Shown here in pieces: positions 1 to 64,000 of a stretch of DNA of 64,000 nucleotides (positions within the stretch are counted from its first letter, which is position 1; every line of letters starts with the position of its first letter). Below the pieces are notes generated by a model. The model was not told where the DNA came from and ran no database searches. It saw only the letters and a list, made by a program, of their open reading frames with translations. Where the stretch lies: NCBI GenBank assembly GCA_017302795.1, contig JAFLCB010000005.1, forward strand, positions 207,668 to 271,667, given 5' to 3'. The position numbers were made by a program, and so were the translations under genes. The stretch comes from Deltaproteobacteria bacterium. Lineage in GTDB: Bacteria; Bdellovibrionota; Bdellovibrionia; Bdellovibrionales; JAMPXM01.

Positions 1-370
1 ATTTCTGTTCAAGGCAGGTTTCCACGAAAGTAAAAAAAGCACCGAGCGCCAACTCATCGGCCTCAACAATAAGTGCTTCGGTATCAGTCGCCTCTATGCT
101 TGGGCTGAGGGAATACATCGAATTCAATGTCGCAGCTGAAACTTTCACGCTCTCCATCGCATGGGACTGTACAAGCTGCGCAGCTTTTTGATGAGCGTTG
201 CCGGAATCCTCTGACACCCAAGCTGCGACCCAAGCGCCTTTCACAAGAAACCCGACGTCTAGAAGATGGACATCAGAATCTAGACGGGCCATTTCACTGG
301 CCAAACTATGTGCAGCCCCGAGTGTCGAAACATTCTTAAAAACCAAGTAGCCCGATGAAAAATCCGCCAT
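1..370 (-). CDS. hypothetical protein, N-terminal part only (ORF leaves the left edge of the window)
   Basis: My reverse-complement translation from the ATG at 370 (MADFSSGYLVFKNVSTLGAAHSLASEMARLDSDVHLLDVGFLVKGAW...) stays open to position 2. It is absent from the ORF track because no stop lies in the window. No recognisable motif. Confidence 0.3.
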   Translation of the reverse strand, partial: MADFSSGYLVFKNVSTLGAAHSLASEMARLDSDVHLLDVGFLVKGAWVAAWVSEDSGNAHQKAAQLVQSHAMESVKVSAATLNSMYSLSPSIEATDTEALIVEADELALGAFFTFVETCLEQK

Positions 371-557
371 GCCATTGTTTCAGATTGAGACGAGAGAAAG
401 TCAATCTTCACGCCTAATTCGCTCATAATCGACTCTCACAGCGTGCCTCTTGTTAGACGGTCGTTCGACAACCAGAATAAGGAGGGGGCTCGACCTGCGT
501 AGGGATTAGACGCTTTCCCTATGACCAAGGCAAAAGTCCAGTGGGTGAGGGAAAGTC

Positions 558-585
558 TCAACTCGCCACTTCACTAGACCGATAG
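558..585 (+). promoter_or_regulatory. candidate sigma-28 (FliA)-type promoter upstream of flp (TCAAC-N15-ACCGATAG)
   Basis: tcaac at 558-562, a 15-nt spacer, accgatag at 578-585 (6/8 to GCCGATAA). It lies about 58 nt upstream of the flp ATG and has the same architecture as the stronger boxes at 5566, 13328(-), 38839 and 49961. Confidence 0.3.
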
Positions 586-643
586 AGACAAAGTGGAGCG
601 GTGTGGTTACCGATCCGACAAGTATAAAAAGAGGAGGGGGACG

Positions 644-832
644 ATGTCTCTCAAAGATCGAGCAAAAGCTATTTGGAACGACGAATCAGCACAAGGTGCA
701 ACTGAGTACATCCTCATTCTTGTTGCGGTGGTTACAGTTGCCTTCATTTTCAAAAAACAACTAACCGACTTTGTTAATTCGCGACTCGGTGCACTTGGCT
801 CCGGGCTCGGCGAATTCAACGTCGATCGCTAG
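644..832 (+). CDS. flp: Flp-family type IVb pilin
   Basis: 62 aa counted from the internal ATG at 644, preceded by the strong SD aagaggaggggg. The sequence MSLKDRAKAIWNDESAQG|ATEYILILVAVVTVAF has a Flp-type leader ending in Gly, then an EY motif and a hydrophobic helix. It is the first gene of the tad operon. Confidence 0.85.
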   Translation: MSLKDRAKAIWNDESAQGATEYILILVAVVTVAFIFKKQLTDFVNSRLGALGSGLGEFNVDR

Positions 833-859
833 TAATCGCAAAATTCGCGGGAGAAGCAA

Positions 860-1078
860 ATGACCCTTGAAGTCACTCTTCTTGCTAGCATGTTCGCATT
901 GATTCTTGGTGGAGCCTTCTTCGGAGAGAGCGGACCAATGCGTGTTTTTCAAGACTCGGGACCACGTTTAGGTGCCCGAATTGAAAAACACTTGGCAACT
1001 GGCCGCAATTTCAGTGCGGATGGCACAAGAAATCAGTGGGTTGCGCCAGCTTCGCGTCCACCAACTGGGGAACTATGA
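860..1078 (+). CDS. small hypothetical membrane protein in the tad operon
   Basis: 72 aa with a hydrophobic N-terminus (LLASMFALILGGAFF). A ggaga box lies upstream, and its stop overlaps the cpaA start as ATGA at 1075-1078. Confidence 0.35.
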   Translation: MTLEVTLLASMFALILGGAFFGESGPMRVFQDSGPRLGARIEKHLATGRNFSADGTRNQWVAPASRPPTGEL

Positions 1079-1572
1079 TCTTTTACGCAAAGGTCGCATT
1101 GGCGACCGGCATTTTAGTTTGGGCGGTGATCGAGGACATGCGGACCCGCAAGTTCACGAACCGCTCATTTTTAATTGCTTCTGCGTTAGCACTCATCACA
1201 GCGCTTGGGACCGGAGGAGCGCGAGAACTTATTCCTGCAACTATGGGCTTCGGCGCTGGAATTGTTTTTTTTCTGCCGCTTGTTCTAATTGGAATCATCG
1301 GCGCAGGAGATATGAAATTAATGGCCGCCGTAGGAATTCTCACCGGCTGGGACGCAGTTTTATGGACTGGGATTTACGGGATCGTTTGGGGCGGTGTCTT
1401 CGGAGTCGCACAAATTTTGATTCGAAAACAAGGTCGCTCGTTAGTCGACAATTTAACTTCGCTCGCGGTGACCAGATCAAAATCCGGCCTACAGTTGCAT
1501 CACATACCATTCACTGCTCCCCTGCTTCTCGGTTGGCTCAGTCACCTCGTTTTGTCGGGAACATTCCGATGA
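1075..1572 (+). CDS. cpaA: prepilin peptidase, A24 family (CpaA/TadV)
   Basis: Polytopic membrane protein with the two catalytic Asp contexts, VIEDMRTRK and IGAGDMKLMAAVG. The start is taken at ATG 1075 (MIFYAK...), coupled to the upstream stop. Confidence 0.85.
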   Translation: MIFYAKVALATGILVWAVIEDMRTRKFTNRSFLIASALALITALGTGGARELIPATMGFGAGIVFFLPLVLIGIIGAGDMKLMAAVGILTGWDAVLWTGIYGIVWGGVFGVAQILIRKQGRSLVDNLTSLAVTRSKSGLQLHHIPFTAPLLLGWLSHLVLSGTFR

Positions 1573-1832
1573 AGAGTAAATCCACTTTTTCAAATCAATC
1601 TGGTCAGGCAACCATGGAAGCAGTTCTAATCATGCTTGTCGTCGTAACCATCGCCACAAAAATTACGAACTACGCGGCCGAAACAGGCATTCTCCAGCAG
1701 GTGGTTGAAGGCCCGTGGTCACCGATGCGAGGCATGATCGAAGACGGCGTTTGGATGCGGCACACTCTTTCGAAGCCCTATCATCCAAATCAGTTTCCTC
1801 GTCACCAGTCCCGACTGGGAGATGCGACATGA
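1569..1832 (+). CDS. TadE-like minor pilin / pseudopilin (small)
   Basis: This is the last 87 codons of the 972..1832 track ORF. The ATG at 1569 overlaps the cpaA stop (ATGA). The N-terminus SGQATMEAVLIMLVVVTIA resembles the TadE N-terminal motif. Confidence 0.6.
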   Translation: MKSKSTFSNQSGQATMEAVLIMLVVVTIATKITNYAAETGILQQVVEGPWSPMRGMIEDGVWMRHTLSKPYHPNQFPRHQSRLGDAT

Positions 1833-2473
1833 AACTTCAACGGACGTCTGCGACGAAGGTTTTGAAAAACGAACGTGGAATTCTGACGTTAGACTTTATT
1901 TTTGCCATGCTTCTTGGCATGGGCTTCACCATCGTGTTTTTTGCGCTGACGTTGACTCTTTCGCTTGTCGAGGTGACGCAATACCTATCCTTCGCCGTCG
2001 CACGAACTTCGTGGGCAGCCCACGAAACCCGGTCGAAACAACTTGAAATCGGCAATGCAAAGTACACGGAATTAATATCAAAACCGGTATTTCGTACTTT
2101 GTTTACTCAAGGATGGTTCAAGCTCCCGGCGCAGCCCGATTTCGGAGATCCGGCGAGAGGTTTCAATGCTGAATACCAGCCTGCCGCTGAAAATGACAAC
2201 GACACTTTCTTTGGTGCGCGTCTGCGAATCGAAGCGACGATTTTGAATATCAAACTGCCGATGCTGGGCAGTTCAAAAACGAATCCTCAAACCGGCGTCG
2301 CCAATGTTCAGACTTTTCTCGGCCGTGAAGTGACAACCATTGAGTGCCGAGATCAGTTCAACCGCCAGCGCTGGACCAATATCCTAACTTTAGATGGCGC
2401 ATACCAACAGGCTTCCGCATTCATGGGAAATCCAGACAATACTATCGGCCTTATCACGGACAACGGATGTTGA
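1829..2473 (+). CDS. TadE/TadG-like pilus assembly protein
   Basis: The ATG at 1829 overlaps the previous stop (ATGA). The N-terminus NERGILTLDFIFAMLLGMGFTIVFF matches the TadE-type motif (ERG..xxE/DF + TM helix). Confidence 0.65.
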   Translation: MKLQRTSATKVLKNERGILTLDFIFAMLLGMGFTIVFFALTLTLSLVEVTQYLSFAVARTSWAAHETRSKQLEIGNAKYTELISKPVFRTLFTQGWFKLPAQPDFGDPARGFNAEYQPAAENDNDTFFGARLRIEATILNIKLPMLGSSKTNPQTGVANVQTFLGREVTTIECRDQFNRQRWTNILTLDGAYQQASAFMGNPDNTIGLITDNGC

Positions 2474-2474
2474 T

Positions 2475-2990
2475 ATGAAAAAAACATCAATTGTACAAAA
2501 TGAAAAAGGTATGGCGACGGTCGAGACGGTCCCGCTGTTGCTCATCTTTGTCATCCTGCTTGCTTATTCTTTTGGATCGTTCGGCGTGATTCATACCGGG
2601 ATTCTTAATTCAGTTGCAGCTCGCACTTACGCATTTGAAACCTTTCGCAACCGCGCCAACGTCACCTACTTTAGAGATTCTGGTGGACAGGATAGCGTCA
2701 TTAGGCCACTTCACTTCCGTCGACACGGAAATCGGATTCATGGAATTCAGCAAGAGGTAAGGCCAGGTGAACCGTCGCCTTCGAACGCGGCGTTCAAATC
2801 GACCGAACGCCCATTGCGAGTAGGCTTCGGCGGAATCCCCGTCGATGCCAGTCGCAACACGGCTTCCATTCATAACGAACAAGTTTTCTCTGGGGTCTTA
2901 GAACAAAAACAAACGCAAATCGGAGTAAGTCCTGTTTGGGTCATGACCCAATACGGAATTTGTATCAATGCACAATGTGGCGGGAATTAG
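2475..2990 (+). CDS. TadE-like pilus assembly protein
   Basis: The ATG at 2475 lies 1 nt after the previous stop. The N-terminus NEKGMATVETVPLLLIFVILLAY is a classic TadE N-terminal motif. Confidence 0.7.
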   Translation: MKKTSIVQNEKGMATVETVPLLLIFVILLAYSFGSFGVIHTGILNSVAARTYAFETFRNRANVTYFRDSGGQDSVIRPLHFRRHGNRIHGIQQEVRPGEPSPSNAAFKSTERPLRVGFGGIPVDASRNTASIHNEQVFSGVLEQKQTQIGVSPVWVMTQYGICINAQCGGN

Positions 2991-2999
2991 GGAGTCAGC

Positions 3000-3917
3000 A
3001 TGGGTGGCAACGAGACACGAACACTTTGGATTTCGATCGCTGTCGCAATGTTTGCGATCTTCATGCTTTATAGTTGGTCGGAAACGCAAAAGACGGAAAT
3101 GGCAAAAAAATATGGCACCACAAAACGTGTCGTGGTCGCCGCTGCAGACATCGCCGAGATGGAAACAATCGACGAATCAAAACTTGAAGTCATCGACCAG
3201 CCGCAAGACTTCATTCAACCCGAAGCTGTTACTGAACCGGAAGGTGCCGTCGGCCAAGTGGCCGCGGTGCCAATCAAGAAGGGTGAACAACTTCTGCAGA
3301 CCAAGCTCTTACTTCCTGGGCCCGACACCGGGCTCTCGATGGAAGTTTCGCCCGGCAAGCGCGCGATCACGATTCCAATCGATGACATGCGGGGCGTGTC
3401 CAAACTTCTTCGCCCCGGCGACCGCATCGATATCGTCGCAGCGCTCGACTACGGAAAAGGTGGCGATCAGCGTCGCGAGGTCCACACCATTCTACAGGAC
3501 GTTGTCGTTTTGGCGACCGGTCTGAATGTAATGAACAAAATCCCCCGCCGCTTTGAACTTGATGCGAACGGACGCACCATCAATCGCATCAACCTCAGCG
3601 CGAGCACGACATTTACCAACATTACAGTTGAGGCGAAACCTGACGATGTACAAAAACTAGTTTATATTCTGGCAACTGCGCCAGGAAGCATTTTCACAAC
3701 TTTGCGCCATCCTAACGATCGCCTTCAGGCGCCGGTGCGCACGACTTTAATTGAAGACCTCATGGGCAAACCAGTTTTGATGCGAACTCCTGCGGCAAGC
3801 GGTGTGGCACAGCCACTTCCGACTATGAACCAAGCGCCGGCCCAAGCACCTCAACAACCAATACGCCCAAATACTCCTCCACAGCCACAGCGGCGCGGAA
3901 ACTTTAGGGAGCTGTAA
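3000..3917 (+). CDS. cpaB: Flp pilus assembly protein CpaB/RcpC
   Basis: N-terminal TM anchor, then a SAF-like segment (VVVAAADIAEMETIDESKLEV...AAVPIKKGEQLL) and an RcpC-like segment (GKRAITIPIDDMRGVSKLLRPGDRIDIV). Pro/Gln-rich tail. Position in the operon fits. Confidence 0.85.
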   Translation: MGGNETRTLWISIAVAMFAIFMLYSWSETQKTEMAKKYGTTKRVVVAAADIAEMETIDESKLEVIDQPQDFIQPEAVTEPEGAVGQVAAVPIKKGEQLLQTKLLLPGPDTGLSMEVSPGKRAITIPIDDMRGVSKLLRPGDRIDIVAALDYGKGGDQRREVHTILQDVVVLATGLNVMNKIPRRFELDANGRTINRINLSASTTFTNITVEAKPDDVQKLVYILATAPGSIFTTLRHPNDRLQAPVRTTLIEDLMGKPVLMRTPAASGVAQPLPTMNQAPAQAPQQPIRPNTPPQPQRRGNFREL

Positions 3918-5551
3918 TGTTCGATTTCGCAGGCACTGAAAGAGCAGAACTTCAGAATTTCCGAGCCAGATTTGGCTGCGGAGCTCTCTCTTTAGTTTTC
4001 AAGACTGCGATGCTTTTCATTTTATTCAATGCTCTTAGCGCGACCGAGTCCGCAGTCGCGCAAACCACAGCGACACCACCTCCATTTGCAAACGTCGTTC
4101 CTGCAGACGAGCCCGAGAAAGAAGTCTTAGAAGCGGCAAAAGCTGATCCGAAGCGACAAAAGACAGTCGGGCTTTTTATTGGTGTCGAACACCAAGAAAA
4201 ACTGCCATTCCTTCCTACTGGCGCGAAATTCAAAGGTGATTATAAGAAAGTCGCCAAACTTTCTCTCGACAGCGATCGTGGAATTCTTTTGTTTCAGGCG
4301 ACCCAAGAAGGTTTCGCTACCCTCACCGTTTACGACAAAGACAATAACCGTCTGTACGACTTTTCTCTTGATGTGAAAAAGAGCAACCTCACGAAAGTCG
4401 TTCGTGAAATGCGCGCACTTCTTGCGGATATTGAAGGCATTACGGTCAAAATTATCAACAACCGTGTCGTTGTCGATGGTCAAGTTTTATTGCCTCGTGA
4501 TCTCAGCCGAATCCTGGCGGTCATTGCTCAGTACGGTGAGACCCAAGCGTCAAGCCTTGTAACTCTAAGCCCCGTCGCTCAGCGAAAAATTGCCCAGCTA
4601 ATCGTGAATCACATCAACAATCCTGAAATAACAGTTAACCCGATCAACGATAAATTCATTCTTGAAGGAACCGTCGGCGATTCAAAAGAAATGGAGCGCG
4701 CCGTACAAATCGCTCAGATGTATGTTCCCGACATGATCAAAGAGGCTGGCGAGAAAGAGGGCACGATCATCAAGGTGAAAAAAGAATTCGTATTAAATTT
4801 GATTCGCGTGCGCGACGCGCCTCCGAAAGAGCCCGCAAAAATTATTCAAATTGTCGTTCACTTTGTGGAGCTTTCTAAGAGTTACACAAAAGGGTTCCGT
4901 TTCCAGTTCACACCTGAGATTAGTGACAACTCCGGGATTAGCATCAGCAATGATTCGCGTTCCCCAGGTGGAATTGTATCGTCGATCACCGCAGTCATCA
5001 CTAATCTGTTGCCAAAATTAAACTGGGCCAAGGAGCACGGCCACGCACGCGTGTTAGAAAGTACAACTCTCCTTGTGACCGATGGTTCGACCGGCAAAAT
5101 CTCGAACGAAACGGCGATCCCGTACACAGTGTTCTCCGCCTCGACTAACAATGCTTCTTCAAACACTGCCAATATCGGCATCACTGCTGAGATTGGCGCA
5201 AAGATAAACAACCCACGATCCGATGCAATTGAAATGGTCATGAACTTCGGGATGGCTCAACTCGTAGATATGAACGCAGGGCAACCGATTGTTTCAAAAA
5301 GTTTGGTCAATACCAAGGTCACGGTTCGCAGTGGTCAAAGTGCCGCCATCGGTGGTCTTATTTTGAATTCCAGCAATACGGCTTATAACAAGCTTCCGCA
5401 GTCAGTTCAAAATCCATTGATTTCGCTCTATGCCTCAAAGCAGTTCACGCGCAAACAAAGTCAGTTTGTGGTCTTTGTCACACCTGTGATCAAGGTCAGC
5501 GCCAGCCAAGGGTCCGAGAAAATCAAGGCGAAGTTCAAACTCCGCGATTAA
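3917..5551 (+). CDS. cpaC: Tad secretin CpaC/RcpA (type II/III secretin family)
   Basis: 544 aa with a signal/TM N-terminus and a secretin C-domain signature (ARVLESTTLLVTDGSTGKI..., TKVTVRSGQSAAIGGLI..., FVVFVTPVIK). Follows cpaB. Confidence 0.85.
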   Translation: MFDFAGTERAELQNFRARFGCGALSLVFKTAMLFILFNALSATESAVAQTTATPPPFANVVPADEPEKEVLEAAKADPKRQKTVGLFIGVEHQEKLPFLPTGAKFKGDYKKVAKLSLDSDRGILLFQATQEGFATLTVYDKDNNRLYDFSLDVKKSNLTKVVREMRALLADIEGITVKIINNRVVVDGQVLLPRDLSRILAVIAQYGETQASSLVTLSPVAQRKIAQLIVNHINNPEITVNPINDKFILEGTVGDSKEMERAVQIAQMYVPDMIKEAGEKEGTIIKVKKEFVLNLIRVRDAPPKEPAKIIQIVVHFVELSKSYTKGFRFQFTPEISDNSGISISNDSRSPGGIVSSITAVITNLLPKLNWAKEHGHARVLESTTLLVTDGSTGKISNETAIPYTVFSASTNNASSNTANIGITAEIGAKINNPRSDAIEMVMNFGMAQLVDMNAGQPIVSKSLVNTKVTVRSGQSAAIGGLILNSSNTAYNKLPQSVQNPLISLYASKQFTRKQSQFVVFVTPVIKVSASQGSEKIKAKFKLRD

Positions 5552-5565
5552 TACAAGACTGGCCT

Positions 5566-5592
5566 TAAATCTGTCCCAATTTGTGCCGATAA
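5566..5592 (+). promoter_or_regulatory. sigma-28 (FliA)-type promoter, perfect consensus TAAA-N15-GCCGATAA
   Basis: taaa at 5566-5569, a spacer of exactly 15 nt (5570-5584), gccgataa at 5585-5592. It sits in the 31-52 nt gap between the cpaC stop (5551) and the ATPase gene. Confidence 0.5.
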
Positions 5593-7871
5593 GTTTAATT
5601 GAGATGGCTGTAAATCCGAATTCTTACATTATTGGTGTTACCGGCGGAAAAGGCGGAATGGGGAAAAGCGTATTTAGCGCCAACCTCGCTCTCGCGTTTT
5701 CGCTTGAAATGAAACAACCCACGTTGCTGATCGATCTCGATTCGCATAGCTGCGGTGATCAAAACTTTATTCTTGGTATGCGCGAAGTGAAAACCATTGC
5801 GGAACTCGCCGCCTTTAGCGGTTCACTGAGTCAACAGTCGCTTTCTTCGGTTGCCACCATTCTGCCAGGAACAACTCTCGCCTATATCGCCGCCGTCCGT
5901 GGTCGCGATGAAACACTTGGCGGCGCGCCGGAACAAATCGCGAAACAGATTGAAAACTTAACGAACATATTTCGCTATATCGTGATCGACTATGGCAATC
6001 AGCTAGGACCAATTCAGAATGCAGTGATCGAACGAACCACAGCGCTCTTGATGGTCACGGCCCCCGAAGTACTCGCGGTCAATCAAACGATGCGCCAAAT
6101 GACCGAGCTATTAGCTGCCAACCTTCCAACCGAAATGTTGCAAGTCGTGATCAACAAGGCAGGCCCAGCGGGTCTTGCGCCTGCATCAATCGGCCAATCA
6201 CTTCGGAAAAATATTCTCGGCGTCATACCTCAAGATGATGCCACTGTTTTGGGCTCGGTCGCGCGCTCGGCTCCTTTCGTGCTTAGCGCACCGAAGGCCG
6301 CCGTTTCGACAGCTCACTTTGACGTCGTTCGTCGACTCACTGGCGGGCTGCTGCAGCAACTTAAATCTTCGACGAAACCGCAGCTGAAACTCACCAGCAA
6401 AGAGCCCGTGAAGGTCGACGTCAGCTCAAATCCAACGAAAAATCGAGGCTTAAAAAATCTCGATCCAAGGACCGCACTGAAGATCACCGTACACAACGAA
6501 CTGATCAAAGCGATGGATCTTAAAAAAGGCGTCACTGATACTCAGGGCGATCCCGAAAAAGAGGCGGAACTTCGGAAAAAAACCAACGCCGTCATCGCCA
6601 CGCTCATCGACAAAGAGTCACCGGGCCTGGGACGCGATGAACGCGGAATCATTATCACAGAAGTTTTAAACGAGGCGCTTGGGCTTGGCGCCCTAGAGGA
6701 TCTTTTAGAGGATTCCGCGGTGACCGAGATCATGGTTTGCGGCCATGAAAAAATCTATATCGAAAAAAACGGGATTGTACAGCTGAGCCCCACAAAGTTC
6801 ACTTCCAACTTTCACCTCCGAAAAGTGATCGAGCGAATCGTCGCGCCGCTCGGCCGCCAGATCAACGAATCTGTTCCCTACGTGGATGCTCGCTTAAAAG
6901 ACGGTTCGCGCGTAAACGCTGTCATCGAACCTCTGGCTATTGATGGGCCTGCGGTAACAATTCGTAAGTTTCGGAAAGGGTCGATCAATCCCGACACTTA
7001 TGCGAAAGAATGGAACGCTTGTACTGTCAACATGATGGAGTTCCTGCGAATCTGCGTCGCAAACAAAATGAACGTCATTATTTCTGGTGGTACTGGCTCC
7101 GGTAAAACGACACTTCTCAATACGCTATCAGGCTTCATTCCTTCAAATGAACGTGTCGTCACGATTGAGGACGCCGCCGAATTGCAACTTAAGCAAGATC
7201 ACGTTGTACGCCTTGAGACTCGTCCTGCGAACATGGAAGGCACTGGCGCCGTTACAATTAGAGATCTCGTCAAAAACGCGCTTCGCATGCGACCAGATCG
7301 AATCGTCGTAGGTGAATGTCGAGACGGTGCAGCTCTTGATATGCTAGGTGCGATGTCGACTGGTCACGATGGCTCTATGACCACGGTCCACGCGAACAAT
7401 CCCAAAGAGGCAATTGGGCGAATCGAAAACCTTTGCATGATGGCCGGCATGGGACTTCCATCCAATGCGATTCGCGAACAAATTGCCAACGCTGTGAACC
7501 TGATTGTTCAGATTCAACGTCTGTCGGACGGCTCACGTAAACTGATCAGCGTTTCGGAAGTTCAAGGCATGCAAGGTGAAGTTGTAACTCAGCAAGAAGT
7601 TTTTCGATTCGTTGAAAAGGGTTTCGATAAAAACAGGAAGATCATTGGAGAATTTCAAGCGACCGGTTTGATTCCAAAGTGCATTGAAAAGTTCGAAAAG
7701 CGCGGTTTGATAATTCCGAAATCACTGTTCTCAAATGCCGCCAATGCAGCTGCGCCACAGGTCGCCCTACAGGGGCAAGCGCCTGGTACAAGTTCCCCAC
7801 CTGGCGGACCGCCTAAGGTCGCCGCACCAACGGCAGTCGACCCCAAAAAAGTCAGCGGAGGTAGCCGATGA
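5583..7871 (+). CDS. cpaF: fused CpaE/TadZ-like (MinD/ParA-type) ATPase plus CpaF/TadA secretion ATPase
   Basis: The N-terminal ~260 aa carry a deviant Walker A, GVTGGKGGMGKSVFSANLA (MinD/ParA fold). The C-terminal ~420 aa carry CpaF/VirB11 boxes: Walker A ISGGTGSGKTTLLN, Asp box VVTIEDAAEL, Walker B RPDRIVVGECRD and His box GHDGSMTTVHAN. The start is either GTG 5583 or ATG 5604; the sigma-28 box overlaps 5583. Confidence 0.85.
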   Translation: MPISLIEMAVNPNSYIIGVTGGKGGMGKSVFSANLALAFSLEMKQPTLLIDLDSHSCGDQNFILGMREVKTIAELAAFSGSLSQQSLSSVATILPGTTLAYIAAVRGRDETLGGAPEQIAKQIENLTNIFRYIVIDYGNQLGPIQNAVIERTTALLMVTAPEVLAVNQTMRQMTELLAANLPTEMLQVVINKAGPAGLAPASIGQSLRKNILGVIPQDDATVLGSVARSAPFVLSAPKAAVSTAHFDVVRRLTGGLLQQLKSSTKPQLKLTSKEPVKVDVSSNPTKNRGLKNLDPRTALKITVHNELIKAMDLKKGVTDTQGDPEKEAELRKKTNAVIATLIDKESPGLGRDERGIIITEVLNEALGLGALEDLLEDSAVTEIMVCGHEKIYIEKNGIVQLSPTKFTSNFHLRKVIERIVAPLGRQINESVPYVDARLKDGSRVNAVIEPLAIDGPAVTIRKFRKGSINPDTYAKEWNACTVNMMEFLRICVANKMNVIISGGTGSGKTTLLNTLSGFIPSNERVVTIEDAAELQLKQDHVVRLETRPANMEGTGAVTIRDLVKNALRMRPDRIVVGECRDGAALDMLGAMSTGHDGSMTTVHANNPKEAIGRIENLCMMAGMGLPSNAIREQIANAVNLIVQIQRLSDGSRKLISVSEVQGMQGEVVTQQEVFRFVEKGFDKNRKIIGEFQATGLIPKCIEKFEKRGLIIPKSLFSNAANAAAPQVALQGQAPGTSSPPGGPPKVAAPTAVDPKKVSGGSR

Positions 7872-8746
7872 GCGCTGTTTTTGCCAATGACTGGATCATG
7901 CTTCCCTCGATTGGAGGTATGGCCTTTTACCTCTCTTATCTTTGGGCAGATAAAATTTTGAACTGGCTTCACAGACGAAGTCTCGGACAACGAGAGGAAG
8001 TCTTGCGCTATCTTGAACTCATGTTTGTCGAAACAGATCGATCCAAAGTGACAATGATGATGCTGGCATCCAGCTTTGGCGTAGGTGCACTTTTCTTTGT
8101 TATCGTGTGGCCAAACATATCGGCGGGTCTCATTGTCGGTGGTGCAATTACAATCGGAATGTGGTCGGTTCCGAAATACGTTGTTCAAGCTCTTTGGAAT
8201 AAACGCTGTGGTGTTTTTGTCGATCAAATGGTTGACGGCATGACGATGATGGCAAATGGCGTGAAGGCCGGGCTATCTGTCCAGCAATCGATGGAGCGAA
8301 TTCAAAACAATTTAGCGAATCCTATTAGTCAGGAATTCGGACTCGTGCTTTCACAAATCCGAATCGGACGAAGCCTACAAGAGGCACTTAATGATCTGGG
8401 CAATCGAATACCCAGGCAGGACGTTCAGATGTTTGTGACGTCTGTAAATATCCTGCAAGAAACTGGCGGCAACATGGGGGAAACCTTCAAGACGATCGTC
8501 GAGGTTGTTCGCGAGCGCCAAAAGGTCGAGAAAAAAATCGAGGCCTTAACTGCCCAAGGTGTTGCGCAGGGGACGATCATCGTTATGGTACCGTTCTTCT
8601 TACTGATTGTCTTTTACGTACTTGACCCAGCTTACGTGTCTCCACTGTTCAACACGACTCTGGGCCTGATTGCGGTTGTAATCATGCTAGTCCTGCAAGT
8701 TATCGGTGGAATAGCGATGAGGAAAATCATTAAGATTAAGGTGTAG
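7868..8746 (+). CDS. tadB: TadB/TadC-type inner-membrane platform protein (T2SS-F domain)
   Basis: 292 aa with TM helices flanking a cytoplasmic T2SS-F-like domain (ISQEFGLVLSQIRIGRSLQEALNDLGNRIP...FVTSVNILQETGGNMGETF). 4-nt overlap with the ATPase gene. It is the only copy in the locus. Confidence 0.8.
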   Translation: MSAVFANDWIMLPSIGGMAFYLSYLWADKILNWLHRRSLGQREEVLRYLELMFVETDRSKVTMMMLASSFGVGALFFVIVWPNISAGLIVGGAITIGMWSVPKYVVQALWNKRCGVFVDQMVDGMTMMANGVKAGLSVQQSMERIQNNLANPISQEFGLVLSQIRIGRSLQEALNDLGNRIPRQDVQMFVTSVNILQETGGNMGETFKTIVEVVRERQKVEKKIEALTAQGVAQGTIIVMVPFFLLIVFYVLDPAYVSPLFNTTLGLIAVVIMLVLQVIGGIAMRKIIKIKV

Positions 8747-8805
8747 GCATGGGAAGCGCGATTCTGCTGTAATAGCGCCATTGGTAGGTTTTTGGGGGAT
8801 TCGAA

Positions 8806-10506
8806 ATGTGTCTGAACGTTAAACGACATTTTACGGTCATTTGGTCGGCCCTTATGGCGATCGTATTGTCGGTCGCCTTTTCGCCGATAGCCCTTGCGAC
8901 CGTCGATATGAAAAACGCGAACTATACAGAATCCTGGATCGACGTGCAAATTGCGGGTTCAGGTTACTCGCTAAGAGTACAACGGACATACAATAGCCGG
9001 TCTGTCTTTAACGGCATGTTTGGCTTTGGATGGTGTTCAGATTTCGAAACGAGTCTAACAAAAAACCCAGAGGGTTTCTTAAAGCTTCAAGAGTGTGGTG
9101 CCGGTCAAGAAGTCACTTTTAAACCGCAAGGAGCTGGCGGAGATTCTGTAACAAAAACGATTGATACAATTATCGCCTACTACAAAAAAACTAATCCAAA
9201 TTCAGGCGAATCGTCTGTCGCTACATTGCGGGATCAGCTTCTCAATAACTCTAGCCTTCGCACAAACTGGGCGAAACAAGCTGGCTTGAAAGAGCCGACG
9301 GTTGCTAAGGGAAGCATTTTCGTTTCGGATAATCTTGAAGTAGAGAAAATCGAGTTTGATGGGTCGCAGTACACTCGCAATCTCGCCGATGGCTCGTCTC
9401 AAAGATTCAACGTTCAAGGTAAACTGATTGCGATCTATGATAAAAACGGAAACTTTTTGAAGTTCAATTACAGTGGCGACCTCATGAAAGAGGCGACCGA
9501 CAACACTGGAAAGAAACTGACCTTCACATTTTATCCGACAAAACGTGTGAAAGACATCACTGCGCCGGGCGGCGTGAAGGTGGAATACAAGTACAAAGGC
9601 GAAGATCTTTCACAGGTTAAGAATATGTGGAAGAACGTCTACGATTACGAGTACGACGAAAATCACAACATCACCAAAATTACTTTCCCCGACAAAACCT
9701 TCAAGGCGCTCTCGTACAATCAAAAAAATGATTGGGTAATGAGCTTCACGGATCGAGCCGTTGACGGGCCAGCCTGCAAGGAAACCTACGAGTATTTTTC
9801 TGACAAGGCGAATCCAAAGGACCACTTTTGGTCAACCGCGGTAAAAAAATGTGGAAACGAAATCAAGAATGAAGCGCGGTTCGAATTCTGGCTTAAGTCT
9901 CGCGCAGACGGCAGGAAATATCTTTCTCGCGTTCTCAACAGATCGATGACCGATACACTCGACGTTACCTATCACCCCGAGTTCGGCCGTCCCACTTCTA
10001 TCAAAAGAAACTCGCAAACGACTTCTTTCGACTACTTTACCAGTGGCCTGGTGAAAGAAAAGTCGACTGCAACCACTCGTTTACAGTTTGAGTATAAGAA
10101 CACGTTCAACAAAGTCTCGAAAGTGACTACTGAATTCTTCGACGCCAAAGGTAAGGTCGGCAAGAAGCGCGACACGACTTTTAACTACGACAATCGTGGC
10201 AACCTTGCGGCCGCGCAGAATACCGATGGGCAAACTGTCCGCCTTACTTACGATCAACGCGGTCGAATTGCGACAATCATCGATCAGGCGAAGAAGGAAG
10301 TACAAATTAAATACGAAGAACGCACTGGCCGCCCGGCGCAGATCACGCGGCCTAAAGTTGGCTCGATCGCTGTGACTTACAAGGCGAATGGGGAAATAAA
10401 TAAAGTTGAAAGTAATGATGGTCCAGCAGTGGCGACCCAGGTAGCGAGCACTTTTAATAACTTGCTAGATATTATTGCGCCTGCGACTTCTGAGATGAAT
10501 TTGTAA
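8806..10506 (+). CDS. secreted YD-repeat (RHS-repeat) protein
   Basis: Signal peptide (ALMAIVLSVAFSPIALA). Repeated YD motifs: IAIYDKNGNFLKFNY, YDYEYDENHNITKITF, FNYDNRGNLAAAQNTDGQTVRLTYDQRGRIATIID. It occupies the position of Bd0109 in the B. bacteriovorus hit locus (from memory). Confidence 0.8.
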   Translation: MCLNVKRHFTVIWSALMAIVLSVAFSPIALATVDMKNANYTESWIDVQIAGSGYSLRVQRTYNSRSVFNGMFGFGWCSDFETSLTKNPEGFLKLQECGAGQEVTFKPQGAGGDSVTKTIDTIIAYYKKTNPNSGESSVATLRDQLLNNSSLRTNWAKQAGLKEPTVAKGSIFVSDNLEVEKIEFDGSQYTRNLADGSSQRFNVQGKLIAIYDKNGNFLKFNYSGDLMKEATDNTGKKLTFTFYPTKRVKDITAPGGVKVEYKYKGEDLSQVKNMWKNVYDYEYDENHNITKITFPDKTFKALSYNQKNDWVMSFTDRAVDGPACKETYEYFSDKANPKDHFWSTAVKKCGNEIKNEARFEFWLKSRADGRKYLSRVLNRSMTDTLDVTYHPEFGRPTSIKRNSQTTSFDYFTSGLVKEKSTATTRLQFEYKNTFNKVSKVTTEFFDAKGKVGKKRDTTFNYDNRGNLAAAQNTDGQTVRLTYDQRGRIATIIDQAKKEVQIKYEERTGRPAQITRPKVGSIAVTYKANGEINKVESNDGPAVATQVASTFNNLLDIIAPATSEMNL

Positions 10507-10539
10507 GTTGAAGTTTTTCGATTTTGAGAAGGGGAATTT

Positions 10540-10833
10540 ATGAAGGATCTTTTTTCAATTCTAGTTTTAGCAGTAGGCCTGTTTGCAGCTTTCGTTAGCC
10601 ACGCTCAGGAAGCCTACAACTGCGACGATCCCAAATGTCAGCAAGAGAAGGCGCGCCTTGCGGATCCGACAACAATGAACGCCCAGTTCTTGTCTCGCGG
10701 AATTCCATGCGCAACAGGGGCGTGTTTTAAAGATGCGGATTCGTCTGTAGGATTTGATCTGACCCCGCTCATCAATGTCGAAGGCTCAACGGCGACCGAA
10801 CCGCGCGTAAGCCCAGCAGACGTCGTGAAATAA
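10540..10833 (+). CDS. small secreted protein (hit-locus Bd0108-like by position only)
   Basis: 97 aa with SD gaagggg upstream and a signal peptide LVLAVGLFAAFVSHA|QE. Four Cys. It is the last gene before a terminator. No sequence identity to Bd0108 can be asserted. Confidence 0.6.
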   Translation: MKDLFSILVLAVGLFAAFVSHAQEAYNCDDPKCQQEKARLADPTTMNAQFLSRGIPCATGACFKDADSSVGFDLTPLINVEGSTATEPRVSPADVVK

Positions 10834-10878
10834 ACGTCTCAAACTGAGACACCAACTTCAAATTCTCTCACTACTCCT

Positions 10879-10910
10879 AACCCGCGACGGCCTCTGGCCA
10901 GCGGGTTTTG
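10879..10910 (+). terminator. rho-independent terminator of the tad/YD operon
   Basis: aacccgc (10879-10885) pairs with gcgggtt (10901-10907). There is inner ggcc/ggcc pairing, and the stem is followed by ttttg. Confidence 0.6.
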
Positions 10911-11138
10911 CCTTTATGAGTGTCTAGGACCGAGACACCCGTGTGCCCTCTAGCGCCTCCCCACGCCACATAGCCTTTAACCCCACTTGGCGGTACCCAC
11001 GGTCATCTCGTAACATATCGATATTCCGAGCCTATTCTAAGTGTCGCAAAATAGGACTCTCGGCACGAACTTCGTATTACGTATCAATAGGAACCGATGA
11101 TGACCGTAGGTCTTTTGACACTAGGTCGAGGAGGAATC

Positions 11139-11432
11139 ATGTCTCGTTTCATTATGTCTGCGCTTCTCTGCACGTTCTCGTTTGCCCAATCAGCCTATGC
11201 AATTGCTCCAGTCAGCATTGCTAAGCGCAACAACCGCGAGCTCGCTGCTTTAAAGGCGAAAGATCCCAACGACGAAACAACGTTGGCTGGTATGCAATTT
11301 GAGCTTGAGAAGAAGCACGATTGCCCACTTGCACGCCACAACGGTGAACGTAATGAGAATACTCAGCCAGCAAAAGAGCAAGTCGCCGCTGTTTCTGGTG
11401 GAGCAGTTAGTAGCCACGATTCGATTCGCTAA
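11139..11432 (+). CDS. small secreted hypothetical protein
   Basis: ATG at 11139 behind SD gaggagg. Signal peptide MSRFIMSALLCTFSFAQSAYA. 97 aa, charged and low-complexity. Confidence 0.55.
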   Translation: MSRFIMSALLCTFSFAQSAYAIAPVSIAKRNNRELAALKAKDPNDETTLAGMQFELEKKHDCPLARHNGERNENTQPAKEQVAAVSGGAVSSHDSIR

Positions 11433-11443
11433 GCGCAAGCTAG

Positions 11444-11716
11444 CTAATTGAGATCATCGGTGTGCGTCTCGGTCCTTCGTGACCGGGACGCTTGCGAATA
11501 TTGATTTCGAATTTGGTCTTGTATCCAAGACCACCCGCTGTGGGCCGCCTTCACCGCACCCTTCGCAACGGTTTGCAACTGTGCCCCGGCATCAGACCGA
11601 TAAATCCACTCCTCTGAATGGTCTTCGAGAGTCTCTCCCTGCCACCTCATTTGCAGAACCATCAAAACCAATACCGAAAACATAACTGTCTTTATCGCTG
11701 TAAAAAGCTCCGACAC
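11444..11716 (-). CDS. hypothetical membrane protein
   Basis: GTG start at 11716, 7 nt after aaggag. One TM helix (VMFSVLVLMVLQM). Lies downstream of, and on the same strand as, the response regulator. Confidence 0.5.
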   Translation of the reverse strand: MSELFTAIKTVMFSVLVLMVLQMRWQGETLEDHSEEWIYRSDAGAQLQTVAKGAVKAAHSGWSWIQDQIRNQYSQASRSRRTETHTDDLN

Positions 11717-11741
11717 GACGGATCTCCTTTTTTAAACAGGG

Positions 11742-12137
11742 TTACTCGTTGGCCGCGTAATCGCGTCCCTTGGTTTTGCTTCCTGCCGCTTCTTCAATCG
11801 CCAAAATTAACTGATCTCTTTGAAACGGTTTCGGCAAAAAGCTAACACAGCCTGCCTCTAGCGCTTTCATTACTATCGACTCAGTATCGTTGGTCGAAAA
11901 TGCGACTACTTTTTGATTGGCGATCAAGGAAATAATTTCTTTTGCCGCATCAATGCCATTTTTTAACGGAAGAACTATATCCATCAAGATCACATCAGGT
12001 CTCAGCCGCAAAGCTAGAGCGACGGCTTCATGGCCATCTTCGGCCTCGCCAACTATTTCGATATTGGTGGCTCGCAACGAGTGGCGCACGATTTCACGAA
12101 CAAAAGGAGCATCGTCTACGACAAGTAGCTTGATCAT
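11742..12137 (-). CDS. single-domain response regulator (CheY-like receiver)
   Basis: MIKLLVVDDAPFVRE...RPDVILMDIVLPLKNG...VVAFSTN...GCVSFLPKPF shows the acidic pocket DD, the phospho-acceptor D in LMDI, the T/S and the K of the receiver fold. No output domain. Confidence 0.9.
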   Translation of the reverse strand: MIKLLVVDDAPFVREIVRHSLRATNIEIVGEAEDGHEAVALALRLRPDVILMDIVLPLKNGIDAAKEIISLIANQKVVAFSTNDTESIVMKALEAGCVSFLPKPFQRDQLILAIEEAAGSKTKGRDYAANE

Positions 12138-12174
12138 GGATTCAGTATATCGCGCAGATTACACAACGAGAGTC

Positions 12175-13320
12175 CTATTGACCCCAGTCATAACCAAACT
12201 GGATGACAGTCGTGCCTTGGGTCACTCCAACACCGTTAGGAGTCGAGCCCGAGACTTGGTCTGGGCTAGATGCAGGCCCTGAAAACGCGTTTTGCTCGAC
12301 GTCATGTTGAAGCCGAAGAAAAATGGAATTCGAGCTATCAAACAGCCAACGTCGTTCGACCATAAATCCAACTCGATACGATTCTACTGTAGCTCCAGAT
12401 CGCACCCCTGTCACTGGCGCTGATTCTTCATGCTGAAGCTTCGGTGCAATCGAAAATCCAAGTCTGAAATCGGCCCAATCACCACGAACCGAAAGCCTTG
12501 CGCCCGTGGTCTTTGTTTTCACTCGGTTTGTAGAGTCGGCCGGAGCGCGAAATTGAAAGTCGACAAACTCTAACCCAAGCGTGAGGTATTTTTCTTTCGC
12601 CTCTTGACCTATAGCCTTACGAACAAACACACCGAACGAAGTATCTGCTCGCGCAACTGCAGAATCATTTCCCCCATCAGCCACTGTTGCGCCCAATGAA
12701 GACAGGTAAGAACCGCCTACGCCAAACTCGGGGCTTAGCCAAACTCTTGCATCAATGGAATATGCCGGAGCGGCCAAAGAGTACTTACGGTAGCTATAGG
12801 AGCTACTGGAATTTTCATATAAATAGGCCGTTCCGACTGCGATCTCCAAAAGATTTCCACCGCGAGAATGGACGATCACAGGTTCTGAAGTTTCAGGTTG
12901 CTGATCGACGTTAGGAATTACAACCGCGCCCTGTTCGTTGCCAGATACAACAACCGACGTAGTTGAAGTTTGAACCGAATCGGAAATTACGAGAGGCACA
13001 CTCGGTCCGCCTTGTTTTTTGGGCGACGGAGTCGGGGTGGGCTGTCTTTCGATCGGTCGCTCGCCTGCTCGGTCGCGCGGGCGAACGGTGTAACGTCCAG
13101 ACTCCAAACGGGCATCACGCGCCTCGTTTGCTGCACGTTCTGTTGTGGCTCGGTCTTGAGTTCGATTCCCAGAATTCAACAGCAGTGCAGAGCTTGGATC
13201 GATACCTGACTGTGCAGAGACGTTGGTCACCAGAAAGAGCGAGGCTGACAACGACATCAACGTCGCGGTCGCGCTTAAAACCACCTCGAACTTAACTCGC
13301 ACCGGGTTCCGCTTTGCCAT
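12175..13320 (-). CDS. putative outer-membrane beta-barrel protein
   Basis: Start taken at ATG 13320 (MAKRNPVRVKFEVVLSATATLMSLSASLFLVTNVSA|QS signal peptide); the track ORF extends to 13404. Pro/Thr-rich linker, then alternating beta-strand-like sequence ending ...VIQFGYDWGQ. Confidence 0.55.
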   Translation of the reverse strand: MAKRNPVRVKFEVVLSATATLMSLSASLFLVTNVSAQSGIDPSSALLLNSGNRTQDRATTERAANEARDARLESGRYTVRPRDRAGERPIERQPTPTPSPKKQGGPSVPLVISDSVQTSTTSVVVSGNEQGAVVIPNVDQQPETSEPVIVHSRGGNLLEIAVGTAYLYENSSSSYSYRKYSLAAPAYSIDARVWLSPEFGVGGSYLSSLGATVADGGNDSAVARADTSFGVFVRKAIGQEAKEKYLTLGLEFVDFQFRAPADSTNRVKTKTTGARLSVRGDWADFRLGFSIAPKLQHEESAPVTGVRSGATVESYRVGFMVERRWLFDSSNSIFLRLQHDVEQNAFSGPASSPDQVSGSTPNGVGVTQGTTVIQFGYDWGQ

Positions 13321-13327
13321 TGGAAAC

Positions 13328-13355
13328 TTATCGGGCGTTCGATCGCTCTCCTTGA
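13328..13355 (-). promoter_or_regulatory. candidate sigma-28-type promoter (TCAAG-N15-CCCGATAA) in front of the OMP gene
   Basis: The minus strand reads tcaag (13355-13351), a 15-nt spacer, then cccgataa (13335-13328), a 7/8 match. The ATG at 13320 lies 7 nt downstream of the -10 box. Confidence 0.3.
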
Positions 13356-13472
13356 CGCGACCACCGCCCTGCTTTTGTGGGAAAACTTGTGGGAATCTCG
13401 ACATATGGGCAAACTATTTGAGTGTCCATCGTTTAGCAGTATGCGGCCCTCAAGACCTAGGACTAGCTCGCA

Positions 13473-15080
13473 ATGACAGTATCAACATTTGCAGCCCTTT
13501 TAATTTCGTTCGCAATGTTCAATTCCGCCCATGCTCAAAACGAACCCGCACGCCAACAGCAAAGCGCCGCTTATAAAAGTGCGATCGACGAAAAGCTAAC
13601 AATACGAAAAATTACTGTTCTACCCGGTAGCGATAACACGGATGGCATTTACGCACGCCCGCTGGAATCCCTCCTGGTTGAACTCGTGAAAGGCTCTCAT
13701 CGATGGGAGTTCGCCGAATCCCGACTTGCCTCTCTCACTAAAACTCCGCTTGAGATAGAAGAGTCTCCCGAGGCCGCGAAAGCGTTGATGAATTCGCTCG
13801 AGGCCGATGCAGCGATTCTTCCAGTCGCCACGCGAGGGCCCAATGGACTGTCACTCCGCTTAAGTCTTTTTCTAAAAGTTGATGGACGGATTCTTGCCCA
13901 GGAAATTACTCGCGACTATGGCCGCTTCGAACTGGCGGATGTTAAATCCGTAGTTGCGGGAATGTACCGCAAACTGATTCAGACGATTCCGTATGACGGA
14001 CTTCTGCTAAGTCGCCAGGGAACTCGTGTCACTTTGAATCTTGGAAAGACCGACGGAATTCGATCGGACCAAACGGTTTCAGTGGTGCAGATTATAGCCG
14101 AAAATCGCCACCCCAAATTTGGATTTTTGATTTCGACAGAAAAAGAAATTCTTGGACAGGTTCGAATTTTGAAAGTCGATGAAACTCTCAGCTTTGGCGT
14201 GATCGTTGCGGAAAAAGAACGAGGCGCAATTCGCAAGCTCGCAAAAATCGCGGGCGTGCGTCCGGTTGAATACGGCGAAGCCCAAAGTCTATCGCCAGGA
14301 TCGGATTCAGACGTCCGATCAAGACCCGATTCGGCGGTAGCGTTTGGCGAAAACGCAAAAGAATGGTTACCAGTAAAGCCCCCGTCTTTTGGTCAAATTG
14401 GAATTGAGGCGGCACTCGGAAGCTACACTGGATCCACCAACCTTACCGGGGTCGGTTCTCTTGACGCGAAAACAGATTTTTTTCCCATGTTGGGAATCTC
14501 CGGTGAACTTTGGCTCAACCCACAGTGGAGCGTTCTTGCCGATATTACCCAAGGCATCCTTTCGACACCCAATCCCCGAAGCGGCGGAAGTCCGGGCACG
14601 CTCAATCACTCGATGAGCAAGTATTCGATGGCACTTGGATACAACTTCCTCATTCGGGATGAATTTTTCGGTCCAAAGTTTCAGCTGAAAGGCGGAATCA
14701 ATTTCTACAGAATGTTCGTCGACGACTCTACACCTCAAGGTCTGACAACCGTGAATTACAATGGCTATCTTCTTGGACTTGGCTTGTACTTCCCTCTCAC
14801 GGATCTGAAACTTTGGGCGTTAGGCGGAGAGTTCAACATGACGTTGTTCTCACGGCTCGCAGAAACCCCGGTAACATCGGGAGACAGCTCGAACAACACT
14901 GTCAATGAATTCACTTTTTATGTTGAACGACAAATCGCAATAAACGTAAAAGCGCGAGCGTCTTTAGACTTCGCACTTTACAGTTCAAGCCTCAGCGGGG
15001 CCGGCACGCGTACCGAGCCAGCCACAAGCATTTCACAGCGTCACGCCAGCATTGGCGGCGGCGTGACTTATCAGTTTTGA
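13473..15080 (+). CDS. outer-membrane beta-barrel protein, hypothetical
   Basis: Signal peptide (LLISFAMFNSAHA|QN). The C-terminal third has amphipathic strand periodicity and the canonical OMP C-terminus ...GGGVTYQF. Confidence 0.65.
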   Translation: MTVSTFAALLISFAMFNSAHAQNEPARQQQSAAYKSAIDEKLTIRKITVLPGSDNTDGIYARPLESLLVELVKGSHRWEFAESRLASLTKTPLEIEESPEAAKALMNSLEADAAILPVATRGPNGLSLRLSLFLKVDGRILAQEITRDYGRFELADVKSVVAGMYRKLIQTIPYDGLLLSRQGTRVTLNLGKTDGIRSDQTVSVVQIIAENRHPKFGFLISTEKEILGQVRILKVDETLSFGVIVAEKERGAIRKLAKIAGVRPVEYGEAQSLSPGSDSDVRSRPDSAVAFGENAKEWLPVKPPSFGQIGIEAALGSYTGSTNLTGVGSLDAKTDFFPMLGISGELWLNPQWSVLADITQGILSTPNPRSGGSPGTLNHSMSKYSMALGYNFLIRDEFFGPKFQLKGGINFYRMFVDDSTPQGLTTVNYNGYLLGLGLYFPLTDLKLWALGGEFNMTLFSRLAETPVTSGDSSNNTVNEFTFYVERQIAINVKARASLDFALYSSSLSGAGTRTEPATSISQRHASIGGGVTYQF

Positions 15081-15119
15081 TAGCTGCGCTAATGTGCTGA
15101 TTGAAAAGAATAAAAATAA

Positions 15120-15145
15120 AAAGGCCCGGCAAACGCCAGGCCTTT
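15120..15145. terminator. bidirectional rho-independent terminator between the OMP gene and groEL
   Basis: aaaggcccggc / gccaggccttt hairpin with loop aaac, flanked by an A-run on the left and TTT on the right. It sits between convergent genes. Confidence 0.65.
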
Positions 15146-15182
15146 CATAATTCAAAATCCACTGAAACTAAAGTTCAGAGAA

Positions 15183-16829
<1,647 letters not shown>

Positions 16830-16904
16830 TTAAATTATTTCGTTAAATTAAAAAATAGGACTGCGGATTCGCCATTAACGAAACTCCGCAATCTTTGTGA
16901 AAGA

Positions 16905-17207
16905 TCAGTTGAATACGCCCAAGATATCTTCTTCGCGCATCATCAAATATTCCGAACCCTCAAGCTTAAGCTCGGTCCCCGAGTATTTGCTGAACAAAAT
17001 TTTATCGCCAATCTTCACTTCCAAAGGAAGAGTTTTTCCGTCTTCCGTTACGCGACCTTTACCAGTCGCAACCACTTCCCCACGCTGTGGTTTTTCCTTT
17101 GCGGTATCGGGAATGATGATTCCTCCCGCCGTTTTTTCTTCTTCCGCCATGCGACGAACAAGAATGCGATCATGCAAAGGACGAACGTTCAGATCAACAC
17201 GCGCCAT
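16905..17207 (-). CDS. groES: co-chaperonin GroES (Hsp10)
   Basis: ATG at 17207 behind SD aggagg. [49 protein letters not shown]... Immediately upstream of groEL. Confidence 0.97.
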
Positions 17208-17320
17208 ATTGAAACCTCCTAAAGAATTTCCCATTTACATCGCCCCTAACACCTACAAGCGGCCGGATTCGAAGAACCCACCGAGTTTCGGAGGCAAGTG
17301 CGTTTGCTATACGAGTGGCA

Positions 17321-17348
17321 ATATGGACGGCCTACAAAGAGTGTCAAG
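17321..17348 (-). promoter_or_regulatory. candidate sigma-32-like heat-shock promoter of groESL (CTTGACA-N13-GTCCATAT)
   Basis: The minus strand reads cttgaca (17348-17342), 13 nt, then gtccatat (17328-17321). The E. coli sigma-32 consensus is CTTGAAA-N13/14-CCCCATNT. About 110 nt upstream of groES. Confidence 0.3.
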
Positions 17349-17382
17349 GTGGACCAGCGAGATTTCACATAACGCGAGGCGC

Positions 17383-18120
17383 CTAGCGGGCAGCGCCGGA
17401 ACATAGACGTGAGTTACCAGGTGTATCCGTGTTCGCAAATTCACCAATGGACGCGGTCTTTTGGTACGCAATCAAAAGCTCTGTGACCTCATCCGGGTTC
17501 ATTCGTCGCGCGACATCGCGCAGAACTTCGGGGGACTTGAACTGAGAAAGATAAATTTGAAGGTAGTCGTTGATGGTCAGATCTTGGGCAATTTCGAGGT
17601 TCATTCGGGCCTGCTCGACGCGATTGTCTTGTCGAAGCCGCACTGCCGCACGTGGCGAGGATCTTGGGTTTGGTGCCGTCATAGTGCCGGCACTTGGAAC
17701 AGCTCTAACCACAGCTTGTCGCTCCCCCGGAGCACGGTCTGCACCGGCAGCTCCCGAAGCGGCAAAGATTTGCCCCTCAAGAGTCATTCGCTCGAGGATC
17801 AGTCTGGCTTCATCCGTGCGAAGCGATTTCCATGCTTGGAACGTAAGAACGGCCGGCAACGCAGGCGCCACGCCAAGCGCAATTGGAAGCGCAGCTGCGC
17901 CTGGGGAGACAGCGACAGGTTGAACATTCCCCGGCGCAGCGAAGGCTTGCTTTATCCCAAAGACAAAAATGACTGAGCAAATCGCGATCGCGCAATTAAA
18001 AAACGCTTGTCGATTCGCGTTTCGAGCGACGCTCAATTTAATTCTTGTCCCGGTCACGGTTCCTCCGAATGGGATGTTGGCCCTAAGGGCAAACACCCAC
18101 TTGCCATATTTGTAGATCAC
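17383..18120 (-). CDS. hypothetical membrane-anchored/secreted protein
   Basis: GTG start. TM/signal segment AFFNCAIAICSVIFVFGIKQAFA, an Ala/Pro-rich linker, and a structured C-terminal ~70 aa. Preferred over the antisense ORFs 17461..17976 and 17570..17923, which are Arg/Ser-rich and have no signal. Confidence 0.45.
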   Translation of the reverse strand: MIYKYGKWVFALRANIPFGGTVTGTRIKLSVARNANRQAFFNCAIAICSVIFVFGIKQAFAAPGNVQPVAVSPGAAALPIALGVAPALPAVLTFQAWKSLRTDEARLILERMTLEGQIFAASGAAGADRAPGERQAVVRAVPSAGTMTAPNPRSSPRAAVRLRQDNRVEQARMNLEIAQDLTINDYLQIYLSQFKSPEVLRDVARRMNPDEVTELLIAYQKTASIGEFANTDTPGNSRLCSGAAR

Positions 18121-18410
18121 GGTTCGTGCCTGGTGTATCTGACCGACCGACCTTTCTGATTTTTAGGTATTTTCGGGCATTTACACAGGGCCAACGGGCC
18201 ACATGAATCATAGCATTCGCCGCAAATAGGCCCAGGTAGCTGGCATTTTTTCAACGCGCAGCGATTCACGGACTCAGAATACAGCCAAAGACTTCACATG
18301 AAGCTGCAATTTCCTACTAAGCGCGAGGTCGACCTTGCTGAGCCACCCGTCTGGACTGTACCTTCCGCCGGTCACACCAAACTCTTATTTTTCAAGGGAG
18401 CCCCCTCCAA

Positions 18411-20063
18411 ATGGTTCAAACCAAATCCAACCGAAATCGCTGGCCCGTTTTTGTATCAGCAATGGCCCTTGCAGCAGCCTTCGCCGCGTCGGCCAATGCG
18501 CAAACGCCTGCTCAAACGAGCATTTCTTCAGCCGCCTCAACGGAACAGCGCTGGTCCGAGTTTCAAACAGACCCGGTGAAGTTCATGAACATGCTGCCGC
18601 ATAAAAAAGTTTCGGGACCGCGCAAAGGCCTGACTCAGTTCTCTCCAGCGGACGTAAAATCCCGCACCTTCATCGACAAGAAAAATGGCGCGCGAATTGG
18701 GGGCAAAGGGTTTGAGTTCGCCCCAGATTTCCGCGATGAAAATGGCGTAAGTCTTGGCGATATCATCGATGGCCGCGCGGGCGCCCGCGAAAACGTTATG
18801 GATTTCCTCGACCTCTCTCAGTTCCCGAACCGCAAGCCGGTGTTGAACCTATCGGAAATGGAGTCGGAAGGGCTTCGCGAAGGTAAGCTCGATGAAACTC
18901 CTTGGTCAGACACATACTGGCCGATCTACATGGGCGTACTAGGCGCACGATATGCGAACCAAAACTTTTCTTCAGCCTCAAATTGGAAGGGTTATTACGA
19001 GTTTATCAGCAGCAAATCTCAAAAGCTCAGCAAGCTCGCGAAGAATGCGAACCCCTTAATGCTTGAATCTCTTTCTCCTTCAGAAAAGTACGACCTTTTA
19101 ATCGGCGATCTAACTGACGGTGCTACGAAGTACGAGGCCGGATACCTGACGCCACACATGTGGGAAGAGGGCCGACAATATTGGGACGAAAAAGGCGAAG
19201 TTGAACCATGGATGGGAATTTGCCACGGCTGGGCGCCAGCGGCTTACATGCTAAAACGTCCAACTAAGACTGTCGAAGTGCCTTCGGCAGACGGTCAAAA
19301 CACTTTGAAATTCTATCCGTCAGATATAAAAGGACTCGGCAGCTACCTCTGGGCAAAAGCGCGCGTTCCAACACGCTTTATCGGTGGTCGATGCAACGAT
19401 AAAAATGCCGACACAGATCCAGAAACTGGCCGAGTGTTGAATGAAAAATGTTTCGATACTAACCCGGCGAACTGGCACCAAATCATCGTAAACCAAATCG
19501 GCCTCGCTAAAAAAAGTTTCGTTATGGACGCGACCTTTGATTACGAAGTTTGGAACCAACCCGTTTACTCGTACACATACAAATACTTTAATCCCCAGAC
19601 AGGCAAAAGCGCGCGCAGTCTTCGCACAGCGACTGTTGCTGCGGACAAATTCTCAAACGACAAATTCAAGAAGTTTCGATCTTCAAAAGCTGCAAACTTT
19701 GTTGGTATCGAGATGGAAGTCACTTACGTCGTTGAAACAAGCGCCACTCACAATGAAGTTGACTCTTCGGCTTACGATGCGACGACCACAGTCACTTACA
19801 TGTACGATCTTGAGCTAGATCAGAACATGGAAATCATCGGCGGCGAGTGGTATTCAAACATCCACCCCGACTTCCTCTGGAACCCGATTGCTGACGGACG
19901 CGCCGAGACCATTGGCGATTCACGCCTAACTGGAACCTGGGATGGTTCGTCTGCATTGCCAAAATTCTGGCGCGACGTTGCAGTCATGACCGCTGTTCAC
20001 AATGGGCTGCCATTGGCTTCGATCATCGAGTCGCTGATCGACGTTTCAAACAAAACTGAGTAG
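18411..20063 (+). CDS. secreted transglutaminase-elicitor (oomycete GP42-type) family protein
   Basis: Signal peptide (VFVSAMALAAAFAASANA|QT). Candidate nucleophile motif WMGICHGWAPAAYM (Cys271). Residues 380-385, VWNQPV, are identical to the first six residues of the Phytophthora Pep-13 epitope VWNQPVRGFKVYE (recalled from memory). Confidence 0.6.
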   Translation: MVQTKSNRNRWPVFVSAMALAAAFAASANAQTPAQTSISSAASTEQRWSEFQTDPVKFMNMLPHKKVSGPRKGLTQFSPADVKSRTFIDKKNGARIGGKGFEFAPDFRDENGVSLGDIIDGRAGARENVMDFLDLSQFPNRKPVLNLSEMESEGLREGKLDETPWSDTYWPIYMGVLGARYANQNFSSASNWKGYYEFISSKSQKLSKLAKNANPLMLESLSPSEKYDLLIGDLTDGATKYEAGYLTPHMWEEGRQYWDEKGEVEPWMGICHGWAPAAYMLKRPTKTVEVPSADGQNTLKFYPSDIKGLGSYLWAKARVPTRFIGGRCNDKNADTDPETGRVLNEKCFDTNPANWHQIIVNQIGLAKKSFVMDATFDYEVWNQPVYSYTYKYFNPQTGKSARSLRTATVAADKFSNDKFKKFRSSKAANFVGIEMEVTYVVETSATHNEVDSSAYDATTTVTYMYDLELDQNMEIIGGEWYSNIHPDFLWNPIADGRAETIGDSRLTGTWDGSSALPKFWRDVAVMTAVHNGLPLASIIESLIDVSNKTE

Positions 20064-20066
20064 TTG

Positions 20067-21779
20067 ATGGGCCGCAAGCTGGGGCTGGTGGCCCTCTTCG
20101 CCACTTACCTAGTTGCATTATCAATCGGCGGGTCGATTCTCGACTCGCCGGCCTTGGCCTCGCCATCTCAATCTCATCAACAACCTCATCAACAACCAAG
20201 TTGGTATCCGAAAAAATCTTGTCGCGAGGCCTGGTCCAATCGTGACTTAGCTAAATACGATCACTCGCGCGATGCAAACGTGACCGCCGACGGGAACCGC
20301 GGCTACGCTAGTTACCTCAGTCGTCTTAAAAAAAGCGGCATCGACCGTCGATCTTGTTTTAAAGATTGGACTGTCCTTGTGTACATGGCCGGCGACAATG
20401 ACCTTAGCCCCTACGCCATTTGGGATTTAGAGGAAATGGAAGGTCGATTTGAAAGCGGCCGCTACGCTGGTTCGACTTTGAAATCTGATTTAGTTGTTCA
20501 GGCCGACACGGCGGGAGCAACGGGAATTCGTCGACTCCATATTTTTCAGCGGGAGGACCGACCGTACGTTGCGGCAACCTCGATCAATGAATTTAAAAAT
20601 CGCGGGCCCGAAACCGTTCAGTCGCCTATCGCAGAATTGCTTCCGGAGTCGCGGCCAAGCCGACAAGGCCTGCAAGACTTTCTTCAATGGGGTGTTCAGC
20701 AGTATCCCGCCGATAGGTACATGGTGGTTATATGGGGGCATGGCCAAGGTTGGCTTGGTGCTCCTATCGAGATCACGGCTACAGATGTTGCAAATCTTCA
20801 TGCAGCCGCTCCGTCAGGTCAGCTGACGACAGCGCTTAACCAAGTTGCTCTTTTGCCCCAGCCGCCCACGACTCCGTCCGCCGGATCCTTTGGCGGGATT
20901 GCGATAGATCCGGCGACTGGCAACGGGTTATCAGTCGACGATCTCAATCAAGCACTCACCGCGACCGTAGAGATCACTTTGGAAGGTCGACCACTTGATG
21001 TTTATGCAAGCGACGCATGTCTCATGCAGATGGCAGAAGTGGCGCGTGAAATTTCAGATACAAGTCGGTACATCGTCGGCTCGGCCCAAGTACAAAGCTA
21101 CTTGGGTCTTCCCTATCGGCGATTGATGTACGAACTCAACACTGGACGATTTCTAAGCGGCGGCGCATTGGTAGGAAAATCGGATGAAGCGCTTTTAATG
21201 GCGAAAATGTTGCCCCTTCTGACGGAACAGTCTCTCGATCCCATTCGGGGGCAACAAGGACGAGTCGAGCCAAAAGCCGTCGAAACATTCACTATGAGTG
21301 CAATCTCGACTGGTGCGCTTAACCAGCAGTTGATTCCGTCTCTGGCAGACTTCTCCAAAGCGCTCCAAGATTACCTCATAGAGGATCAAATTCGAGGCTT
21401 CTCAATAGGGGCAGTGGTAAAGGCAGCACCTTCTTTCATGGGTGGTGGAAAAGAGCTGGGAAGTTTCATCAGTCTCATCGAGATAGCGCGCCTAGAAGAC
21501 GAATCCCGTCGCGGCAATGTGTCGCTAGCTTCGAAACGGTTGGCCAGATCTGTTGTCCAGTTGAAGCATGCATTAGATGAGACTGTCATTGAACGTCGTC
21601 TCGGCACCAGGTACCAGACTGTCGAAAAATCATTTCACCTTCTGGGTTACCGGGGGCTTGGAATTTGGATTCCAAATGGGGATCGTGAATTTAAAAGGCG
21701 ATCACCTGACTTCGCCCAATCGACTCTTCATCAAGAGACTGATTGGCAAACTTGGTTGAAGTCGGCATTAGGTCTTTAG
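20067..21779 (+). CDS. clostripain-like cysteine peptidase (MEROPS C11)
   Basis: Signal peptide. WTVLVYMAGDNDLSPYA, then VVIWGHGQGW (catalytic His-Gly) and DVYASDACLMQMAEV (catalytic Cys) are the C11 signature blocks. The start (TTG 20064 or ATG 20067) abuts the stop of the transglutaminase gene. Confidence 0.8.
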   Translation: MGRKLGLVALFATYLVALSIGGSILDSPALASPSQSHQQPHQQPSWYPKKSCREAWSNRDLAKYDHSRDANVTADGNRGYASYLSRLKKSGIDRRSCFKDWTVLVYMAGDNDLSPYAIWDLEEMEGRFESGRYAGSTLKSDLVVQADTAGATGIRRLHIFQREDRPYVAATSINEFKNRGPETVQSPIAELLPESRPSRQGLQDFLQWGVQQYPADRYMVVIWGHGQGWLGAPIEITATDVANLHAAAPSGQLTTALNQVALLPQPPTTPSAGSFGGIAIDPATGNGLSVDDLNQALTATVEITLEGRPLDVYASDACLMQMAEVAREISDTSRYIVGSAQVQSYLGLPYRRLMYELNTGRFLSGGALVGKSDEALLMAKMLPLLTEQSLDPIRGQQGRVEPKAVETFTMSAISTGALNQQLIPSLADFSKALQDYLIEDQIRGFSIGAVVKAAPSFMGGGKELGSFISLIEIARLEDESRRGNVSLASKRLARSVVQLKHALDETVIERRLGTRYQTVEKSFHLLGYRGLGIWIPNGDREFKRRSPDFAQSTLHQETDWQTWLKSALGL

Positions 21780-21845
21780 GACGATCTTCTTTTTGCTGCG
21801 TTCGGAGGATTGCCCCTTCCGAAAACCTAGTCTAGCTTCAATCTC

Positions 21846-22790
21846 ATGACACTCACTCAGCTTAGCTACATCGTTGCCGTCGCCAAGCACCGCCACTTCG
21901 GTGCCGCTGCTGAGTCCTGTTTTGTCACGCAGCCGACGCTTTCGATGCAAGTTCAAAAGCTGGAAGAAGAACTGGGAATTGAAATTTTCGATCGCAGTCA
22001 CCAGCCTATTTCCCCCACGCCTCTTGGAAGTGCTCTCGTCGAACAGGCGCAGATCGTCTTGGCTGAGGCCGAAAAACTTAAAGCACTATCCGCCGAAGAA
22101 CTCGACACCATTGCCGGTCAAATAAGAATCGGGATTATTCCAACACTCAGTCCGACATTGGCTCCCAAAGTTGCCGATTGGTTTTCTCGTCATCATCCGG
22201 AAACGGCACTTCACCTCGAGGAAGTGCAGACCAAGGATCTGATGACCCGGATCAAAGACGGATCGATCGATCTCGGCCTCGTTGTTACCCCCTTGGATGA
22301 CAGCCACATTTTGGAGAAACCTCTTTTCTATGAACCGTTCATGCTTTACGTTTCTCCGGATCATCCACTGACAAAATTGAAAACCATCGGATCCGAAAGC
22401 CTCAGTTTTGAGGATCTTTGGCTGCTGACAGAAGGTCATTGCTTTCGCGATCAGGCCCTCAAAGTCTGCGGCGATCGCAAACGGAAGCGAACAACAACTC
22501 GAGCTATGTTTGAAAGTGGAAGCCTTGAAACACTTCGCAAGATGGTCGACAAAAGTGGCGGCTATACATTGATTCCCGCACTTACTTTAGACGACATCGA
22601 TGAATCGCGACGAAAGAAACAAGTTCGTGAGTTCGTTTCACCGGCTCCAACGAGAGAAGTAAGCCTCGTTCACTCGAGGGTCTACAAAAGAAAAGCGACG
22701 CTCGACGCCATCGCCCTAGCTGTTCGAGAGGGACTGCCAAAAGAATTTTTAAAATTTGATTCGAAAAAACAAACTCGCGTCGGGCTTTAA
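21846..22790 (+). CDS. oxyR: LysR-family peroxide-sensing regulator OxyR
   Basis: wHTH region LSYIVAVAKHRHFGAAAESCFVTQPTLSMQVQKLEEELG closely parallels E. coli OxyR. The redox pair is conserved as EGHCFRDQALKVC (two Cys 9 residues apart, as C199/C208). Confidence 0.8.
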   Translation: MTLTQLSYIVAVAKHRHFGAAAESCFVTQPTLSMQVQKLEEELGIEIFDRSHQPISPTPLGSALVEQAQIVLAEAEKLKALSAEELDTIAGQIRIGIIPTLSPTLAPKVADWFSRHHPETALHLEEVQTKDLMTRIKDGSIDLGLVVTPLDDSHILEKPLFYEPFMLYVSPDHPLTKLKTIGSESLSFEDLWLLTEGHCFRDQALKVCGDRKRKRTTTRAMFESGSLETLRKMVDKSGGYTLIPALTLDDIDESRRKKQVREFVSPAPTREVSLVHSRVYKRKATLDAIALAVREGLPKEFLKFDSKKQTRVGL

Positions 22791-23632
22791 CGTAGTAGAA
22801 CTTCCAGCCACTTTTTCTTTTCTGTGTTCAGATTTTCACGATTCGACATAAGGCCGTTTTTTAATCCGCCTTCACGGTCTGCCAAATCTGCAGCTGGGTT
22901 CTTTTTTAAAATTTCACCGATCAAACGTACAGCCTTGCGATTGTTTTTCTTCATCGTATCTAAAACCACCTGCAGTGTAACGTGCTCAATTGCATCGTCC
23001 CAACAGTCGAAGTCAGTGACAAAACAGCATGGCAAGTAACTGATCCCCGCCTCGCGCGCGAGTGCGAACTCTGGAAAATTGGTCATTCCGATGATATCGG
23101 CACCCATCGATCGGTAAGTATTCGATTCTGCCTGCGTCGAGAAGTACGGTCCTTCGATGCAAACATAAGCTTTGTCAAAGTGTACGTTAAATCCGAGGCC
23201 CCCCGCTAGCTTGCGCACCGTCTCGACTCCAGTTTTCCAAACAGGTTTCGCAAGTGATACGTGGCCGACGAGGCCTTCTCCCAAAAAAGTATGGCGACGA
23301 ACGCCTTTTGTTCTATCAATGTACTGGCTTGCGACGACCAGGTCTCCCGGCGCAAGCTCTTTTCGCAGACTTCCTACAGCGGAGACCGAAATGATGCGAT
23401 CCACGCCCAAAGACTTCAGCGCGTAGAGGTTGGCCCGATAGTTTACTTCCGAAGGTAGCAATTCATGATGTCGACCGTGGCGCGATAAAAAAACTAATTC
23501 TTGGCCATCAAAACGTATCAACCGCAATCCTGACGAGGCCTCTCCAAAGGGTGTTGCTCGGTCGAGGTCGCTAACTTCTTCAACTCCTTCGAAGCTTTCG
23601 AATCCAGAACCGCCGATTACTGCCCACATCAC
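22787..23632 (-). CDS. mtnP: S-methyl-5'-thioadenosine phosphorylase
   Basis: IGGSGF...FLSRHGRHH...PSEVNYRANLYALKSLGV...ISVSAVGSL...GPYFSTQAES...GADIIGMTNFPEFALAREAG are PNP/MTAP family blocks. 4-nt overlap with mtnA. Confidence 0.85.
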   Translation of the reverse strand: MMWAVIGGSGFESFEGVEEVSDLDRATPFGEASSGLRLIRFDGQELVFLSRHGRHHELLPSEVNYRANLYALKSLGVDRIISVSAVGSLRKELAPGDLVVASQYIDRTKGVRRHTFLGEGLVGHVSLAKPVWKTGVETVRKLAGGLGFNVHFDKAYVCIEGPYFSTQAESNTYRSMGADIIGMTNFPEFALAREAGISYLPCCFVTDFDCWDDAIEHVTLQVVLDTMKKNNRKAVRLIGEILKKNPAADLADREGGLKNGLMSNRENLNTEKKKWLEVLLR

Positions 23633-24651
23633 GTTCCCCTTTGCCGAAACTGTTCTGGCGTGAAAGCGCCAGTGTTCAAAATAATTTTGGTCACTAATTC
23701 GGCCGGGGTGACGTCAAACGACGGGTTATAAACCGAAACTTTTTCCGGCGCCCATCTCACAATGGCATTGGGACTGACAAAACCCCGCACCTCGGCCGCA
23801 TCACGTTGTTCAATTTCTATCGCAGCTCCGTTGGGACAGAGGGGGTCGACCGTCGAAAGTGGCGCAACGGGATAAAATGGAATGCCATGGTGTTTGGCGA
23901 GAACTGCAAGGGAATAGGTACCAATTTTATTAGCAAAGTCTCCGCGCGCAGAAACGCGATCAGCTCCAGTCCAAACCGAACTGACTTTTCGATCGCGCAT
24001 TAAGCTCGCAGCCATACTGTCCGTGATCAGCGTGTGCGGAATGCCACATTGCGCGAGCTCCCAAGTTGTCAGGCGACCACCCTGAAGAAGGGGTCGCGTT
24101 TCGCAAGCATAGACATGGATTTTTTTTCCAGCCTCATGCGCCCCGCGAAGAACCGCGAAAGCCGTACCCTTGCCGACCGTGGCAAGGCCGCCAGTATTGC
24201 AGATAGTTAGAACCGAATCACCGTCATCTACCAGAGGGGCGCCAGCTCTCGCCATTCCGTTACACATTGCAACGTCGTCATCAAAGATGCCGAGCGCGGT
24301 TTGCAGGAGATCCGCATTGTTCGAAAGAACTTTTTCTACTCGATCGAGGGCCCACATAAGATTAACAGCCGTCGGCCTCGCGGCACGTAAATCTGCCCAG
24401 GCCTTTCTTCGCAGGACCATATCGGAAGTACGAAATGCTTCGACGACCATTGCGAGAACAGCGGCAACACCGATCAACGGCGCCCCACGAACAGCGAGAC
24501 ATTTAATCAGCTCACACATTGATTTGGAATCGGGGACAACCACCCAAATCTCTCGATCAGGCAGTTGACGCTGATCGAGAATGAGAAGCTCAGGGGCCGC
24601 TTTTAGAGAGGCTTTAAAGCGGAGGCCCAACGAATGACGCTCAATCATCAT
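23629..24651 (-). CDS. mtnA: methylthioribose-1-phosphate isomerase
   Basis: eIF-2B-related fold: LILDQRQLP, AVRGAPLIGVAA, RPTAVNLMWALDR, TICNTGGLAT, YACETRPLLQGGRLTTWEL, GADRVSARGDFANKIGTYSLAVLAKHHGIPFY. Confidence 0.9.
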   Translation of the reverse strand: MMIERHSLGLRFKASLKAAPELLILDQRQLPDREIWVVVPDSKSMCELIKCLAVRGAPLIGVAAVLAMVVEAFRTSDMVLRRKAWADLRAARPTAVNLMWALDRVEKVLSNNADLLQTALGIFDDDVAMCNGMARAGAPLVDDGDSVLTICNTGGLATVGKGTAFAVLRGAHEAGKKIHVYACETRPLLQGGRLTTWELAQCGIPHTLITDSMAASLMRDRKVSSVWTGADRVSARGDFANKIGTYSLAVLAKHHGIPFYPVAPLSTVDPLCPNGAAIEIEQRDAAEVRGFVSPNAIVRWAPEKVSVYNPSFDVTPAELVTKIILNTGAFTPEQFRQRGT

Positions 24652-25328
24652 AATGTGCGTCCATCCATGTTCGACCGCATCCGCCGTAAGTTCGCAATTT
24701 CCTCGGGCGGCAACATCGTAAGGCCTCCCAAGGATTCAGCGTAAGCCAGCGTAACCGCGGCGTGCTCCAGCCTCTCGATCCCATTGTAAGCTTCTTCCAG
24801 AGTCTCCCCCCAAGCAAGGGCACCGTGCCGAGATAATATCATCAGCCGACAATCCGGCAGAAATGGAAGTAGGTAATCCCCCATCTGCTTTGTGCCAGGC
24901 CGTGCGTAAGGAACAAACGGAATTCGCCCAGCCGCAAGAATAACCTCCGAAAGACATTCGGCCGGGAGCTCAGTAAGCTCCGGTCGGGCAATTGTCCACG
25001 CTGTCGCAACGGGCGGATGGGCATGAACGACGGCTTTGGCCTTATTAACGTTTTGAAAAATCGCGAGATGCATCAGCCGTTCGCTGCTAGGCTCACCTTC
25101 AAGGATTTCATTTTGGACAGTCATTCGGCAGATATCAGTTTCTGACAAGAAGCCTTTGTGACGTCCAGAGGGAGTAATCAAAATATTCTCATCACTCATG
25201 CGATAGCTGATATTGCCATCTGCAGCTGCCAGCCAGCCGCGGGCATGCAGGCGCCGTCCGATTTCAACAATTTCAATACAGACTTCATGTGATGTTTTAG
25301 GGGCAGGCAATTTACTTCCACTCGACAT
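24648..25328 (-). CDS. mtnB: class II aldolase/adducin-family protein, probably methylthioribulose-1-phosphate dehydratase
   Basis: GWLAAADGNISYR...ILITPSGRHKG...VVHAHPPVATAW shows the zinc-ligand His pattern of class II aldolases. It is translationally coupled to mtnA, and context supports MtnB over fuculose-phosphate aldolase. Confidence 0.65.
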   Translation of the reverse strand: MSSGSKLPAPKTSHEVCIEIVEIGRRLHARGWLAAADGNISYRMSDENILITPSGRHKGFLSETDICRMTVQNEILEGEPSSERLMHLAIFQNVNKAKAVVHAHPPVATAWTIARPELTELPAECLSEVILAAGRIPFVPYARPGTKQMGDYLLPFLPDCRLMILSRHGALAWGETLEEAYNGIERLEHAAVTLAYAESLGGLTMLPPEEIANLRRMRSNMDGRTL

Positions 25329-25357
25329 AGCGTCAACGTACCCCTAGGCTATTGCGA

Positions 25358-25876
25358 ATGACAAATAAACTTGATTCAAAATTTTTGAAGCTGATTAGCG
25401 ATGTGCCCAATTACCCCAAGCCGGGTGTGATATTTAAGGATATCACTCCGCTTCTTGGCTCGGCGCATTTCCCGGAGCTCATTCAAGAGCTGGCCGATCT
25501 TGTGCGCGACCTTGAATTTGATGCCATTGCAGGAGTCGAATCGCGAGGATTCATTTTAGGAGCGGCGATTGCGCACGAAACCAACGTTGGATTTGTGCCC
25601 GTGCGAAAAAAAGGCAAGCTTCCACCGCCTGTGTTTTCTCAAAGCTACGCGCTCGAGTACGGCGATGACACTGTGGAAGTAAAGGGCGGTAAAGGAAAAG
25701 TGGTCGTGATCGATGACGTATTGGCGACCGGCGGAACGTTAAAGGCTTCTGCAGAGGTCTTAACATTGGCAGGCTACGAAGTCGTCGGCTTTGCGGTTTT
25801 AATGAATCTCAAATTTTTAAATCAGTTTTCCTGGAATTCTTTGACTGCGAAAAGTCTGATCGAGATTTCCAGATAA
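25358..25876 (+). CDS. apt: adenine phosphoribosyltransferase
   Basis: YPKPGVIFKDITPLL...AGVESRGFILGAAIA...GFVPVRKKGKLP...VVVIDDVLATGGTL (PRPP loop). ATG 25358 is preferred over TTG 25352. Confidence 0.93.
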   Translation: MTNKLDSKFLKLISDVPNYPKPGVIFKDITPLLGSAHFPELIQELADLVRDLEFDAIAGVESRGFILGAAIAHETNVGFVPVRKKGKLPPPVFSQSYALEYGDDTVEVKGGKGKVVVIDDVLATGGTLKASAEVLTLAGYEVVGFAVLMNLKFLNQFSWNSLTAKSLIEISR

Positions 25877-25881
25877 AAAAA

Positions 25882-25906
25882 ACGGCGGGGATTCAGGCCT
25901 CGCCGT
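25882..25906. terminator. bidirectional rho-independent terminator
   Basis: acggcgggg (25882-25890) pairs with cctcgccgt (25898-25906), including one G.U pair. An A8 run precedes it, which reads as a T-run for the minus-strand gene 25954..26460; cttt follows on the plus strand. Confidence 0.7.
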
Positions 25907-25953
25907 CTTTCAGTGATCGAGTTCAAAATAAAACATCGTCTTTCGACGATTCG

Positions 25954-26460
25954 TTAAGGAGCAGCTTCAGCAGAAGCATCCGTCATCGAACAAGTGTATT
26001 TTGCTTTCGCGCGTGGAACGACTGGTTTTGAGCTTTTGCAAACAAGTTGCTCAACCGATTTCTGGTGCGTCACTGCGCCTACAAGTCCAGCGGGAGTAAC
26101 GTTGATCGCCGCGACATTTAACGCGTCGTAAATTTTCTGGTTGTTGCGACGACCTTTAAATTCGCACGACGCAATTGTGAGAGGACCATGAGGACCGAAG
26201 CCCATTGTCTTGCGACATTTCAGTCCGCCGACTTCTTTCACGCGGTTTGTCGCGCCCACGATGCCGGGAGTGGGATCAACTTCTTCAACATTCAAAACAT
26301 TGTAAATTTCAAGAGCGCGGCGGGTCGCTTCTACGATTGGAAGTGGAGCAGGTGCGCAACGCGCGCCTGGAGGTCCACCGATACACGCATCCGCATTCGG
26401 TGCCGAAAGTGCAAGCATTGTTAGCGCGGCCAAAAAAATTGACCTAGTAAGATTCATCAT
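25954..26460 (-). CDS. secreted Cys-containing protein with an internal two-fold repeat
   Basis: Signal peptide LAALTMLALSAPNADA. Two homologous ~55-aa modules: ALEIYNVLNVEEVDPTPGIVGATNRVKEVGGLKCRK and QKIYDALNVAAINVTPAGLVGAVTHQKSVEQLVCKS. Confidence 0.6.
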   Translation of the reverse strand: MMNLTRSIFLAALTMLALSAPNADACIGGPPGARCAPAPLPIVEATRRALEIYNVLNVEEVDPTPGIVGATNRVKEVGGLKCRKTMGFGPHGPLTIASCEFKGRRNNQKIYDALNVAAINVTPAGLVGAVTHQKSVEQLVCKSSKPVVPRAKAKYTCSMTDASAEAAP

Positions 26461-26663
26461 AAAATTCTCCTCTCGCCTCAGCGAGTAAATTTAAAAAGAT
26501 TATCGAACGACCGAGTCCGTTCATTGTGAACGGCGAGATATTCTCACGAGGATGGCCGTAAGCGAGAGGAAAATTTCAGACGCGTGAAACGCCTGGAAAG
26601 ATTTACGATAATTTTTATGAGTGGCATCCGCGGCTGAATCGCCCACGGACTATTAAATCAGTT

Positions 26664-27395
26664 CTAGAGGTTGTTCCGTCGAACGCGCGGACTTTGTGCG
26701 CGAACCGCAAGAGCGAAAAATAATGGAAACAGAAAGACGACTGCAAGCGAAACTGGACCCATTCCACCAGAAGTCGGTCCGCCGCCACGCCCATTTCCGA
26801 CTGCCGTTACCATACCGCAGCCGCCAAAGCCTGGCTTCACAAACTCTTTCGATGTGGACAAAGTACCTTCGCTGCCAGCGCCAGGCGGCGTTGCAGTAGG
26901 CGCGGGCGTTGCGGCCGTACCGATGTTTACGTCTACGCAATGGACGTAATATTCGCCGGGTTGCTCGTCCATTTCTTGAAGTACGCGAATTGTCGCCGTG
27001 TTGGTGTTGACGTTCGGAACTGTGAATGACACTGGCGTCGTAGCTCGATTGAGCGGGTCTTCAACACGAGCCAGCTCGTTTGCCGGCAACCAAAAGCCAG
27101 TGTCATTTGCAGGTGAAAACTGAACGTAGAAACGACCGGGATGATTGATTGTTTCTTGCACCGAGAAGGTAAATGTTTGCCCAGGTGTCAGCTGAAGAGG
27201 CGTTGCCATTCGAGTTCGAAAGTTGGCGCACGGCCCTGGATTATCTGCGACAGTTGGGTTCATCCGATTGTTCTGGATAAACTTAACAGCGTCGCTGGTG
27301 CCCATTCGTCCGACTGGAGTAATTCGAATATGAGCATCTGCAGTGGAAACAACGAACACAAACCCCAAGACGGCGGCCAAAGTTAGTGACTTCAT
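26664..27395 (-). CDS. secreted histidine-brace (LPMO-like) copper-protein candidate with a C-terminal Gly-Cys / TM / Arg-rich sorting-type tail
   Basis: The ATG at 27395 overlaps the upstream stop (ATGA) behind ggagga. Signal peptide ...FVVSTADA|HIRITP would leave His as mature residue 1. There is an internal ETINHPGRFYVQFS, and the tail is GFGGCGMVTAVGNGRGGGPTSGG-MGPVSLAVVFLFPLFFALAV-RAQSPRVRRNNL. Confidence 0.45.
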   Translation of the reverse strand: MKSLTLAAVLGFVFVVSTADAHIRITPVGRMGTSDAVKFIQNNRMNPTVADNPGPCANFRTRMATPLQLTPGQTFTFSVQETINHPGRFYVQFSPANDTGFWLPANELARVEDPLNRATTPVSFTVPNVNTNTATIRVLQEMDEQPGEYYVHCVDVNIGTAATPAPTATPPGAGSEGTLSTSKEFVKPGFGGCGMVTAVGNGRGGGPTSGGMGPVSLAVVFLFPLFFALAVRAQSPRVRRNNL

Positions 27396-28009
27396 TGAAG
27401 TGATCCTCCGCAAGCTTCTAGAGCTGCACTGACGGCTGAATCGAAATTCGATCTAAGTGCGTAGGCAGCAGCTTCGCCGGCAGCTGGTTTGCCGACCCAA
27501 CAAGTGAATTCTTCCCGATTGTACTCTCCACCTAATCGCGCGGCCTCTGGCCCACAGGTCTCACATTCTTGCAGTGCGAACACAGTATTGTAGAAGACAG
27601 TGCTGACATCAAAGCAATGACTGCCAGATTGGGTACAAATCACTTCTGCGGATTGGCGATCCGCTTCGAGTGGTGAGTAAACTTTGCGGATACAATGAAC
27701 GCTCTCGGGGCGACAAACATCTGAAACTTTCTGCGAAGAAATCTCTGTTGAAGTGGCCGCCGTGATGTCGCGCTGTACGTCTGAATCTTCCATTGCTCTT
27801 ACTAGCTGATTATCTTCAGCCGTCGTATCTATAGCGCTTTCATGGCTGTTTTGAGCACAGTTTTGATAGGATCCCACCAAGATCGCGGCCGAAATAGCCA
27901 TCAACAGTCTGGTCCCTAAGGACCGTGCCCCATCTGAACGCATACGCCACCCCTGCTTGCTCTCTATATTGTGCATGAGCGCGCGAGAGACATCCATCAC
28001 TGGCTGCAT
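27392..28009 (-). CDS. secreted/lipoprotein-like Cys-rich hypothetical protein
   Basis: Hydrophobic leader LLMAISAAILVGSYQNC. Several further Cys are spread through the mature part. Translationally coupled to the LPMO-like gene. The true start may be the internal Met at 27943. Confidence 0.5.
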   Translation of the reverse strand: MQPVMDVSRALMHNIESKQGWRMRSDGARSLGTRLLMAISAAILVGSYQNCAQNSHESAIDTTAEDNQLVRAMEDSDVQRDITAATSTEISSQKVSDVCRPESVHCIRKVYSPLEADRQSAEVICTQSGSHCFDVSTVFYNTVFALQECETCGPEAARLGGEYNREEFTCWVGKPAAGEAAAYALRSNFDSAVSAALEACGGSLQ

Positions 28010-28112
28010 AATTCAACTTGTCTATTACGAATCGTCTCGTCTTGATACGCGCAAGACTCGACCAACGTCACCGGTGTTAAAAGTGACGACTGTTATAGGA
28101 GCTCTGCGTCGC

Positions 28113-28808
28113 CTAGCGGACGTGAAAAACCGATTCAGTCGGTATTCGAAATTGGGCCCCCCATGTGCCATTTTCCTGTGGCTCGCCAACCGCAATAACC
28201 ATGACAATGCGATTTTGTCGGGAAACATCTAGCACTCGTCGAACTCTGACTTCATCAAATCCCTCCATCATGCAGGTTTGATGGCCTAGTGCCGTTAAAG
28301 CGAGGACGAGGTTTTGAGCGGCCAAGGCTGCAGACTTAATTGCAACTTCTTGCATGTCGCGCTTCGTGTTGGGGCCACGAGGAACCGGTCGGAAAAAACC
28401 GACCAGCGACATTGCCAACATTTTTGAAACTCCAAATAAGTTAAAAAATCCCCACCGATACATAAGGGGGATCAACTTTTCATAGTATTGCAAGACGGGC
28501 TTTGGCGCCCCCACACGCTTGACCCATTCGATTAGAAGCGGTCGGGACCTTCGCCAGTTTTTGGGATTCGCAGATACGACGATCAGTTCAGCCGCAGTGC
28601 GAGCTGCCGATTGACTGAGGCAAGCCTCAATGAGGAGCTTTTTCTTGTCGGCGGTTCTGACCCAAAAAAAGTCCCAAGTCTGTGTATTGGAAGAATTTGG
28701 GGCCAAGATCGCCGCCTCGATGGCAGCTCGAATATCGGCTTCTGGTACTGGCTTTTCTGTAAATCGGCGGATACTTCTTCTTGTCCGAACTGCTTCAAAT
28801 AAGTCCAT
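28113..28808 (-). CDS. nitroreductase-family (FMN) oxidoreductase
   Basis: From ATG 28808: MDLFEAVRTRRSIRRFTEKPVPEADIRAAIEAAILAPNSSNTQTWDF is the canonical nitroreductase N-terminal block. Confidence 0.8.
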   Translation of the reverse strand: MDLFEAVRTRRSIRRFTEKPVPEADIRAAIEAAILAPNSSNTQTWDFFWVRTADKKKLLIEACLSQSAARTAAELIVVSANPKNWRRSRPLLIEWVKRVGAPKPVLQYYEKLIPLMYRWGFFNLFGVSKMLAMSLVGFFRPVPRGPNTKRDMQEVAIKSAALAAQNLVLALTALGHQTCMMEGFDEVRVRRVLDVSRQNRIVMVIAVGEPQENGTWGAQFRIPTESVFHVR

Positions 28809-28881
28809 GCGAGACACCCTAGCACGATTTTCCACTTCGCGTTCACCTACAAAACGGTGCAAAATTAACTTCGAGGTACAT

Positions 28882-29508
28882 ATGATTTACGAAAAGTGGG
28901 ACACCCGTTTTGATATTCAAAAGCTTCGCGAACACCTTGAAAAACACATTCTGCCTCTCGAATCTGTGCAGCAGTCCTCCTCATTTGGCGGCTGGTCCGT
29001 TTTGTCGTCAAACGGAAGCTACAAAGACGGCTGGTTGATGGGCCACAAAGTGATCGCCTCTGAAATGTCGAAAGAGGCGCTCAACGAAAATCTGAAGAAT
29101 GAGGGTTTCTTGGAAATAGAAAACTACAAGCACCCGACCGAGATCTGCCACGGCTATTTGAAAGAAGTCGCCGACTTTCTTTTGTCGAGCGGTCTGAATC
29201 CCCGCCGCCTGCGAATGATCCGGCTTACCAAGGGATTGCGCTCTAGCTGGCACCGCGATGGCCCGGACAATCGATACTTTGTTCGACTGCACGTTCCTAT
29301 CATCACCAATGAGGGGTGCATCTTTGAAACTGAAGAAGGCTCAGTGCACTTACCGGCAGATGGTGCGAGCTATTTTTTAAAAGTTAATCGCATGCACAGG
29401 GTCAGTAATAGCGGAGACGCGGACCGATTTCATCTCGTCATGGATGTTTGGGACACTGGTGGAGTTACTCAACACCATCGTTTCGATGGCGACATCAATG
29501 ACCGTTAG
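28882..29508 (+). CDS. cupin / aspartyl-asparaginyl beta-hydroxylase-like 2OG-Fe(II) oxygenase candidate
   Basis: From ATG 28882, 208 aa. SSWHRDG (HxD) ... RLHVPI ... RMHRVSN ... RFHLVMD resembles the HxD...H facial triad of AspH-like cupins. The upstream part of the track ORF (28630-28881) is antisense to the nitroreductase gene. Confidence 0.45.
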   Translation: MIYEKWDTRFDIQKLREHLEKHILPLESVQQSSSFGGWSVLSSNGSYKDGWLMGHKVIASEMSKEALNENLKNEGFLEIENYKHPTEICHGYLKEVADFLLSSGLNPRRLRMIRLTKGLRSSWHRDGPDNRYFVRLHVPIITNEGCIFETEEGSVHLPADGASYFLKVNRMHRVSNSGDADRFHLVMDVWDTGGVTQHHRFDGDINDR

Positions 29509-29551
29509 TCAAAGCTGTCATCATTAAAATTTAAGAATTTTATGAAATAAA

Positions 29552-29627
29552 AATGGCTCAGATGGAGGGACTCGAACCCCCGACCCAGCGGTTAACAGCC
29601 GCTTGCTCTACCGACTGAGCTACATCT
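29552..29627 (-). tRNA. tRNA-Asn (GTT)
   Basis: The reverse complement folds as a cloverleaf: acceptor tcagatg/catctga, D arm gctcagtcggtagagc, anticodon arm agcgg-ctGTTaa-ccgct, T arm ggggg-ttcgagt-ccctc, encoded CCA. Confidence 0.9.
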
Positions 29628-29703
29628 GAACACAAGAGATTCTTCGAAATATAGAGACCTGTGAGGCCTGTCCGTTTCGAAGGTCGGACTGCCAAAATAG
29701 GGT

Positions 29704-30300
29704 TTATTGACCGCTGCTGTCAACCGTCAAGCCTGCAAGAACCTTGAGTTCTTCCAGAGCTGAATCTAAGTCCGGCGAAAGAAATCGATCGGTCGGATCT
29801 GACACAGTGAATAGAACTTCGCCTGAACGATGAATTTCCCAGCGGGATTTATCAATAAATTCAACAATCACATAGGGCTTAGGTTCGTTCTGCGGGACCA
29901 GATCAGGTTCTTCCGAAGCGGAAACGGGTTTCGCTACGAACTGACAGTGCCGCGAAAGCCACTTTTCTATATCAAGATAGCCAACAGACCGAGATTTGCC
30001 ACTTTCTTCAGCGGTCCAATCGAGCTTCATCCCATTTTTAACTTCCACAACAGCTTTATCATCTGGAAAGCGGATCGCGTGAATTCGGGTCAGGCACAAA
30101 CTCCGACGGATCTCGCCCTCGGCTAGCGGCGACCCACCGGGCTGCAAGCCGGGTTGTCCGGGGGCACCCGGCTCGATACCTAAAGCTTGAAACGCCGTCT
30201 GAACTTTCTCTGGGTTTACATTCTTCATGGCGAAGAATGTTCCGATCAAGGCCGCGAGCAGAAAAAGGATCTTGAAGTAGAGTCCGTATTTTCCAAACAT
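29704..30300 (-). CDS. hypothetical membrane-anchored protein
   Basis: N-terminal TM helix (LYFKILFLLAALIGTFFAM), a Gly/Pro linker and a ~130-aa soluble domain. No motif recognised. Confidence 0.5.
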   Translation of the reverse strand: MFGKYGLYFKILFLLAALIGTFFAMKNVNPEKVQTAFQALGIEPGAPGQPGLQPGGSPLAEGEIRRSLCLTRIHAIRFPDDKAVVEVKNGMKLDWTAEESGKSRSVGYLDIEKWLSRHCQFVAKPVSASEEPDLVPQNEPKPYVIVEFIDKSRWEIHRSGEVLFTVSDPTDRFLSPDLDSALEELKVLAGLTVDSSGQ

Positions 30301-30406
30301 GTGTCCGAGTTAATCAGATTTTGAGCTTGCGGCAAGCGGAACCGCCCATCACGCCACATATAGCGCACTCATTAAGGATCGACGGGGCGACTGCCACGCG
30401 ATTCAA

Positions 30407-31552
30407 CTACGCCGCCGCTTCACGAATTGTCCAAAGGTCTTCCGTTTTTGCTATCGAAAGTATGCCGCGCCCGGCACGTTTCGACGTGTACATCAACCGG
30501 TCAGCCTCACGAATTAACTTCTGTCCCGACTGAAGCTCTTTCGGCGTGCGCGTCCCAACATACAAACAGCCGAGACTCGCCGACACATCGATCTTGTTGC
30601 CATTGAGCTGTGTGATTCCCTGAATGGCCGCCAAAATCGCCCTTGAACGAACTTTGAGTTCTTCTTCGTCTTTTAATTTTTTTAGAATCACAACGAACTC
30701 ATCTCCTCCGACTCTTGCAATAATGTCCTCGGGTTTTGAAGTACGACGAAGCTGAAGTGCCACTTGTTTTAAAAGCACATCCCCAAACTCGTGTCCAAGC
30801 TTATCGTTCACGGGTTTAAACCCGTCCAGGTCGAAATACACGATTCCCATCGCCTTGTTGTCAGCGCGATTGGCCTCAATCAATAGCGGCAATTGGTCCT
30901 CAACTATGCGGCGATTTGCAAGACCCGTAAGCGGGTCGCGGGTCGCAAGCATTTTCAAAACTTCCTTCACCGCTTTAAGGTCCCGCAACAGATATCCGGT
31001 GTAACTTGCAACGAGAACAAAGATCAGTGCGATGTCGAAACCAGATGGAACGATCGTGCTCCAGTAAGGACTGACTTTGAATAGGATCAACATTCCAAAA
31101 GAAGTAAAAAGAGAGGCAACGAAAAGGTAGGACTCACCAAACCGAAACCCGTGACCGATTGAAATCCACGGATAGATGAAAAGCAGAGAGGCAAATTTCT
31201 CGCGACTGAAAAACAAAAACGCGGTGGTCACAAATACATCGTGCACAAGTCCTACGACAATTCGTTCATGAGCAAATCGCGGCAAAAAATACGAGTGGGT
31301 CGACAGCCCCGCCGTAATCAGAAATGAGGCAACAAAAAGAAATTGGCAAACGATGTCCGCCGTCACGAGCCGATCAAATTTGATAATGAAGATATTGGCC
31401 ACTGATACGAACGCCAACATGATCGAAACCACAATCAAGCGCGTGGCGCCTTGATCTTTTTCTGCTTCAATAAGCTGCTGCTCTGAGCTTCCAAAAAGAT
31501 GCTGCCGCCCCATCATATTTAAATCCCCTTTATTTGAGGCAATCTCATTCAA
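30407..31552 (-). CDS. membrane-bound diguanylate cyclase (GGDEF)
   Basis: Six or so N-terminal TM helices, then RDPLTGLANRR...VYFDLDGFKPVNDKLGHEFGD...ARVGGDEFVVIL with an intact GGDEF. No RxxD I-site five residues upstream of GGDEF (the sequence there is KPEDIIARV). Confidence 0.88.
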   Translation of the reverse strand: MNEIASNKGDLNMMGRQHLFGSSEQQLIEAEKDQGATRLIVVSIMLAFVSVANIFIIKFDRLVTADIVCQFLFVASFLITAGLSTHSYFLPRFAHERIVVGLVHDVFVTTAFLFFSREKFASLLFIYPWISIGHGFRFGESYLFVASLFTSFGMLILFKVSPYWSTIVPSGFDIALIFVLVASYTGYLLRDLKAVKEVLKMLATRDPLTGLANRRIVEDQLPLLIEANRADNKAMGIVYFDLDGFKPVNDKLGHEFGDVLLKQVALQLRRTSKPEDIIARVGGDEFVVILKKLKDEEELKVRSRAILAAIQGITQLNGNKIDVSASLGCLYVGTRTPKELQSGQKLIREADRLMYTSKRAGRGILSIAKTEDLWTIREAAA

Positions 31553-31800
31553 GCGATCCCGATATGATTGTTTCGGCGGCCACTAACTGGACCAAAAGGA
31601 AGGAGTTGAAACGGGTCGTTAAGATACCGCAAGCGGCCTCAGATGAAATTAAATGCGATTTGGCGTTTCGAAGGTCCTGATTTCGTCTAAAACTTCGACG
31701 GGTTGGAATGCCAACGAGCACTCCTCCGCGAATCAACGCAGGGGAAATAACGCGTGTGCGCTACCAAAATGTAGGCGGTACCTTTGGTCCTGGGGAGAAA

Positions 31801-31877
31801 TGGTGCACCGGGAAGGATTTGAACCTCCGACCACTTGATTCGTAGTCAAGTACTCTATCCAACTGAGCTACCGGTGC
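31801..31877 (-). tRNA. tRNA-Arg (ACG)
   Basis: The reverse complement is gcaccgg-ta-gctcagttggatagagt-a-cttga-ctACGaa-tcaag-tggtc-ggagg-ttcaaat-ccttc-ccggtgc-a-cca. Confidence 0.9.
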
Positions 31878-31976
31878 CCTTGGAAAAAACTGAGGCCTAG
31901 GGATAAAGCCAAATTCGCTCTAAATCAACTGCACAGGGCAAGTTTTCGCGATAAAAAATCAGTCAAGGAGCAAACC

Positions 31977-32594
31977 ATGGCTATTTCACCCCCACCCGCT
32001 CACCAAAATTCTCACAAAATGACATGGCTCACGGCACTTCGAGAGGCACAAGCGACTCTCGACACCTTCGTGAATAATCCAAGTCAGTTAGAAAAGTGCG
32101 AGAAATTTTCGCAAATTCTAATCGAGTCGTTTCGCGGCGGCGGTCGTCTTTTCACATGCGGAAACGGCGGAAGTCACTGCGATGCGATGCACTTCGCTGA
32201 AGAATTCACCGGTCGATATCGTAAAGATCGCAGACCATTGGGCGCACTGGCGCTAGGCGACGCTTCTCACGTTACTTGCGTTTCGAATGATTATGGCTTT
32301 GAGCACATCTTTTCGCGTCAGCTAGAAGGCTTGGCGCGCAAAGGCGACGTCCTTGTCGGGTTATCGACCTCTGGAAACTCTGCCAATGTCATTCGTGCTT
32401 TCGAAACAGCCAAGTCCCTAGGTATAGGGACCGTCGGACTTTTGGGGCGTGATGGCGGAAAGCTCGCCGCCATATCCGATCTTGCGATCGTGGTCCCGGC
32501 GCAAACCTCCGATCGCATTCAAGAAATGCACATTAAACTTATTCACACGGTGATCGAATCGGTCGAGCGAGTGCTATTTCCCGAAAATTACTAG
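31977..32594 (+). CDS. gmhA: D-sedoheptulose-7-phosphate isomerase (phosphoheptose isomerase, SIS domain)
   Basis: SD aaggag upstream. FTCGNGGSHCDAMHFAEEFTGRYRKDRRPLGA...VSNDYGFEHIFSRQLE...GDVLVGLSTSGNSANV...DRIQEMHIKLIH matches the GmhA blocks. Confidence 0.85.
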   Translation: MAISPPPAHQNSHKMTWLTALREAQATLDTFVNNPSQLEKCEKFSQILIESFRGGGRLFTCGNGGSHCDAMHFAEEFTGRYRKDRRPLGALALGDASHVTCVSNDYGFEHIFSRQLEGLARKGDVLVGLSTSGNSANVIRAFETAKSLGIGTVGLLGRDGGKLAAISDLAIVVPAQTSDRIQEMHIKLIHTVIESVERVLFPENY

Positions 32595-32689
32595 GTTTGC
32601 CCAGGCAGCGGGTCCCCGTTGCTGCGGTTCTTGATTTGATCGATCGCCCGTGGCAGTGTTCTTTCAGAAGGCGTCTCCAAAACCGCAAC

Positions 32690-32782
32690 GGAGTGGTGGG
32701 TGAGTGGCTTAAACCAATAGTTTGCTAAACTGTCGTACGCTGTAAAGGCGTACCGCGGGTTCAAATCCCGCCCACTCCGCCA
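32690..32782 (+). tRNA. tRNA-Ser (GCT), long variable arm
   Basis: ggagtgg acceptor; anticodon arm atagt-ttGCTaa-actgt; variable arm cgtacgctgtaaaggcgtaccg; T arm gcggg-ttcaaat-cccgc; ccactcc-g-cca. Confidence 0.9.
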
Positions 32783-33036
32783 CTTTGACGCATCGAAAAC
32801 AGAGTCCCCGCGACGTCCGCTGCGAACTAATCAACGGTGGTGAGAAATCTGAGCCTTAGGCCTGCCTGGCGGTGCCGTACAAGAGCCGACATCTGACTGA
32901 ACTCTGGTCACATAAATTCTGAAATTTGGATCTCGGGAACAAGCACGATAGCTCGCGCGGAGTCCGTCTCGCTCTGCAACGTTTTGGGTACCTCTGGCAT
33001 ACCTTGCACTATCCAAAGCGATCTGCAGAGGATTCA

Positions 33037-33882
33037 ATGAAAATGCACTCAGGTACTTTTACCGACCAAACTTTGCCTGTTGATGGAGGCACATTGATTC
33101 GCTCATTGGTCGTAATCAGTTTGTTTCTCTTGAGTTCTGAGACATGGTCCCAGACCTTACCTGTCTCGATTGCGAAAAACATATCGTGCAACATTGCTCC
33201 GTCCATCGCAAAAAATTGGGTGAAGGATGAGATCAAGATCTATTTTAACAACGACATCGCTCTGCTGAACGAGGCAGAGAGGTACTTTGATAGAAGCTCA
33301 AAGGCGGAGATAGATCGCCGATGTGTCGAATTCGTTAATGACACTATCGGCAGGGCACTCACCCGTATCCAAACTATAAATCCAGCTTTGGTCGCCGAAA
33401 CAATCAAGAGACATTTTTCCAAATTGCAAATCAGCTTCGTCCATTTTTGCCACTCCAATGGCAGGCCGCTTGTCGCTGCCGCATGTTTCAAAAACCACTA
33501 TTTTTTTTCGCCACATGAAATACAAATTTCGAGTTTCTCCTCAGGCCTTGCTCTTGAAATGTTTTTTCCGAACGAAAAGTATCGAATTCAAAACAAGACC
33601 CACACGAATGCGCTCATCCACGAGTTTCTGCATTATTTCGGTTGGGATAATTTGTCCAAAGATCAACACGATAATCCCTTCGCATTTGAGACTGTTGATG
33701 CGATCTACTCATGTACAAATGTAGCGCTGCCTAACCAGCCTCGTCTGTTTGGCAAGATTGACGACCGAGAAGTTATCCTTGAAAAGCAAGAAGACGTCTG
33801 TCGTCGCGCAGTTATCTCCCCACCGAACTGGTCATCTCCAATTGAGGAACGGGATTCCACAAGGCCGGACATTTTATATTGA
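33037..33882 (+). CDS. secreted HExxH zinc-metallopeptidase-like protein
   Basis: ATG 33037 behind agagga. TM/signal SLVVISLFLLSSETWS. Single HExxH motif in NALIHEFLHYFGWDN. AT-richer codon usage than the flanks (by eye). Confidence 0.5.
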   Translation: MKMHSGTFTDQTLPVDGGTLIRSLVVISLFLLSSETWSQTLPVSIAKNISCNIAPSIAKNWVKDEIKIYFNNDIALLNEAERYFDRSSKAEIDRRCVEFVNDTIGRALTRIQTINPALVAETIKRHFSKLQISFVHFCHSNGRPLVAAACFKNHYFFSPHEIQISSFSSGLALEMFFPNEKYRIQNKTHTNALIHEFLHYFGWDNLSKDQHDNPFAFETVDAIYSCTNVALPNQPRLFGKIDDREVILEKQEDVCRRAVISPPNWSSPIEERDSTRPDILY

Positions 33883-34063
33883 GATGAAGACGGCACCCTT
33901 ACCCGACGAAACGTACCCGGCAGAGTCGCGCTCTGCGGAAACTGGGGTTAAGGTAGTCACCGGAAGTCACTCATCGCCTTACGCAGCACGGTTTGGTAAT
34001 TTGCAAGAAGCACTTGCATGATCGGCGCAATCGCTGAACAGCGATGCTGTTAACAAGCGAGAG

Positions 34064-34729
34064 TCATGGGGTGTAGGACTTTAGAAAGGAAACCGCATCG
34101 GCGATCGAGTCAACCGTCGTGGACTTCCCATAAAACTCCCCACTTATCCTAACGCCCTGACCTTTAGATAATATTCCATAAACATATATACGATCTTCTT
34201 TCGTGTTAAATCCCACTAATGCTGAACCAGACTGGCCCGTGTTCGATGCTGTTGGACAAGAAATTTGTGAGCCGTCTTGTGCTGCACCATCGCACTTAAG
34301 AATAAGCGGAACCGGGAAGCCTAAACTGCTCATCGCTGCTCCAACAAGAAATTTACGTGAATCGGGGCCGTCGCTGAGTCTTTCCTTTAGTTCAATGCAT
34401 TTAAAATCCTCTTCGTTCAGATAGGGATGGTTCTTCTCAGTTTTTAGTAACGCCACATCTGACACTGAGCTCTTGAAAATTAAAGTGGCAGATTGAGCTT
34501 CTCCGTCCAATGAAAGACCCATAGGAAAAACCAATTTTCTGTTGGCTGATCCTACACAATGAGCGGCTGTGAGGATAACATTAGGTCTTATATAATAACC
34601 CGAGCACAACAAATTAGCGGCGTATTTAATGATGTCTTCATAGCGTTGAAGGCACTTAGCATGAACTGGCGTGGACACTGTCAAACAAGTTGAGAGTAGA
34701 ACAAAAAGAGTAACTATCTTTTTCACCAA
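34064..34729 (-). CDS. trypsin-like serine peptidase (S1 family)
   Basis: Signal peptide. Catalytic triad contexts: NVILTAAHCVG (His), SDVALLK (Asp), NTGQSGSALVG (Ser, GDSG-like). Confidence 0.7.
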   Translation of the reverse strand: MVKKIVTLFVLLSTCLTVSTPVHAKCLQRYEDIIKYAANLLCSGYYIRPNVILTAAHCVGSANRKLVFPMGLSLDGEAQSATLIFKSSVSDVALLKTEKNHPYLNEEDFKCIELKERLSDGPDSRKFLVGAAMSSLGFPVPLILKCDGAAQDGSQISCPTASNTGQSGSALVGFNTKEDRIYVYGILSKGQGVRISGEFYGKSTTVDSIADAVSFLKSYTP

Positions 34730-34869
34730 AGACTCCCGAAGCCGTTTAGAGCAGCAAATGAGGCATTCGGTGCTAATGCTGCAAATGTTGAGCTAGGCGA
34801 ACCCATTTGCCAGAACAGCTTTTAAGTTTAAACAGTCCATCGCATCAAAGAACTACGAACGAGATTTTT

Positions 34870-35223
34870 TTAATTTTTCTTGCTGCAACTTATGACCGAT
34901 AAAGATCGAGTGCCGTTGATGAACTCTAGAGAGCCATTCTCCGCCAATCGAACTCGCTGTTCCATCCTAGCACCGTCTTGTTGATCGAAGCCTAAATAGT
35001 CCATGCCTAGTATTTCGCAAGCCGACTTTGCTGTTATCGCTCCGGTGTGAAGTTCATATGTTAAGCCGTTCAAAACGATGGTCGGCGACAATATGCTGAC
35101 CGCATTGCCTTTTGTTTTATAGCCACTTCCGCCAATTATCGACTGAATGATAGTCACGTCAGCGTGCGCAGGGATCGTTAAAGTCATCGACAGCAGGCCG
35201 ATAAGTGTCATTATTTTCTTCAT
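34870..35223 (-). CDS. small secreted hypothetical protein
   Basis: ATG 35223 behind gggaga. Signal peptide MKKIMTLIGLLSMTLTIPAHA|DV. Two Cys. Confidence 0.5.
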   Translation of the reverse strand: MKKIMTLIGLLSMTLTIPAHADVTIIQSIIGGSGYKTKGNAVSILSPTIVLNGLTYELHTGAITAKSACEILGMDYLGFDQQDGARMEQRVRLAENGSLEFINGTRSLSVISCSKKN

Positions 35224-35399
35224 AGATATCTCCCTGTTTGATTTGAAATTCAAATTTCAATGGCCGTCGCAATAGCAAGCAAGAGCGGAACCAAAATTTC
35301 GCTACGGACAGCGCAAACTCCAGAGCCGCTCAGCAAACCAATGGTTCCGAGGCGCCCTTCGCTTAGTTCGGTTATGTCTTCATGACCGTTTGCTAAAGA

Positions 35400-36281
35400 T
35401 TACGTCCGCCGGCGAAACGCCTCGATCTTTTCGCGACCAAATACCCGTTCAGCGACCAATAGATTGTGCGTGCGGCAAAGGACTCTGAGGTTATCGGGAT
35501 GATTCGTTCCGCCGAGGCCTCGAGGCCGAATGTGATCGATCTCTAGAAAATGGCGGCTCGCACATCGATGACCCATCTTTGTTTCACGATATTCGCACTG
35601 ACCACCGGATTTTCTCAGCATGACGTTTCGGGTCGACGGCTTTAGTGAGTTTGCGGGTTGGACATCTGGCACGTCTACTTCCACAGCGGTGTCGCATGGC
35701 GCCGCACGGGGCTTGACGGTTCTTTTGAGTGGATCTTTTTTCTCAAGAAAAACATCCATCGCGGCATCTAATAATTCAGCGCTTGATGAGCCGAGGTGCG
35801 TGTGTGAAAGCAGCTCTTGAATTCGTTTTAGCTTTTCGAATTGCACTCGTGTGAAAGTCACCTGCACGCTGATTTGATCCTCGCTGATCGCACGAACTTT
35901 CTCACTGGGCACGGCGGCCACCTCGGGAAAGTGCTGAGCCAATCGATGTTCGGCTTCGCGGCCTGAACAGGATTCTACTTTTGTCAAAATTTCGGATTTT
36001 TCTTGAATGGACATTCTTTCGCCAGTGCGTTTCTCGTCAGCGCGAATCAACGTTTGCACTTTTGAAAGCACGGTAAGACCGAGTGCTCCAGATTCTAGTT
36101 TGCCGGCTGCTTCCGGGACAGCCTGCAAAATCCTCGCGGCTTGCATCCTGCGATAGGCGGCCGACTCGCTATAGCCTAGGTCTTTGACCAAATCGAAGTG
36201 ATTCTGTAGCACGGGTCGCGGAACGGAAAAAAGTGAGAAAAGATTTAATTCTTGAATTCTAGTAAACGCTAGTCGATTCAA
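35400..36281 (-). CDS. HNH endonuclease-domain protein (DUF222-like architecture)
   Basis: C-terminal HNH: CEYRETKMGHRCASRHFLEIDHIRPRGLGGTNHPDNLRVLCRTHNLLVAE (H-N-H with flanking Cys/His). The long helical N-terminal region is as in stand-alone HNH/DUF222 proteins. Confidence 0.75.
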   Translation of the reverse strand: MNRLAFTRIQELNLFSLFSVPRPVLQNHFDLVKDLGYSESAAYRRMQAARILQAVPEAAGKLESGALGLTVLSKVQTLIRADEKRTGERMSIQEKSEILTKVESCSGREAEHRLAQHFPEVAAVPSEKVRAISEDQISVQVTFTRVQFEKLKRIQELLSHTHLGSSSAELLDAAMDVFLEKKDPLKRTVKPRAAPCDTAVEVDVPDVQPANSLKPSTRNVMLRKSGGQCEYRETKMGHRCASRHFLEIDHIRPRGLGGTNHPDNLRVLCRTHNLLVAERVFGREKIEAFRRRT

Positions 36282-36978
36282 AATTCGAAACTGAATTTAC
36301 TTTTTGATTTCCGACGATACTTTCGGTCCGAACCTGGAATCTATTCTTGCTCATTCGGTATAGCTTTACGGTTTCGAAAGGAAAGACGTCCGACAGGTTG
36401 TATTTAGAGCTTGGATTGCCCCAAGCCGAATAATCCACATTTTGGCCGAAGCCGGGATATCGAGTCGGAATACCATCCACTGAGGCACTGCCGATTCGAT
36501 CCTGGCTTGAATCGTATCGAAAACCAATTCCTCGTGGCTTAAAATTTACCGACCCATCATTGAAAACTTCTATGTCTGAAAGTCCGTTGATGGAAACATC
36601 TACGCGATATTGGCCCATAGGAAAGCCGCCGCCACAATCATAAGTACGTTCGAGTACAAATCCTCCAAGAGTATTTGCAGACATCTCGTCAACATAGTGG
36701 AGATAAGTTTCATCGTTGCGCCAAAGAAGCCAAGTTTTGCTAAAGCGATAAATTCCGCTGGGAATCTCTTGAACCGAGATTTCTTGCCGTTTCATGCTTT
36801 CGTTCATTTCTACAGCTTCAATCTTTCGATCTAGGTTGCAGGGCGACAGAGCCGCGATGCTTGGTTTCAATCGCGCATCTTGTTCGAGTGAAGAATCGTT
36901 CTGCTCACGTCCACAGCCTAAAAGAGAAAAACTAGCCAACACGAGCAATGAACTAAAAATGCTTAAAATATTGCTCAT
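36259..36978 (-). CDS. lipoprotein, hypothetical
   Basis: Lipobox LVLASFSLLG|C. 239 aa. Its 3' end overlaps the HNH gene start by 23 nt. Confidence 0.55.
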   Translation of the reverse strand: MSNILSIFSSLLVLASFSLLGCGREQNDSSLEQDARLKPSIAALSPCNLDRKIEAVEMNESMKRQEISVQEIPSGIYRFSKTWLLWRNDETYLHYVDEMSANTLGGFVLERTYDCGGGFPMGQYRVDVSINGLSDIEVFNDGSVNFKPRGIGFRYDSSQDRIGSASVDGIPTRYPGFGQNVDYSAWGNPSSKYNLSDVFPFETVKLYRMSKNRFQVRTESIVGNQKVNSVSNFESTSVY

Positions 36979-37358
36979 GATACTCCCCAGATTGAATGTC
37001 GTTGAATTTACCCAACACCCTATCTCATTTCAACCCTCAAGGGATTAAATGTAACTTTTGGGGTCGACAGGAAATCCGCTAAACTACATCTTGCTGGAGC
37101 TTCTGGAAGGTCACCGAATTGACGGGTACAGGTCGTGAAGGCTGTCTTAAATCTAATGGCTGACGGTCGTCGGCGAATACGGCCACCTATTGCGTTCTGG
37201 AGCGAGCGCTGCCCTACACGCACCTCTCTTGCTGATGCCTTCTCGCGTTGCTTGGCATCAGGGTTGTAGACTGTGGTCTGTAATATGCTTGAATTAAAGC
37301 CATCTAGAACGATGGTTACCGTCCTAGCGGGTTTCGGAGGACTAACTGAGATCTCAAG

Positions 37359-38570
37359 CTAAGGTCTTTGCTGTACCGCTCCTTTGAATTCGTTAACGGA
37401 CTTTTCGCTGCTCTCAATCAAATCGCTGATCACGCGCGCAGCTTCGTCGATAGACTTGTCGTCCATATTTTCGATCTGCTTCAAAACAAAGTATTTAGCG
37501 AGATCAATATCGGGCGACGAACTGTCGCTCACAAAGTACTCGCTGAGTGATCGAAACGAGTAAGCCGAAACTTCAAGTGTGACTCGGTTTTCTTCGAATT
37601 TGACCGCGCCAGACACGCTCGATGCGATCACACCGAAGGAGCCTTTGAGGTAAAGGTACTCGCCTCGACAAGTGTAATTCGATTTTGTGCAGATGCTGAG
37701 ATCGTATCCAGAAAGGACTGTGAACCAACCGTACTTCTCATAAAGTTCTCGACCAGCGAGAATTCGCACTTTGGTCATGATCGGCGCAACTCGTTCTAAA
37801 AAGTCAGAATAGTTTAACGATTTATAGAGATGATGGCCGTATACACAAATGCCTGCGTCGAGAAGCGGAACACCGGTGTCGCCTAGATCAGGTGCCGAGT
37901 TCGATTGCGGCGCGGGCTTGGCGGCAGGTTGAGCAACGCGCATGCTATCCCGGCGTTCGTAGATTCGGAACTTCCTGAACGCTTCACAGTTTCGTTCGGC
38001 TTCGATAGACTTTTCGCGCAGGAACTGGTCGGCAGTAGCGTACTTATTATCCTGAACGGCGATGGCGTCCTCCGCCATTCGAGTCGCAAAAGATTTTAAG
38101 ATATCATAGCCGCTGACCTCGATCGTTCCACTAAAAGAAATTCGGTCGCGAAGTTTGATAAATTTGCGATCCGTGGCGACTTCCATAGAAAGCCCCATGC
38201 TCTTAAAAAGAGGCGACTTCGCCACAATCGAAAGAACAAGCGCATCCGAAATTAGGCCCCGAGAATCTTTGTATGTCGCCTGCACGGAGGTCAGGAGTTC
38301 GGGATTCGCCGACTGTACTTTTTGTGCGATTCGATTGATTTTCGCATTCACAACGGCTCGATTTACAGGCTTTGTGATGGACTCCGCACGAACTTTCGCA
38401 ACCTGATCAGCAGGTACGAGAAAGCTGAGAACGCTTTGCTCTTTGCCGAGATCTTTTGGGCTGGTCGCTGGCTCCGCAGCGAAGCTCACGCTTACGTTCA
38501 GAAAAGTGAACGCTAAGGTGAAAGCTACGGTGAAAGCTAGGACACTCGCGGCGCGCAGATTCGACATCAC
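37359..38570 (-). CDS. secreted hypothetical protein
   Basis: Signal peptide (AFTLAFTFLNVSVSFA|AE). 403 aa. No recognisable motif. Confidence 0.55.
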   Translation of the reverse strand: MMSNLRAASVLAFTVAFTLAFTFLNVSVSFAAEPATSPKDLGKEQSVLSFLVPADQVAKVRAESITKPVNRAVVNAKINRIAQKVQSANPELLTSVQATYKDSRGLISDALVLSIVAKSPLFKSMGLSMEVATDRKFIKLRDRISFSGTIEVSGYDILKSFATRMAEDAIAVQDNKYATADQFLREKSIEAERNCEAFRKFRIYERRDSMRVAQPAAKPAPQSNSAPDLGDTGVPLLDAGICVYGHHLYKSLNYSDFLERVAPIMTKVRILAGRELYEKYGWFTVLSGYDLSICTKSNYTCRGEYLYLKGSFGVIASSVSGAVKFEENRVTLEVSAYSFRSLSEYFVSDSSSPDIDLAKYFVLKQIENMDDKSIDEAARVISDLIESSEKSVNEFKGAVQQRP

Positions 38571-38772
38571 ATACCTCTTTGAAAATCTAAGTAAGGGTCG
38601 GTGAGCAATACCTATTCCAGGACATGAGCCCGACCATACGTGACGCTAGAACGGAATCATTGGATTTGAAGGTACGGCTGTGACGGTCGAGGTACCCATC
38701 ACGGCACTCCTTTGTGTCAAATCTTCCCATTGATCATTGCAAGCTGTATCGATTGTGAGTCACAGGCTCTCG

Positions 38773-38793
38773 ATATTTGCCTAAATATTTGCC
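38773..38793. repeat. tandem 9-bp direct repeat atatttgcc-taa-atatttgcc in a divergent intergenic region
   Basis: Copies at 38773-38781 and 38785-38793, period 12 bp. About 45 nt upstream of the sigma-28-like -35 of the 38874 operon. Confidence 0.4.
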
Positions 38794-38838
38794 ACCTGGA
38801 CCCGTTTGAATTCTCTCGGCGAATCAAGAGCTTAACCC

Positions 38839-38866
38839 TCAAGATCGGGCTCTAAAATGCCGATTA
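38839..38866 (+). promoter_or_regulatory. sigma-28-type promoter (TCAAG-N15-GCCGATTA) of the LysM-OMP/FN3 operon
   Basis: tcaag at 38839-38843, a 15-nt spacer, gccgatta at 38859-38866 (7/8). The block gggct..aaaatgccgatta.gaa recurs at 49969-49991. Confidence 0.45.
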
Positions 38867-38873
38867 AGAATCA

Positions 38874-40154
38874 GTGAAGACTCTGGTCGTTTTGATACAA
38901 CTTTCGGTTGCGAGCATCGCCGTGGGCGACGTGCGTAGTTTTGCCGACGATCAAAACGCCAACGCCCAGACCAATGAGCAAAGTTCCAATGTTCAATCTC
39001 GCGAGGAAGAGTGCTCGGTCGTCACCAAACCTGTTCGCTATGCCGTCTTGTATGGGGAACATCTCGCCATCGTCGTTCATCGATTCGGCTTCCGCCCGCT
39101 CTACGGAAAGCGCTCGCAAGTTAAAAAAATAAGTGAGCTTAATAATCTGAAAGATCCGAACGTGATCATTGCGGGCCAAGAAATATTATTGCCATTCAAG
39201 TGCGAAGAGGACGCCATCAAGCACGTCTTGATCGATCGCGAAGAAAGCCGAATTATCGCGTCTGTCAGTGAAGCGCTTTCGCCCGCGCAAACAGCGTCGG
39301 AGGCAGTGCGATCAACATCGGTGTCGATGCCAACGCCACCGGCGTCCTCGACAGCGGCTCGTGATGTAGCGGAAGCAGCGACAAATGTCCTGCCAGAGAC
39401 GACGAATCTGCCGCAGCCTTCGGTGCAGCACCCCGCAGAGCCGAAACCCGTCGCCGCGCCAAATCCGACGCCGTCAGATCTAGCATCAGAGGCGACAACT
39501 TTTGTTCCGCACAGCACGCTCTCGATCGGCGGGCTCTATGGCTTTTACCGTTTAGATTCCAAAGAAATCGTCGGAACCGCGTCAGCTTTGCTTTTATCAA
39601 GACCTTCTCTGGGTGTTGCCTTCGGTTGGGACCTCCATTGGCAGCCGGAATTCACGACAGGTTTCCGAATGAATTCTAGATCAATTGAATTTCAGCGGGC
39701 GACAAGTGGCGTTCTGAACAATGGTCAACAAACAACCAGCGGAGTTGGTCTCGATTTCAAATACCGATGGACCCAAAAGTTTAAATCCTCGCTCGGCTTC
39801 AATTATGACGAACGACTTTTTGTGCGCTCTGTTCAATCCGGCACCGCGGTTCTTGAGGTTTTTCACCAGCCAAGTTTTGAACTCATCGTAGAACATGAAA
39901 TGATTCGCGCAGGTGCACTCGGCCTTGATTTCATGGCTGGCTATCGACAGTTGCTACAAACCTCGATCGAATCCGCTTCGCTCAATGATAGTAGCGAATA
40001 TCTTTTGGGCGCCATCTTTAGGCAGCAGCTTGAAAAACGACAAATCGAATTGAAAATCAATTACGTAAATGGCCAACAGAAATCTAGTTTGTCGAACCAG
40101 AACAACACCGGCCTTGAGACTTACCTTGGAATAAAAATGGATATCGGAAAATGA
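38874..40154 (+). CDS. LysM-domain protein with C-terminal beta-barrel-like domain
   Basis: GTG start. Signal peptide ...SVASIAVGDVRSFA|DD. LysM-like segment YAVLYGEHLAIVVHRFG...ISELNNLKDPNVIIAGQEILLPF. Ala/Pro/Ser linker. The C-terminal ~220 aa have strand periodicity. Confidence 0.6.
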   Translation: MKTLVVLIQLSVASIAVGDVRSFADDQNANAQTNEQSSNVQSREEECSVVTKPVRYAVLYGEHLAIVVHRFGFRPLYGKRSQVKKISELNNLKDPNVIIAGQEILLPFKCEEDAIKHVLIDREESRIIASVSEALSPAQTASEAVRSTSVSMPTPPASSTAARDVAEAATNVLPETTNLPQPSVQHPAEPKPVAAPNPTPSDLASEATTFVPHSTLSIGGLYGFYRLDSKEIVGTASALLLSRPSLGVAFGWDLHWQPEFTTGFRMNSRSIEFQRATSGVLNNGQQTTSGVGLDFKYRWTQKFKSSLGFNYDERLFVRSVQSGTAVLEVFHQPSFELIVEHEMIRAGALGLDFMAGYRQLLQTSIESASLNDSSEYLLGAIFRQQLEKRQIELKINYVNGQQKSSLSNQNNTGLETYLGIKMDIGK

Positions 40155-43117
40155 TCCATTCATTTTTATTTCGCTCTACCTTAATTGTCTTGGTTCTCTG
40201 CGTAGCCGGGTGTTCGAATCCGCTCGGCAGCAGCGGATCGAAAATTGACCAGGATTACAATCCTGGCGCACCGGGCGCAGCGACGGCTACCGGCATCACT
40301 GCCACATTTAATGAAGATACCGTATCGAACTCCATCTCCCTGGCCTATTCGAGCGACCCCGGCACCACTGCGCAAACTTGCGAAATCACAGATCTTACGA
40401 ATGTCTCTGTGACCGAAGCTTGCGCATGTGTCGGAGGAAGTTGTTCGGTAAAAGTACACGCCGCGGCCAACTTCTTCGGAAGTGGAAGTTTCAGCTACAC
40501 TGTGACCGATCAAGAAGGAAGAATCTCGAACTCAGCACCTGCGGACCTGACAATCAGTCCGGTCAACGACGCGCCGGTTTTAACAGCGATCGCCAATCAA
40601 TCCGTCCTCGCTGGTCAAACTTTGATTGTTAACTTAGACGTTTCGGATATCGATTCAGTCATTGTTTGCGGACTCGCGTTCGAAACGCCATCCACCAGTA
40701 TTCCGGGAACTGTTTCGCCTGGCAGTATCGCGTTTGGCGGCACCGCTCCGAACTGCACAGCCACCATCACACCGATTGTAAATCAACGCGGAAACGTGAC
40801 CTTGGGTTTTTCTCTCACGGACGGAACCCTTACAAGTAGCAGCTTTTCTGTCAGTGTCACCAGCCCTCCTGCGATTCCCACAAATCTTGCTGCGACCACG
40901 GGCGATGCTCAAGTCGGATTGGCGTGGACCGCGTCGGCAAGCGGTTTTGCACCAATCACTTACACGATTTACCGATCAACAAGCTCAGGTTCGGGATATT
41001 CTGCACTTCCCGCTTGTTCTGGCTTAGCGACGACGAGCTGCACGGATTCGACCGCCGCCAACGGCACGACTTACTACTATGTTGTGCGAGCAACTAACGT
41101 CGATGGCAGTAGCGGCGACTCCAATGAAGTTTCCGCGAGACCCATTCAGCCCCCTAGCGCACCGACTCTGTCTCGCTCGATCACGGTCGCGTCACGAATT
41201 GATTTAAGCTGGGTTCCGGGAACTGGAACTGCGCCATTCACGTACACAGTTCAAAGATCTACAACCAGCGGAAGTGGTTTTGCTAATGTCACCGGTTGTG
41301 TCGCGATTGCAACGACGACCTGTACCGACGCCGGCGTCACCGCCGGAACGACATATTATTACACCGTCACACAATCTAACACGGGTGGTGCGGCAACATC
41401 GAGTGAGGTAGGTGCGACTCCCATCGCAGCATTCGCGATCACGCTCACCCCTGGAAATCGACAAATTCAAGCAAGTTTTGCAAGCGCGGGCGCAACTACT
41501 TACCGCCTACAATACGGCACATCGCCTGGCTCTTATTCGACGACGATTGATCCTGCGACTACGCCGCTCGCGGTATCTTCGTTGATCAACGGCACCACGT
41601 ATTACTTCATGGCGACCGCGACCAACGCTGCAGGAAGTGTGATGGCGAACGCCGAAGTAAGCTCGGCGCCTAACGGCCCGGGCGCATTTACGATTTCAAG
41701 CGCCACCGAAGGTAACGCTCAAGTCGCGCTCGCGTGGACAGCATCGGCAGGTGCGGCGACCTACACCGTGAAATACGGAACCAGCTCGGGAAGCTACACC
41801 AGCACGTTCGCGACGGGTCTCACTGGAACCACATCGACCGTGACGGGACTTACAAATGGAACGACCTACTACTTCATGGTGACCGCGGTAAACGCAAACG
41901 GCGAGCAAGATGCGATTTCTGAATTTGTAAGGACGCCGGCGCTTCCGACTTTGAGCGTGATCACAAGCTCAGCGTACGATGCAGCAAATGTTCGAGTGGT
42001 CACGCCGACGATCGCCTCGAATTGGTCGACGAATGTTGGGTTTACCCTTGGCGGACTCGCTTCGTTCACGTGTAACGGGACCGTGACCGCAACGTCGTCA
42101 AACGTGGCCGTTGTTGCCAATGGATCTCTCACACTCAGCGGCACTTATCCGAACTGCAGTTTGAACCTCGCAGTTGCTGGCGCAACGACGGGATCAACAA
42201 CGATCACCCTCACTGCGACACACGGCTCTGCCACTGCAACGAGAGCTTTCGAATTTTACCTCGTTCGCCAAGCAGCCGCGGTCTACTCGACAAGGCTTGC
42301 GGTCCTGGGCTACACGGGCAGTGCGATAAGAGTGAGACATGGAACCAACAACGCTCAAGCAAACGTCGCCTTTGATACATCCGGAGCAGTTTCTGCCAGT
42401 TCCGTTGTTACCATCACGGCCGCGGGAACAAGCGGATATTCCATAGGTCAAACGATGGCATTTTCAACTTTCTATTCTGCAGCCACTGTTTTCGTTGTCG
42501 ATTGGTATGATCAAACTGGAAACCTTCGAACAGCAACACAGTCGACGGCGGGCAACCAGCCAAGAATCGTAAGCGCAGGTACGATCGACACAACAAGTTC
42601 TGGTCGCACCGGAATCCGGTGGTTTGACGCTTCCACAACCCGTCGCCTGGTGGCAACGGCACCAATGGCTTCCGCAAATGAGATGACAGTGAACATGGTT
42701 TACCGAGAAATCACCCGACAAAACTCGGCCTCGTGGGATATGGCTTCGGATGCCAACGGCGGACGAATTTCTGCGCATATGGCCTGGGGAGATGGCATTC
42801 TTTATTATGATGTCGGCGGCTGCTGCGCTGCCCCTCAGAGGTACACAGTTGCAATGGGTGCTGCGGGCGCGACGAATGTGTTCACGTTTACCAATTCCAC
42901 ATCCGGCAATACAAAGTTCGTCTACCGCAATGGAACCGCAATCATCACAGGTGCCTCAAGCACGGCGACGGTTTTCCGCCTTACAATCGGCGGCGGCGAC
43001 AGCATGACTTCAATGAATGCTTTAAACGCCGAGTTCACCGTTTTTCCCGCGGCACTCGGCACTACCGACCGGCAGCGGTTGGAACAAGTCCAAAAATCTA
43101 TTTTTGGAACTCCTTAA
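40151..43117 (+). CDS. large surface lipoprotein with cadherin-like and at least four fibronectin-type-III repeats
   Basis: Lipobox LVLCVAG|C. A VNDAPV segment. FN3 modules are recognisable by PxNL..T.GD.QV.LAWT...Y.VxR/Y.TS.GSY and the GTTYYY(V/T)V / GTTYYFM motif, seen four times. The ~380-aa C-terminal domain is unassigned. Confidence 0.7.
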   Translation: MIHSFLFRSTLIVLVLCVAGCSNPLGSSGSKIDQDYNPGAPGAATATGITATFNEDTVSNSISLAYSSDPGTTAQTCEITDLTNVSVTEACACVGGSCSVKVHAAANFFGSGSFSYTVTDQEGRISNSAPADLTISPVNDAPVLTAIANQSVLAGQTLIVNLDVSDIDSVIVCGLAFETPSTSIPGTVSPGSIAFGGTAPNCTATITPIVNQRGNVTLGFSLTDGTLTSSSFSVSVTSPPAIPTNLAATTGDAQVGLAWTASASGFAPITYTIYRSTSSGSGYSALPACSGLATTSCTDSTAANGTTYYYVVRATNVDGSSGDSNEVSARPIQPPSAPTLSRSITVASRIDLSWVPGTGTAPFTYTVQRSTTSGSGFANVTGCVAIATTTCTDAGVTAGTTYYYTVTQSNTGGAATSSEVGATPIAAFAITLTPGNRQIQASFASAGATTYRLQYGTSPGSYSTTIDPATTPLAVSSLINGTTYYFMATATNAAGSVMANAEVSSAPNGPGAFTISSATEGNAQVALAWTASAGAATYTVKYGTSSGSYTSTFATGLTGTTSTVTGLTNGTTYYFMVTAVNANGEQDAISEFVRTPALPTLSVITSSAYDAANVRVVTPTIASNWSTNVGFTLGGLASFTCNGTVTATSSNVAVVANGSLTLSGTYPNCSLNLAVAGATTGSTTITLTATHGSATATRAFEFYLVRQAAAVYSTRLAVLGYTGSAIRVRHGTNNAQANVAFDTSGAVSASSVVTITAAGTSGYSIGQTMAFSTFYSAATVFVVDWYDQTGNLRTATQSTAGNQPRIVSAGTIDTTSSGRTGIRWFDASTTRRLVATAPMASANEMTVNMVYREITRQNSASWDMASDANGGRISAHMAWGDGILYYDVGGCCAAPQRYTVAMGAAGATNVFTFTNSTSGNTKFVYRNGTAIITGASSTATVFRLTIGGGDSMTSMNALNAEFTVFPAALGTTDRQRLEQVQKSIFGTP

Positions 43118-43119
43118 CC

Positions 43120-43905
43120 ATGAACATGAAGAGGTGGATGGCCATAGCCTTCGCGTTGGCAGGCACACTTTCCGGCGTCTTCATTTTCGAAATTAGAGTT
43201 TCTTCGGCCGCTGCCTTGGCGCACGAGGCAGACGGATGCTCAAAAGCTTTTGCCACGATCGCACCTCGCGACGAAATCGAGAACACCCTGGGGTGGTCGA
43301 ACGACCCAGAGCAAATTGATAAAGCGATCAGACCTCTCTGGGCCTCTGAGCACTTTTCAGATCCAAAGACCCATGATCCGAAAAATTTTATTTATATCAT
43401 TAGAAGCGGCAATATTTCGGGCAGGTATTTCAACGGTGTTCCCGTCGATCCACTGAAGCAAACCCTACGAGACGTCCAAGCACCAAATCTTATTTCCGCA
43501 TCTGTTGTCGGCACTCGTCCAAACGGAAGACGGTTTGTCGGCAGGTATGGAGCGGCCCAAAGCGGGACCGTTCTAATTCTAAAAATTCCGCCGCGATCTA
43601 TACACATCGCCGCACCAGCAGACACCGGGCGCTTGACGAATAGCGGTTCGGCCGCTCCGGCGCAAAAAACGCTTTTGCATTACGAAAGATACTACGGAAT
43701 GCACTCACCCGAAGCGATGCTTGACGCCTCCGTCAAAAGAGCAGAGGAGCTCAAAGTCGGCGACCGACACTACAACGAAATAATATTTGTTGGATCGAAG
43801 GATGTCGAAATTGTCGGCCTCGGTGTGTTCGGCAATGTTGAACAAAGCCACCTCGACCAAGGAGCCTTACTTGGTGTTCCCGTGGTCCAAATTCACGCGC
43901 CGTAG
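43120..43905 (+). CDS. secreted hypothetical protein
   Basis: The start lies 2 nt after the FN3 gene stop. Signal/TM MAIAFALAGTLSGVFIF. No motif. Confidence 0.5.
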   Translation: MNMKRWMAIAFALAGTLSGVFIFEIRVSSAAALAHEADGCSKAFATIAPRDEIENTLGWSNDPEQIDKAIRPLWASEHFSDPKTHDPKNFIYIIRSGNISGRYFNGVPVDPLKQTLRDVQAPNLISASVVGTRPNGRRFVGRYGAAQSGTVLILKIPPRSIHIAAPADTGRLTNSGSAAPAQKTLLHYERYYGMHSPEAMLDASVKRAEELKVGDRHYNEIIFVGSKDVEIVGLGVFGNVEQSHLDQGALLGVPVVQIHAP

Positions 43906-43986
43906 AAGCTTTAAGAAGCTTTCGCTTAAGCCCCGTCTCATGGATTTATTGGTAAATCTCTTCAAATGAGCTTATTCTAAAGCGGC

Positions 43987-45126
43987 ATGGAAAGAAGAAG
44001 CTTTCTCATTGGATCGTTAGGATTGGCTTTTGCCCGCGCAAGTTCTGCAATTGCGGGACCTCCTATTTCAAACGGTTGCATTGTTTCGCCCTATTCTCAT
44101 TCGGAAGGAAAGAAGCTTGTTCATGGTGTCATGATCCTCGATCTAGACCGACGGAAAATGACAACCATCCCTACGCCGTTTGCTATCCACATCGTATCTG
44201 CTGGAGTTGAAAAAAGTGGTTTATGTTATGGCGTTGCTTCTTATTCGAACCATGTTGCCAAGATTGATTTAAGAAGCGCTAAGGTCTTACTCGTCAAAGA
44301 GCTAAGCCCGAAGTTTGAATATTCAGGACATTCGACTGTGTCGAAGAGTGGCCACATCTACGCTACTGTTTCGGAAAAATCAGCTGCGAAAGATAGCGAT
44401 CCTTTGCGAACCGGCTTGGTGCGACTTGACCCCGTTACAATGAATCTCGACGAGGAATATCTTTTCCCAAAACTGGACGGCCTTGGAACTTTACACGACG
44501 TTCAAACCTTTTCGTCAGACGGCAATATTTTGGTTTCAGCAGGTGGAAGCCTGCTCATCCATATCAATTTGAAAACTAAAACCATTGTACGATCAGACAA
44601 AATCGAATTCGATATTGCGCGCGCCTCTTTGAATCACTTTGCCTTCAGCTCTGAGGGTAATTTCGGATTACAGTCGCGAGTTTCGGATTCGGGTGCCGGC
44701 AATGGGGGCATAAGCAAGCTGGGTGCGCCTGTGCTTTTTGATAGCGGAAATAGAAAATTTAGAATTCTTAGGCAAACTGGCGAACTCAGTAAACGGCTCA
44801 ACAGAGATCTTTTTGGCCTCTGCCTGAATCGAGAGGGTTCCGTTTTAGGTATTGCCAATCTGTGGGATGATTTCCTTTCGTTTTGGAACATGCAGTCGGG
44901 CAAACTGTTAAAAAGCTTTGATCTTCGTCAACCCACGGGCATCACACTTTCCGCGGACGGCAAGTATTTCTTGGTAACGACAACATCGGGATTGATGTAT
45001 TTTGATAGCCAGACACTCAAGCAGGTTTTCGGATTGACTGATTTCAAAAAGGAGTTCGGCGAGCTCTTCGGTCAGACGATAAGTAAGGGCCGCCTGTTTC
45101 ACTCCACCGCCATCTTTCTCAGCTAA
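43987..45126 (+). CDS. Tat-signal beta-propeller protein (DUF1513-like)
   Basis: Twin-arginine leader MERRSFLIGSLGLAFARASSAIA. Repeated blade-like segments (YSGHSTVSKSGHIYAT, LHDVQTFSSDGNILVSAGG, LNHFAFSSEGNF, ITLSADGKYFLVTT) resemble DUF1513 as I recall it. Confidence 0.45.
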   Translation: MERRSFLIGSLGLAFARASSAIAGPPISNGCIVSPYSHSEGKKLVHGVMILDLDRRKMTTIPTPFAIHIVSAGVEKSGLCYGVASYSNHVAKIDLRSAKVLLVKELSPKFEYSGHSTVSKSGHIYATVSEKSAAKDSDPLRTGLVRLDPVTMNLDEEYLFPKLDGLGTLHDVQTFSSDGNILVSAGGSLLIHINLKTKTIVRSDKIEFDIARASLNHFAFSSEGNFGLQSRVSDSGAGNGGISKLGAPVLFDSGNRKFRILRQTGELSKRLNRDLFGLCLNREGSVLGIANLWDDFLSFWNMQSGKLLKSFDLRQPTGITLSADGKYFLVTTTSGLMYFDSQTLKQVFGLTDFKKEFGELFGQTISKGRLFHSTAIFLS

Positions 45127-45138
45127 TCAACTAGCGCC

Positions 45139-46191
45139 TCACTTCAACAAACTCCCAACAGTTTGGCGATTTGTCGGATCGCGCATTAAAAATAGTTTGC
45201 GGTCCAAGTAGTAGTGCAGAAATGAAAATGCGATTGATATCGCAGCTAGCAACGAAAGCCAAACTGGTGCCTGATCTTTTGGGAACATAGATCCAGCAGA
45301 AAAAATGACGCGAAACATGCCGAAGACAATAACCAGAAAAAGAATGATCAACGAAGGCATTTTCCAGCGGCCAAACTTCGAGGCGTTCGCCATTTTGCGA
45401 AATACGAAAAGATACTCTAATCCATGAATCGCCTGAGTTGCCATCAACCCGAAGGGCGAGATCAGCGCATAGGCCCAAATTGGGAAACGCAATGCAAAGA
45501 GCGACTTTTTCATGCGAATTGAACGTGGATAAAAGAACATGAGTCCGACGATGACGACTCCCAGAGTTAAGGAAATAGGAAACAAAAGAGCGCCGAGGCC
45601 GAATCCAAAAATCCGATAAGAGCCGGTTGCGGCAGAAAGCGAAGGAACTGTTTGAACCAAGACAGATGCAACAATCAGAAAAATAAGTGCGATAACCAAT
45701 CGACGCTCGAACCATTCTGTTCGCTTAGTTTTTTCGGGCGCTTCTTGAGCCTTGCCGTTGTAAACCAACGATAGCCCAAGTGACTGCGCGATTGCGTGTT
45801 GAATCGGAAAGAAAACGCCAGCGACCGCAAATAGCCCTTGAGCCAATTTTGAACCAGAGAGCAGCGCTACTGAGATCGCAGCAGCGAGACCGATAAAAAT
45901 GGCGGACGTCTTTAGAAAAAACCGAAACGCGCTGCCATTTCCCTGCGCAATTACCCAAGGTCTAAGTTCGGGAAAGGAGGCGATCATCATGACAGTAAAC
46001 GCATTATGCGTGACGTTTAAAAAAATTATTTCCAGCAATATTCGTTCGGTAAGACTTGCCGATTGCGAGAAACTCGGACGAATAACGCCGTCGATCGAAA
46101 ATCCAAATACCAGGAGCATCAACAATACAGCCGGCAGAGCGATATTGATGCGCTCATCTATCTTCAAAAAGACGGCCGGGCTTCGATCCAC
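45139..46191 (-). CDS. polytopic membrane protein with four intramembrane His (hypothetical)
   Basis: About 9 TM helices. Conserved-looking His in helices: NVTHNAF, FPIQHAIAQ, QAIHGLEYL, FSFLHYYLDRKLF. 1-nt overlap with the upstream gene. Confidence 0.55.
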   Translation of the reverse strand: MDRSPAVFLKIDERINIALPAVLLMLLVFGFSIDGVIRPSFSQSASLTERILLEIIFLNVTHNAFTVMMIASFPELRPWVIAQGNGSAFRFFLKTSAIFIGLAAAISVALLSGSKLAQGLFAVAGVFFPIQHAIAQSLGLSLVYNGKAQEAPEKTKRTEWFERRLVIALIFLIVASVLVQTVPSLSAATGSYRIFGFGLGALLFPISLTLGVVIVGLMFFYPRSIRMKKSLFALRFPIWAYALISPFGLMATQAIHGLEYLFVFRKMANASKFGRWKMPSLIILFLVIVFGMFRVIFSAGSMFPKDQAPVWLSLLAAISIAFSFLHYYLDRKLFLMRDPTNRQTVGSLLK

Positions 46192-47309
46192 TAAATCGCT
46201 CCGTTATTCGCCAAGAATTCACTGAGATCGTCTTTTCTAGCCTGCTGAAGGTGTTTGTTGTCACCAGGGTACCAAGACCATCGCTTTTTCCCATTCGCAT
46301 CAATCTCAATAATTTCGGGTCTGTTGGATATGGTATAAAGTGTCCCGCCATCTGCTAGGCGCTGAACACCGCCGGAACGTTTAGCAAAAAAACGCTTTCC
46401 CTCGGGGCCCCTGTAAGTCCAAACATCTTTCCACGTCGCGAGGTCTGTTTCGACCAACTGGCTTTTGCCATTCTTTAAAGGGCCATTGTCGTAAAAAAAC
46501 AAACGGCCCGTCGGCAGCACTTGCAAATCATGCAGCAAGTGCCAATCGCGCCGCAGCCGTCTTTGCCAAACGATTTTCGTTAAACTGGAATCAAGCACGA
46601 AGGCCATCATCAACGATCCATCATTCACAATGTAGTTGCCCCTTTTAAAGGCCGGGTTCAACTCCTCTGCCGCGTGAGGGCCGATCTCATAGAAGGAATT
46701 TGCATGGGTGATTTCATATTTTAAATCTTTAAAGCGCTGAAAGCCGAATTGCATACGATGCCGACGCTTGACGGCCATATCCCAGTCCAATTTATTGACC
46801 TGCTTGGAGTTATCGTAAAACGAGAACTTTTTTTTAACCTCGCCGCTTTGATCAAGAACAAAAAGAACATCCGACCTAGCGAGTCCATGCTGTTTATCTG
46901 GCTCGACCGCTTCGCTTCCAAGAATCAGTATCTGCGATCCATCTACCGACGCATTAACCTGATGGTGCGCTTTCGTTGGCAAACTCCAAAGCTCCTTCAT
47001 GTTCCGATCGTACTTCACCACTCGCTCGGACAGCGTCTGAATGACCGAACCATCTTTTTGAAAAAGGCAGTATTCACCAGCAAACATTCTGACGAGCTTC
47101 GGCGCGGCGATGTTCTGAATGTCATAGATCTCGCAGCCAAAATACAAATGCGGCGTCTGGGTGGTTTTTTCTGGTGCGGTTTTTTGTTCTGTTGCTTCTG
47201 CAAACTGGATCGCTAGCAGGCTGACCAGTATCAAAATTGGAAACGCTCTCAATTTTTGCTCCCTGCGAATTGGGCTATAGGCAGTAACTATTAATTTGTT
47301 CTTCACCAA
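46191..47309 (-). CDS. secreted beta-propeller, arylsulfotransferase (ASST)-like
   Basis: Signal peptide AFPILILVSLLAIQFAEA. ITHANSFYEI and WHLLHDLQVLPTGRLFFYDNGP resemble the ASST-family H.NS and HD...DNG blocks. The start is TTG 47309 or GTG 47306. Confidence 0.45.
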   Translation of the reverse strand: MVKNKLIVTAYSPIRREQKLRAFPILILVSLLAIQFAEATEQKTAPEKTTQTPHLYFGCEIYDIQNIAAPKLVRMFAGEYCLFQKDGSVIQTLSERVVKYDRNMKELWSLPTKAHHQVNASVDGSQILILGSEAVEPDKQHGLARSDVLFVLDQSGEVKKKFSFYDNSKQVNKLDWDMAVKRRHRMQFGFQRFKDLKYEITHANSFYEIGPHAAEELNPAFKRGNYIVNDGSLMMAFVLDSSLTKIVWQRRLRRDWHLLHDLQVLPTGRLFFYDNGPLKNGKSQLVETDLATWKDVWTYRGPEGKRFFAKRSGGVQRLADGGTLYTISNRPEIIEIDANGKKRWSWYPGDNKHLQQARKDDLSEFLANNGAI

Positions 47310-47796
47310 TGCTGCATTCCGCCGGGACTGCGGCGCCAGTGAGCGGACAAATTTTCTTCAATGTGAACTGAAGGGGCCGACTCGAGCACGCTGCGAAGAC
47401 GAGCGCCATTCGGTGGGTTTGCATCTGAGGCTCACAGCCGCCAGCGGCACCCGCTTCGGTCGTCAAAATTTGATAGGACACAAAAGACGCTACACCGTTC
47501 GATTTTTCGGCCAACTGTTTTACGGCTGCCGCCTCGCAAGCTGGGCCCTGGTCAGCTCTTCCAAAATATGGGTCACGACGTTCTTGATAGAGGCTCTTCA
47601 AATAGTTTTTCCGCCCCTGCAGCCACGCAAGCTGTTCTTTCGCACTCATGACCTCGGTTTCTTTGACAGCGGTCACGTTTGAAGCTGAATGCGTCGGGCC
47701 TGATTTCTGCGGAGACGAAATACCGACGGGTGTCTGGCAGCCGATTGCAACAAGAGCCCATGCTGACAATAGTAGTTGCGCTCTAGGAATGTTCAT
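47275..47796 (-). CDS. lipoprotein, hypothetical
   Basis: Lipobox SAWALVAIG|C. ATGA overlap with the upstream cytochrome-like gene. Confidence 0.5.
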   Translation of the reverse strand: MNIPRAQLLLSAWALVAIGCQTPVGISSPQKSGPTHSASNVTAVKETEVMSAKEQLAWLQGRKNYLKSLYQERRDPYFGRADQGPACEAAAVKQLAEKSNGVASFVSYQILTTEAGAAGGCEPQMQTHRMALVFAACSSRPLQFTLKKICPLTGAAVPAECSIGEEQINSYCL

Positions 47797-48782
47797 TTTG
47801 TTTGGCTTTCACAAAAGCGAACACTCTGCACAGTTTCCGCCTTTTCCGTGGTGTTCATGACTCCCAGGTATTCCATTTGTCCTTCGGTACATAGGCCCTG
47901 TTTGCCCGTTGAGTAGACGATCGAATAAAGAACAGCGCCGTCTCGCCTCGATAGCAGCATCGCCGGGGCTCCAAACCGAATCGCTTCGCGCGTCAGTTCT
48001 GGCCGAACTTCATCGAGAGTGCCCGAAAAAGCATCTTGGGTCATCGGTCCCTGAAGCGATCGTACCTTTTCAGTTTTTGGCGGCAGCTGCAGTTGAAGAA
48101 AATCTGGCAGATCCTTGGTGTCCACCGTTTCAAAAGCGAGCCTCGGGCTTTGTGAGCCACCGACCGAGTGTGCGGCTGGCGAAAGCGGTGATTTTGGGAC
48201 GAGACCCGTCATAAATTGGGAAAACACATAGCCTCGCTCCGGAACTATCTTGTGACATGCGGCACACGCTTTTGATGTCTGATTCAAATCTCCAGGAAAG
48301 GTGTTACCGCCAGAATCAAAAAGGGCATAACCCCAACCGTCGGTGTCAGCGAATTTTTTCCCGTCCCGCACCATGAATTGAACACGCCGCGCTCCTCTTG
48401 GCACAGCGGACGACGCAAAGGCCGGATCCTCACTCGTGGCGATCCCGACTTTCGCAAACACAGCGCCACGCGGATAGCTTTCGGCCATGGTTCCAATCTC
48501 AGTCGCCGGCTTTTCCGAAAGCTTTTTTAAATGCATCCACGCAGCTCGATTGGCGTAAGTAAACCTAAGTTCACCGGTGTCTTTACGAAAGCGCACCGTC
48601 ACGAGCTGCCATTTTTTCTCGAAATCCACGTAGTCCGAAAGTTTTATTCCATTCATGGTTTTCGAGTCCTCGCCGACAACGCGAGCTGTCGACGGAGACG
48701 ACGCTGTGAACGCCATTGCGCTGATGGCAATTGCACAAAACCGTTTTCGGAATTTGAATGCGATTCCCGATTTCATATTCAT
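47793..48782 (-). CDS. cytochrome P460-like haem protein with an extra C-terminal domain
   Basis: Start taken at ATG 48782 (MNMKSGIAFKFRKRFCAIAISAMAFTASSPSTA signal). A single CxxCH haem motif in DGWGYALFDSGGNTFPGDLNQTSKACAACHKIVPERGYVFSQF matches the cytochrome P460 family layout. About 150 additional residues are of unknown function. Confidence 0.5.
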   Translation of the reverse strand: MNMKSGIAFKFRKRFCAIAISAMAFTASSPSTARVVGEDSKTMNGIKLSDYVDFEKKWQLVTVRFRKDTGELRFTYANRAAWMHLKKLSEKPATEIGTMAESYPRGAVFAKVGIATSEDPAFASSAVPRGARRVQFMVRDGKKFADTDGWGYALFDSGGNTFPGDLNQTSKACAACHKIVPERGYVFSQFMTGLVPKSPLSPAAHSVGGSQSPRLAFETVDTKDLPDFLQLQLPPKTEKVRSLQGPMTQDAFSGTLDEVRPELTREAIRFGAPAMLLSRRDGAVLYSIVYSTGKQGLCTEGQMEYLGVMNTTEKAETVQSVRFCESQTK

Positions 48783-49027
48783 AAATGGTAGCAACAATTT
48801 TGAATGTTGAAATACGAGAAGGCCCCTGACGCTTCGCACAAGGGCGAAATGACTCGACTCAATTCGAGACGAAAGGTCCCAGACTTTTGTCAAATTGAAA
48901 TAAATCAGTAGCGACGCGACTTTTTTGCTTCCCCAACTTGGTACGTTCGTTGAATTGTTCTCTCGAACAGAAGCTGACCAGAACGTTTGCAGAAAAACAG
49001 CCCTTGAGGGATTTAACAGGAGTTATC

Positions 49028-49798
49028 ATGAACACCGGACGTACAATTTCGAAAGAATCGATTAAAAAACAAGTCGCTCTCGTTGGTGCGTTCGTCGCAC
49101 TCAGCGCATTCGCTGGCGCCGCATTTGGTCAAACTACTCCGCCGCCAATTATTGCTGAACCAACGAAAATTCCTGCGGCTTACCAAACTTCCTATATTCC
49201 TGGTGGTTTTGACTCGAACGACAGCGTTGAAGTTGTTCTCGAAGGTCGCTTCTCAAGCTCATGCTGGCGCCCAGCAGAAGTTGAAGTTGCAATCGATCAC
49301 GATAAGAAAGAAATCTATGTCGGACCAGCGGCCTACCTGTATCCAGCTCGCCTCTGTGCACAAATGGTTCTTCCCTTCGATCGCGTTGTGTCGTTCGGCA
49401 TCCTAAAACCAGGCGCCTACAAGCTCATTCAAGCGACTGACGGCGCAGATCTCGGATCAATCCCAGTTGCACAAACTCAAGTTGAACGCCCAGATGACTA
49501 TCTTTATGCGCCAGTTTCACAGGCTTTCTTTAAAGAGCGCAGCACTTACAGCGAAGTCACTTTGGCAGGTAGCTTCCCAAGCAGCTGTATGATGATGGAC
49601 GAAGTGAAAGTGACGATCGAACCAAAAGTCATCGTGATTCAACCGATCGCTAAAATTGAAAAACGCCTTGGCTGCAAAGACGGAAGCTATCCGTTCCAAC
49701 AAAAAACAAAAATCGAAGGCATCCCATCAGGACGCTACCTCCTTCATGTTCGCTCGATGAACGCGAAAGCCATCAACAGCTTGGTTGATGTAAAGTAA
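49028..49798 (+). CDS. secreted protein with two homologous Cys-pair domains (hypothetical)
   Basis: ATG 49028 behind acaggag. Signal peptide ALVGAFVALSAFAGAAFG|Q. Repeat 1 ...VEVVLEGRFSSSCWRPAEVEVAID...RLCAQM; repeat 2 ...SEVTLAGSFPSSCMMMDEVKVTIE...RLGCKD. Confidence 0.6.
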   Translation: MNTGRTISKESIKKQVALVGAFVALSAFAGAAFGQTTPPPIIAEPTKIPAAYQTSYIPGGFDSNDSVEVVLEGRFSSSCWRPAEVEVAIDHDKKEIYVGPAAYLYPARLCAQMVLPFDRVVSFGILKPGAYKLIQATDGADLGSIPVAQTQVERPDDYLYAPVSQAFFKERSTYSEVTLAGSFPSSCMMMDEVKVTIEPKVIVIQPIAKIEKRLGCKDGSYPFQQKTKIEGIPSGRYLLHVRSMNAKAINSLVDVK

Positions 49799-49828
49799 AC
49801 GAGTCGAAAAGACCACCTAGACCAGGAA

Positions 49829-49861
49829 AGACAAGCCCATTAGCGGCTTGTCTTTTTTTTT
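49829..49861 (+). terminator. strong rho-independent terminator
   Basis: agacaagcc (49829-49837) pairs with ggcttgtct (49845-49853), loop cattagc, followed by a T9 run. Confidence 0.85.
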
Positions 49862-49910
49862 GTTTATTTACCCCTCCGAAGTACTCTTTTGTGCACATCT
49901 TGGTTGGCGC

Positions 49911-49938
49911 CCCATAGAAAGTAAACCCATAGAAAGTA
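49911..49938. repeat. perfect tandem 13-bp direct repeat cccatagaaagta x2 (period 15)
   Basis: Copies at 49911-49923 and 49926-49938. They lie 23 nt upstream of the -35 of the sigma-28-like promoter of the RCC1 gene. Confidence 0.6.
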
Positions 49939-49960
49939 CGTTTCATCATGAGACGAAGGC

Positions 49961-49988
49961 CTAAGAATAGGGCTGAAAATGCCGATTA
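49961..49988 (+). promoter_or_regulatory. sigma-28-type promoter (CTAAG-N15-GCCGATTA) of the RCC1 lipoprotein gene
   Basis: ctaag at 49961-49965, a 15-nt spacer, gccgatta at 49981-49988. The extended identity gggct.aaaatgccgatta.gaa is shared with 38846-38869. The gene start at 50028 has SD gggaga. Confidence 0.45.
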
Positions 49989-50027
49989 GAAGGAGCGCTT
50001 TAACGACTGTTTTCGGGAGAATCGGCT

Positions 50028-53000
50028 GTGTTCAAAATATTGAAAATTTGCTCCGCTAGAAACTTCGTCGTCACCTTTGGCGCGGTCCTCTTGTTCCTGA
50101 CTGGATGTACGAAAAAAAATGAAGTCGCACGTGTGATGTTGATTATGCCGAATGCAATCTCAGCAAAACCGACGGTCACTAAAACCAAAAATCCTGTTTC
50201 GCAGTCCGTTTCGGCATCGAGTGAAGACGAGCCCGAGTGGAACACGAGTCTCAACCCTTCGCTGGGATCCGACATCAACTGTTTTGCAGTTTTCGTGGGC
50301 GGGCCGAATCTCGCAGGGAACACTTGTTCAGTTTCAGACAACGGAGCGGCCCGCACGATTGCGTTCGGACCCAATATTGGATTTGTTCCCAGTGGCGCAG
50401 TGATCAAAGTTGATGTTCCAGCTGGCGCCGATCGCGTTTTCCATGTTGTCGGCCTTAAATCCGCTACCGCTGCGGCCTGTGCAAATTATCGCGGAACCAC
50501 CATGGACACGTCCAATTTGTCCGAACCATTTTTGATCGCTTCCCAACGCGCCGACATTCCTGCCGGAGAAAGTTCGCTCAACATCACCGCCTCACTTGAC
50601 GTGAATAAGAAAATCTCAACCTGCAGTTTTGTTCAAAGTGGCGGGACCGGCGGCGGCGGCACGACGATTTCGTTTGGCGATCGCCGCGATGGCAGGATGA
50701 CTTTAACCGGTGGAAACATAGCTAACTTTGATCTCGGAACGGACCCCTACAATTTAACTTTTCCGGGCTACTCGTTTTCACCCAACTCAGGTGGGGTTGC
50801 TCCAACCAAATATTTTAGTTCCAGCGTTCGGGTCACAAATGTCCTGAGAATTGGCGAGAATGCTGGAAAAGCTTTAACGACACCTGCTGTAACTACAAAC
50901 CGATTTGAAGTCGGCGACGAAGTGCTGTGGCATGTGTCTGGCGGCAACGCGAACCCGGGCCCACCCGATGATCCTACTAGAGGAGCCTGCGGTGGCGATC
51001 TTTACCTAGGAAAGTTTGGTTTCGCAAAAATCGCCGGCATTAGCATCGGCGGAACACTCATCATTCTTGATAAGTCGATTTCACAAACACCCGCTTTGGT
51101 AAAAAACGAAAACCTCACGGCCGCGGTCTCAAATCAATCTGGCTTTTGTAGAATTGCTTTAACTCGCGTGCCGAATTTTGAAGAGATCAACGTCGGCACT
51201 GGTAGCACACTGAATTTTTATGGCGTTTCGTATGACTCCGAAAATGGCACCGGTGGCACGCTGGTCATGCGCGCCAAACGAATTGTTGCCGATGGAAGTC
51301 TATTATTAAACGGTTCCGGCCAAGGATACCAAGGTGGCATAGGTGCACTATCTGCCGGTGGAACGGTTTGGGGCTACAACGGACCATTGGGTGGTTCTTC
51401 GTATGGCAGTGGCGGCGGGACTACTGCGACTCTTGGTGGAGGCGGCGGAGCTGGCGGCGGCGAAGGCGGCATGATGGGATCCGCCTTTGGTTCAATGGGC
51501 GGTCTGCCGCTGACTCACGGAATGGAATATTCCTACACTTCCATTTCGGCTGGAACCAATCATACTTGTGGCGTCAGCACGGACGGATCTCTTCGATGTT
51601 TCGGCGATGGATCTTTGGGACAGCTGGGTGCCGGATTTCAGCCTTTTTCAAGAAACGATCCGCAGCAGGTCAGTGGAAATTTGACCTTTAAATCGGCCTC
51701 GAGCGGTCAGAATCATACATGTGCTATTGGTTTTGACGATCGAGCCTATTGCTGGGGTCAAGGTGTCTTCGGAAAATTGGGTGATGGCACAGCGACAAGT
51801 CGGTACTTTCCAACGATGGTTCCAGATGCGACGACCTATTCCCAAATCAGTGCAAGTTCACGCGGCGATCACACTTGCGCCATCACGCGAGACACAAAGA
51901 AACTTCGCTGCTGGGGATTCAACGCGTCTTACCAGATAGGTGACGGATCGACTAATGACCGACCAAGCCCAGTCGATGTCGATTCCGCTACCAATTACAA
52001 AATGGTCTCAGCGGGCGGGAACCACACCTGCGCTATCACCGACGCCGGACAATTGAAATGCTGGGGTGAAAATGCAGAAAGTCAACTGGGCGATGGCACG
52101 ACAAACACACTAACAACGCCGACAATTATCAACGCCGGTACATCTTATAAACGCGTTTCTGCCGGGCAATATCACACATGCGGAATTACCAGCACAGATC
52201 AATTGCGCTGCTGGGGCGCAGGATTCGAAGGACAGCTTGGCGTCGGCGACATCACTGGTCGAACAACACCGACGCCTGTCAACGGTGGCCTCACCTACGG
52301 CGACGTTTCTGTTGGAACGTATCATACCTGTGCCGTGACTCTGGCGAATCAAGTACGTTGCTTTGGTGACAACGCTGCTGGACAAATTGGTGATACATCT
52401 AACACGGACCGGCTCGAGCCGACGCCCATTACTGGGACGAATACATTCGCTAAAGTTTCAGTGGGTGGCTCACATAGCTGTGCAATTACAGTTTCCGGTC
52501 AGCCGATGTGTTGGGGATACGGCACCCTGGGTCAGCTTGGGAACGGTTATACATCGACGCTGAATTATCCATCTAAAGTGCGAAACCAATCTTTGTCATT
52601 GCCGTTTGCCGACAGCAAATCTTATCACGGTGGAGGCGGAGGCGCTGGCAGCACACCGGGTGGCCGCGGCGGCGGTATTGTTCTTTTGATTGCGAAAGAA
52701 ATCCTTGGCTCCGGAAGTGTGCAAGTCTATGCACAGGGTGATAATGGCGTCAGCGGTGCCTATCCATCCGGAGGCGGAGGCGGAGGCGTCATCGGATTGA
52801 TGTCGCGAAGCCTGACCGTTGATTCCATAAGTCTCGACACGAGCGGCGGTGATGGAGTTGGCGGAAGTTTTGAGTCGGCAGGTGGGGGCGGCGGAATTGT
52901 CGACGTTCAGCTTTGCAGTGCAAGTTCAAGCACAACTCCTTCGGCAAATGTCGAAGGTGGCTTTGGTGGATCGCCAGCCCTCAGGCATGGCGCAAATGGT

Positions 53001-53045
53001 TCCGCGAAGCGAACAAACTTCACCGCACTTTGCACAGCGGACTGA
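50028..53045 (+). CDS. large lipoprotein: seven RCC1 (beta-propeller) repeats embedded in a glycine-rich beta-helix-like scaffold
   Basis: GTG start. Lipobox LLFLTG|C. Seven blades are marked by GTNHTCGV, GQNHTCAI, GDHTCAI, GNHTCAI, QYHTCGI, TYHTCAV and GSHSCAI, each followed by ..CWG/CFG.N..GQLGDG. They are flanked by GGGGAGGGEGG and GGGGGAGSTPGGRGGGIVLLIAKE...GGGGGGVIGL...AGGGGGIVDV. Confidence 0.8.
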   Translation: MFKILKICSARNFVVTFGAVLLFLTGCTKKNEVARVMLIMPNAISAKPTVTKTKNPVSQSVSASSEDEPEWNTSLNPSLGSDINCFAVFVGGPNLAGNTCSVSDNGAARTIAFGPNIGFVPSGAVIKVDVPAGADRVFHVVGLKSATAAACANYRGTTMDTSNLSEPFLIASQRADIPAGESSLNITASLDVNKKISTCSFVQSGGTGGGGTTISFGDRRDGRMTLTGGNIANFDLGTDPYNLTFPGYSFSPNSGGVAPTKYFSSSVRVTNVLRIGENAGKALTTPAVTTNRFEVGDEVLWHVSGGNANPGPPDDPTRGACGGDLYLGKFGFAKIAGISIGGTLIILDKSISQTPALVKNENLTAAVSNQSGFCRIALTRVPNFEEINVGTGSTLNFYGVSYDSENGTGGTLVMRAKRIVADGSLLLNGSGQGYQGGIGALSAGGTVWGYNGPLGGSSYGSGGGTTATLGGGGGAGGGEGGMMGSAFGSMGGLPLTHGMEYSYTSISAGTNHTCGVSTDGSLRCFGDGSLGQLGAGFQPFSRNDPQQVSGNLTFKSASSGQNHTCAIGFDDRAYCWGQGVFGKLGDGTATSRYFPTMVPDATTYSQISASSRGDHTCAITRDTKKLRCWGFNASYQIGDGSTNDRPSPVDVDSATNYKMVSAGGNHTCAITDAGQLKCWGENAESQLGDGTTNTLTTPTIINAGTSYKRVSAGQYHTCGITSTDQLRCWGAGFEGQLGVGDITGRTTPTPVNGGLTYGDVSVGTYHTCAVTLANQVRCFGDNAAGQIGDTSNTDRLEPTPITGTNTFAKVSVGGSHSCAITVSGQPMCWGYGTLGQLGNGYTSTLNYPSKVRNQSLSLPFADSKSYHGGGGGAGSTPGGRGGGIVLLIAKEILGSGSVQVYAQGDNGVSGAYPSGGGGGGVIGLMSRSLTVDSISLDTSGGDGVGGSFESAGGGGGIVDVQLCSASSSTTPSANVEGGFGGSPALRHGANGSAKRTNFTALCTAD

Positions 53046-53129
53046 ACGATAGAAGGCATAGGATTGGTCATTTGAAGATTTCCGCCAAATTTACTTGAGT
53101 AATCACTCCGTTGTCTCCTATGAAGTCTT

Positions 53130-54458
53130 ATGACGACAAAGCGAACGAATAAGCCTGCGAAAAAAGCCAAATCCAAAAGCCGCGTGAATCTCGCTCACGA
53201 ATCTGCGACAAAGCGCTCGCGAATGGTTCATGGCATACCCAGCACCACAGCGTGGGAATTTTCCAAACACTTGATTCCACCTATCACTTCGAACACGACG
53301 TTTCGGCTGGGCTCGCTTGATCGTGGCGCACAAGGTTTTATTCAGTTTGGCGCCAATGATGGCACCGACCGCGATCCGATTTTAATTTACGATCGCCTCG
53401 ACGAGCCCAACACTTTACTTTTGGAAGAACAGCTGGCGCAGCTTGAGGGGTCGGAAGCGGCCGTCACTTTTGGCTCAGGCATGGGGGCAATCTCATCCGC
53501 GCTTCTTTCGGTGATGAAATCCGGGCAAAAGATCATTGCCCATCGCAATCTGTACGGGTGCACCTACTCTCTCCTTTCCGATTGGCTTCCGCGATTTGGA
53601 ATTCAATCGACCTTTATCGACGTCAATTCGAAAGAACACCGCCAGCTATTGAACGACAAGAGTGTTCGCGTTCTCTATTTCGAATGTGTTTCCAATCCCA
53701 GTCTTGATCTTGCCGACCTTCCGACAATTATGGCGGAGGTAAAGAAGATCAATCGCAATCGTAGTGAGTCCGATCGGATTATCACAATCGTCGACAATAC
53801 CTTCGCGACACCGTGGGCACTTCGCCCTATCGAGTGGGGTCTGGATATTGTCATTCACAGTTTGACGAAAAATATCGGCGGTTTCGGTACAGAGATGGGG
53901 GGCGCTGCGATGGGCGCGAAAAAGTTTGAGCGCGGCCTCAAGCTTGCGCGGAAGGACTTTGGAGCGATCTTGAATCCGAAATCCGCGTGGGGAATTACCG
54001 TTCAGGGAATTCCCACGTTGGCGATTCGATTTGAAAAGCAGCAAGAGAATGCTTTGGCAGTTGCAAAGTATCTCGAGCGCCATTCGAAAGTAGAATCCGT
54101 GCTCTATCCTGGATTGAAATCCTACAGCCGATTCGCACTCGCAAAGAAATTGCTGCGCACGCCGGAGGGGAAATTTGCCCCAGGCACCATGATATCCTTC
54201 ACCCTCAACGGCGATCTCGATAAGTGTCGGCGATTTGTCGACCACATTGCGAAGAACGGATACTCGATCACCTTGGCTGTGAGCCTCGGGTTGACGAAAA
54301 CCTTGATTGAGGTGCCCGGTTACATGACCCACGCGGCAATCCCCAAAGACAAACAGACGGAATCGGGAATCGACCCAAGATTGATCCGTTTGAGCCTTGG
54401 AATCGAGGATTCGAAAGACATCATCGCGGACCTCGACGCTGCGTTCCGAGCACTTTGA
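53130..54458 (+). CDS. PLP-dependent Cys/Met-metabolism enzyme (cystathionine gamma-synthase / O-acylhomoserine sulfhydrylase / gamma-lyase family)
   Basis: FGSGMGAISSALL..., DNTFATPWALRP, IVIHSLTKNIGGFG (PLP Lys in S-x-T-K), LAVSLGLTKTLIEVP, IRLSLGIED. The first ~30 aa (MTTKRTNKPAKKAKSKSRVNL...) are unusually basic, so the start may instead be Met32 at 53223. Confidence 0.8.
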   Translation: MTTKRTNKPAKKAKSKSRVNLAHESATKRSRMVHGIPSTTAWEFSKHLIPPITSNTTFRLGSLDRGAQGFIQFGANDGTDRDPILIYDRLDEPNTLLLEEQLAQLEGSEAAVTFGSGMGAISSALLSVMKSGQKIIAHRNLYGCTYSLLSDWLPRFGIQSTFIDVNSKEHRQLLNDKSVRVLYFECVSNPSLDLADLPTIMAEVKKINRNRSESDRIITIVDNTFATPWALRPIEWGLDIVIHSLTKNIGGFGTEMGGAAMGAKKFERGLKLARKDFGAILNPKSAWGITVQGIPTLAIRFEKQQENALAVAKYLERHSKVESVLYPGLKSYSRFALAKKLLRTPEGKFAPGTMISFTLNGDLDKCRRFVDHIAKNGYSITLAVSLGLTKTLIEVPGYMTHAAIPKDKQTESGIDPRLIRLSLGIEDSKDIIADLDAAFRAL

Positions 54459-54495
54459 TTGGACACAAAGACCCATGGCTTGATCTGATCAGGCC

Positions 54496-55584
54496 ATGTA
54501 TTCACTAAAAAAATCTTTTTCGATTTTCGGGGCCGACTTCAACGAATCACAAGCTGCATGGACGGCGCTTGGGATATCGAAAAAATCAATCGACACGGCC
54601 GATCTTGCGGTCATCGGTTCGAAGTTTGGATTTTTCAAAAAGCCCGATCGTCCAATTGCTGCATCGATTTTTGTCACTAAGGGCGGCGTATTAAAAACCT
54701 CCCTTACCTTGAATCTTGCGCGCACTGCTGCACTTCACGGTTTGAAAGTCTGCGTCGTCGGCCTCGATATGCAGGGCGACATTACTCAGGCGCTGGGCAA
54801 TGAAGGCCCCGACGAAAACGAATCGCTTGAAGAAGCACTTCGCACTCTGAACTCGCTCCGCGGTCTTTCGGATTTTTTCGTTGGCCAATCGAAACTGGAA
54901 GATATCATCGTCGACACAGAAGTACCGGGACTTTCCTTTATTCCCGAAACACCGGAACTGGTGGCGCTTGATCAAAGCTTGCTCACGCGCAATCGCAGGG
55001 AATATTGGCTTTTAGAAAATGTCGTCAATCCCTTGAAGCAGCGTTTTGATTTAATTTTGATGGATTGTTCGCCCAACTGGAACCGTCTTATCAACAACGC
55101 CTTAGTGGCGAGCGACGTCTTACTTTCACCAGTAGAATGTAAGATCAATAATTTTAGAAACCTTCGAACGTTCAGAGCACTGATCGCCGAATATCGACGA
55201 GATCTGCGTCTCGAGTTTGATCACGTCTTTATTCCTACCCGTGTTGTCGGTTCGCGACGCCTTTCTCGCGAAATTTTTGATTGGTATCGACAGAATCTTA
55301 AAAACTGCACGCGCATGTCGATTAGGGAAAGTGTTCATGGCGAAGAGGCTACTGCACTTCGACTTTCGATTGCTGAGCATTCGCCCGCTTCTGCTCCAGC
55401 GGCTGAAATGCGATTGCTGCTTGCAGAAATCGGTGACGCGCTTGGAATCTCTATCAAGTCAGACGACCGACTTTTGCTTGATCGAGCGAAGCTTGGTGGT
55501 TCGCCGAGTGGTTCGCCGGATCTTGACTCAGCAGGTATGAGATCCCCCGAAACTGTAACTCAAATGTCACAAATGGAGACCTAA
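54496..55584 (+). CDS. ParA/MinD-family ATPase-like protein with an atypical P-loop
   Basis: ASIFVTKGGVLKTSLTLNLAR...VCVVGLDMQGD...LILMDCSPNWN is the ParA fold order, but the deviant Walker A reads KGGVLKT instead of KGGVGKT. There is an extra ~60-aa N-terminal segment. Confidence 0.6.
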   Translation: MYSLKKSFSIFGADFNESQAAWTALGISKKSIDTADLAVIGSKFGFFKKPDRPIAASIFVTKGGVLKTSLTLNLARTAALHGLKVCVVGLDMQGDITQALGNEGPDENESLEEALRTLNSLRGLSDFFVGQSKLEDIIVDTEVPGLSFIPETPELVALDQSLLTRNRREYWLLENVVNPLKQRFDLILMDCSPNWNRLINNALVASDVLLSPVECKINNFRNLRTFRALIAEYRRDLRLEFDHVFIPTRVVGSRRLSREIFDWYRQNLKNCTRMSIRESVHGEEATALRLSIAEHSPASAPAAEMRLLLAEIGDALGISIKSDDRLLLDRAKLGGSPSGSPDLDSAGMRSPETVTQMSQMET

Positions 55585-55585
55585 G

Positions 55586-56035
55586 ATGGCGATAGGACTT
55601 TCAAATGTTGAAACTAGAAAAGTGAAAAAGGCGTCCGTTAAGAAAAGTGACGAACCCAAACCATTGGCAAAGTCACGGATGGCGTCGACGTTGATAGAAA
55701 ATTCCGCGAGAGTGATGGACACGCTTTCGAATGAAACCAACGCCCAGCCTTCGGCCGTGCGAACAGCCGAGCCGGCACCAATCAAAGAACGAAAGCACAA
55801 GGCGTCTTCATCGGCGGAACTCAACTCGTTGTGGCTTGAATGGTCCAACCGAGTGGCGGGGGTCGAGCCCGAAAGCGTTACTTTACTTCTAGCCCGCCAG
55901 TGGATGGAAATCGAACGCTATGTCTTTGATCTCGTAACGGAGAATGTCCTTCGAGAACTTCGTAAAACAGCTTTTGGAGCAAAGGTCGTTTCTAAAATTG
56001 AAAAGCGAGTCGCCAGGACTCGCTTTTCTTTGTAG
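55586..56035 (+). CDS. hypothetical protein, partner of the ParA-like gene
   Basis: The ATG lies 1 nt after the ParA-like stop. 149 aa with a basic, disordered N-half and a helical C-half. No motif. Confidence 0.45.
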   Translation: MAIGLSNVETRKVKKASVKKSDEPKPLAKSRMASTLIENSARVMDTLSNETNAQPSAVRTAEPAPIKERKHKASSSAELNSLWLEWSNRVAGVEPESVTLLLARQWMEIERYVFDLVTENVLRELRKTAFGAKVVSKIEKRVARTRFSL

Positions 56036-56053
56036 AGACTTAGAATCAACTTC

Positions 56054-56791
56054 TTAGAAATAGATGTAGAATCCACCCTGAACGACAAGCCCAGAGGTAT
56101 TTGAAGAAACGCCACCCGACGATGTCGATGCGTATCGATAAACGGCATCACCGCGAATCGCGACGGAATTTCCTAGAGGAAACCACTTCAATTGTCCACC
56201 GCCCTGGAAGGTCATTACTGTTCCAGAGACTTCTGCGTTTCCAACCGTTGACGACAAACTGCCAAACTTGCCTTCAGCACCTAGGCCGTAAACAAGTTCA
56301 GTGCCTGGCGTATTCGCAACGAGGTTGTAGTCGAAAAATCCACCCGCCTCAATAACTCGAGAGCTGCTGCCGGTCGCAGATACGTAGGTCAAAGTGCCTA
56401 ACCCGCCGTATTCCATGTCGCCAGCGTTCCAGCCATATCGAGCTGTAACACCAAGGCCGGTCGTGCTCGACGAGCTTCCTGATGTCGAACGATTTTCAAG
56501 CTCCGCAGATCCACCGATAATCATCGCGCGCGAATCGCTGCCGCCGCCACCGCCCATCGAGCTTTCGCCGCCACCGCCCAAATCAATCATTTGACCCACG
56601 CGTGGACGAGCATCATCTGGAAACTGAACGATCGCCTTTTTTCCAGAGACTTTAACAACTTTCGCTTGCTGTGCTGAAGCTACAGAAGACAAGCCCACGG
56701 CGGTGAAGCCCACGGTCAACCCTGTTAAAATCATAAAATTAAAGTAACGTGCGGCGTTTCGACCCGCGCGTGATGTCGAGCTAACTTCCAT
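56054..56791 (-). CDS. small outer-membrane beta-barrel protein
   Basis: Signal peptide (LTVGFTAVGLSSVASA|QQ), a Gly-rich linker, alternating strands, and the canonical terminal ...VVQGGFYIYF. Confidence 0.65.
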   Translation of the reverse strand: MEVSSTSRAGRNAARYFNFMILTGLTVGFTAVGLSSVASAQQAKVVKVSGKKAIVQFPDDARPRVGQMIDLGGGGESSMGGGGGSDSRAMIIGGSAELENRSTSGSSSSTTGLGVTARYGWNAGDMEYGGLGTLTYVSATGSSSRVIEAGGFFDYNLVANTPGTELVYGLGAEGKFGSLSSTVGNAEVSGTVMTFQGGGQLKWFPLGNSVAIRGDAVYRYASTSSGGVSSNTSGLVVQGGFYIYF

Positions 56792-56888
56792 GATGCCATC
56801 CTCCGATGAATTTTTTCTGACGCCCCTACTAGGGTACTTGGACCTGTTGGGTGGTCAACTGCGACTAGGAGGAAAGCAGGACGAATGT

Positions 56889-57137
56889 CTATGTTCCGCT
56901 TGGTCGGCGAGGTGTCTTGCTCATCACCAATTCGGCGATCGCGACCAACGTTAGAAATTTCTGGCTGGCGATTTCATCAAGGCCAAATTCTATAGAAAAC
57001 TTTTTTTCCAGCCGAACGGCGAGTACAATCAAATCCAAGGAAGCAAGCTCCAAACCATCTCGCCAATTGATTCCCGCTTCCTCAATACATGCGCTTACCA
57101 GCTTAATAGTTTCTTCGACGCTCAAATCACCTGACAT
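56889..57137 (-). CDS. acyl/peptidyl carrier protein (DltC/AlmF-like)
   Basis: 82 aa. The phosphopantetheine-site context GLELASLDLIVLAVRLEKKF aligns with the (D)SLD..ELV..LE helix-2 motif of carrier proteins. Confidence 0.6.
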   Translation of the reverse strand: MSGDLSVEETIKLVSACIEEAGINWRDGLELASLDLIVLAVRLEKKFSIEFGLDEIASQKFLTLVAIAELVMSKTPRRPSGT

Positions 57138-57189
57138 TTTTCCAAACTATCACTTTAACCGCAGTGAAACAACAGGGCACAATTAGTAG

Positions 57190-57828
57190 ATGGGTGAGAC
57201 GGGTACTTCGTGTGAAACCGAATTGTATTTTCAGCGCTTAAAAGCATTGCGCCAAGTTGTTCTATCGACTGCCACCCCTAGCGCCGATGTAGCGGCAACC
57301 ACCGCCAGGGAACTGGTGTCCAAGTATGTTGAGTTGATGTCCCGGACTGACGAAGGACCACGTCCGAATGTGGTATCGAGGCAGGCGGAGTTTTCGGGTG
57401 ACGTTCACGGCCTGTGGCTTTTGAATGCGGAAGCTCGATACTTTTGCATGGTCTCAAAAGAATACGGCCGCTCCTCGGCGCAAATTTGCCATATCCTAAA
57501 TTTGGTGATCAAAAAGTTCCCTGCTGGAATCACTATCAGTGAACCAGAATCAAATTCACTTGTACCAGTGCTGCTATTGAATCTCGCGCGTATTCAGCGC
57601 GAGGCAGGCGAATTAGTTTCCGCCCGGTTTCGCTCCGCCCAGCTGGCCGAATTTATCGGAAATCCGTCCAAAATATTTAACCTCACGTCTTTTCCGCTAG
57701 AAGTTTCTTCGCAAGCCGGAGAAATCGGCGACTGGTGCCGTCGAAATCTAACTAACTCGAGTCGCCACTATATTCTACGCAAACTAGTAAATTTCGACCA
57801 ATCTTTGGCCCAAAGAAAGCATGAATAA
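57190..57828 (+). CDS. hypothetical cytoplasmic protein, translationally coupled to the adenylating enzyme
   Basis: 212 aa with no TM helix and no motif. Its last 8 nt overlap the ATG (57821) of the AMP-ligase gene. Confidence 0.5.
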   Translation: MGETGTSCETELYFQRLKALRQVVLSTATPSADVAATTARELVSKYVELMSRTDEGPRPNVVSRQAEFSGDVHGLWLLNAEARYFCMVSKEYGRSSAQICHILNLVIKKFPAGITISEPESNSLVPVLLLNLARIQREAGELVSARFRSAQLAEFIGNPSKIFNLTSFPLEVSSQAGEIGDWCRRNLTNSSRHYILRKLVNFDQSLAQRKHE

Positions 57829-59287
57829 AAACCTACTAATCCGACTTTTCGAAAACAGAATATCAATGGGCAGCCAAAGCGCCCTTCTCGATTTTGATTC
57901 AGGTTGCGACTTAACCTGGTCAGAGATTTGGGCGACCAGTCTATCGGTGTCTCAGAAAGCGCGAGAAGCGGCGCCAGACAGGAAGTACTTCGTCTGCGTG
58001 ACAAAAGACCCGACACTTTCCTGTCTTTTTTTATTCGGTTCTTGGCTAAGCAACGTGACTCCGATTTTGGTCAACCCAAATTTCACCAGGTCGGAAATTG
58101 AAAATGTTGAAGCTTCTTTGTGCGCCCAGGGAGAAGGCAGCCATTCTTGGCTATGTGACGAGACCACAAATGAAAAAATCAAGACCGCCCGCCGAGACCG
58201 CAGCGCGCCCATCGTAAAATTTGATATCGCCTCTTTGAAGAACAAACCGGCTGAAGCCGAAGTGGCGAGGGAGAGCCTCCTTCCTCTGACCTCGAAAGAA
58301 ATAGATGCGCTGGGTTTGTTCACTTCAGGATCGACGCAAATACCAAAACTCGTGAAGTTCTCTCATCACAATCTGCTCCGATCAGCGGAGATCGAAATTG
58401 AAAACGACAAACGTCTTCAACAGACGACTGTCGTGAATCTTCGACCGCACTTTACATCTGGTGGATGTAACTCGCTTTGGCCGTGGGTATACGGCGGAGG
58501 GCGAATGATATTTTCGAACGCGGCTGCGCAGCTTCCTAATGCGAGAATTATCCGAAACCTTCTGTTCAAAACAAAGCCAGAGCTGCTGATCTGTTCACCG
58601 AGCATGCTGAACGTCCTCGCCGAATCCAATGACGGCCATCCACTGTCGGATGTGCCGCTGCCAACCTACTTTGGAGGCATGTCGGTCAGCGAAACCGTTT
58701 TAACTTCACTGGTTTCGATGGGTCTATGTCCCTGGATGAGATACGGAATGACAGAAGTTGGTCACATCATTTCCAAAATCGATTTAACCCAAGGTCCGCC
58801 CTATCCAGAAAAAAGCGATGTCGGACAGGTCTACCGGGGCCTTCACGCGAAGTCTGACTCCGGTTATCTCGTATTTCGGGGCGACGGAATTGCGAGGTCA
58901 TGTGTGGCCAAGGGGGCCGACTTTGTCAGTGACGATCGAGGTGAAGTAAGAGGTGCTCGGATAATTCTTCGCGGGAGAGAAAACAAAATCGCTAACGTTA
59001 ACGGGTTTCGATTTCCAATCGCTGAGGTTCAAAGGGCCATGGAGTCTCACCGTGAACTTAAACATGTTCTCGCGCTAGCGATTCCAAATGGGTTCAAAGG
59101 CGACGAAATTGTTGTTTTCTTTCAGCCGAACGAGCCAGGCGGAGTTGACGAAATTGCACTGCGACTATCTATGCAAAATCTGTTGGTCAACTTCAAGCGG
59201 CCAAACAGGTACATCCTGGTTCATGCTTGGCCCTTCACTGCAAACGGAAAAGTAAACCAAGCAGCTTTGATGGATCTACTAAAGTAG
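57821..59287 (+). CDS. stand-alone adenylate-forming enzyme (ANL superfamily; DltA/AlmE-like carrier-protein ligase)
   Basis: Core motifs: A3 LFTSGSTQIPKLV, A5 YGMTEVG, A7 SDDRG, A8 LRGRENKIANVNGFRFPIAEV, A10 NGKVNQAAL. No condensation or thioesterase domain. Confidence 0.8.
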   Translation: MNKNLLIRLFENRISMGSQSALLDFDSGCDLTWSEIWATSLSVSQKAREAAPDRKYFVCVTKDPTLSCLFLFGSWLSNVTPILVNPNFTRSEIENVEASLCAQGEGSHSWLCDETTNEKIKTARRDRSAPIVKFDIASLKNKPAEAEVARESLLPLTSKEIDALGLFTSGSTQIPKLVKFSHHNLLRSAEIEIENDKRLQQTTVVNLRPHFTSGGCNSLWPWVYGGGRMIFSNAAAQLPNARIIRNLLFKTKPELLICSPSMLNVLAESNDGHPLSDVPLPTYFGGMSVSETVLTSLVSMGLCPWMRYGMTEVGHIISKIDLTQGPPYPEKSDVGQVYRGLHAKSDSGYLVFRGDGIARSCVAKGADFVSDDRGEVRGARIILRGRENKIANVNGFRFPIAEVQRAMESHRELKHVLALAIPNGFKGDEIVVFFQPNEPGGVDEIALRLSMQNLLVNFKRPNRYILVHAWPFTANGKVNQAALMDLLK

Positions 59288-60409
59288 TTCGATCTTCCCG
59301 CCTCCGGGCGTATCGACCATATAGTGAGGCAAGTTGATTTCAGTTTTCCAGTCTATACCGCTGCGTAGTTCTCTGATCATCTTCACATCATCGGCGATCA
59401 GAGTTCTAAAGTGCGACGACCCAAAAGTAAGGTCACAATGATAGGCATAGTAAGGCTGTACGCCCATCAGCAGAAGCTTTTGATTCAAAAGTCTTAGCAC
59501 TTCGGGCCGATCGTTGATTCCCTTAAGTATGACCGTGTGGTTGTTAACGACACAGCCCGCATTCCGCAGCATGCGGCACGATCGTAGCGCTTCGTTCGAG
59601 CATTCGTCAGGATGATTGAAGTGCGTATGAATATAGAGTGGCTGATATTTCTTTAAAACTTCCAGCAGCGAGTCCGTAACACGAAACGGTAGCGTAACAA
59701 GGTTTCGAGTTCCCAGGCGAACGATCTCAACATGTTCGATGCTGCGGGCTTTTTCGAGAAGCTCGTCCAACTGTTTATCAGCAAACGAGAAGATGTCACC
59801 GCCACTAAGAATAATTTCACGCAGACTTGGATTTTTTCGAATGTGGTCTAACGCATCGTTAATCTGCTTTTGTTGCAGGGCAGACCCCGCATCTGACACT
59901 TTTCTTTTTCGGGTACAGAAGCGGCAATACATTGCACAGTGATGCGTTGTGTACAGCATCGCACGGTCAGGATACCGATGCGTCAACCCGGGAACCGGCA
60001 TCATTTGGTCTTCTTTGGGAAAATCTCTAAGTTCGTATTCAAGTTGAATATTTTCGGCGCTCGATGGCATTCCCTGCCGGCGAATAGGGCAATCGGGATT
60101 CTCGTGATCCATCAGCGAAAAATAATAGGGAGTAATTGAAAAGTTGAAGTCAGTCTGAGTACGCCGGATGTCCTCGGCCAGCGCGAAAATGTCTAAGCCT
60201 TTGACGTTTTCTAGTTTCAACGCAGCTTCTAGCTTTTCGATCGAATCAATCCTGTTTCGTAACTGCCACGGCCACGAGGACCAATCTTGCGCAGATACGT
60301 CCTGCCAGATCTTTAGAGGTCTGGTTGATCGGAATTCGAGTTTCTCGCTCATTGTCCCATTATCCCGCATTTTCGAAAGTGCGCAAATTAAAGTCCGACT
60401 AGCGAACAA
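59279..60409 (-). CDS. kamA: lysine 2,3-aminomutase family radical-SAM/PLP enzyme (KamA/EpmB-like), apparently intact
   Basis: HRYPDRAMLYTTHHCAMYCRFCTRKRK (CxxxCxxC), SGGDIF (SAM site), HTHFNHPDE, GINDRPEV, YHCDLTFGSSHFRT and VDTPGGGK. Both Asp that bind the lysine epsilon-amine and the PLP-Lys of C. subterminale KamA (aligned from memory) are retained. The start is TTG 60409, or ATG 60370 or 60352. Confidence 0.85.
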   Translation of the reverse strand: MFASRTLICALSKMRDNGTMSEKLEFRSTRPLKIWQDVSAQDWSSWPWQLRNRIDSIEKLEAALKLENVKGLDIFALAEDIRRTQTDFNFSITPYYFSLMDHENPDCPIRRQGMPSSAENIQLEYELRDFPKEDQMMPVPGLTHRYPDRAMLYTTHHCAMYCRFCTRKRKVSDAGSALQQKQINDALDHIRKNPSLREIILSGGDIFSFADKQLDELLEKARSIEHVEIVRLGTRNLVTLPFRVTDSLLEVLKKYQPLYIHTHFNHPDECSNEALRSCRMLRNAGCVVNNHTVILKGINDRPEVLRLLNQKLLLMGVQPYYAYHCDLTFGSSHFRTLIADDVKMIRELRSGIDWKTEINLPHYMVDTPGGGKIELL

Positions 60410-61673
60410 GTCCTAGTACCGATTTATAGATTCCAAGAATGATGATCGTAGAAATCCATCGTACATAGTCCAGGACCGTCCACCGCCCGATTGATTTTTC
60501 ATGTTGATGCTCGCCAAGGCGGCCCTGCCCAGGAATCAATAAAAACACAATCAAGAATCCAATCATTGCCAAGCCCGTCACAGGTGGACGTTCTAAATCT
60601 GCTCTGTACCCAACTTGGACTCCAACAAGAACCGCATAAGAAGCTATGGCCGCAATAAAGTAGGACATTGTAGTCGAGTATCCACTGCGAACGAGCCAAA
60701 GTCCCAATGGCCGGACGCCAACATCGACGACGAAATCTCGCACGTAGGAGCTGTGGCGTCGCAGGTAGTCCAGCGGCGAACGCGCCAATAACGGCAAATG
60801 CATATCATATTTCAACTCGTAACCAAGAAACCGGCCTAGCGAGATTTGGAAAGCCATTCCCGCCGTTTGCTGAAAATAAATGATCACTAGCCAGTACAAA
60901 CCCAGTGCCAAGTGAACAGCAGCAAGGTCAACACCGGTTTTTCCCCCCGGAAGAAAAAAAAGATTTCGCCAAAAATACTCGTTAGCCAAACTAAAAATAC
61001 CCATCAAAAAAATTCCCCACAACCCCATTCCAAGGATTCTGAGGCTCTCGGCGGGTATTAACGAACGGCCTTGGGCTTTCGATTTGTGGAAATACGAGTA
61101 TTGCACGTATTGAATTTGTCCTGGCAGTAGAAAAAAAATCGGACAGAACAGGTATTCCAAAAACTCGATTAGGCCGTGTTCCTGAAATCTCAAATAGACT
61201 CGATGATCAACAATCCAACTTAAAAATCGCATCGCAAAGCAGGTTTTAAAGAGAATCAAAACTGTCAGCTGTGGCCCCGTCAATTGAGCTTTCCATGCAT
61301 AGAGAATCAATGGAATATACGCGAGCAGAATCCCCACTGACACGGCTACCCCCACCGGCAGCTGACCTTGGGCGCGACGGCGGGCGAAATAAAACAACGA
61401 GATCGAAACAAATATGAACGCGAGTGCAGCCATCGCATTCATTGAGACCAGCACGAAACTAAGCAAAGACAAAGCAACACCCGTCGTCCGACGTGCCGCC
61501 AAAGTTTGATTCGGTATAATTTCAGGAAGAAATCGAATGATCAGGACAACAAGTGGCAGAACCGCAATTGTCATCGGAAACGAGCTGAAAGTCGTAGCTG
61601 ATGAAATAGATCGAAAGTGAAAACTTTCACCGCAAATGTATGCAACACTGGCGGCGGCCGCAGAAAGCAACAA
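60399..61673 (-). CDS. divergent MBOAT-family membrane protein (DltB/AlgI-like), copy 1
   Basis: About 10 TM helices. LIEFLEYLFCPIFFLLPGQI parallels the MBOAT F.EF.SY.FFFP....GPI block. ...LGRFLGYELKYDMHLPLLARSPLDYLRRHSSYVRDF parallels FG...P.NF..P..A.S...FWRRWH.SLS.W.RDY, with the catalytic-type His retained. The N-terminus is uncertain (TTG 61673 or ATG 61574). Confidence 0.6.
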   Translation of the reverse strand: MLLSAAAASVAYICGESFHFRSISSATTFSSFPMTIAVLPLVVLIIRFLPEIIPNQTLAARRTTGVALSLLSFVLVSMNAMAALAFIFVSISLFYFARRRAQGQLPVGVAVSVGILLAYIPLILYAWKAQLTGPQLTVLILFKTCFAMRFLSWIVDHRVYLRFQEHGLIEFLEYLFCPIFFLLPGQIQYVQYSYFHKSKAQGRSLIPAESLRILGMGLWGIFLMGIFSLANEYFWRNLFFLPGGKTGVDLAAVHLALGLYWLVIIYFQQTAGMAFQISLGRFLGYELKYDMHLPLLARSPLDYLRRHSSYVRDFVVDVGVRPLGLWLVRSGYSTTMSYFIAAIASYAVLVGVQVGYRADLERPPVTGLAMIGFLIVFLLIPGQGRLGEHQHEKSIGRWTVLDYVRWISTIIILGIYKSVLGLVR

Positions 61674-61707
61674 GAGGGCAAAGATTGAAACAGCGGGCGA
61701 AAAAATC

Positions 61708-62484
61708 CTAGCGCTCGCGATAAGAAAACTCCTGATTTCGATAGTTCCTGAAGATATAGGTTCCGTCTTTGTAGGACTTTATATATTCCGGAACTAGCGC
61801 TGTACCTGCTTCTTGCGCCAAAGATACATGAAATGAAACAGCCAAGCCGGATGTCCACCCCCGTAGTGTCTCTAAAATTTCAATTCCTTTTTCTTGTTTC
61901 ACAAAAAGCCCTGCCTTTTTAGAAATCGAGCACTCTGAAAACAAAACATAAGGCCGAACCCTCATCATCAACAGCTTGTGATTGAGGTCCATGATTGTCT
62001 TAGGATCATCATTGATGCCGGCCAGCAAGGTGGTCTGGTTCGAAATAACAAAGCCGGCGCTCATCAATCGGTCGCAAGCGACCAGCGCCTCACTGGTGCA
62101 TTCGGCCGGATGCTGGAAACCAGAAATCAAGGTCTTTTGCTCGAGGGGTGGGTTGTTGAAATCCAAAGTCGCCACACACATCGGGCTTGTCTGCAACAAT
62201 CGGCTTTTAAAACAGCTAACTCCGACAACTTCACAGGGAACTTTTTCGAAAGACGTCGACGCTTCCGCGAGGAAACCTCTGTATTCTCTACCCTTCGCGG
62301 TAAGTGACTGAATCTCATTGAGCAGCGAAAAACCGTATGGGCTATCAAAATCCCAATCAGCTTCTTTTGTTGGCTGTGCATGCCTTTGCCAATTTGAATC
62401 TACCCAGGTCTCTTCCGAAACAGATTCAAAGGATTCGTGCCGAATCAGCGGATGGAATTTCTTCGAGATAGATGGATAGACCAT
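61708..62484 (-). CDS. degenerate KamA-like protein lacking the radical-SAM cluster motif, SAM site and PLP lysine
   Basis: The C-terminal half is homologous to the KamA next door: FQHPAECTSEALVACDRLMSAGFVISNQTTLLAGINDDPKTIMDLNHKLLMMRVRPY versus FNHPDECSNEALRSCRMLRNAGCVVNNHTVILKGINDRPEVLRLLNQKLLLMGVQPY. There is no CxxxCxxC and no GGD/E; CDL is replaced by ECSI and VDTPGGGK by VSLAQEAG. The start is taken at ATG 62484. Confidence 0.6.
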   Translation of the reverse strand: MVYPSISKKFHPLIRHESFESVSEETWVDSNWQRHAQPTKEADWDFDSPYGFSLLNEIQSLTAKGREYRGFLAEASTSFEKVPCEVVGVSCFKSRLLQTSPMCVATLDFNNPPLEQKTLISGFQHPAECTSEALVACDRLMSAGFVISNQTTLLAGINDDPKTIMDLNHKLLMMRVRPYVLFSECSISKKAGLFVKQEKGIEILETLRGWTSGLAVSFHVSLAQEAGTALVPEYIKSYKDGTYIFRNYRNQEFSYRER

Positions 62485-62522
62485 CGCTAGATGATATTGC
62501 GACAGAGGATCTAAATGAAGTC

Positions 62523-63734
62523 CTAAAAACCAGAACGAATAGAAAATATCACCGAGTATCCTGCGATCAAAATTAGGAAGGTCAGAACTCTCGAACGTAC
62601 CGAGCCATCGCCAAAAGCCCAGTTTCGAAAACCACGAGGAATGATTTCCGGTAGCACTGTCATGCAAAAGAAGATTCCAGTAATCACGAGTCCAACCGCC
62701 GTGCTCCGATCGTTCCTATAAGGCTGGAACCCGATCTGGGTCAGCGTGAAGGCCGAAAAGATCGCCATCAGTACGATGAGGCGCCCCCAGATGAGCCCTG
62801 AATTTCTTCGGAACGCCGCCGTCATCAGGGGCTTCACTAGAATTTCAAGGATGAACTCTCGAACATAAAAATGCATTCGTTTCCAGTAGTCCCCGGGTGA
62901 AGTCGCACGCCAGGGTGCGTTCATATCTAATGAAATCTGAAATCCGCTGCAGCTTAAAAAGGAAATTTGAACCATCACATTCGCCGCGTGAAAGATAATG
63001 GCTGTCGCGACGCTTAGAATACCGCCCACCACACTGGAGCCAACGAATTCAAAAGCTGAGAGATTTTTAAAATAGGCCGTCTGCAAAAAACCATAAGCCA
63101 CAAGAAGAGTCAGCCCAAAGGTGAAGGTAGCAACTGTTTTATTGTGAGTCTTTATCTCGTTCATTTTCCCAGAAAAGAACCGACTTGGCGTTAAAACATT
63201 GAGATCGTTTGTGAACATAAAAAATGCTGGGTGGAAAAAGAATTCCACAAATTGATCTAAACTGTAGCTTCGTCCGTAAACTCGAACTGACACAATCCAA
63301 GCAAATAGCTTGATTCCCCAAGAAGTATGAATCATCAACACCAGCCATGCAAACGGCGCTGATTTGTCGATATAGAACGATCGATTCGCCCAAAACAGTA
63401 GCGGAATCAGAATCAGAATCAGTAGCGCGGTCAACCACCTTGCCTGCGGCTTCAGCTGAGCCACAAAGAATGCCACTGCAAGAATTAGAAACCCTGCAAT
63501 CAACGAATAGAGGCTTTGAACGAAAATGAAAGGTCCAAGCAGATACAACCAATGACGGACTTTGATAGGAAGAACTGACGAGGCCAGCAGAAAGACCGGA
63601 ATCGTAGCTAGCGCCGATAGCACTTCAGCTGAATCCAAGCTGAAGGCGGAAAAGTACTTTAGTTCTTTCGGTAAAAGAAAAAAGAGCGTCCAAAGTACTA
63701 CAGCTTGAAAAAGTAGAAACTGGCGACTAGTCAT
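62523..63734 (-). CDS. divergent MBOAT-family membrane protein (DltB/AlgI-like), copy 2
   Basis: A paralogue of 60399..61673: LDQFVEFFFHPAFFMFTN and ...GFQISLDMNAPWRATSPGDYWKRMHFYVREF, with the same His-containing block. About 10 TM helices. ATG at 63734. Confidence 0.6.
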   Translation of the reverse strand: MTSRQFLLFQAVVLWTLFFLLPKELKYFSAFSLDSAEVLSALATIPVFLLASSVLPIKVRHWLYLLGPFIFVQSLYSLIAGFLILAVAFFVAQLKPQARWLTALLILILIPLLFWANRSFYIDKSAPFAWLVLMIHTSWGIKLFAWIVSVRVYGRSYSLDQFVEFFFHPAFFMFTNDLNVLTPSRFFSGKMNEIKTHNKTVATFTFGLTLLVAYGFLQTAYFKNLSAFEFVGSSVVGGILSVATAIIFHAANVMVQISFLSCSGFQISLDMNAPWRATSPGDYWKRMHFYVREFILEILVKPLMTAAFRRNSGLIWGRLIVLMAIFSAFTLTQIGFQPYRNDRSTAVGLVITGIFFCMTVLPEIIPRGFRNWAFGDGSVRSRVLTFLILIAGYSVIFSIRSGF

Positions 63735-63782
63735 CGCACTTCCACTCTCTAGAGATGCCTATGGCCTTATTTTTTGAAACCA

Positions 63783-63995
63783 TCATTCCGCGGACTTCAT
63801 ATTCACAGAGTTTTTTTCAATATATCGGAGCCCTGACGCGGTAAGCAGATTTAGTTCGCAGACGTCGTTGCCGTAGACCAGGCTGGCGTCTGCAACAACT
63901 GTGTATTTTATTAATCGCGAAAGTTTAATGCAGTCGTCGTCACTTTTAAACTCGATTTGATACTGCGATGTTTTTCGTGCCTGAGACGAAAACAT
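63783..63995 (-). CDS. small hypothetical protein at the head of the MBOAT/KamA gene string (may extend beyond the window)
   Basis: 70 aa from the ATG at 63995. No in-frame stop lies between that ATG and the window edge, so the ORF could be longer. No motif. Confidence 0.3.
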   Translation of the reverse strand: MFSSQARKTSQYQIEFKSDDDCIKLSRLIKYTVVADASLVYGNDVCELNLLTASGLRYIEKNSVNMKSAE

Positions 63996-64000
63996 ACTAA

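Follow-up and report, generated by a model that had tools for sequence, protein, structure and literature searches.

The window, a 64,000-nucleotide stretch of bacterial DNA, contains the distal half of a ~17-kb gene cluster in which antibiotic-style enzymes for carrier-bound beta-amino acids occur together with membrane acyltransferases of the Dlt/PatA type. The cluster is so far almost confined to predatory Bdellovibrionota and is matched by no described system. The candidate product of its carrier-bound beta-amino acid enzymes is probably beta-lysine. The reading favored here, with a probability of roughly one half, is that the cluster makes carrier-tethered beta- or omega-amino acids, which are passed to MBOAT-type membrane acyltransferases and from there to an extracytoplasmic acceptor.

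A preliminary description of the same DNA had proposed a Dlt-like beta-lysylation system of six genes, an interpretation that is supported in part. The six genes are all present as ORFs at the positions it gave, and they belong to a conserved cluster (Table 1). The set is not complete, given that the gene for a 212-aa protein also belongs to it and that the window end (64000) interrupts the cluster, whose continuation was read on a near-identical contig (L001). The Dlt-like genes are real but represent only half of the system; the canonical MBOAT, a further carrier and ANL enzyme (carrier 1 and ANL1), a decarboxylase, a GNAT, an HDAC-like protein and a GntB-like protein had been missed.

Table 1. 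Features of the cluster and its flank in the window (positions are those of the 64,000-nucleotide stretch).
Feature	Position	Strand	Remark
OMP-like protein, 245 aa	56054..56791	-	signal peptide; linker rich in Gly and Ser; C-terminal ...GGFYIYF
Carrier protein 2, 82 aa, ACP/PCP-like	56889..57137	-	putative phosphopantetheine Ser in 'LASLDL'
212-aa all-helical protein (unk212)	57190..57828	+	cluster member; fused to ANL in other loci
ANL2, stand-alone adenylating enzyme, 488 aa	57821..59287	+	alternative start 57866
KamA-family radical-SAM/PLP 2,3-aminomutase, 357 aa	59279..60352	-	TIGR00238 and 2A5H match
MBOAT-like A, 391 aa	60399..61574	-	MBOAT fold, divergent subfamily
Half-KamA, 258 aa	61708..62484	-	pseudoenzyme by alignment with 7 orthologues, KamA and 2A5H
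MBOAT-like B, 403 aa	62523..63734	-	paralogue of A; 7 orthologues aligned
unk417, 417-aa polytopic membrane protein, C-terminal end	63783..64000	-	cut by window edge

The full gene set is kept, in shuffled order, in about ten Bdellovibrionota loci (L004-L008, L011-L013, L018 and L019), all of the compared loci being from uncultured MAGs or metagenomes. Recurrence of the same set in some ten independent loci suggests that the association is more than chance, and co-occurrence of kamA, MBOAT, ANL and carrier genes, which had been offered as a check, extends to a more distant metagenomic locus, L014. There, a full-length KamA occurs with a bona fide MBOAT, an SGNH protein, ANLs and carriers, and a B12-rSAM is also encoded. 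The membrane protein cut by the window edge is complete in L001 (6539-7792, corresponding to window positions 65036-63783); it has a single weak MauE-like match in profile searches, and orthologues in L005, L007, L008 and L012. In the window, the OMP-like gene does follow the carrier gene on the same strand, as described earlier, but the gene is syntenic only in close relatives. Its product has no Pfam match, and its orthologues are found only in L005 and L006, where the gene adjoins MBOAT-like B rather than the carrier. The OMP-like gene is probably outside the core component set.

The longest ORF for KamA spans 59279-60409, and gene callers place the start at 60352. The protein scores 296 bits against TIGR00238 (cutoff 199) and matches 2A5H at 7e-92, and in HMM searches it falls under every substrate-specific equivalog cutoff, those for lysine, glutamate and arginine. 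Alignment shows that the Fe-S cysteines C125, C129 and C132 and Arg134 are retained (2A5H numbering), as are Asp293 and Asp330, in agreement with the earlier claim that both lysine-specific Asp residues are present. The PLP lysine (K337 equivalent) is retained as well, with the stop codon four residues later. Proteins of this clade are 343-363 aa long, are devoid of LAM_C, and share 60-69% identity across loci, compared with 47-51% to full-length KamAs.

EpmB is likewise a short KamA in which the LAM C-terminal domain is absent, and a weak match to the EpmB model TIGR03821 (196 bits against a cutoff of 369) could be taken to mean that this KamA supplies beta-lysine for modification of EF-P. 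That explanation is barely credible. The AblA model is the best-scoring one for KamA, and its 361 bits are far above the EpmB score; genes for EF-P or EpmA (class II lysyl-tRNA synthetase-like) are absent from every locus inspected, both for the KamA clade and for its nearest full-length relatives.

The second KamA-type protein is degenerate, as had been recognized. It matches KamA models only in their C-terminal parts and KamA itself by BLASTP at 7e-18, and it retains the N-terminal W.WQ/TPYY motifs, the second barrel half and the LAM C-terminal tail. The CxxxCxxC region, D293, D330 and the PLP lysine are missing, such that the losses of half-KamA and KamA are complementary in the alignment.

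The 9-bp overlap of the 3' ends of ANL2 and kamA is real (59279-59287), and ANL2 adjoins KamA and carrier 2 without exception in the loci compared. ANL2 is highly divergent, with a clade signature of NLRPHFTSGG.N.LWP and MRYGMTE. It had been credited with all core motifs, and the match to AMP-binding (7.8e-21 in an HMM search) and the retention of A3, A5, A7, A8 and the A10 Lys across six aligned orthologues bear this out in large part; at A4, the same alignment has Ser instead of Asp. In amino-acid adenylating enzymes, the A4 Asp binds the amino group. Given this substitution, and given that a search for a close characterized relative returned none, ANL2 is possibly not an amino-acid activator. 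The 82-aa carrier is borderline by profile, with weak matches to several ACP families and 17.7 bits against PP-binding, under the 20.8 cutoff, but its Ser is invariant in five aligned orthologues. Genes of the carrier 2 type are also found in L013, L014, L018 and L019.

The 212-aa protein has no family match in HMM searches and only three homologues among 5.8 billion proteins, and its AF2 model (pLDDT 44) is unusable. It is an accessory domain of ANL2: the ANL2 ORFs of L004 and L011 (698 and 696 aa) begin with an unk212-like N-terminal part. A match to unk212 was sought in the 643-aa ANL2 of L019, and none was found. In L014, a 30%-identical ANL2 homologue adjoins the full-length KamA, and the ANL2-type protein of this locus has a C-terminal helical domain weakly similar to unk212.

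Membrane proteins A and B had both been called MBOATs. Neither matches the Pfam or NCBIfam MBOAT models, but their MBOAT nature is supported by a structure model and by family comparison. The longest ORF for A spans 60399-61673, with gene callers starting at 61574. Its AF2 model (pLDDT 87) gives DltB (6bug/8jem) as the top Foldseek match, at TM 0.66-0.68, followed exclusively by MBOATs, so that the suggested comparison with DltB came out positive for A. By hhalign, the A/B family matches true MBOATs at 97-98%, and its remote profile matches include PF03062 proteins. B is 23% identical to A (E 4e-14). The family of A, with about 30 representatives, carries the motifs FCPIFF.PGQIQ and KYDMH.PLLARSP.DYLRRHSSYVRD, and a KamA-type gene lies directly downstream of each MBOAT-like gene, KamA after A and half-KamA after B.

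MBOATs have their invariant catalytic His downstream of a secondary Asn/His block. What had been taken for the His block in A and B is this secondary block (RRWH/N); the family alignment of A has no conserved His downstream of its RRH block, at the catalytic site, and by hhalign the 18-residue segment that holds the invariant His aligns to a gap in the A/B family. Therefore, A and B may be accessory or non-catalytic. Carried further, the canonical MBOAT would be the only catalyst, with A and B as pseudo-enzymes (scaffolds, chaperones or regulators), in parallel with the degeneration of half-KamA; a Dlt-like system would then survive through the canonical gene outside the window. The absence of the FxYxxF tail from A and B fits this view, as does their lack of a Pfam match, and in L019 KamA, ANL2 and carrier 2 lie beside a true MBOAT with neither A nor B nearby. 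It is nonetheless unlikely, given that conservation in the A family peaks in the active-site-equivalent block, KYDMH.PLLARSP.DYLRRHSSY, where 22 sequences, 22-77% identical to the A protein of the window, all share D257, M258, P261, A264 and P267. In B, a separate set of His/Asn residues (FH..N, RMH) is invariant, as is the motif DM..PW.A..P.DYW.RMH..VR, and the C-terminal R.GF is conserved; both paralogues are kept in most loci.

Past the window edge, L001 encodes the other carrier, a VinN-like ANL, a BtrK-like aminoacyl-carrier decarboxylase, a PF03062 MBOAT, a GNAT, an exported HDAC-like deacetylase and a GntB-like hydroxylase, the last being a 'FA desaturase' gene with the arginine hydroxylase GntB as best match. 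ANL1 retains the A4 Asp; among solved structures, it is most closely related to VinN and beta-aminoacyl-ACP synthetases. The best solved relative of the decarboxylase is BtrK, an L-glutamyl-[BtrI ACP] decarboxylase (189 bits, versus 118 for DAP decarboxylases). The VinN/VinL/VinO logic has been described, and macrolactam pathways, like the cluster, pair a KamA-family aminomutase with a PLP decarboxylase, two ANLs and an ACP (PMC11284099).

These antibiotic-pathway relatives, together with the tailoring genes (GntB-like hydroxylase, GNAT and, in L014, B12-rSAM), could also indicate a PKS/NRPS-free natural-product or lipid pathway. Instead of a decorated envelope polymer, it would yield a metabolite that is secreted or bound to the membrane, such as a predation factor. 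The beta-aminoacyl-carrier intermediates would be condensed, with a VinM-like ANL2 acylating aminoacyl-carrier 1 on its amino group, and the MBOAT-fold enzymes would transfer them to a lipid or small acceptor. This is the less probable interpretation, though a substantial one. Condensation, thioesterase, PKS and VinK-type acyltransferase genes are absent from every locus inspected, and the deacetylase is exported, with Tat, lipobox or TM signals in 4/4 HDAC-like orthologues with a readable N-terminus. The true MBOATs end in FIYLRY, FVYMRY, FIYMRF and similar sequences, matching the FxYxxF acyl-shuttle motif known from DltX/PatA (PMC12148441) and typical of envelope-polymer acylation. A TM-anchored SGNH-like partner, assigned by weak matches and GDS/DxxH motifs read by eye, occurs in L004, L007, L009, L011 and L014; several loci are without one, as expected for a small-molecule pathway, and none was found in the window, L001 or L005. 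The earlier statement that no DltD- or DltX-like gene is present thus holds for the window but not for related loci.

With AblA as the best model for KamA and a GNAT conserved in the cluster, production of the compatible solute N-epsilon-acetyl-beta-lysine (cf. AblA/AblB) might be considered, with the MBOAT, ANL and carrier genes as an unrelated adjoining O-acylation system. This is very improbable. The GNAT has no AblB-family match, and in L001 its gene is on the strand opposite to KamA, ~9 kb away. ANL2 and carrier 2 are invariable neighbors of KamA, and MBOAT-like A is usually a neighbor too. Several rearrangements have left the two modules together, and a cytoplasmic osmolyte would have no use for a deacetylase that is exported.

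Dlt-like export of beta- or omega-aminoacyl groups, beta-lysyl plus beta-alanyl or GABA-type, is most likely, with the groups possibly N-acetyl-protected. In the module within the window, KamA would convert L-lysine to beta-lysine, probably as a heteromer with the dead half-KamA, which retains the C-terminal tail lost from KamA. The conserved substrate residues suggest lysine, and arginine would be an alternative. ANL2, with its 212-aa accessory domain, is predicted from the invariant gene linkage to adenylate the KamA product and load it on carrier 2. In the other module, the VinN-like ANL would attach an Asp/Glu-type residue to carrier 1 via the side-chain carboxyl, and the BtrK/VinO-like PLP decarboxylase, judging from its closest characterized homologues, would convert it to a beta-alanyl- or GABA-type thioester.

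The canonical MBOAT would carry the acyl group across the membrane through an acyl-Tyr intermediate and, in some loci, pass it to the SGNH-like partner. The acyl group derived from KamA may be handled by the His-less A and B, as specialized conduits or transferases; this is the weakest step of the scheme. The side-chain amine may be transiently protected by N-acetylation and freed again in the periplasm, as suggested by the presence of both a cytoplasmic GNAT and an HDAC-family deacetylase that is exported and whose gene adjoins the true MBOAT in L007, L009, L018 and L019. The GntB-like membrane enzyme may hydroxylate the basic amino acid. The net outcome would be an envelope molecule decorated with cationic beta-aminoacyl groups.

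The cluster, about 17 kb in all, runs past position 64000 of the window, as can be followed on a JGI contig (L001) that carries the remaining genes. Window positions 63783-63995 and L001 7580-7792 encode peptides with few amino-acid differences (DDDCIKLSRLIKY vs DDDCLKLSRFIKY) and ANL2, the adenylating enzyme of the window, differs at one residue; L001 therefore comes from a closely related strain. Every open reading frame of the preliminary description was found in its assigned place, and the 9-bp convergent overlap of the ANL2 and kamA genes is correct. Features with coordinates or newly placed genes are collected in the table.

Features of the cluster and its surroundings in the window, on the related-strain contig (L001) and at other loci
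Feature	Position	Strand or placement	Description
ANL2	window 57821-59287	+	adenylating enzyme
KamA	window 59279-60409	-	357 aa from the gene-caller start at 60352
KamA of L014	L014 2502-3647		
Half-KamA	window 61708-62484		degenerate KamA
Carrier 1	L001	same strand as the MBOAT-like genes, upstream	86 aa, canonical LDSIG motif
ANL1	L001	same strand, upstream of the MBOAT-like genes	510 aa
Decarboxylase	L001	same strand, upstream of the MBOAT-like genes	407 aa, Orn/DAP/Arg-type PLP
True MBOAT	L001	same strand, upstream of the MBOAT-like genes	443 aa, PF03062, DltB model 111 bits
unk417	L001	same strand, upstream of the MBOAT-like genes	417-aa polytopic; last 70 residues are the reading frame at window 63783-63995, earlier unexplained
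GNAT	L001	still further upstream	
HDAC-family protein	L001 469-1674; L007 17419-18468; L009 14055-15122; L012 14396-15394	L001: still further upstream	
PF00487 protein	L001 1-405; L007 18519-19466; L012 2955-3884; L018 18173-19108; L019 13371-14255	L001: still further upstream	'fatty-acid desaturase'
B12-binding radical-SAM enzyme	L014 6903-8489	between SGNH-like and carrier2-type genes	
ASST-like and P460-like genes	window 45139-47309, 47793-48893	~8 kb upstream of the cluster	two genes for arylsulfotransferase-like beta-propellers, one for a cytochrome P460-like protein
RCC1 protein	window 50028-53045		1005 aa, signal-peptide-like N-terminus, seven RCC1 repeats (RCC1-like domain 7e-75), long Gly-rich flanks
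Multidomain protein	window 40151-43117		988 aa, fibronectin-III, Ig-like and cadherin-like domains
LysM-containing gene (weak)	window 38874-40154	precedes the 988-aa protein gene	
Three-gene stretch	window 53130-56035	between the RCC1 gene and the cluster	Cys/Met-metabolism PLP enzyme, ParA/CbiA-like ATPase, 149-aa protein
tRNA-Asn-GTT	window 29554-29629		
tRNA-Arg-ACG	window 31801-31877		
tRNA-Ser-GCT	window 32690-32782		

When 185,579 species were scanned, each represented by one genome, the family of the two MBOAT-like membrane proteins, A and B, was found at seven loci only, all in Bdellovibrionota metagenome-assembled genomes, and a metagenome scan with family patterns added one short locus; the source is an uncultured organism throughout. 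BLAST annotation of the seven loci and of further contigs demonstrated that the genes are kept together despite shuffled order and orientation. The conserved set comprises carrier 1, ANL1, the decarboxylase, the true MBOAT, MBOAT-like B, half-KamA, MBOAT-like A and KamA, together with a 212-aa protein, ANL2, carrier 2, the GNAT, the HDAC-like protein and the PF00487 protein. At one Bdellovibrionota locus (L019), the genes for KamA, ANL2 and carrier 2 directly abut the PF00487, HDAC, MBOAT and GNAT genes, with no MBOAT-like A or B nearby. A promoter and terminator scan was uninformative, with counts below shuffle expectation.

The KamA of the window scores 296 bits against the family-level model TIGR00238, above its cutoff of 199, and stays below the substrate-specific equivalog cutoffs for the lysine/AblA (361 of 525 bits), glutamate (341 of 650) and arginine (285 of 600) enzymes. 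It matches the solved lysine 2,3-aminomutase 2A5H at 7e-92 and keeps Cys125, Cys129 and Cys132, with the PLP lysine (K337 equivalent) four residues before the stop. Arg134, the carboxylate residue, and Asp293 and Asp330, the epsilon-ammonium residues, are conserved in this protein and in five orthologues; glutamate 2,3-aminomutases reportedly have Lys and Asn in place of the two Asp residues. The substrate of the window enzyme is probably lysine, possibly arginine. The cluster-type KamAs form a clade of 343-363 aa that lacks LAM_C, shares 60-69% identity across loci and always ends four residues past the PLP lysine (...DTPGGGKIEL[LVF]). The next tier consists of full-length KamAs at 47-51% identity. 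At the three loci examined from Bdellovibrionota-type assemblies, such a full-length KamA lies in unrelated contexts, never with efp or epmA.

Half-KamA matches the C-terminal half of KamA models only, in line with its earlier description as degenerate. Missing from it are some 90 residues surrounding the CxxxCxxC site, together with Asp293, Asp330 and the PLP lysine; still present are the W.WQ/TPYY motifs of the N-terminal part, the distal strands of the barrel and a LAM-type C-terminal tail (PNYI....Y.FRNY). The losses of KamA (59279-60352) and half-KamA are complementary, and the full-length KamA of the distant metagenomic locus L014 still has both the tail and the Fe-S and PLP sites. This pattern of losses, together with the repeated succession of the genes for MBOAT-like B, half-KamA, MBOAT-like A and KamA, suggests that an MBOAT-like/KamA pair was duplicated in tandem and that KamA and half-KamA may form a heteromer.

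The radical-SAM/PLP core, with the Cys triad, Arg134, Asp293, Asp330 and the PLP lysine, is shared with lysine 2,3-aminomutase (LAM/KamA), AblA, which occurs with AblB, and EpmB, which occurs with EpmA. Unlike these, the window KamA belongs to a C-terminally shortened clade whose partner, a dead paralogue, has kept the tail, and its neighbours are genes for ANLs, carriers and MBOATs, not ablB, epmA/efp or genes of lysine fermentation. Modification of EF-P, to which a linkage of KamA with efp or epmA would have pointed, was rejected: such a linkage was looked for, and neither gene lies near the cluster in any locus examined.

ANL2 and carrier 2 would make up a module with KamA. ANL2 is an AMP-binding enzyme as proposed (7.8e-21; PF00501 74.7 bits), with core motifs A3 (P-loop), A5 (MRYGMTE), A7 (Asp), A8 and A10 (Lys) kept in six orthologues, and it is very divergent, its best PDB match being oxalyl-CoA synthetase at 1e-11. 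The A4 Asp that binds the substrate amino group (GrsA Asp235) is replaced by Ser in its invariant 'FTSGG' and is present in ANL1 ('SHDVG'), in a region where the two proteins align weakly, at 25-30% identity where matched. ANL2 is tentatively assigned to the KamA product on the basis of their invariant linkage only. In carrier 2, the 82-aa protein proposed as the carrier, the Ser of an 'A/S-S-L' motif is invariant in five orthologues, but the PP-binding match is below threshold (17.7 vs 20.8), and there are weak matches to several ACP families. The 212-aa protein has only three relatives by homology search, and its AF2 model is unusable (pLDDT 44). The long ANL2 reading frames of L004 and L011 (698 and 696 aa) have an N-terminal part that resembles it; no such match was found in the 643-aa ANL2 of L019.

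The coupling of KamA to a Dlt-type pathway, the central idea of the preliminary description, is supported by L014 independently of the MBOAT-like paralogues. This contig has 41% GC, compared to 50% for the window, and its KamA is among the nearest full-length enzymes (51% identity; Asp293, Asp330 and the PLP lysine kept). On one side of it lie a PF03062 MBOAT, a carrier1-type protein and an ANL1-type gene, and on the other an ANL2-type enzyme (30% identity, C-terminal helical domain, and the signature NLRP.HTSGG.N.LWP in common with ANL2), a B12-radical-SAM enzyme, a carrier2-type protein and a TM-anchored protein of GDSL/SGNH-like type. The B12-radical-SAM enzyme hints that the acyl group may be methylated there.

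MBOAT-like A and B are paralogous (23% identity, E 4e-14). Neither has a Pfam or NCBIfam MBOAT/DltB match even at E 0.1, nor a PDB sequence match at E 10, and a homologue search returned 21 relatives, none with a Pfam domain; structure prediction was therefore needed. An exhaustive profile search gave a tight family of about 30 representatives and a weak tail that includes PF03062 proteins. An AF2 model of A, built on the family alignment, has pLDDT 87 and pTM 0.84, and its top 23 Foldseek matches in the PDB are all MBOATs, with DltB first (6bug/8jem, E 6e-6, TM 0.66-0.68), followed by PORCN, HHAT, DGAT1, ACAT1 and LPCAT3. Alignment by hhalign to bona fide MBOATs gives 97-98% probability (E 1e-11 to 1e-13). 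With this predicted model and these profile comparisons, the MBOAT fold and MBOAT homology of the family can be regarded as established, for B by paralogy with A.

The proposal that A and B are MBOATs also included the His block, and this part needs correction. The RRH of A and RMH of B correspond to the secondary Asn/His block of MBOATs (RRWH/N; ..FW.RWH/N.S...W.RDY..), as seen by aligning 'DYLRRHSSYVRDF' (A) and 'DYWKRMHFYVREF' (B) with 'DIWRRWHISLVSWLRDF', the His being offset by one residue between A and B. The catalytic His (DltB His336) lies further downstream in a 'G.WH' block, as H291, invariant in the 10 true MBOATs aligned. Since no His is conserved after the RRH/RMH block in a 22-sequence alignment of A and B, and since the 'GMWH...' segment falls opposite a gap in global hhalign mode, in a region of low confidence, A and B are, as judged from the alignments, a divergent, His-less subfamily of the MBOAT fold. 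Their most conserved block, KYDMH.PLLARSP.DYLRRHSSYVRD, argues for a function that would not necessarily be canonical catalysis. Bdellovibrio sp. MAG_58 has three MBOAT-like A paralogues: one in a full cluster (L011), one with an SGNH-like protein, a true MBOAT and HDAC and no KamA (L009), and one preceding the gene for a 501-aa Cys-rich protein with a prepilin-type N-terminus (L010).

The true MBOAT, whose gene is outside the window, carries a C-terminal FxYxxF acyl-shuttle motif, which is absent from A and B. Its orthologues end in FIYLRY, FVYMRY, FIYMRF, FIYMRL or LLYIRT, and the L014 protein in FIYMGL. In DltX and PatA, the Tyr of this motif is acylated and the acyl group is then handed to an SGNH partner (PMC12148441). 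TM-anchored proteins with a GDS...DxxH signature occur in L004, L007, L009, L011 and L014, with weak family matches (TesA 1.6e-4, Lipase_GDSL_2 0.009); no SGNH-like gene was found in the window, L001 or L005.

A second, predicted donor module would consist of carrier 1, ANL1 and the decarboxylase, whose genes appear in the order carrier-ANL-decarboxylase in L001, L004, L005, L007 and L011. The best solved relative of the decarboxylase is BtrK (2j66/7ru7; 189 bits), an L-glutamyl-[BtrI acyl-carrier-protein] decarboxylase. An identity as diaminopimelate decarboxylase (LysA) was rejected, given that those enzymes score much lower, at 118 bits or less. Among solved structures, ANL1, which keeps the A4 Asp, comes closest to VinN and to beta-aminoacyl-ACP synthetases from macrolactam pathways. 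During the biosynthesis of vicenistatin, 3-methylaspartate is loaded by VinN onto the ACP VinL and, once tethered, is decarboxylated by VinO, a PLP enzyme; thioester formation must precede decarboxylation (PMC11284099). These homologies and the VinN/VinL/VinO logic favour reading the module as a counterpart of VinN/VinL/VinO or BtrJ/I/K, whose product would be a beta-alanyl- or GABA-type thioester.

In all four orthologues whose N-terminus is readable, the HDAC-family protein starts with a Tat-like (SRRQLL) or Tat-lipoprotein signal or with a TM anchor, and its gene directly adjoins that of the true MBOAT in L007, L009, L018 and L019. Based on these N-termini and this adjacency, it is probably an exported deacetylase. 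A periplasmic HDAC-like enzyme is unusual. This protein and the cytoplasmic GNAT suggest that a side-chain amine is transiently protected by N-acetylation, much as macrolactam and butirosin pathways use alanyl and gamma-glutamyl groups for protection. The PF00487 protein scores 106 bits against GntB, the membrane L-arginine gamma-hydroxylase of guanitoxin biosynthesis, and 44 bits against lipid desaturases/DesB. A role as a lipid desaturase was rejected on this basis, and the closer relationship to GntB makes a basic amino acid, not a lipid, the more plausible target, with hydroxylation as the reaction. A link to ornithine lipids, raised by a weak ACP match, was also rejected: OlsH is GH3-like, OlsI is an alpha/beta hydrolase, and both are absent.

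Homologues of the ASST-like genes are both inside the cluster in L012, and one adjoins unk417 in L007; the ASST-like and P460-like genes may belong to the system. The OMP-like gene beside carrier 2 was rejected as a core component or acceptor, since it is syntenic in close relatives only and at a different position. The three genes at 53130-56035 have counterparts at 78-83% identity, syntenic in L005 and L006 only. The three tRNA genes lie in an otherwise ordinary chromosomal stretch.

The closest known system in layout is Dlt of Firmicutes (DltA, DltC, DltB, DltX, DltD), with which the cluster shares a stand-alone ANL, a carrier of about 80 aa, a DltB-like MBOAT, the FxYxxF motif, in some related loci a TM-anchored, putatively SGNH-like protein, and a predicted extracytoplasmic product, a cationic aminoacyl ester. 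It differs in its diderm Bdellovibrionota host, its two ANL/carrier modules, its predicted donors, which would be beta- or omega-amino acids made in situ by KamA and a carrier-dependent decarboxylase, and a shuttle motif fused to the MBOAT in PatA/AlgI style rather than on a DltX microprotein. Its additional genes encode the two MBOAT-fold paralogues without the His, a GNAT, a GntB-like hydroxylase and an HDAC-like deacetylase that is probably exported. Scores against the DltA, DltC and DltB equivalog models stay far below cutoff for ANL2 (35 of 560 bits), ANL1 (113 of 560), carrier 1 (18-20 of 52-68) and the true MBOAT (111 of 375). In layout the cluster resembles Dlt, with a route that would lead from the ANL through carrier and MBOAT to an acyl-Tyr and, optionally, on to an SGNH protein; it falls outside the Dlt equivalog families.

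The donor-making enzymes are closest to antibiotic beta-amino-acid cassettes. The macrolactam starter cassettes (VinN/VinL/VinO/VinM/VinJ; IdnL1-L7) and butirosin BtrI/BtrJ/BtrK share the VinN-like ANL1, the BtrK-like decarboxylase, stand-alone ACPs and, as predicted here, protect/deprotect logic for a free amine; the macrolactam cassettes also include a KamA-family aminomutase (IdnL4, incednine). The cluster has no PKS, VinK-type acyltransferase or peptidase; its predicted protecting group is acetyl (GNAT/HDAC-like) rather than alanyl or gamma-glutamyl, its output would go to MBOATs rather than to an assembly line, and its KamA has lysine-type rather than glutamate-type residues. The MBOAT-SGNH O-acetylation systems (PatA/PatB, AlgI/AlgJ/AlgX, WssH) share an MBOAT of about 440 aa with C-terminal FxYxxF and, in some loci, a putative periplasmic SGNH partner, but use acetyl-CoA with no carrier or ANL, whereas the carriers and ANLs here point to aminoacyl donors. 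AlmEFG, which places glycine on Vibrio lipid A, shares a DltA-like ANL, a carrier and, as predicted for the cluster, modification of a Gram-negative envelope; AlmG is a cytoplasmic-face LpxL-type acyltransferase and no MBOAT is involved, whereas the cluster has no AlmG-like gene, as noted earlier. Literature searches found no paper that treats an MBOAT together with an aminomutase, DltB together with beta-lysine, or MBOAT and SGNH proteins together with a carrier and adenylation, and nothing on exosortase with decarboxylase, ACP and ligase; a match for Bdellovibrio with beta-lysine was unrelated.

Taken as a whole, the cluster may encode a hitherto unrecognised envelope-tailoring pathway of predatory bacteria, a reading to which we give a probability of roughly 0.3. 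Chemistry known from secondary metabolism, with a radical-SAM aminomutase, an on-carrier decarboxylase, a membrane hydroxylase of amino acids and acetyl protection, would be wired to MBOAT export, so that an extracytoplasmic acceptor receives (hydroxy-)beta-lysyl groups and others of beta-alanyl/GABA type, with a new His-less MBOAT subfamily partnering the KamA/pseudo-KamA pair by a catalytic solution unlike that of all known MBOATs. With substantial probability, the pairing of the His-less MBOAT with KamA is itself something new. The complementary degeneration of KamA and half-KamA and the conserved but His-less MBOAT-fold paralogues are of interest to enzymology.

To our knowledge, carrier-protein-dependent MBOAT acylation is known essentially from Dlt alone, a pathway at which anti-virulence drugs are aimed. 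A further version with different chemistry, if real, would make the MBOAT acyl-shuttle a general export route for activated amino acids, not only for acetate and D-alanine. It would be distinguished by beta-amino acids, two donor modules, possible protect/deprotect steps and a diderm predator as host, and in evolutionary terms it would connect primary envelope biology with beta-amino-acid machinery of the antibiotic type (VinN/VinO/BtrK). Beta-aminoacyl esters have a higher chemical stability than their alpha counterparts, and a surface decorated with them could stay cationic for long, which would bear on resistance to cationic peptides and on surface contacts between predator and prey.

Follow-up and report, generated by a model that had tools for sequence, protein, structure and literature searches.

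Dead paralogues of oligomeric enzymes are commonly partners of a live paralogue, and in both the trypanosomatid AdoMetDC prozyme and the Dph1-Dph2 radical-SAM heterodimer a catalytically impaired paralogue is kept under selection beside, or together with, a live one, in interactions that have been shown experimentally. Lysine 2,3-aminomutase (LAM, KamA) reportedly forms an obligate domain-swapped dimer, with the partner subunit packed against one end of each active-site channel. EpmB (YjeK) is a complete and active radical SAM enzyme that acts with EpmA on EF-P in EF-P beta-lysylation. In the Dlt D-alanylation system (DltA, DltC and DltB), DltB has a cytoplasmic tunnel, on which DltC docks, and His289 and His336 as its active residues (PMC11035591).

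Here we describe a KamA-derived protein, dKamA, for which we propose the model known from the prozymes and Dph1-Dph2, although in this case the interaction is one that we infer. We found in the searchable literature no description of a dead KamA paralogue and nothing relevant to the dKamA family or its gene cluster, and dKamA would be the first conserved pseudoenzyme family from a radical-SAM aminomutase. Like LAM/KamA (2A5H, TIGR00238), dKamA has the N-terminal helical motifs and a region homologous to LAM residues 228-366, but it is devoid of the [4Fe-4S] motif, GGD, THRYPDR and the substrate Asp residues, and its PLP lysine is lost or variable. Unlike EpmB, dKamA is predicted to be non-catalytic, and its gene context is Dlt-like and without EF-P genes. 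The features of the window, by which we mean the whole stretch of 64,000 nucleotides that was analysed, are as follows:

61708..62484, minus strand: dKamA, 258 aa, KamA-derived and predicted to be catalytically dead; ATG start, stop codon at 61708-61710.
62317..62484, minus strand: dKamA residues 1-56, a remnant of the KamA N-terminal helical domain, in which the motifs W..WQ and PY..SL line up.
62128..62316, minus strand: dKamA residues 57-119, a remodelled linker; the cluster-loop columns are gapped in 27/27 family members.
61711..62127, minus strand: dKamA residues 120-258, the KamA half-barrel and the first part of LAM_C, from alignments, Foldseek and Pfam.
62523..63734, minus strand: mem403, a mem424 paralogue and the upstream neighbour of dKamA in this lineage.
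60399..61673, minus strand: mem424, a divergent DltB-like, predicted MBOAT-fold membrane protein directly downstream of dKamA; start codon uncertain.
59279..60352, minus strand: KamA357, a KamA-family radical SAM enzyme, apparently active as predicted from its motifs.
57821..59287, plus strand: AMP488, an adenylate-forming ligase (Pfam AMP-binding, E 8e-21), syntenic in all contexts.
57190..57828, plus strand: p212, with no assigned function, an N-terminal fusion to the ligase in other lineages.
56889..57137, minus strand: ACP82, a small carrier-protein-like product, matched weakly and under cut-offs by PP-binding/ACP models; the gene is syntenic.
63783..64000, minus strand: mem417, 3' end only, as the gene leaves the window; complete in L084:7449-8702, a locus that matches the window without a difference for 12,293 nt.

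The dKamA ORF is identical to the deposited NCBI 'hypothetical protein J0L82_09920' (P0001) and is separated from the upstream gene by an intergenic gap of 38 nt. A longer alternative ORF of 319 aa, starting from TTG at 62667, overlaps that upstream gene and was set aside because the orthologues share an N-terminus, M-x-[HY]-P-x-[IV]-x-[KR]-K-F, that fits the 258-aa ORF.

The homology of dKamA to KamA lies far above chance. Residues 120-256 align to residues 228-366 of LAM 2A5H (E 3.5e-20, phmmer), and the NCBIfam 2,3-aminomutase models match dKamA with E-values of 1e-27 to 1e-31 (1.9e-31 for TIGR04368), every score being far under the model cut-off; with TIGR00238, dKamA obtains 53 bits against a cut-off of 199 bits and thus falls below the family threshold. 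The AlphaFold2 model (pLDDT 93) retrieved 2A5H in Foldseek at an E-value of about 1e-14 (1.3e-14), and the two structures superpose at 2.8 A over 178 columns. Residues 120-258 contain the motifs HPxEC, LLMMRVRPY and LRGWTSGLAV, which are invariant in the family, and also keep the first 56 positions of Pfam LAM_C. The initial annotation had described the product as matching the C-terminal half of the neighbouring KamA, and the match to that half stands; however, the N-terminal motifs W..WQ and PY..SL are retained too, and dKamA is therefore a whole-length KamA derivative minus the internal radical-SAM core and not merely a C-terminal fragment. The N-terminus of a less degenerate family member (P0012) matches full-length KamA with an E-value of 2e-5, the linker stands in for approximately 125-160 residues of full-length KamAs (including CxxxCxxC, THRYPDR and SGGD), and the barrel deletion relative to LAM amounts to about 100 residues or more. 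Likewise, the resemblance to the neighbouring KamA357 is genuine (47% identity over 66 aa, E 1e-13, BLASTP), but dKamA is closer to a different KamA subfamily, sharing 51% identity with P0013 over 138 aa (E 7e-44). The origin of dKamA lies in a different KamA subfamily than that of KamA357, namely in one from Bdellovibrionota, Myxococcota and Gemmatimonadota, with which it has LLMMRVRPY and LRGWTSGLAVPH in common.

The absence of the 4Fe-4S motif and of the GGD SAM site, first noticed in this single gene, was found throughout the family: CxxxCxxC is absent from dKamA and all 27 family members, which have no conserved Cys triad, Pfam Radical_SAM matches none of the members, and the SGGD columns are gapped in dKamA and non-conserved across the family. 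Both substrate Asp residues are lost as well, but their supposed replacement by Ser proved only approximate, since LAM Asp293 corresponds to Ser186 (HMMER) or Cys185 (MAFFT) and Asp330 to Leu222, with Ser221 one position off; both positions are variable in the family. The GGGGK loop has indeed been replaced, reading AQEAGT in dKamA, two residues shorter and with no lysine, so that the PLP-lysine column holds Thr or a gap, and a lysine occupies this exact column in only 8/27 family members. By deletion, dKamA has also lost the cluster-loop Arg residues that are conserved in KamA, presumably among them the carboxylate-binding Arg134, and the KamA-conserved channel residues H244, Y302, D307, H314, R316, T317 and D347, together with the GGGK loop, are replaced and variable in the family. 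These losses point to dKamA being a non-catalytic homologue of an enzyme family. A novel Cys-based metal site was considered and rejected, as C84, C91, C103 and C185 are not conserved and C129 and C137 go back to catalytic relatives.

The dKamA family comprises about 27 clusters at 90% identity, with members of 210-283 aa that share the same architecture down to 31% identity. About 17 representatives at 50% identity outscore all full-length KamAs, the family forms one clade in 85-98 of 100 bootstraps, and 32 alignment columns show no variation among 19 members with identities as low as 31%. Contig scans of genomes and metagenomes with the family alignment added only one new dKamA locus (L004), the other 159 of 160 loci being ordinary or edge-truncated KamAs; the most conserved dKamA peptides also occur in a large full-length KamA subfamily. 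The dN/dS values of dKamA were 0.106 and 0.055 in two orthologue pairs with dS near saturation, comparable to those of the neighbouring genes and indicating purifying selection, and those of the C-terminal half (residues 120-258) were 0.066 and 0.041. Both halves are constrained, the N-terminal half being the fastest-evolving, and strain variants show synonymous differences only. The alternative of a pseudogene in decay, or of an intact enzyme hidden by a faulty assembly or a frameshift, could draw on the loss of motifs and on nothing else; the orthologues are not frameshifted or interrupted by stops but have intact ORFs of the same architecture in about 27 clusters, the same gene structure recurs in several independent assemblies, the 38-nt gap upstream conceals no radical-SAM half, and the dN/dS of approximately 0.05-0.1 and the confident predicted fold point the same way, so that this explanation is refuted by the data and carries almost no weight. 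The suggestion that dKamA is a pseudoenzyme rather than a gene in decay was thus borne out, and dKamA is best regarded as a conserved pseudoenzyme under purifying selection, as judged from these comparisons.

In contrast to dKamA, KamA357 passes the TIGR00238 threshold (296 bits versus the cut-off of 199) and aligns to LAM residues 4-335 (E 7e-92), with CAMYCRFC, SGGD, both Asp residues and GGGK all present, and it also has an EpmB NCBIfam match. It ends 5 residues past the PLP lysine, and in that respect resembles EpmB, a short KamA-family member whose chain also stops soon after this lysine. The KamA357 subfamily comprises 22 clusters, all ending in ...DTPGGGK[IV]EL, and none of the 22 has Pfam LAM_C; moreover, KamA357-type proteins have LH..DW....PHY and GVQPYY where LRGWTSGLAVP and RVRPYY stand elsewhere. 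These very motifs are invariant in dKamA, which also keeps the start of LAM_C, and in the nearest full-length relatives all these features are found within one chain. A 568-aa protein (P0125) consists of a complete KamA fused to a second, cluster-less KamA module that is sister to, or inside, the dKamA clade in the tree; P0125 forms a single cluster, lies on a contig of 3 kb and may have arisen independently. Since KamA357 is truncated and has the same distribution as dKamA, the KamA is at least as likely a partner as the MBOAT.

The initial annotation placed dKamA next to an MBOAT gene, and the flanking membrane proteins are predicted, mem424 from its structural model and mem403 as a paralogue of mem424, to be MBOAT-fold proteins, although neither has a Pfam (PF03062) or NCBIfam match. 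In a Foldseek search of the PDB with the AlphaFold2 model of mem424 (pLDDT 85), the top 24 matches were all MBOATs, the best being DltB 6BUG (E 1.4e-6, TM 0.66), with TM values of 0.66-0.68 for DltB. The two proteins are paralogues (E 1e-19, BLASTP), and mem403 matched the signature motif of the cluster's canonical MBOAT (E 1.3e-5, hhalign); as the profile match of mem403 and mem424 to this canonical MBOAT is local and covers only 40 columns, the question was settled by structure. The signature-motif His (His306 in mem424 and His288 in mem403) is invariant in each family and aligns to that of the canonical MBOAT (W-R-R-W-H-type), and at the second active-site position mem403 has His249, which is family-invariant, and mem424 has Gln. 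The product of mem417 was rejected as a fourth MBOAT, being not MBOAT-like and matching MauE/DoxX only weakly.

A mem424-type gene lies directly downstream of dKamA in all contexts examined, and in six loci its called start overlaps the dKamA stop by 14-50 nt. The order dKamA, mem424-type, KamA357-type is found in 11/13 loci read; L084 duplicates the window, and L174 is cut inside the mem424-type gene, its dKamA protein being the same as that of L175. In L003 and L092 the dKamA-mem424 adjacency is kept while the KamA is not adjacent. We rejected the idea that such clusters lack KamA in the case of L003, as its 26,755-nt contig also encodes a KamA357-type protein (P0300), at a distance of over 10 kb; the L092 contig is too short to be informative. 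The three families are rare, with about 27 (dKamA), 21 (mem424) and 22 (KamA357-type) clusters and sharp score gaps to other KamAs, and they share contigs, as exemplified by P0300 and P0047 on this 26,755-nt contig. The upstream neighbour is mem403 in the window and in L001, L002, L004, L087, L003 and L092, and a ligase or p212-type gene in L089, L091, L173, L175 and L176. In four of the latter (L089, L091, L173 and L176) a mem403-type gene directly follows MBOAT443 at the end of a decarboxylase/ligase/MBOAT443 gene run, and the p212 and AMP488 matches lie inside a single gene of 696-703 aa; the L175 contig has no mem403-type gene.

The wider cluster resembles the Dlt system in encoding DltA-like-matching ligases, small carrier proteins and DltB-like MBOAT-fold proteins together, as in Dlt-like transfer, with the carrier proteins scoring weakly; neither DltD nor DltX was found among the domain matches on the cluster genes. 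It differs from Dlt in having three MBOAT-fold paralogues and two ligase/carrier pairs, in the addition of a radical-SAM aminomutase, a PLP decarboxylase, a GntB-like hydroxylase and the dead KamA, and in its Gram-negative host lineage, the Bdellovibrionota. Most likely, dKamA belongs to a Dlt-like module of KamA, ligase, carrier protein and MBOAT with a role in amino-acylation of the cell envelope, and beta-lysine is a plausible product of the cluster KamA.

Within such a Dlt-like 'beta-amino-acid module', we favour dKamA as a non-catalytic partner of KamA357 acting by protein-protein contact, with a probability of roughly 0.4. An internal deletion removed the [4Fe-4S]/SAM-binding core of dKamA, and substitutions removed its PLP and substrate ligands. 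As a dead protomer, dKamA would pair with KamA357 where a second catalytic subunit would otherwise sit, providing what KamA357 has lost, a C-terminal segment and the surfaces of LRGWTSGLAVP and RVRPY, and may thereby keep KamA357 next to mem424 on the cytoplasmic side. After adenylation, the beta-amino acid (probably beta-lysine) would be transferred to the carrier protein and, via the MBOAT, reach a putative envelope acceptor. This is consistent with dKamA being dead yet conserved, with the complementary degeneration of the KamA357-type and dKamA proteins, with the co-distribution of the three rare families, with the conserved gene order and with the natural fusion P0125. On the other hand, the possibly independent origin of P0125 tempers its value, and the mirror-tree comparison of distance matrices (KamA357 versus mem424 as partner) gave no specific signal, dKamA correlating least with everything and some HSPs covering the C-terminal half only. 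EpmB, moreover, is short after the PLP lysine and yet active on its own, so that KamA357 could function without a partner. Should the complementary-loss model be right, dKamA and KamA357 offer a clean natural case of a homo-oligomeric radical enzyme turned into a live/dead heteromer. A stronger version, in which the two are complementary halves of an obligate heteromeric aminomutase docked directly on the DltB-like MBOAT, as a membrane-associated metabolon that makes a beta-amino acid (probably beta-lysine) and exports it as an acyl group onto an acceptor in the envelope or exopolysaccharide, seems to us doubtful; if true, predatory Bdellovibrionota would have a new pathway for cationic decoration of the envelope, and its pseudoenzyme subunit would be the first on record for a radical-SAM aminomutase.

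The tightest linkage of dKamA is, however, to mem424 and not to KamA, surviving in L003 and L092 where no KamA is adjacent, and the mem424 family is as rare as that of dKamA. It is conceivable, though less likely, that dKamA is a KamA-independent cytoplasmic accessory subunit of mem424, perhaps acting at the cytoplasmic tunnel in carrier-protein docking or gating; DltB opens this tunnel for DltC through a conformational change (PMC11035591), which leaves room for an accessory factor. Such a role leaves the recruitment of a KamA scaffold unexplained, the canonical MBOAT443 and mem403 module does without such an accessory, and the complementary losses of KamA357 and the fusion P0125 point to KamA. 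The invariance of the KamA-inherited polar residues H125, E128, N149, N158, R175, R177, Y179, R208, T211 and S212, and the lysine at or beside the PLP-lysine column in part of the family, could instead reflect a small-molecule sensor or a new radical-independent activity, with the adenosyl part of SAM or 5'-deoxyadenosine, PLP or an amino acid as ligand. We regard this as unlikely, given that the KamA-conserved channel residues are replaced and variable, that the lysine is not retained family-wide and that the N-terminal half, needed to complete the pocket, evolves fastest. More improbable still is the role first proposed, that of a beta-lysine-binding chaperone or regulator for an MBOAT copy, if the upstream mem403 was meant: mem403 does lie directly upstream of dKamA in the window and six other loci and beta-lysine is a plausible product of the KamA, but the upstream gene differs in five contexts whereas the downstream mem424-type gene is constant, and binding in the ancestral pocket is contradicted by the replacement of the Asp pair and the PLP lysine at variable positions and by the deletion of the cluster-loop Arg residues.

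The cluster probably serves to attach unusual basic amino acids to the cell envelope in Bdellovibrio-like bacteria. Members of the dKamA family are labelled in databases as 'hypothetical protein' or, wrongly, as 'lysine 2,3-aminomutase', and the family marks a rare Dlt-like cluster in which two of the three MBOAT-fold proteins are invisible to Pfam.

The 258-aa KamA-derived protein dKamA is encoded in a gene cluster at whose edge the window ends, and locus L084, which duplicates the window, adds 8.5 kb to it.

Genes of the cluster
56054-56791, minus strand: p245
56889-57137, minus strand: ACP82, small carrier-protein-like gene
57190-57828, plus strand: p212
57821-59287, plus strand: AMP488, ligase
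59279-60352, minus strand: KamA357, the neighbouring KamA
60399-61673, minus strand: mem424, membrane protein downstream of dKamA
61708-62484, minus strand: dKamA, ATG start, 258 aa
62523-63734, minus strand: mem403, membrane protein upstream of dKamA
63783-64000, minus strand: 3' end of mem417 (70-aa ORF at the edge); whole gene L084:7449-8702, 417 aa
MBOAT443, the only Pfam-positive MBOAT of the cluster
L084:3377-6113: AMP510 ligase and PLP decarboxylase
ACP86, carrier protein gene
HDAC-like gene and GNAT gene
L084:434-1315, about 8 kb past window end 64000: GntB/FA-desaturase-like gene

The dKamA product is identical to the deposited 'hypothetical protein J0L82_09920' of a Deltaproteobacteria/Bdellovibrionota MAG. 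A 319-aa form starting at TTG 62667 was rejected, as it overlaps the upstream gene, its added residues have no KamA similarity and orthologues have the 258-aa N-terminus. Pairwise and profile alignments both confirmed the KamA similarity reported in the initial annotation: BLASTP aligned dKamA with KamA357 (47% identity over 66 aa, E 1e-13), phmmer against the PDB returned Clostridium subterminale lysine 2,3-aminomutase (LAM) as the sole match (residues 120-256 on 2A5H 228-366, E 3.5e-20), and this region was also hit by the NCBIfam models for 2,3-aminomutases of glutamate, lysine and arginine (E 1e-27 to 1e-31), with every score far under the cut-off. Pfam gave a weak LAM_C match alone and no Radical_SAM match, as for 17 of 19 family members. 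The homology to KamA is well beyond chance.

The proposed alignment with the C-terminal TIM-barrel half holds for residues 120-256 but does not describe the whole protein, since KamA N-domain motifs persist at the N-terminus, where RHESFESVSEETWVDSNWQ corresponds to LAM RYELFKDVSDADWNDWRWQ and DSPYGFSLL to LAM ITPYYLSLI. This N-terminal similarity is statistically weak in the window protein (E 0.07) but significant in the less degenerate family member P0012, whose residues 2-66 match residues 13-97 of the KamA P0013 at E 2e-5. The dKamA family is therefore whole-length KamA carrying a linker of 45-65 residues in place of about 125 barrel residues (beta1 to beta3). P0013 and other full-length KamAs share 51% identity with dKamA over 138 aa (E 7e-44) and come from a large subfamily, spread over Bdellovibrionota, Myxococcota and Gemmatimonadota, with LLMMRVRPY and LRGWTSGLAVPH in common; when genomes and metagenomes were scanned for these peptides, 159 of 160 loci encoded P0013-like full-length enzymes. 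KamA357-type neighbours form their own clade (95/100 bootstraps), adjacent to the dKamA clade in a neighbour-joining tree, and dKamA is not a recent duplicate of KamA357.

The audit of the catalytic apparatus took in all alignment columns with 88% conservation or more among 26 catalytic KamAs and compared them with 27 dKamA family members. Deletion, seen as gap columns in nearly all 27, has removed the stretch that starts at the conserved C-P-x-R-x-Q and runs through THRYPDR and CxxxCxxC-T-R-x-R to R...SGGD, and no Cys triad able to rebuild a cluster is conserved among family members, which bears out the reported absence of CxxxCxxC and GGD. Substituted and variable in the family are H244, Y302, D307 (LAM Asp293), G311, H314, R316, T317, D347 (LAM Asp330), P349 and the GGGK loop; the retained positions (HPxE, several Gly and Asn, L..LL, V.PY, LRG.T and one Pro) look structural. 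The earlier list of lost determinants is thus correct in the main but slightly imprecise, as the PLP loop is indeed devoid of its lysine (and two residues shorter) and both substrate Asp residues are gone, but not both to Ser as claimed: Asp293 corresponds to Ser186 (HMMER) or Cys185 (MAFFT), and Asp330 to Leu222.

A pseudogene or artefact is refuted by several observations. A search of 5.8 billion proteins retrieved short homologues of 210-283 aa, with identical architecture from 74% down to 31% identity, and when 1.84 billion representatives were searched exhaustively by profile, about 17 short representatives (50% clusters) scored 185-358 bits, with all full-length KamAs lower (at most 184 bits). 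Nineteen members share 32 invariant columns, including HP.EC, LN.KLLMMR.RPY and LRGWTSGLAV, and the family is monophyletic in 85/100 neighbour-joining bootstraps over 161 common columns, or 98/100 with one fusion module allowed inside. The dN/dS ratios, rough given that both pairs have dS values close to or at saturation, were 0.106 against the 74%-identical orthologue (0.15 and 0.066 in the N- and C-terminal halves) and 0.055 in a second pair, compared with 0.06-0.23 for nearby cluster genes; nucleotide differences by codon position numbered 45/37/120. Three strain-level assemblies carry 1-2 changes in dKamA, synonymous only, and an independent assembly matches the window without a difference over 12,293 nt. 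An AlphaFold2 model (50-sequence alignment) folded over the whole chain with pLDDT 93 and pTM 0.89, and Foldseek placed 2A5H nearest (E 1e-14, 178 columns, 2.8 A), the remaining radical SAM enzymes being at E 0.01 or worse. Hence, the initial annotation was correct in proposing a conserved pseudo-enzyme, and the family is a pseudoenzyme branch of KamA.

Synteny was compared at thirteen loci from about ten lineages, including the duplicate L084 and L174, which is cut inside its mem424-type gene and encodes the same dKamA protein as L175. A mem424-type gene directly follows dKamA in every context read, its called start overlapping the dKamA stop by 14-50 nt at six loci, and a KamA357-type gene comes next in 11 of 13; L003 carries a KamA (P0300) elsewhere on the contig. 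In several lineages the operon consists of just the dKamA, mem424-type, KamA and ACP genes with a divergent p212-ligase fusion, and there a mem403-type gene adjoins MBOAT443, closing the decarboxylase/ligase/MBOAT443 run. Therefore, dKamA belongs to a 'beta-amino-acid module' with mem424, and its adjacency to mem403 is limited to some lineages. The p212 product has no known domain; in the window p212 and the ligase are separate genes with an 8-nt overlap at the ligase start, and the two are fused into one 696-703-aa protein in L089, L091, L173 and L176.

Neither mem424 nor mem403 matched Pfam or NCBIfam. They are paralogues (E 1e-19) whose similarity to MBOAT443 is confined to the signature motif (BLASTP E 2e-4 and 5e-3; hhalign E 1.3e-5 and 1e-3), with the motif histidine invariant in both families. 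The AlphaFold2 model of mem424 (pLDDT 85, pTM 0.85) retrieved only MBOATs among its top 24 Foldseek matches, the best being DltB (6BUG and 8JEM, E 1e-6, TM 0.63-0.68), followed by PORCN, HHAT, ACAT and DGAT1; judged by fold, the original MBOAT label is right. The active residues of DltB are His289 and His336, and its cytoplasmic tunnel serves as docking site for the carrier protein (PMC11035591). The conserved membrane protein mem417, with two invariant Cys in its C-terminal part, was rejected as MBOAT-like and has a weak MauE/DoxX match.

KamA357 looks catalytically complete, carrying CAMYCRFC, SGGD, both Asp residues and GGGK, aligning over LAM 4-335 (E 7e-92) and passing TIGR00238; a 376-aa form from an upstream TTG was discarded, as orthologues have, and gene callers choose, the start that gives 357 aa. 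Its subfamily holds just 22 clusters, with lengths of 343-363 aa and identities of 60% or higher, and a sharp gap sets it apart from its nearest relatives, which are 379-400 aa long and 51% identical. The mem424 family has 21 clusters; the three rare families therefore share one distribution. All subfamily members lack Pfam LAM_C, end in ...DTPGGGK[IV]EL, 4-6 residues past the PLP lysine, and have LH..DW....PHY for LRGWTSGLAVP and GVQPYY for RVRPYY, the latter motifs occurring in other KamAs and in dKamA. In the 568-aa protein P0125 (L090:1374-3080), which forms one cluster only and comes from a contig of 3 kb, a complete KamA with CAMYCRFC, SGGD and GGGGK is fused to a further KamA module devoid of the cluster motif and GGD. 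Internal loss of the radical-SAM core, with Asp residues and GGGGK loop intact, was also seen in two other KamA-like proteins, the 248-aa P0171 and the 309-aa P0174; recent deletions that arose independently, pseudogenes or faulty assembly may explain them.

dKamA is a KamA derivative with a confidently predicted fold, kept under selection, apparently non-catalytic and encoded within a Dlt-like module, and would act through protein contacts. We tentatively favour pairing with KamA357 (probability about 0.4), because the losses in KamA357 and dKamA are complementary when compared with single-chain relatives and P0125 naturally joins a complete and a cluster-less KamA module. Two further reasons are that LAM is reportedly a domain-swapped dimer in which the partner subunit closes each active-site channel, and that dead paralogues of oligomeric enzymes typically partner a live one. 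The main alternative, a possible but less probable one, is that dKamA is an accessory of mem424 alone, to which its gene adjacency is tighter and more persistent; both roles are compatible, as dKamA could tether KamA357 to mem424. That dKamA is a residual ligand sensor or has acquired a new activity is doubtful, and the originally suggested beta-lysine-binding role for the upstream MBOAT, mem403, is quite unlikely given that mem424 is the constant neighbour and that mem403-type genes adjoin MBOAT443 in several lineages.

Searches of the available literature on the dKamA family or its gene cluster returned nothing; dKamA flags a probable, uncharacterised envelope-modification system, and the idea that a radical SAM enzyme forms a live/dead heteromer, here through pairing with KamA357, can be tested. 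GntB, the guanitoxin L-arginine gamma-hydroxylase, is the best match of the 'FA_desaturase' protein (NCBIfam E 3.5e-25, under cut-off), a hint that it hydroxylates a basic amino acid and not a lipid. The closest models for AMP510 and the PLP decarboxylase are TIGR03098 and TIGR03099 ('exosortase A system-associated' ligase and decarboxylase), in both cases under cut-off, which ties the cluster to cassettes that accompany exopolysaccharide loci. The Gly/Ser-rich p245, syntenic with the cluster in the close relatives L001, L002 and L004, has an N-terminal hydrophobic segment and the C-terminal end ...GGFYIYF, and looks like an outer-membrane beta-barrel protein. The 1005-aa product of 50028-53045 (plus strand), just outside the cluster, has an N-terminus like that of a lipoprotein and contains Gly-rich stretches as well as RCC1/WD40_RLD repeats.
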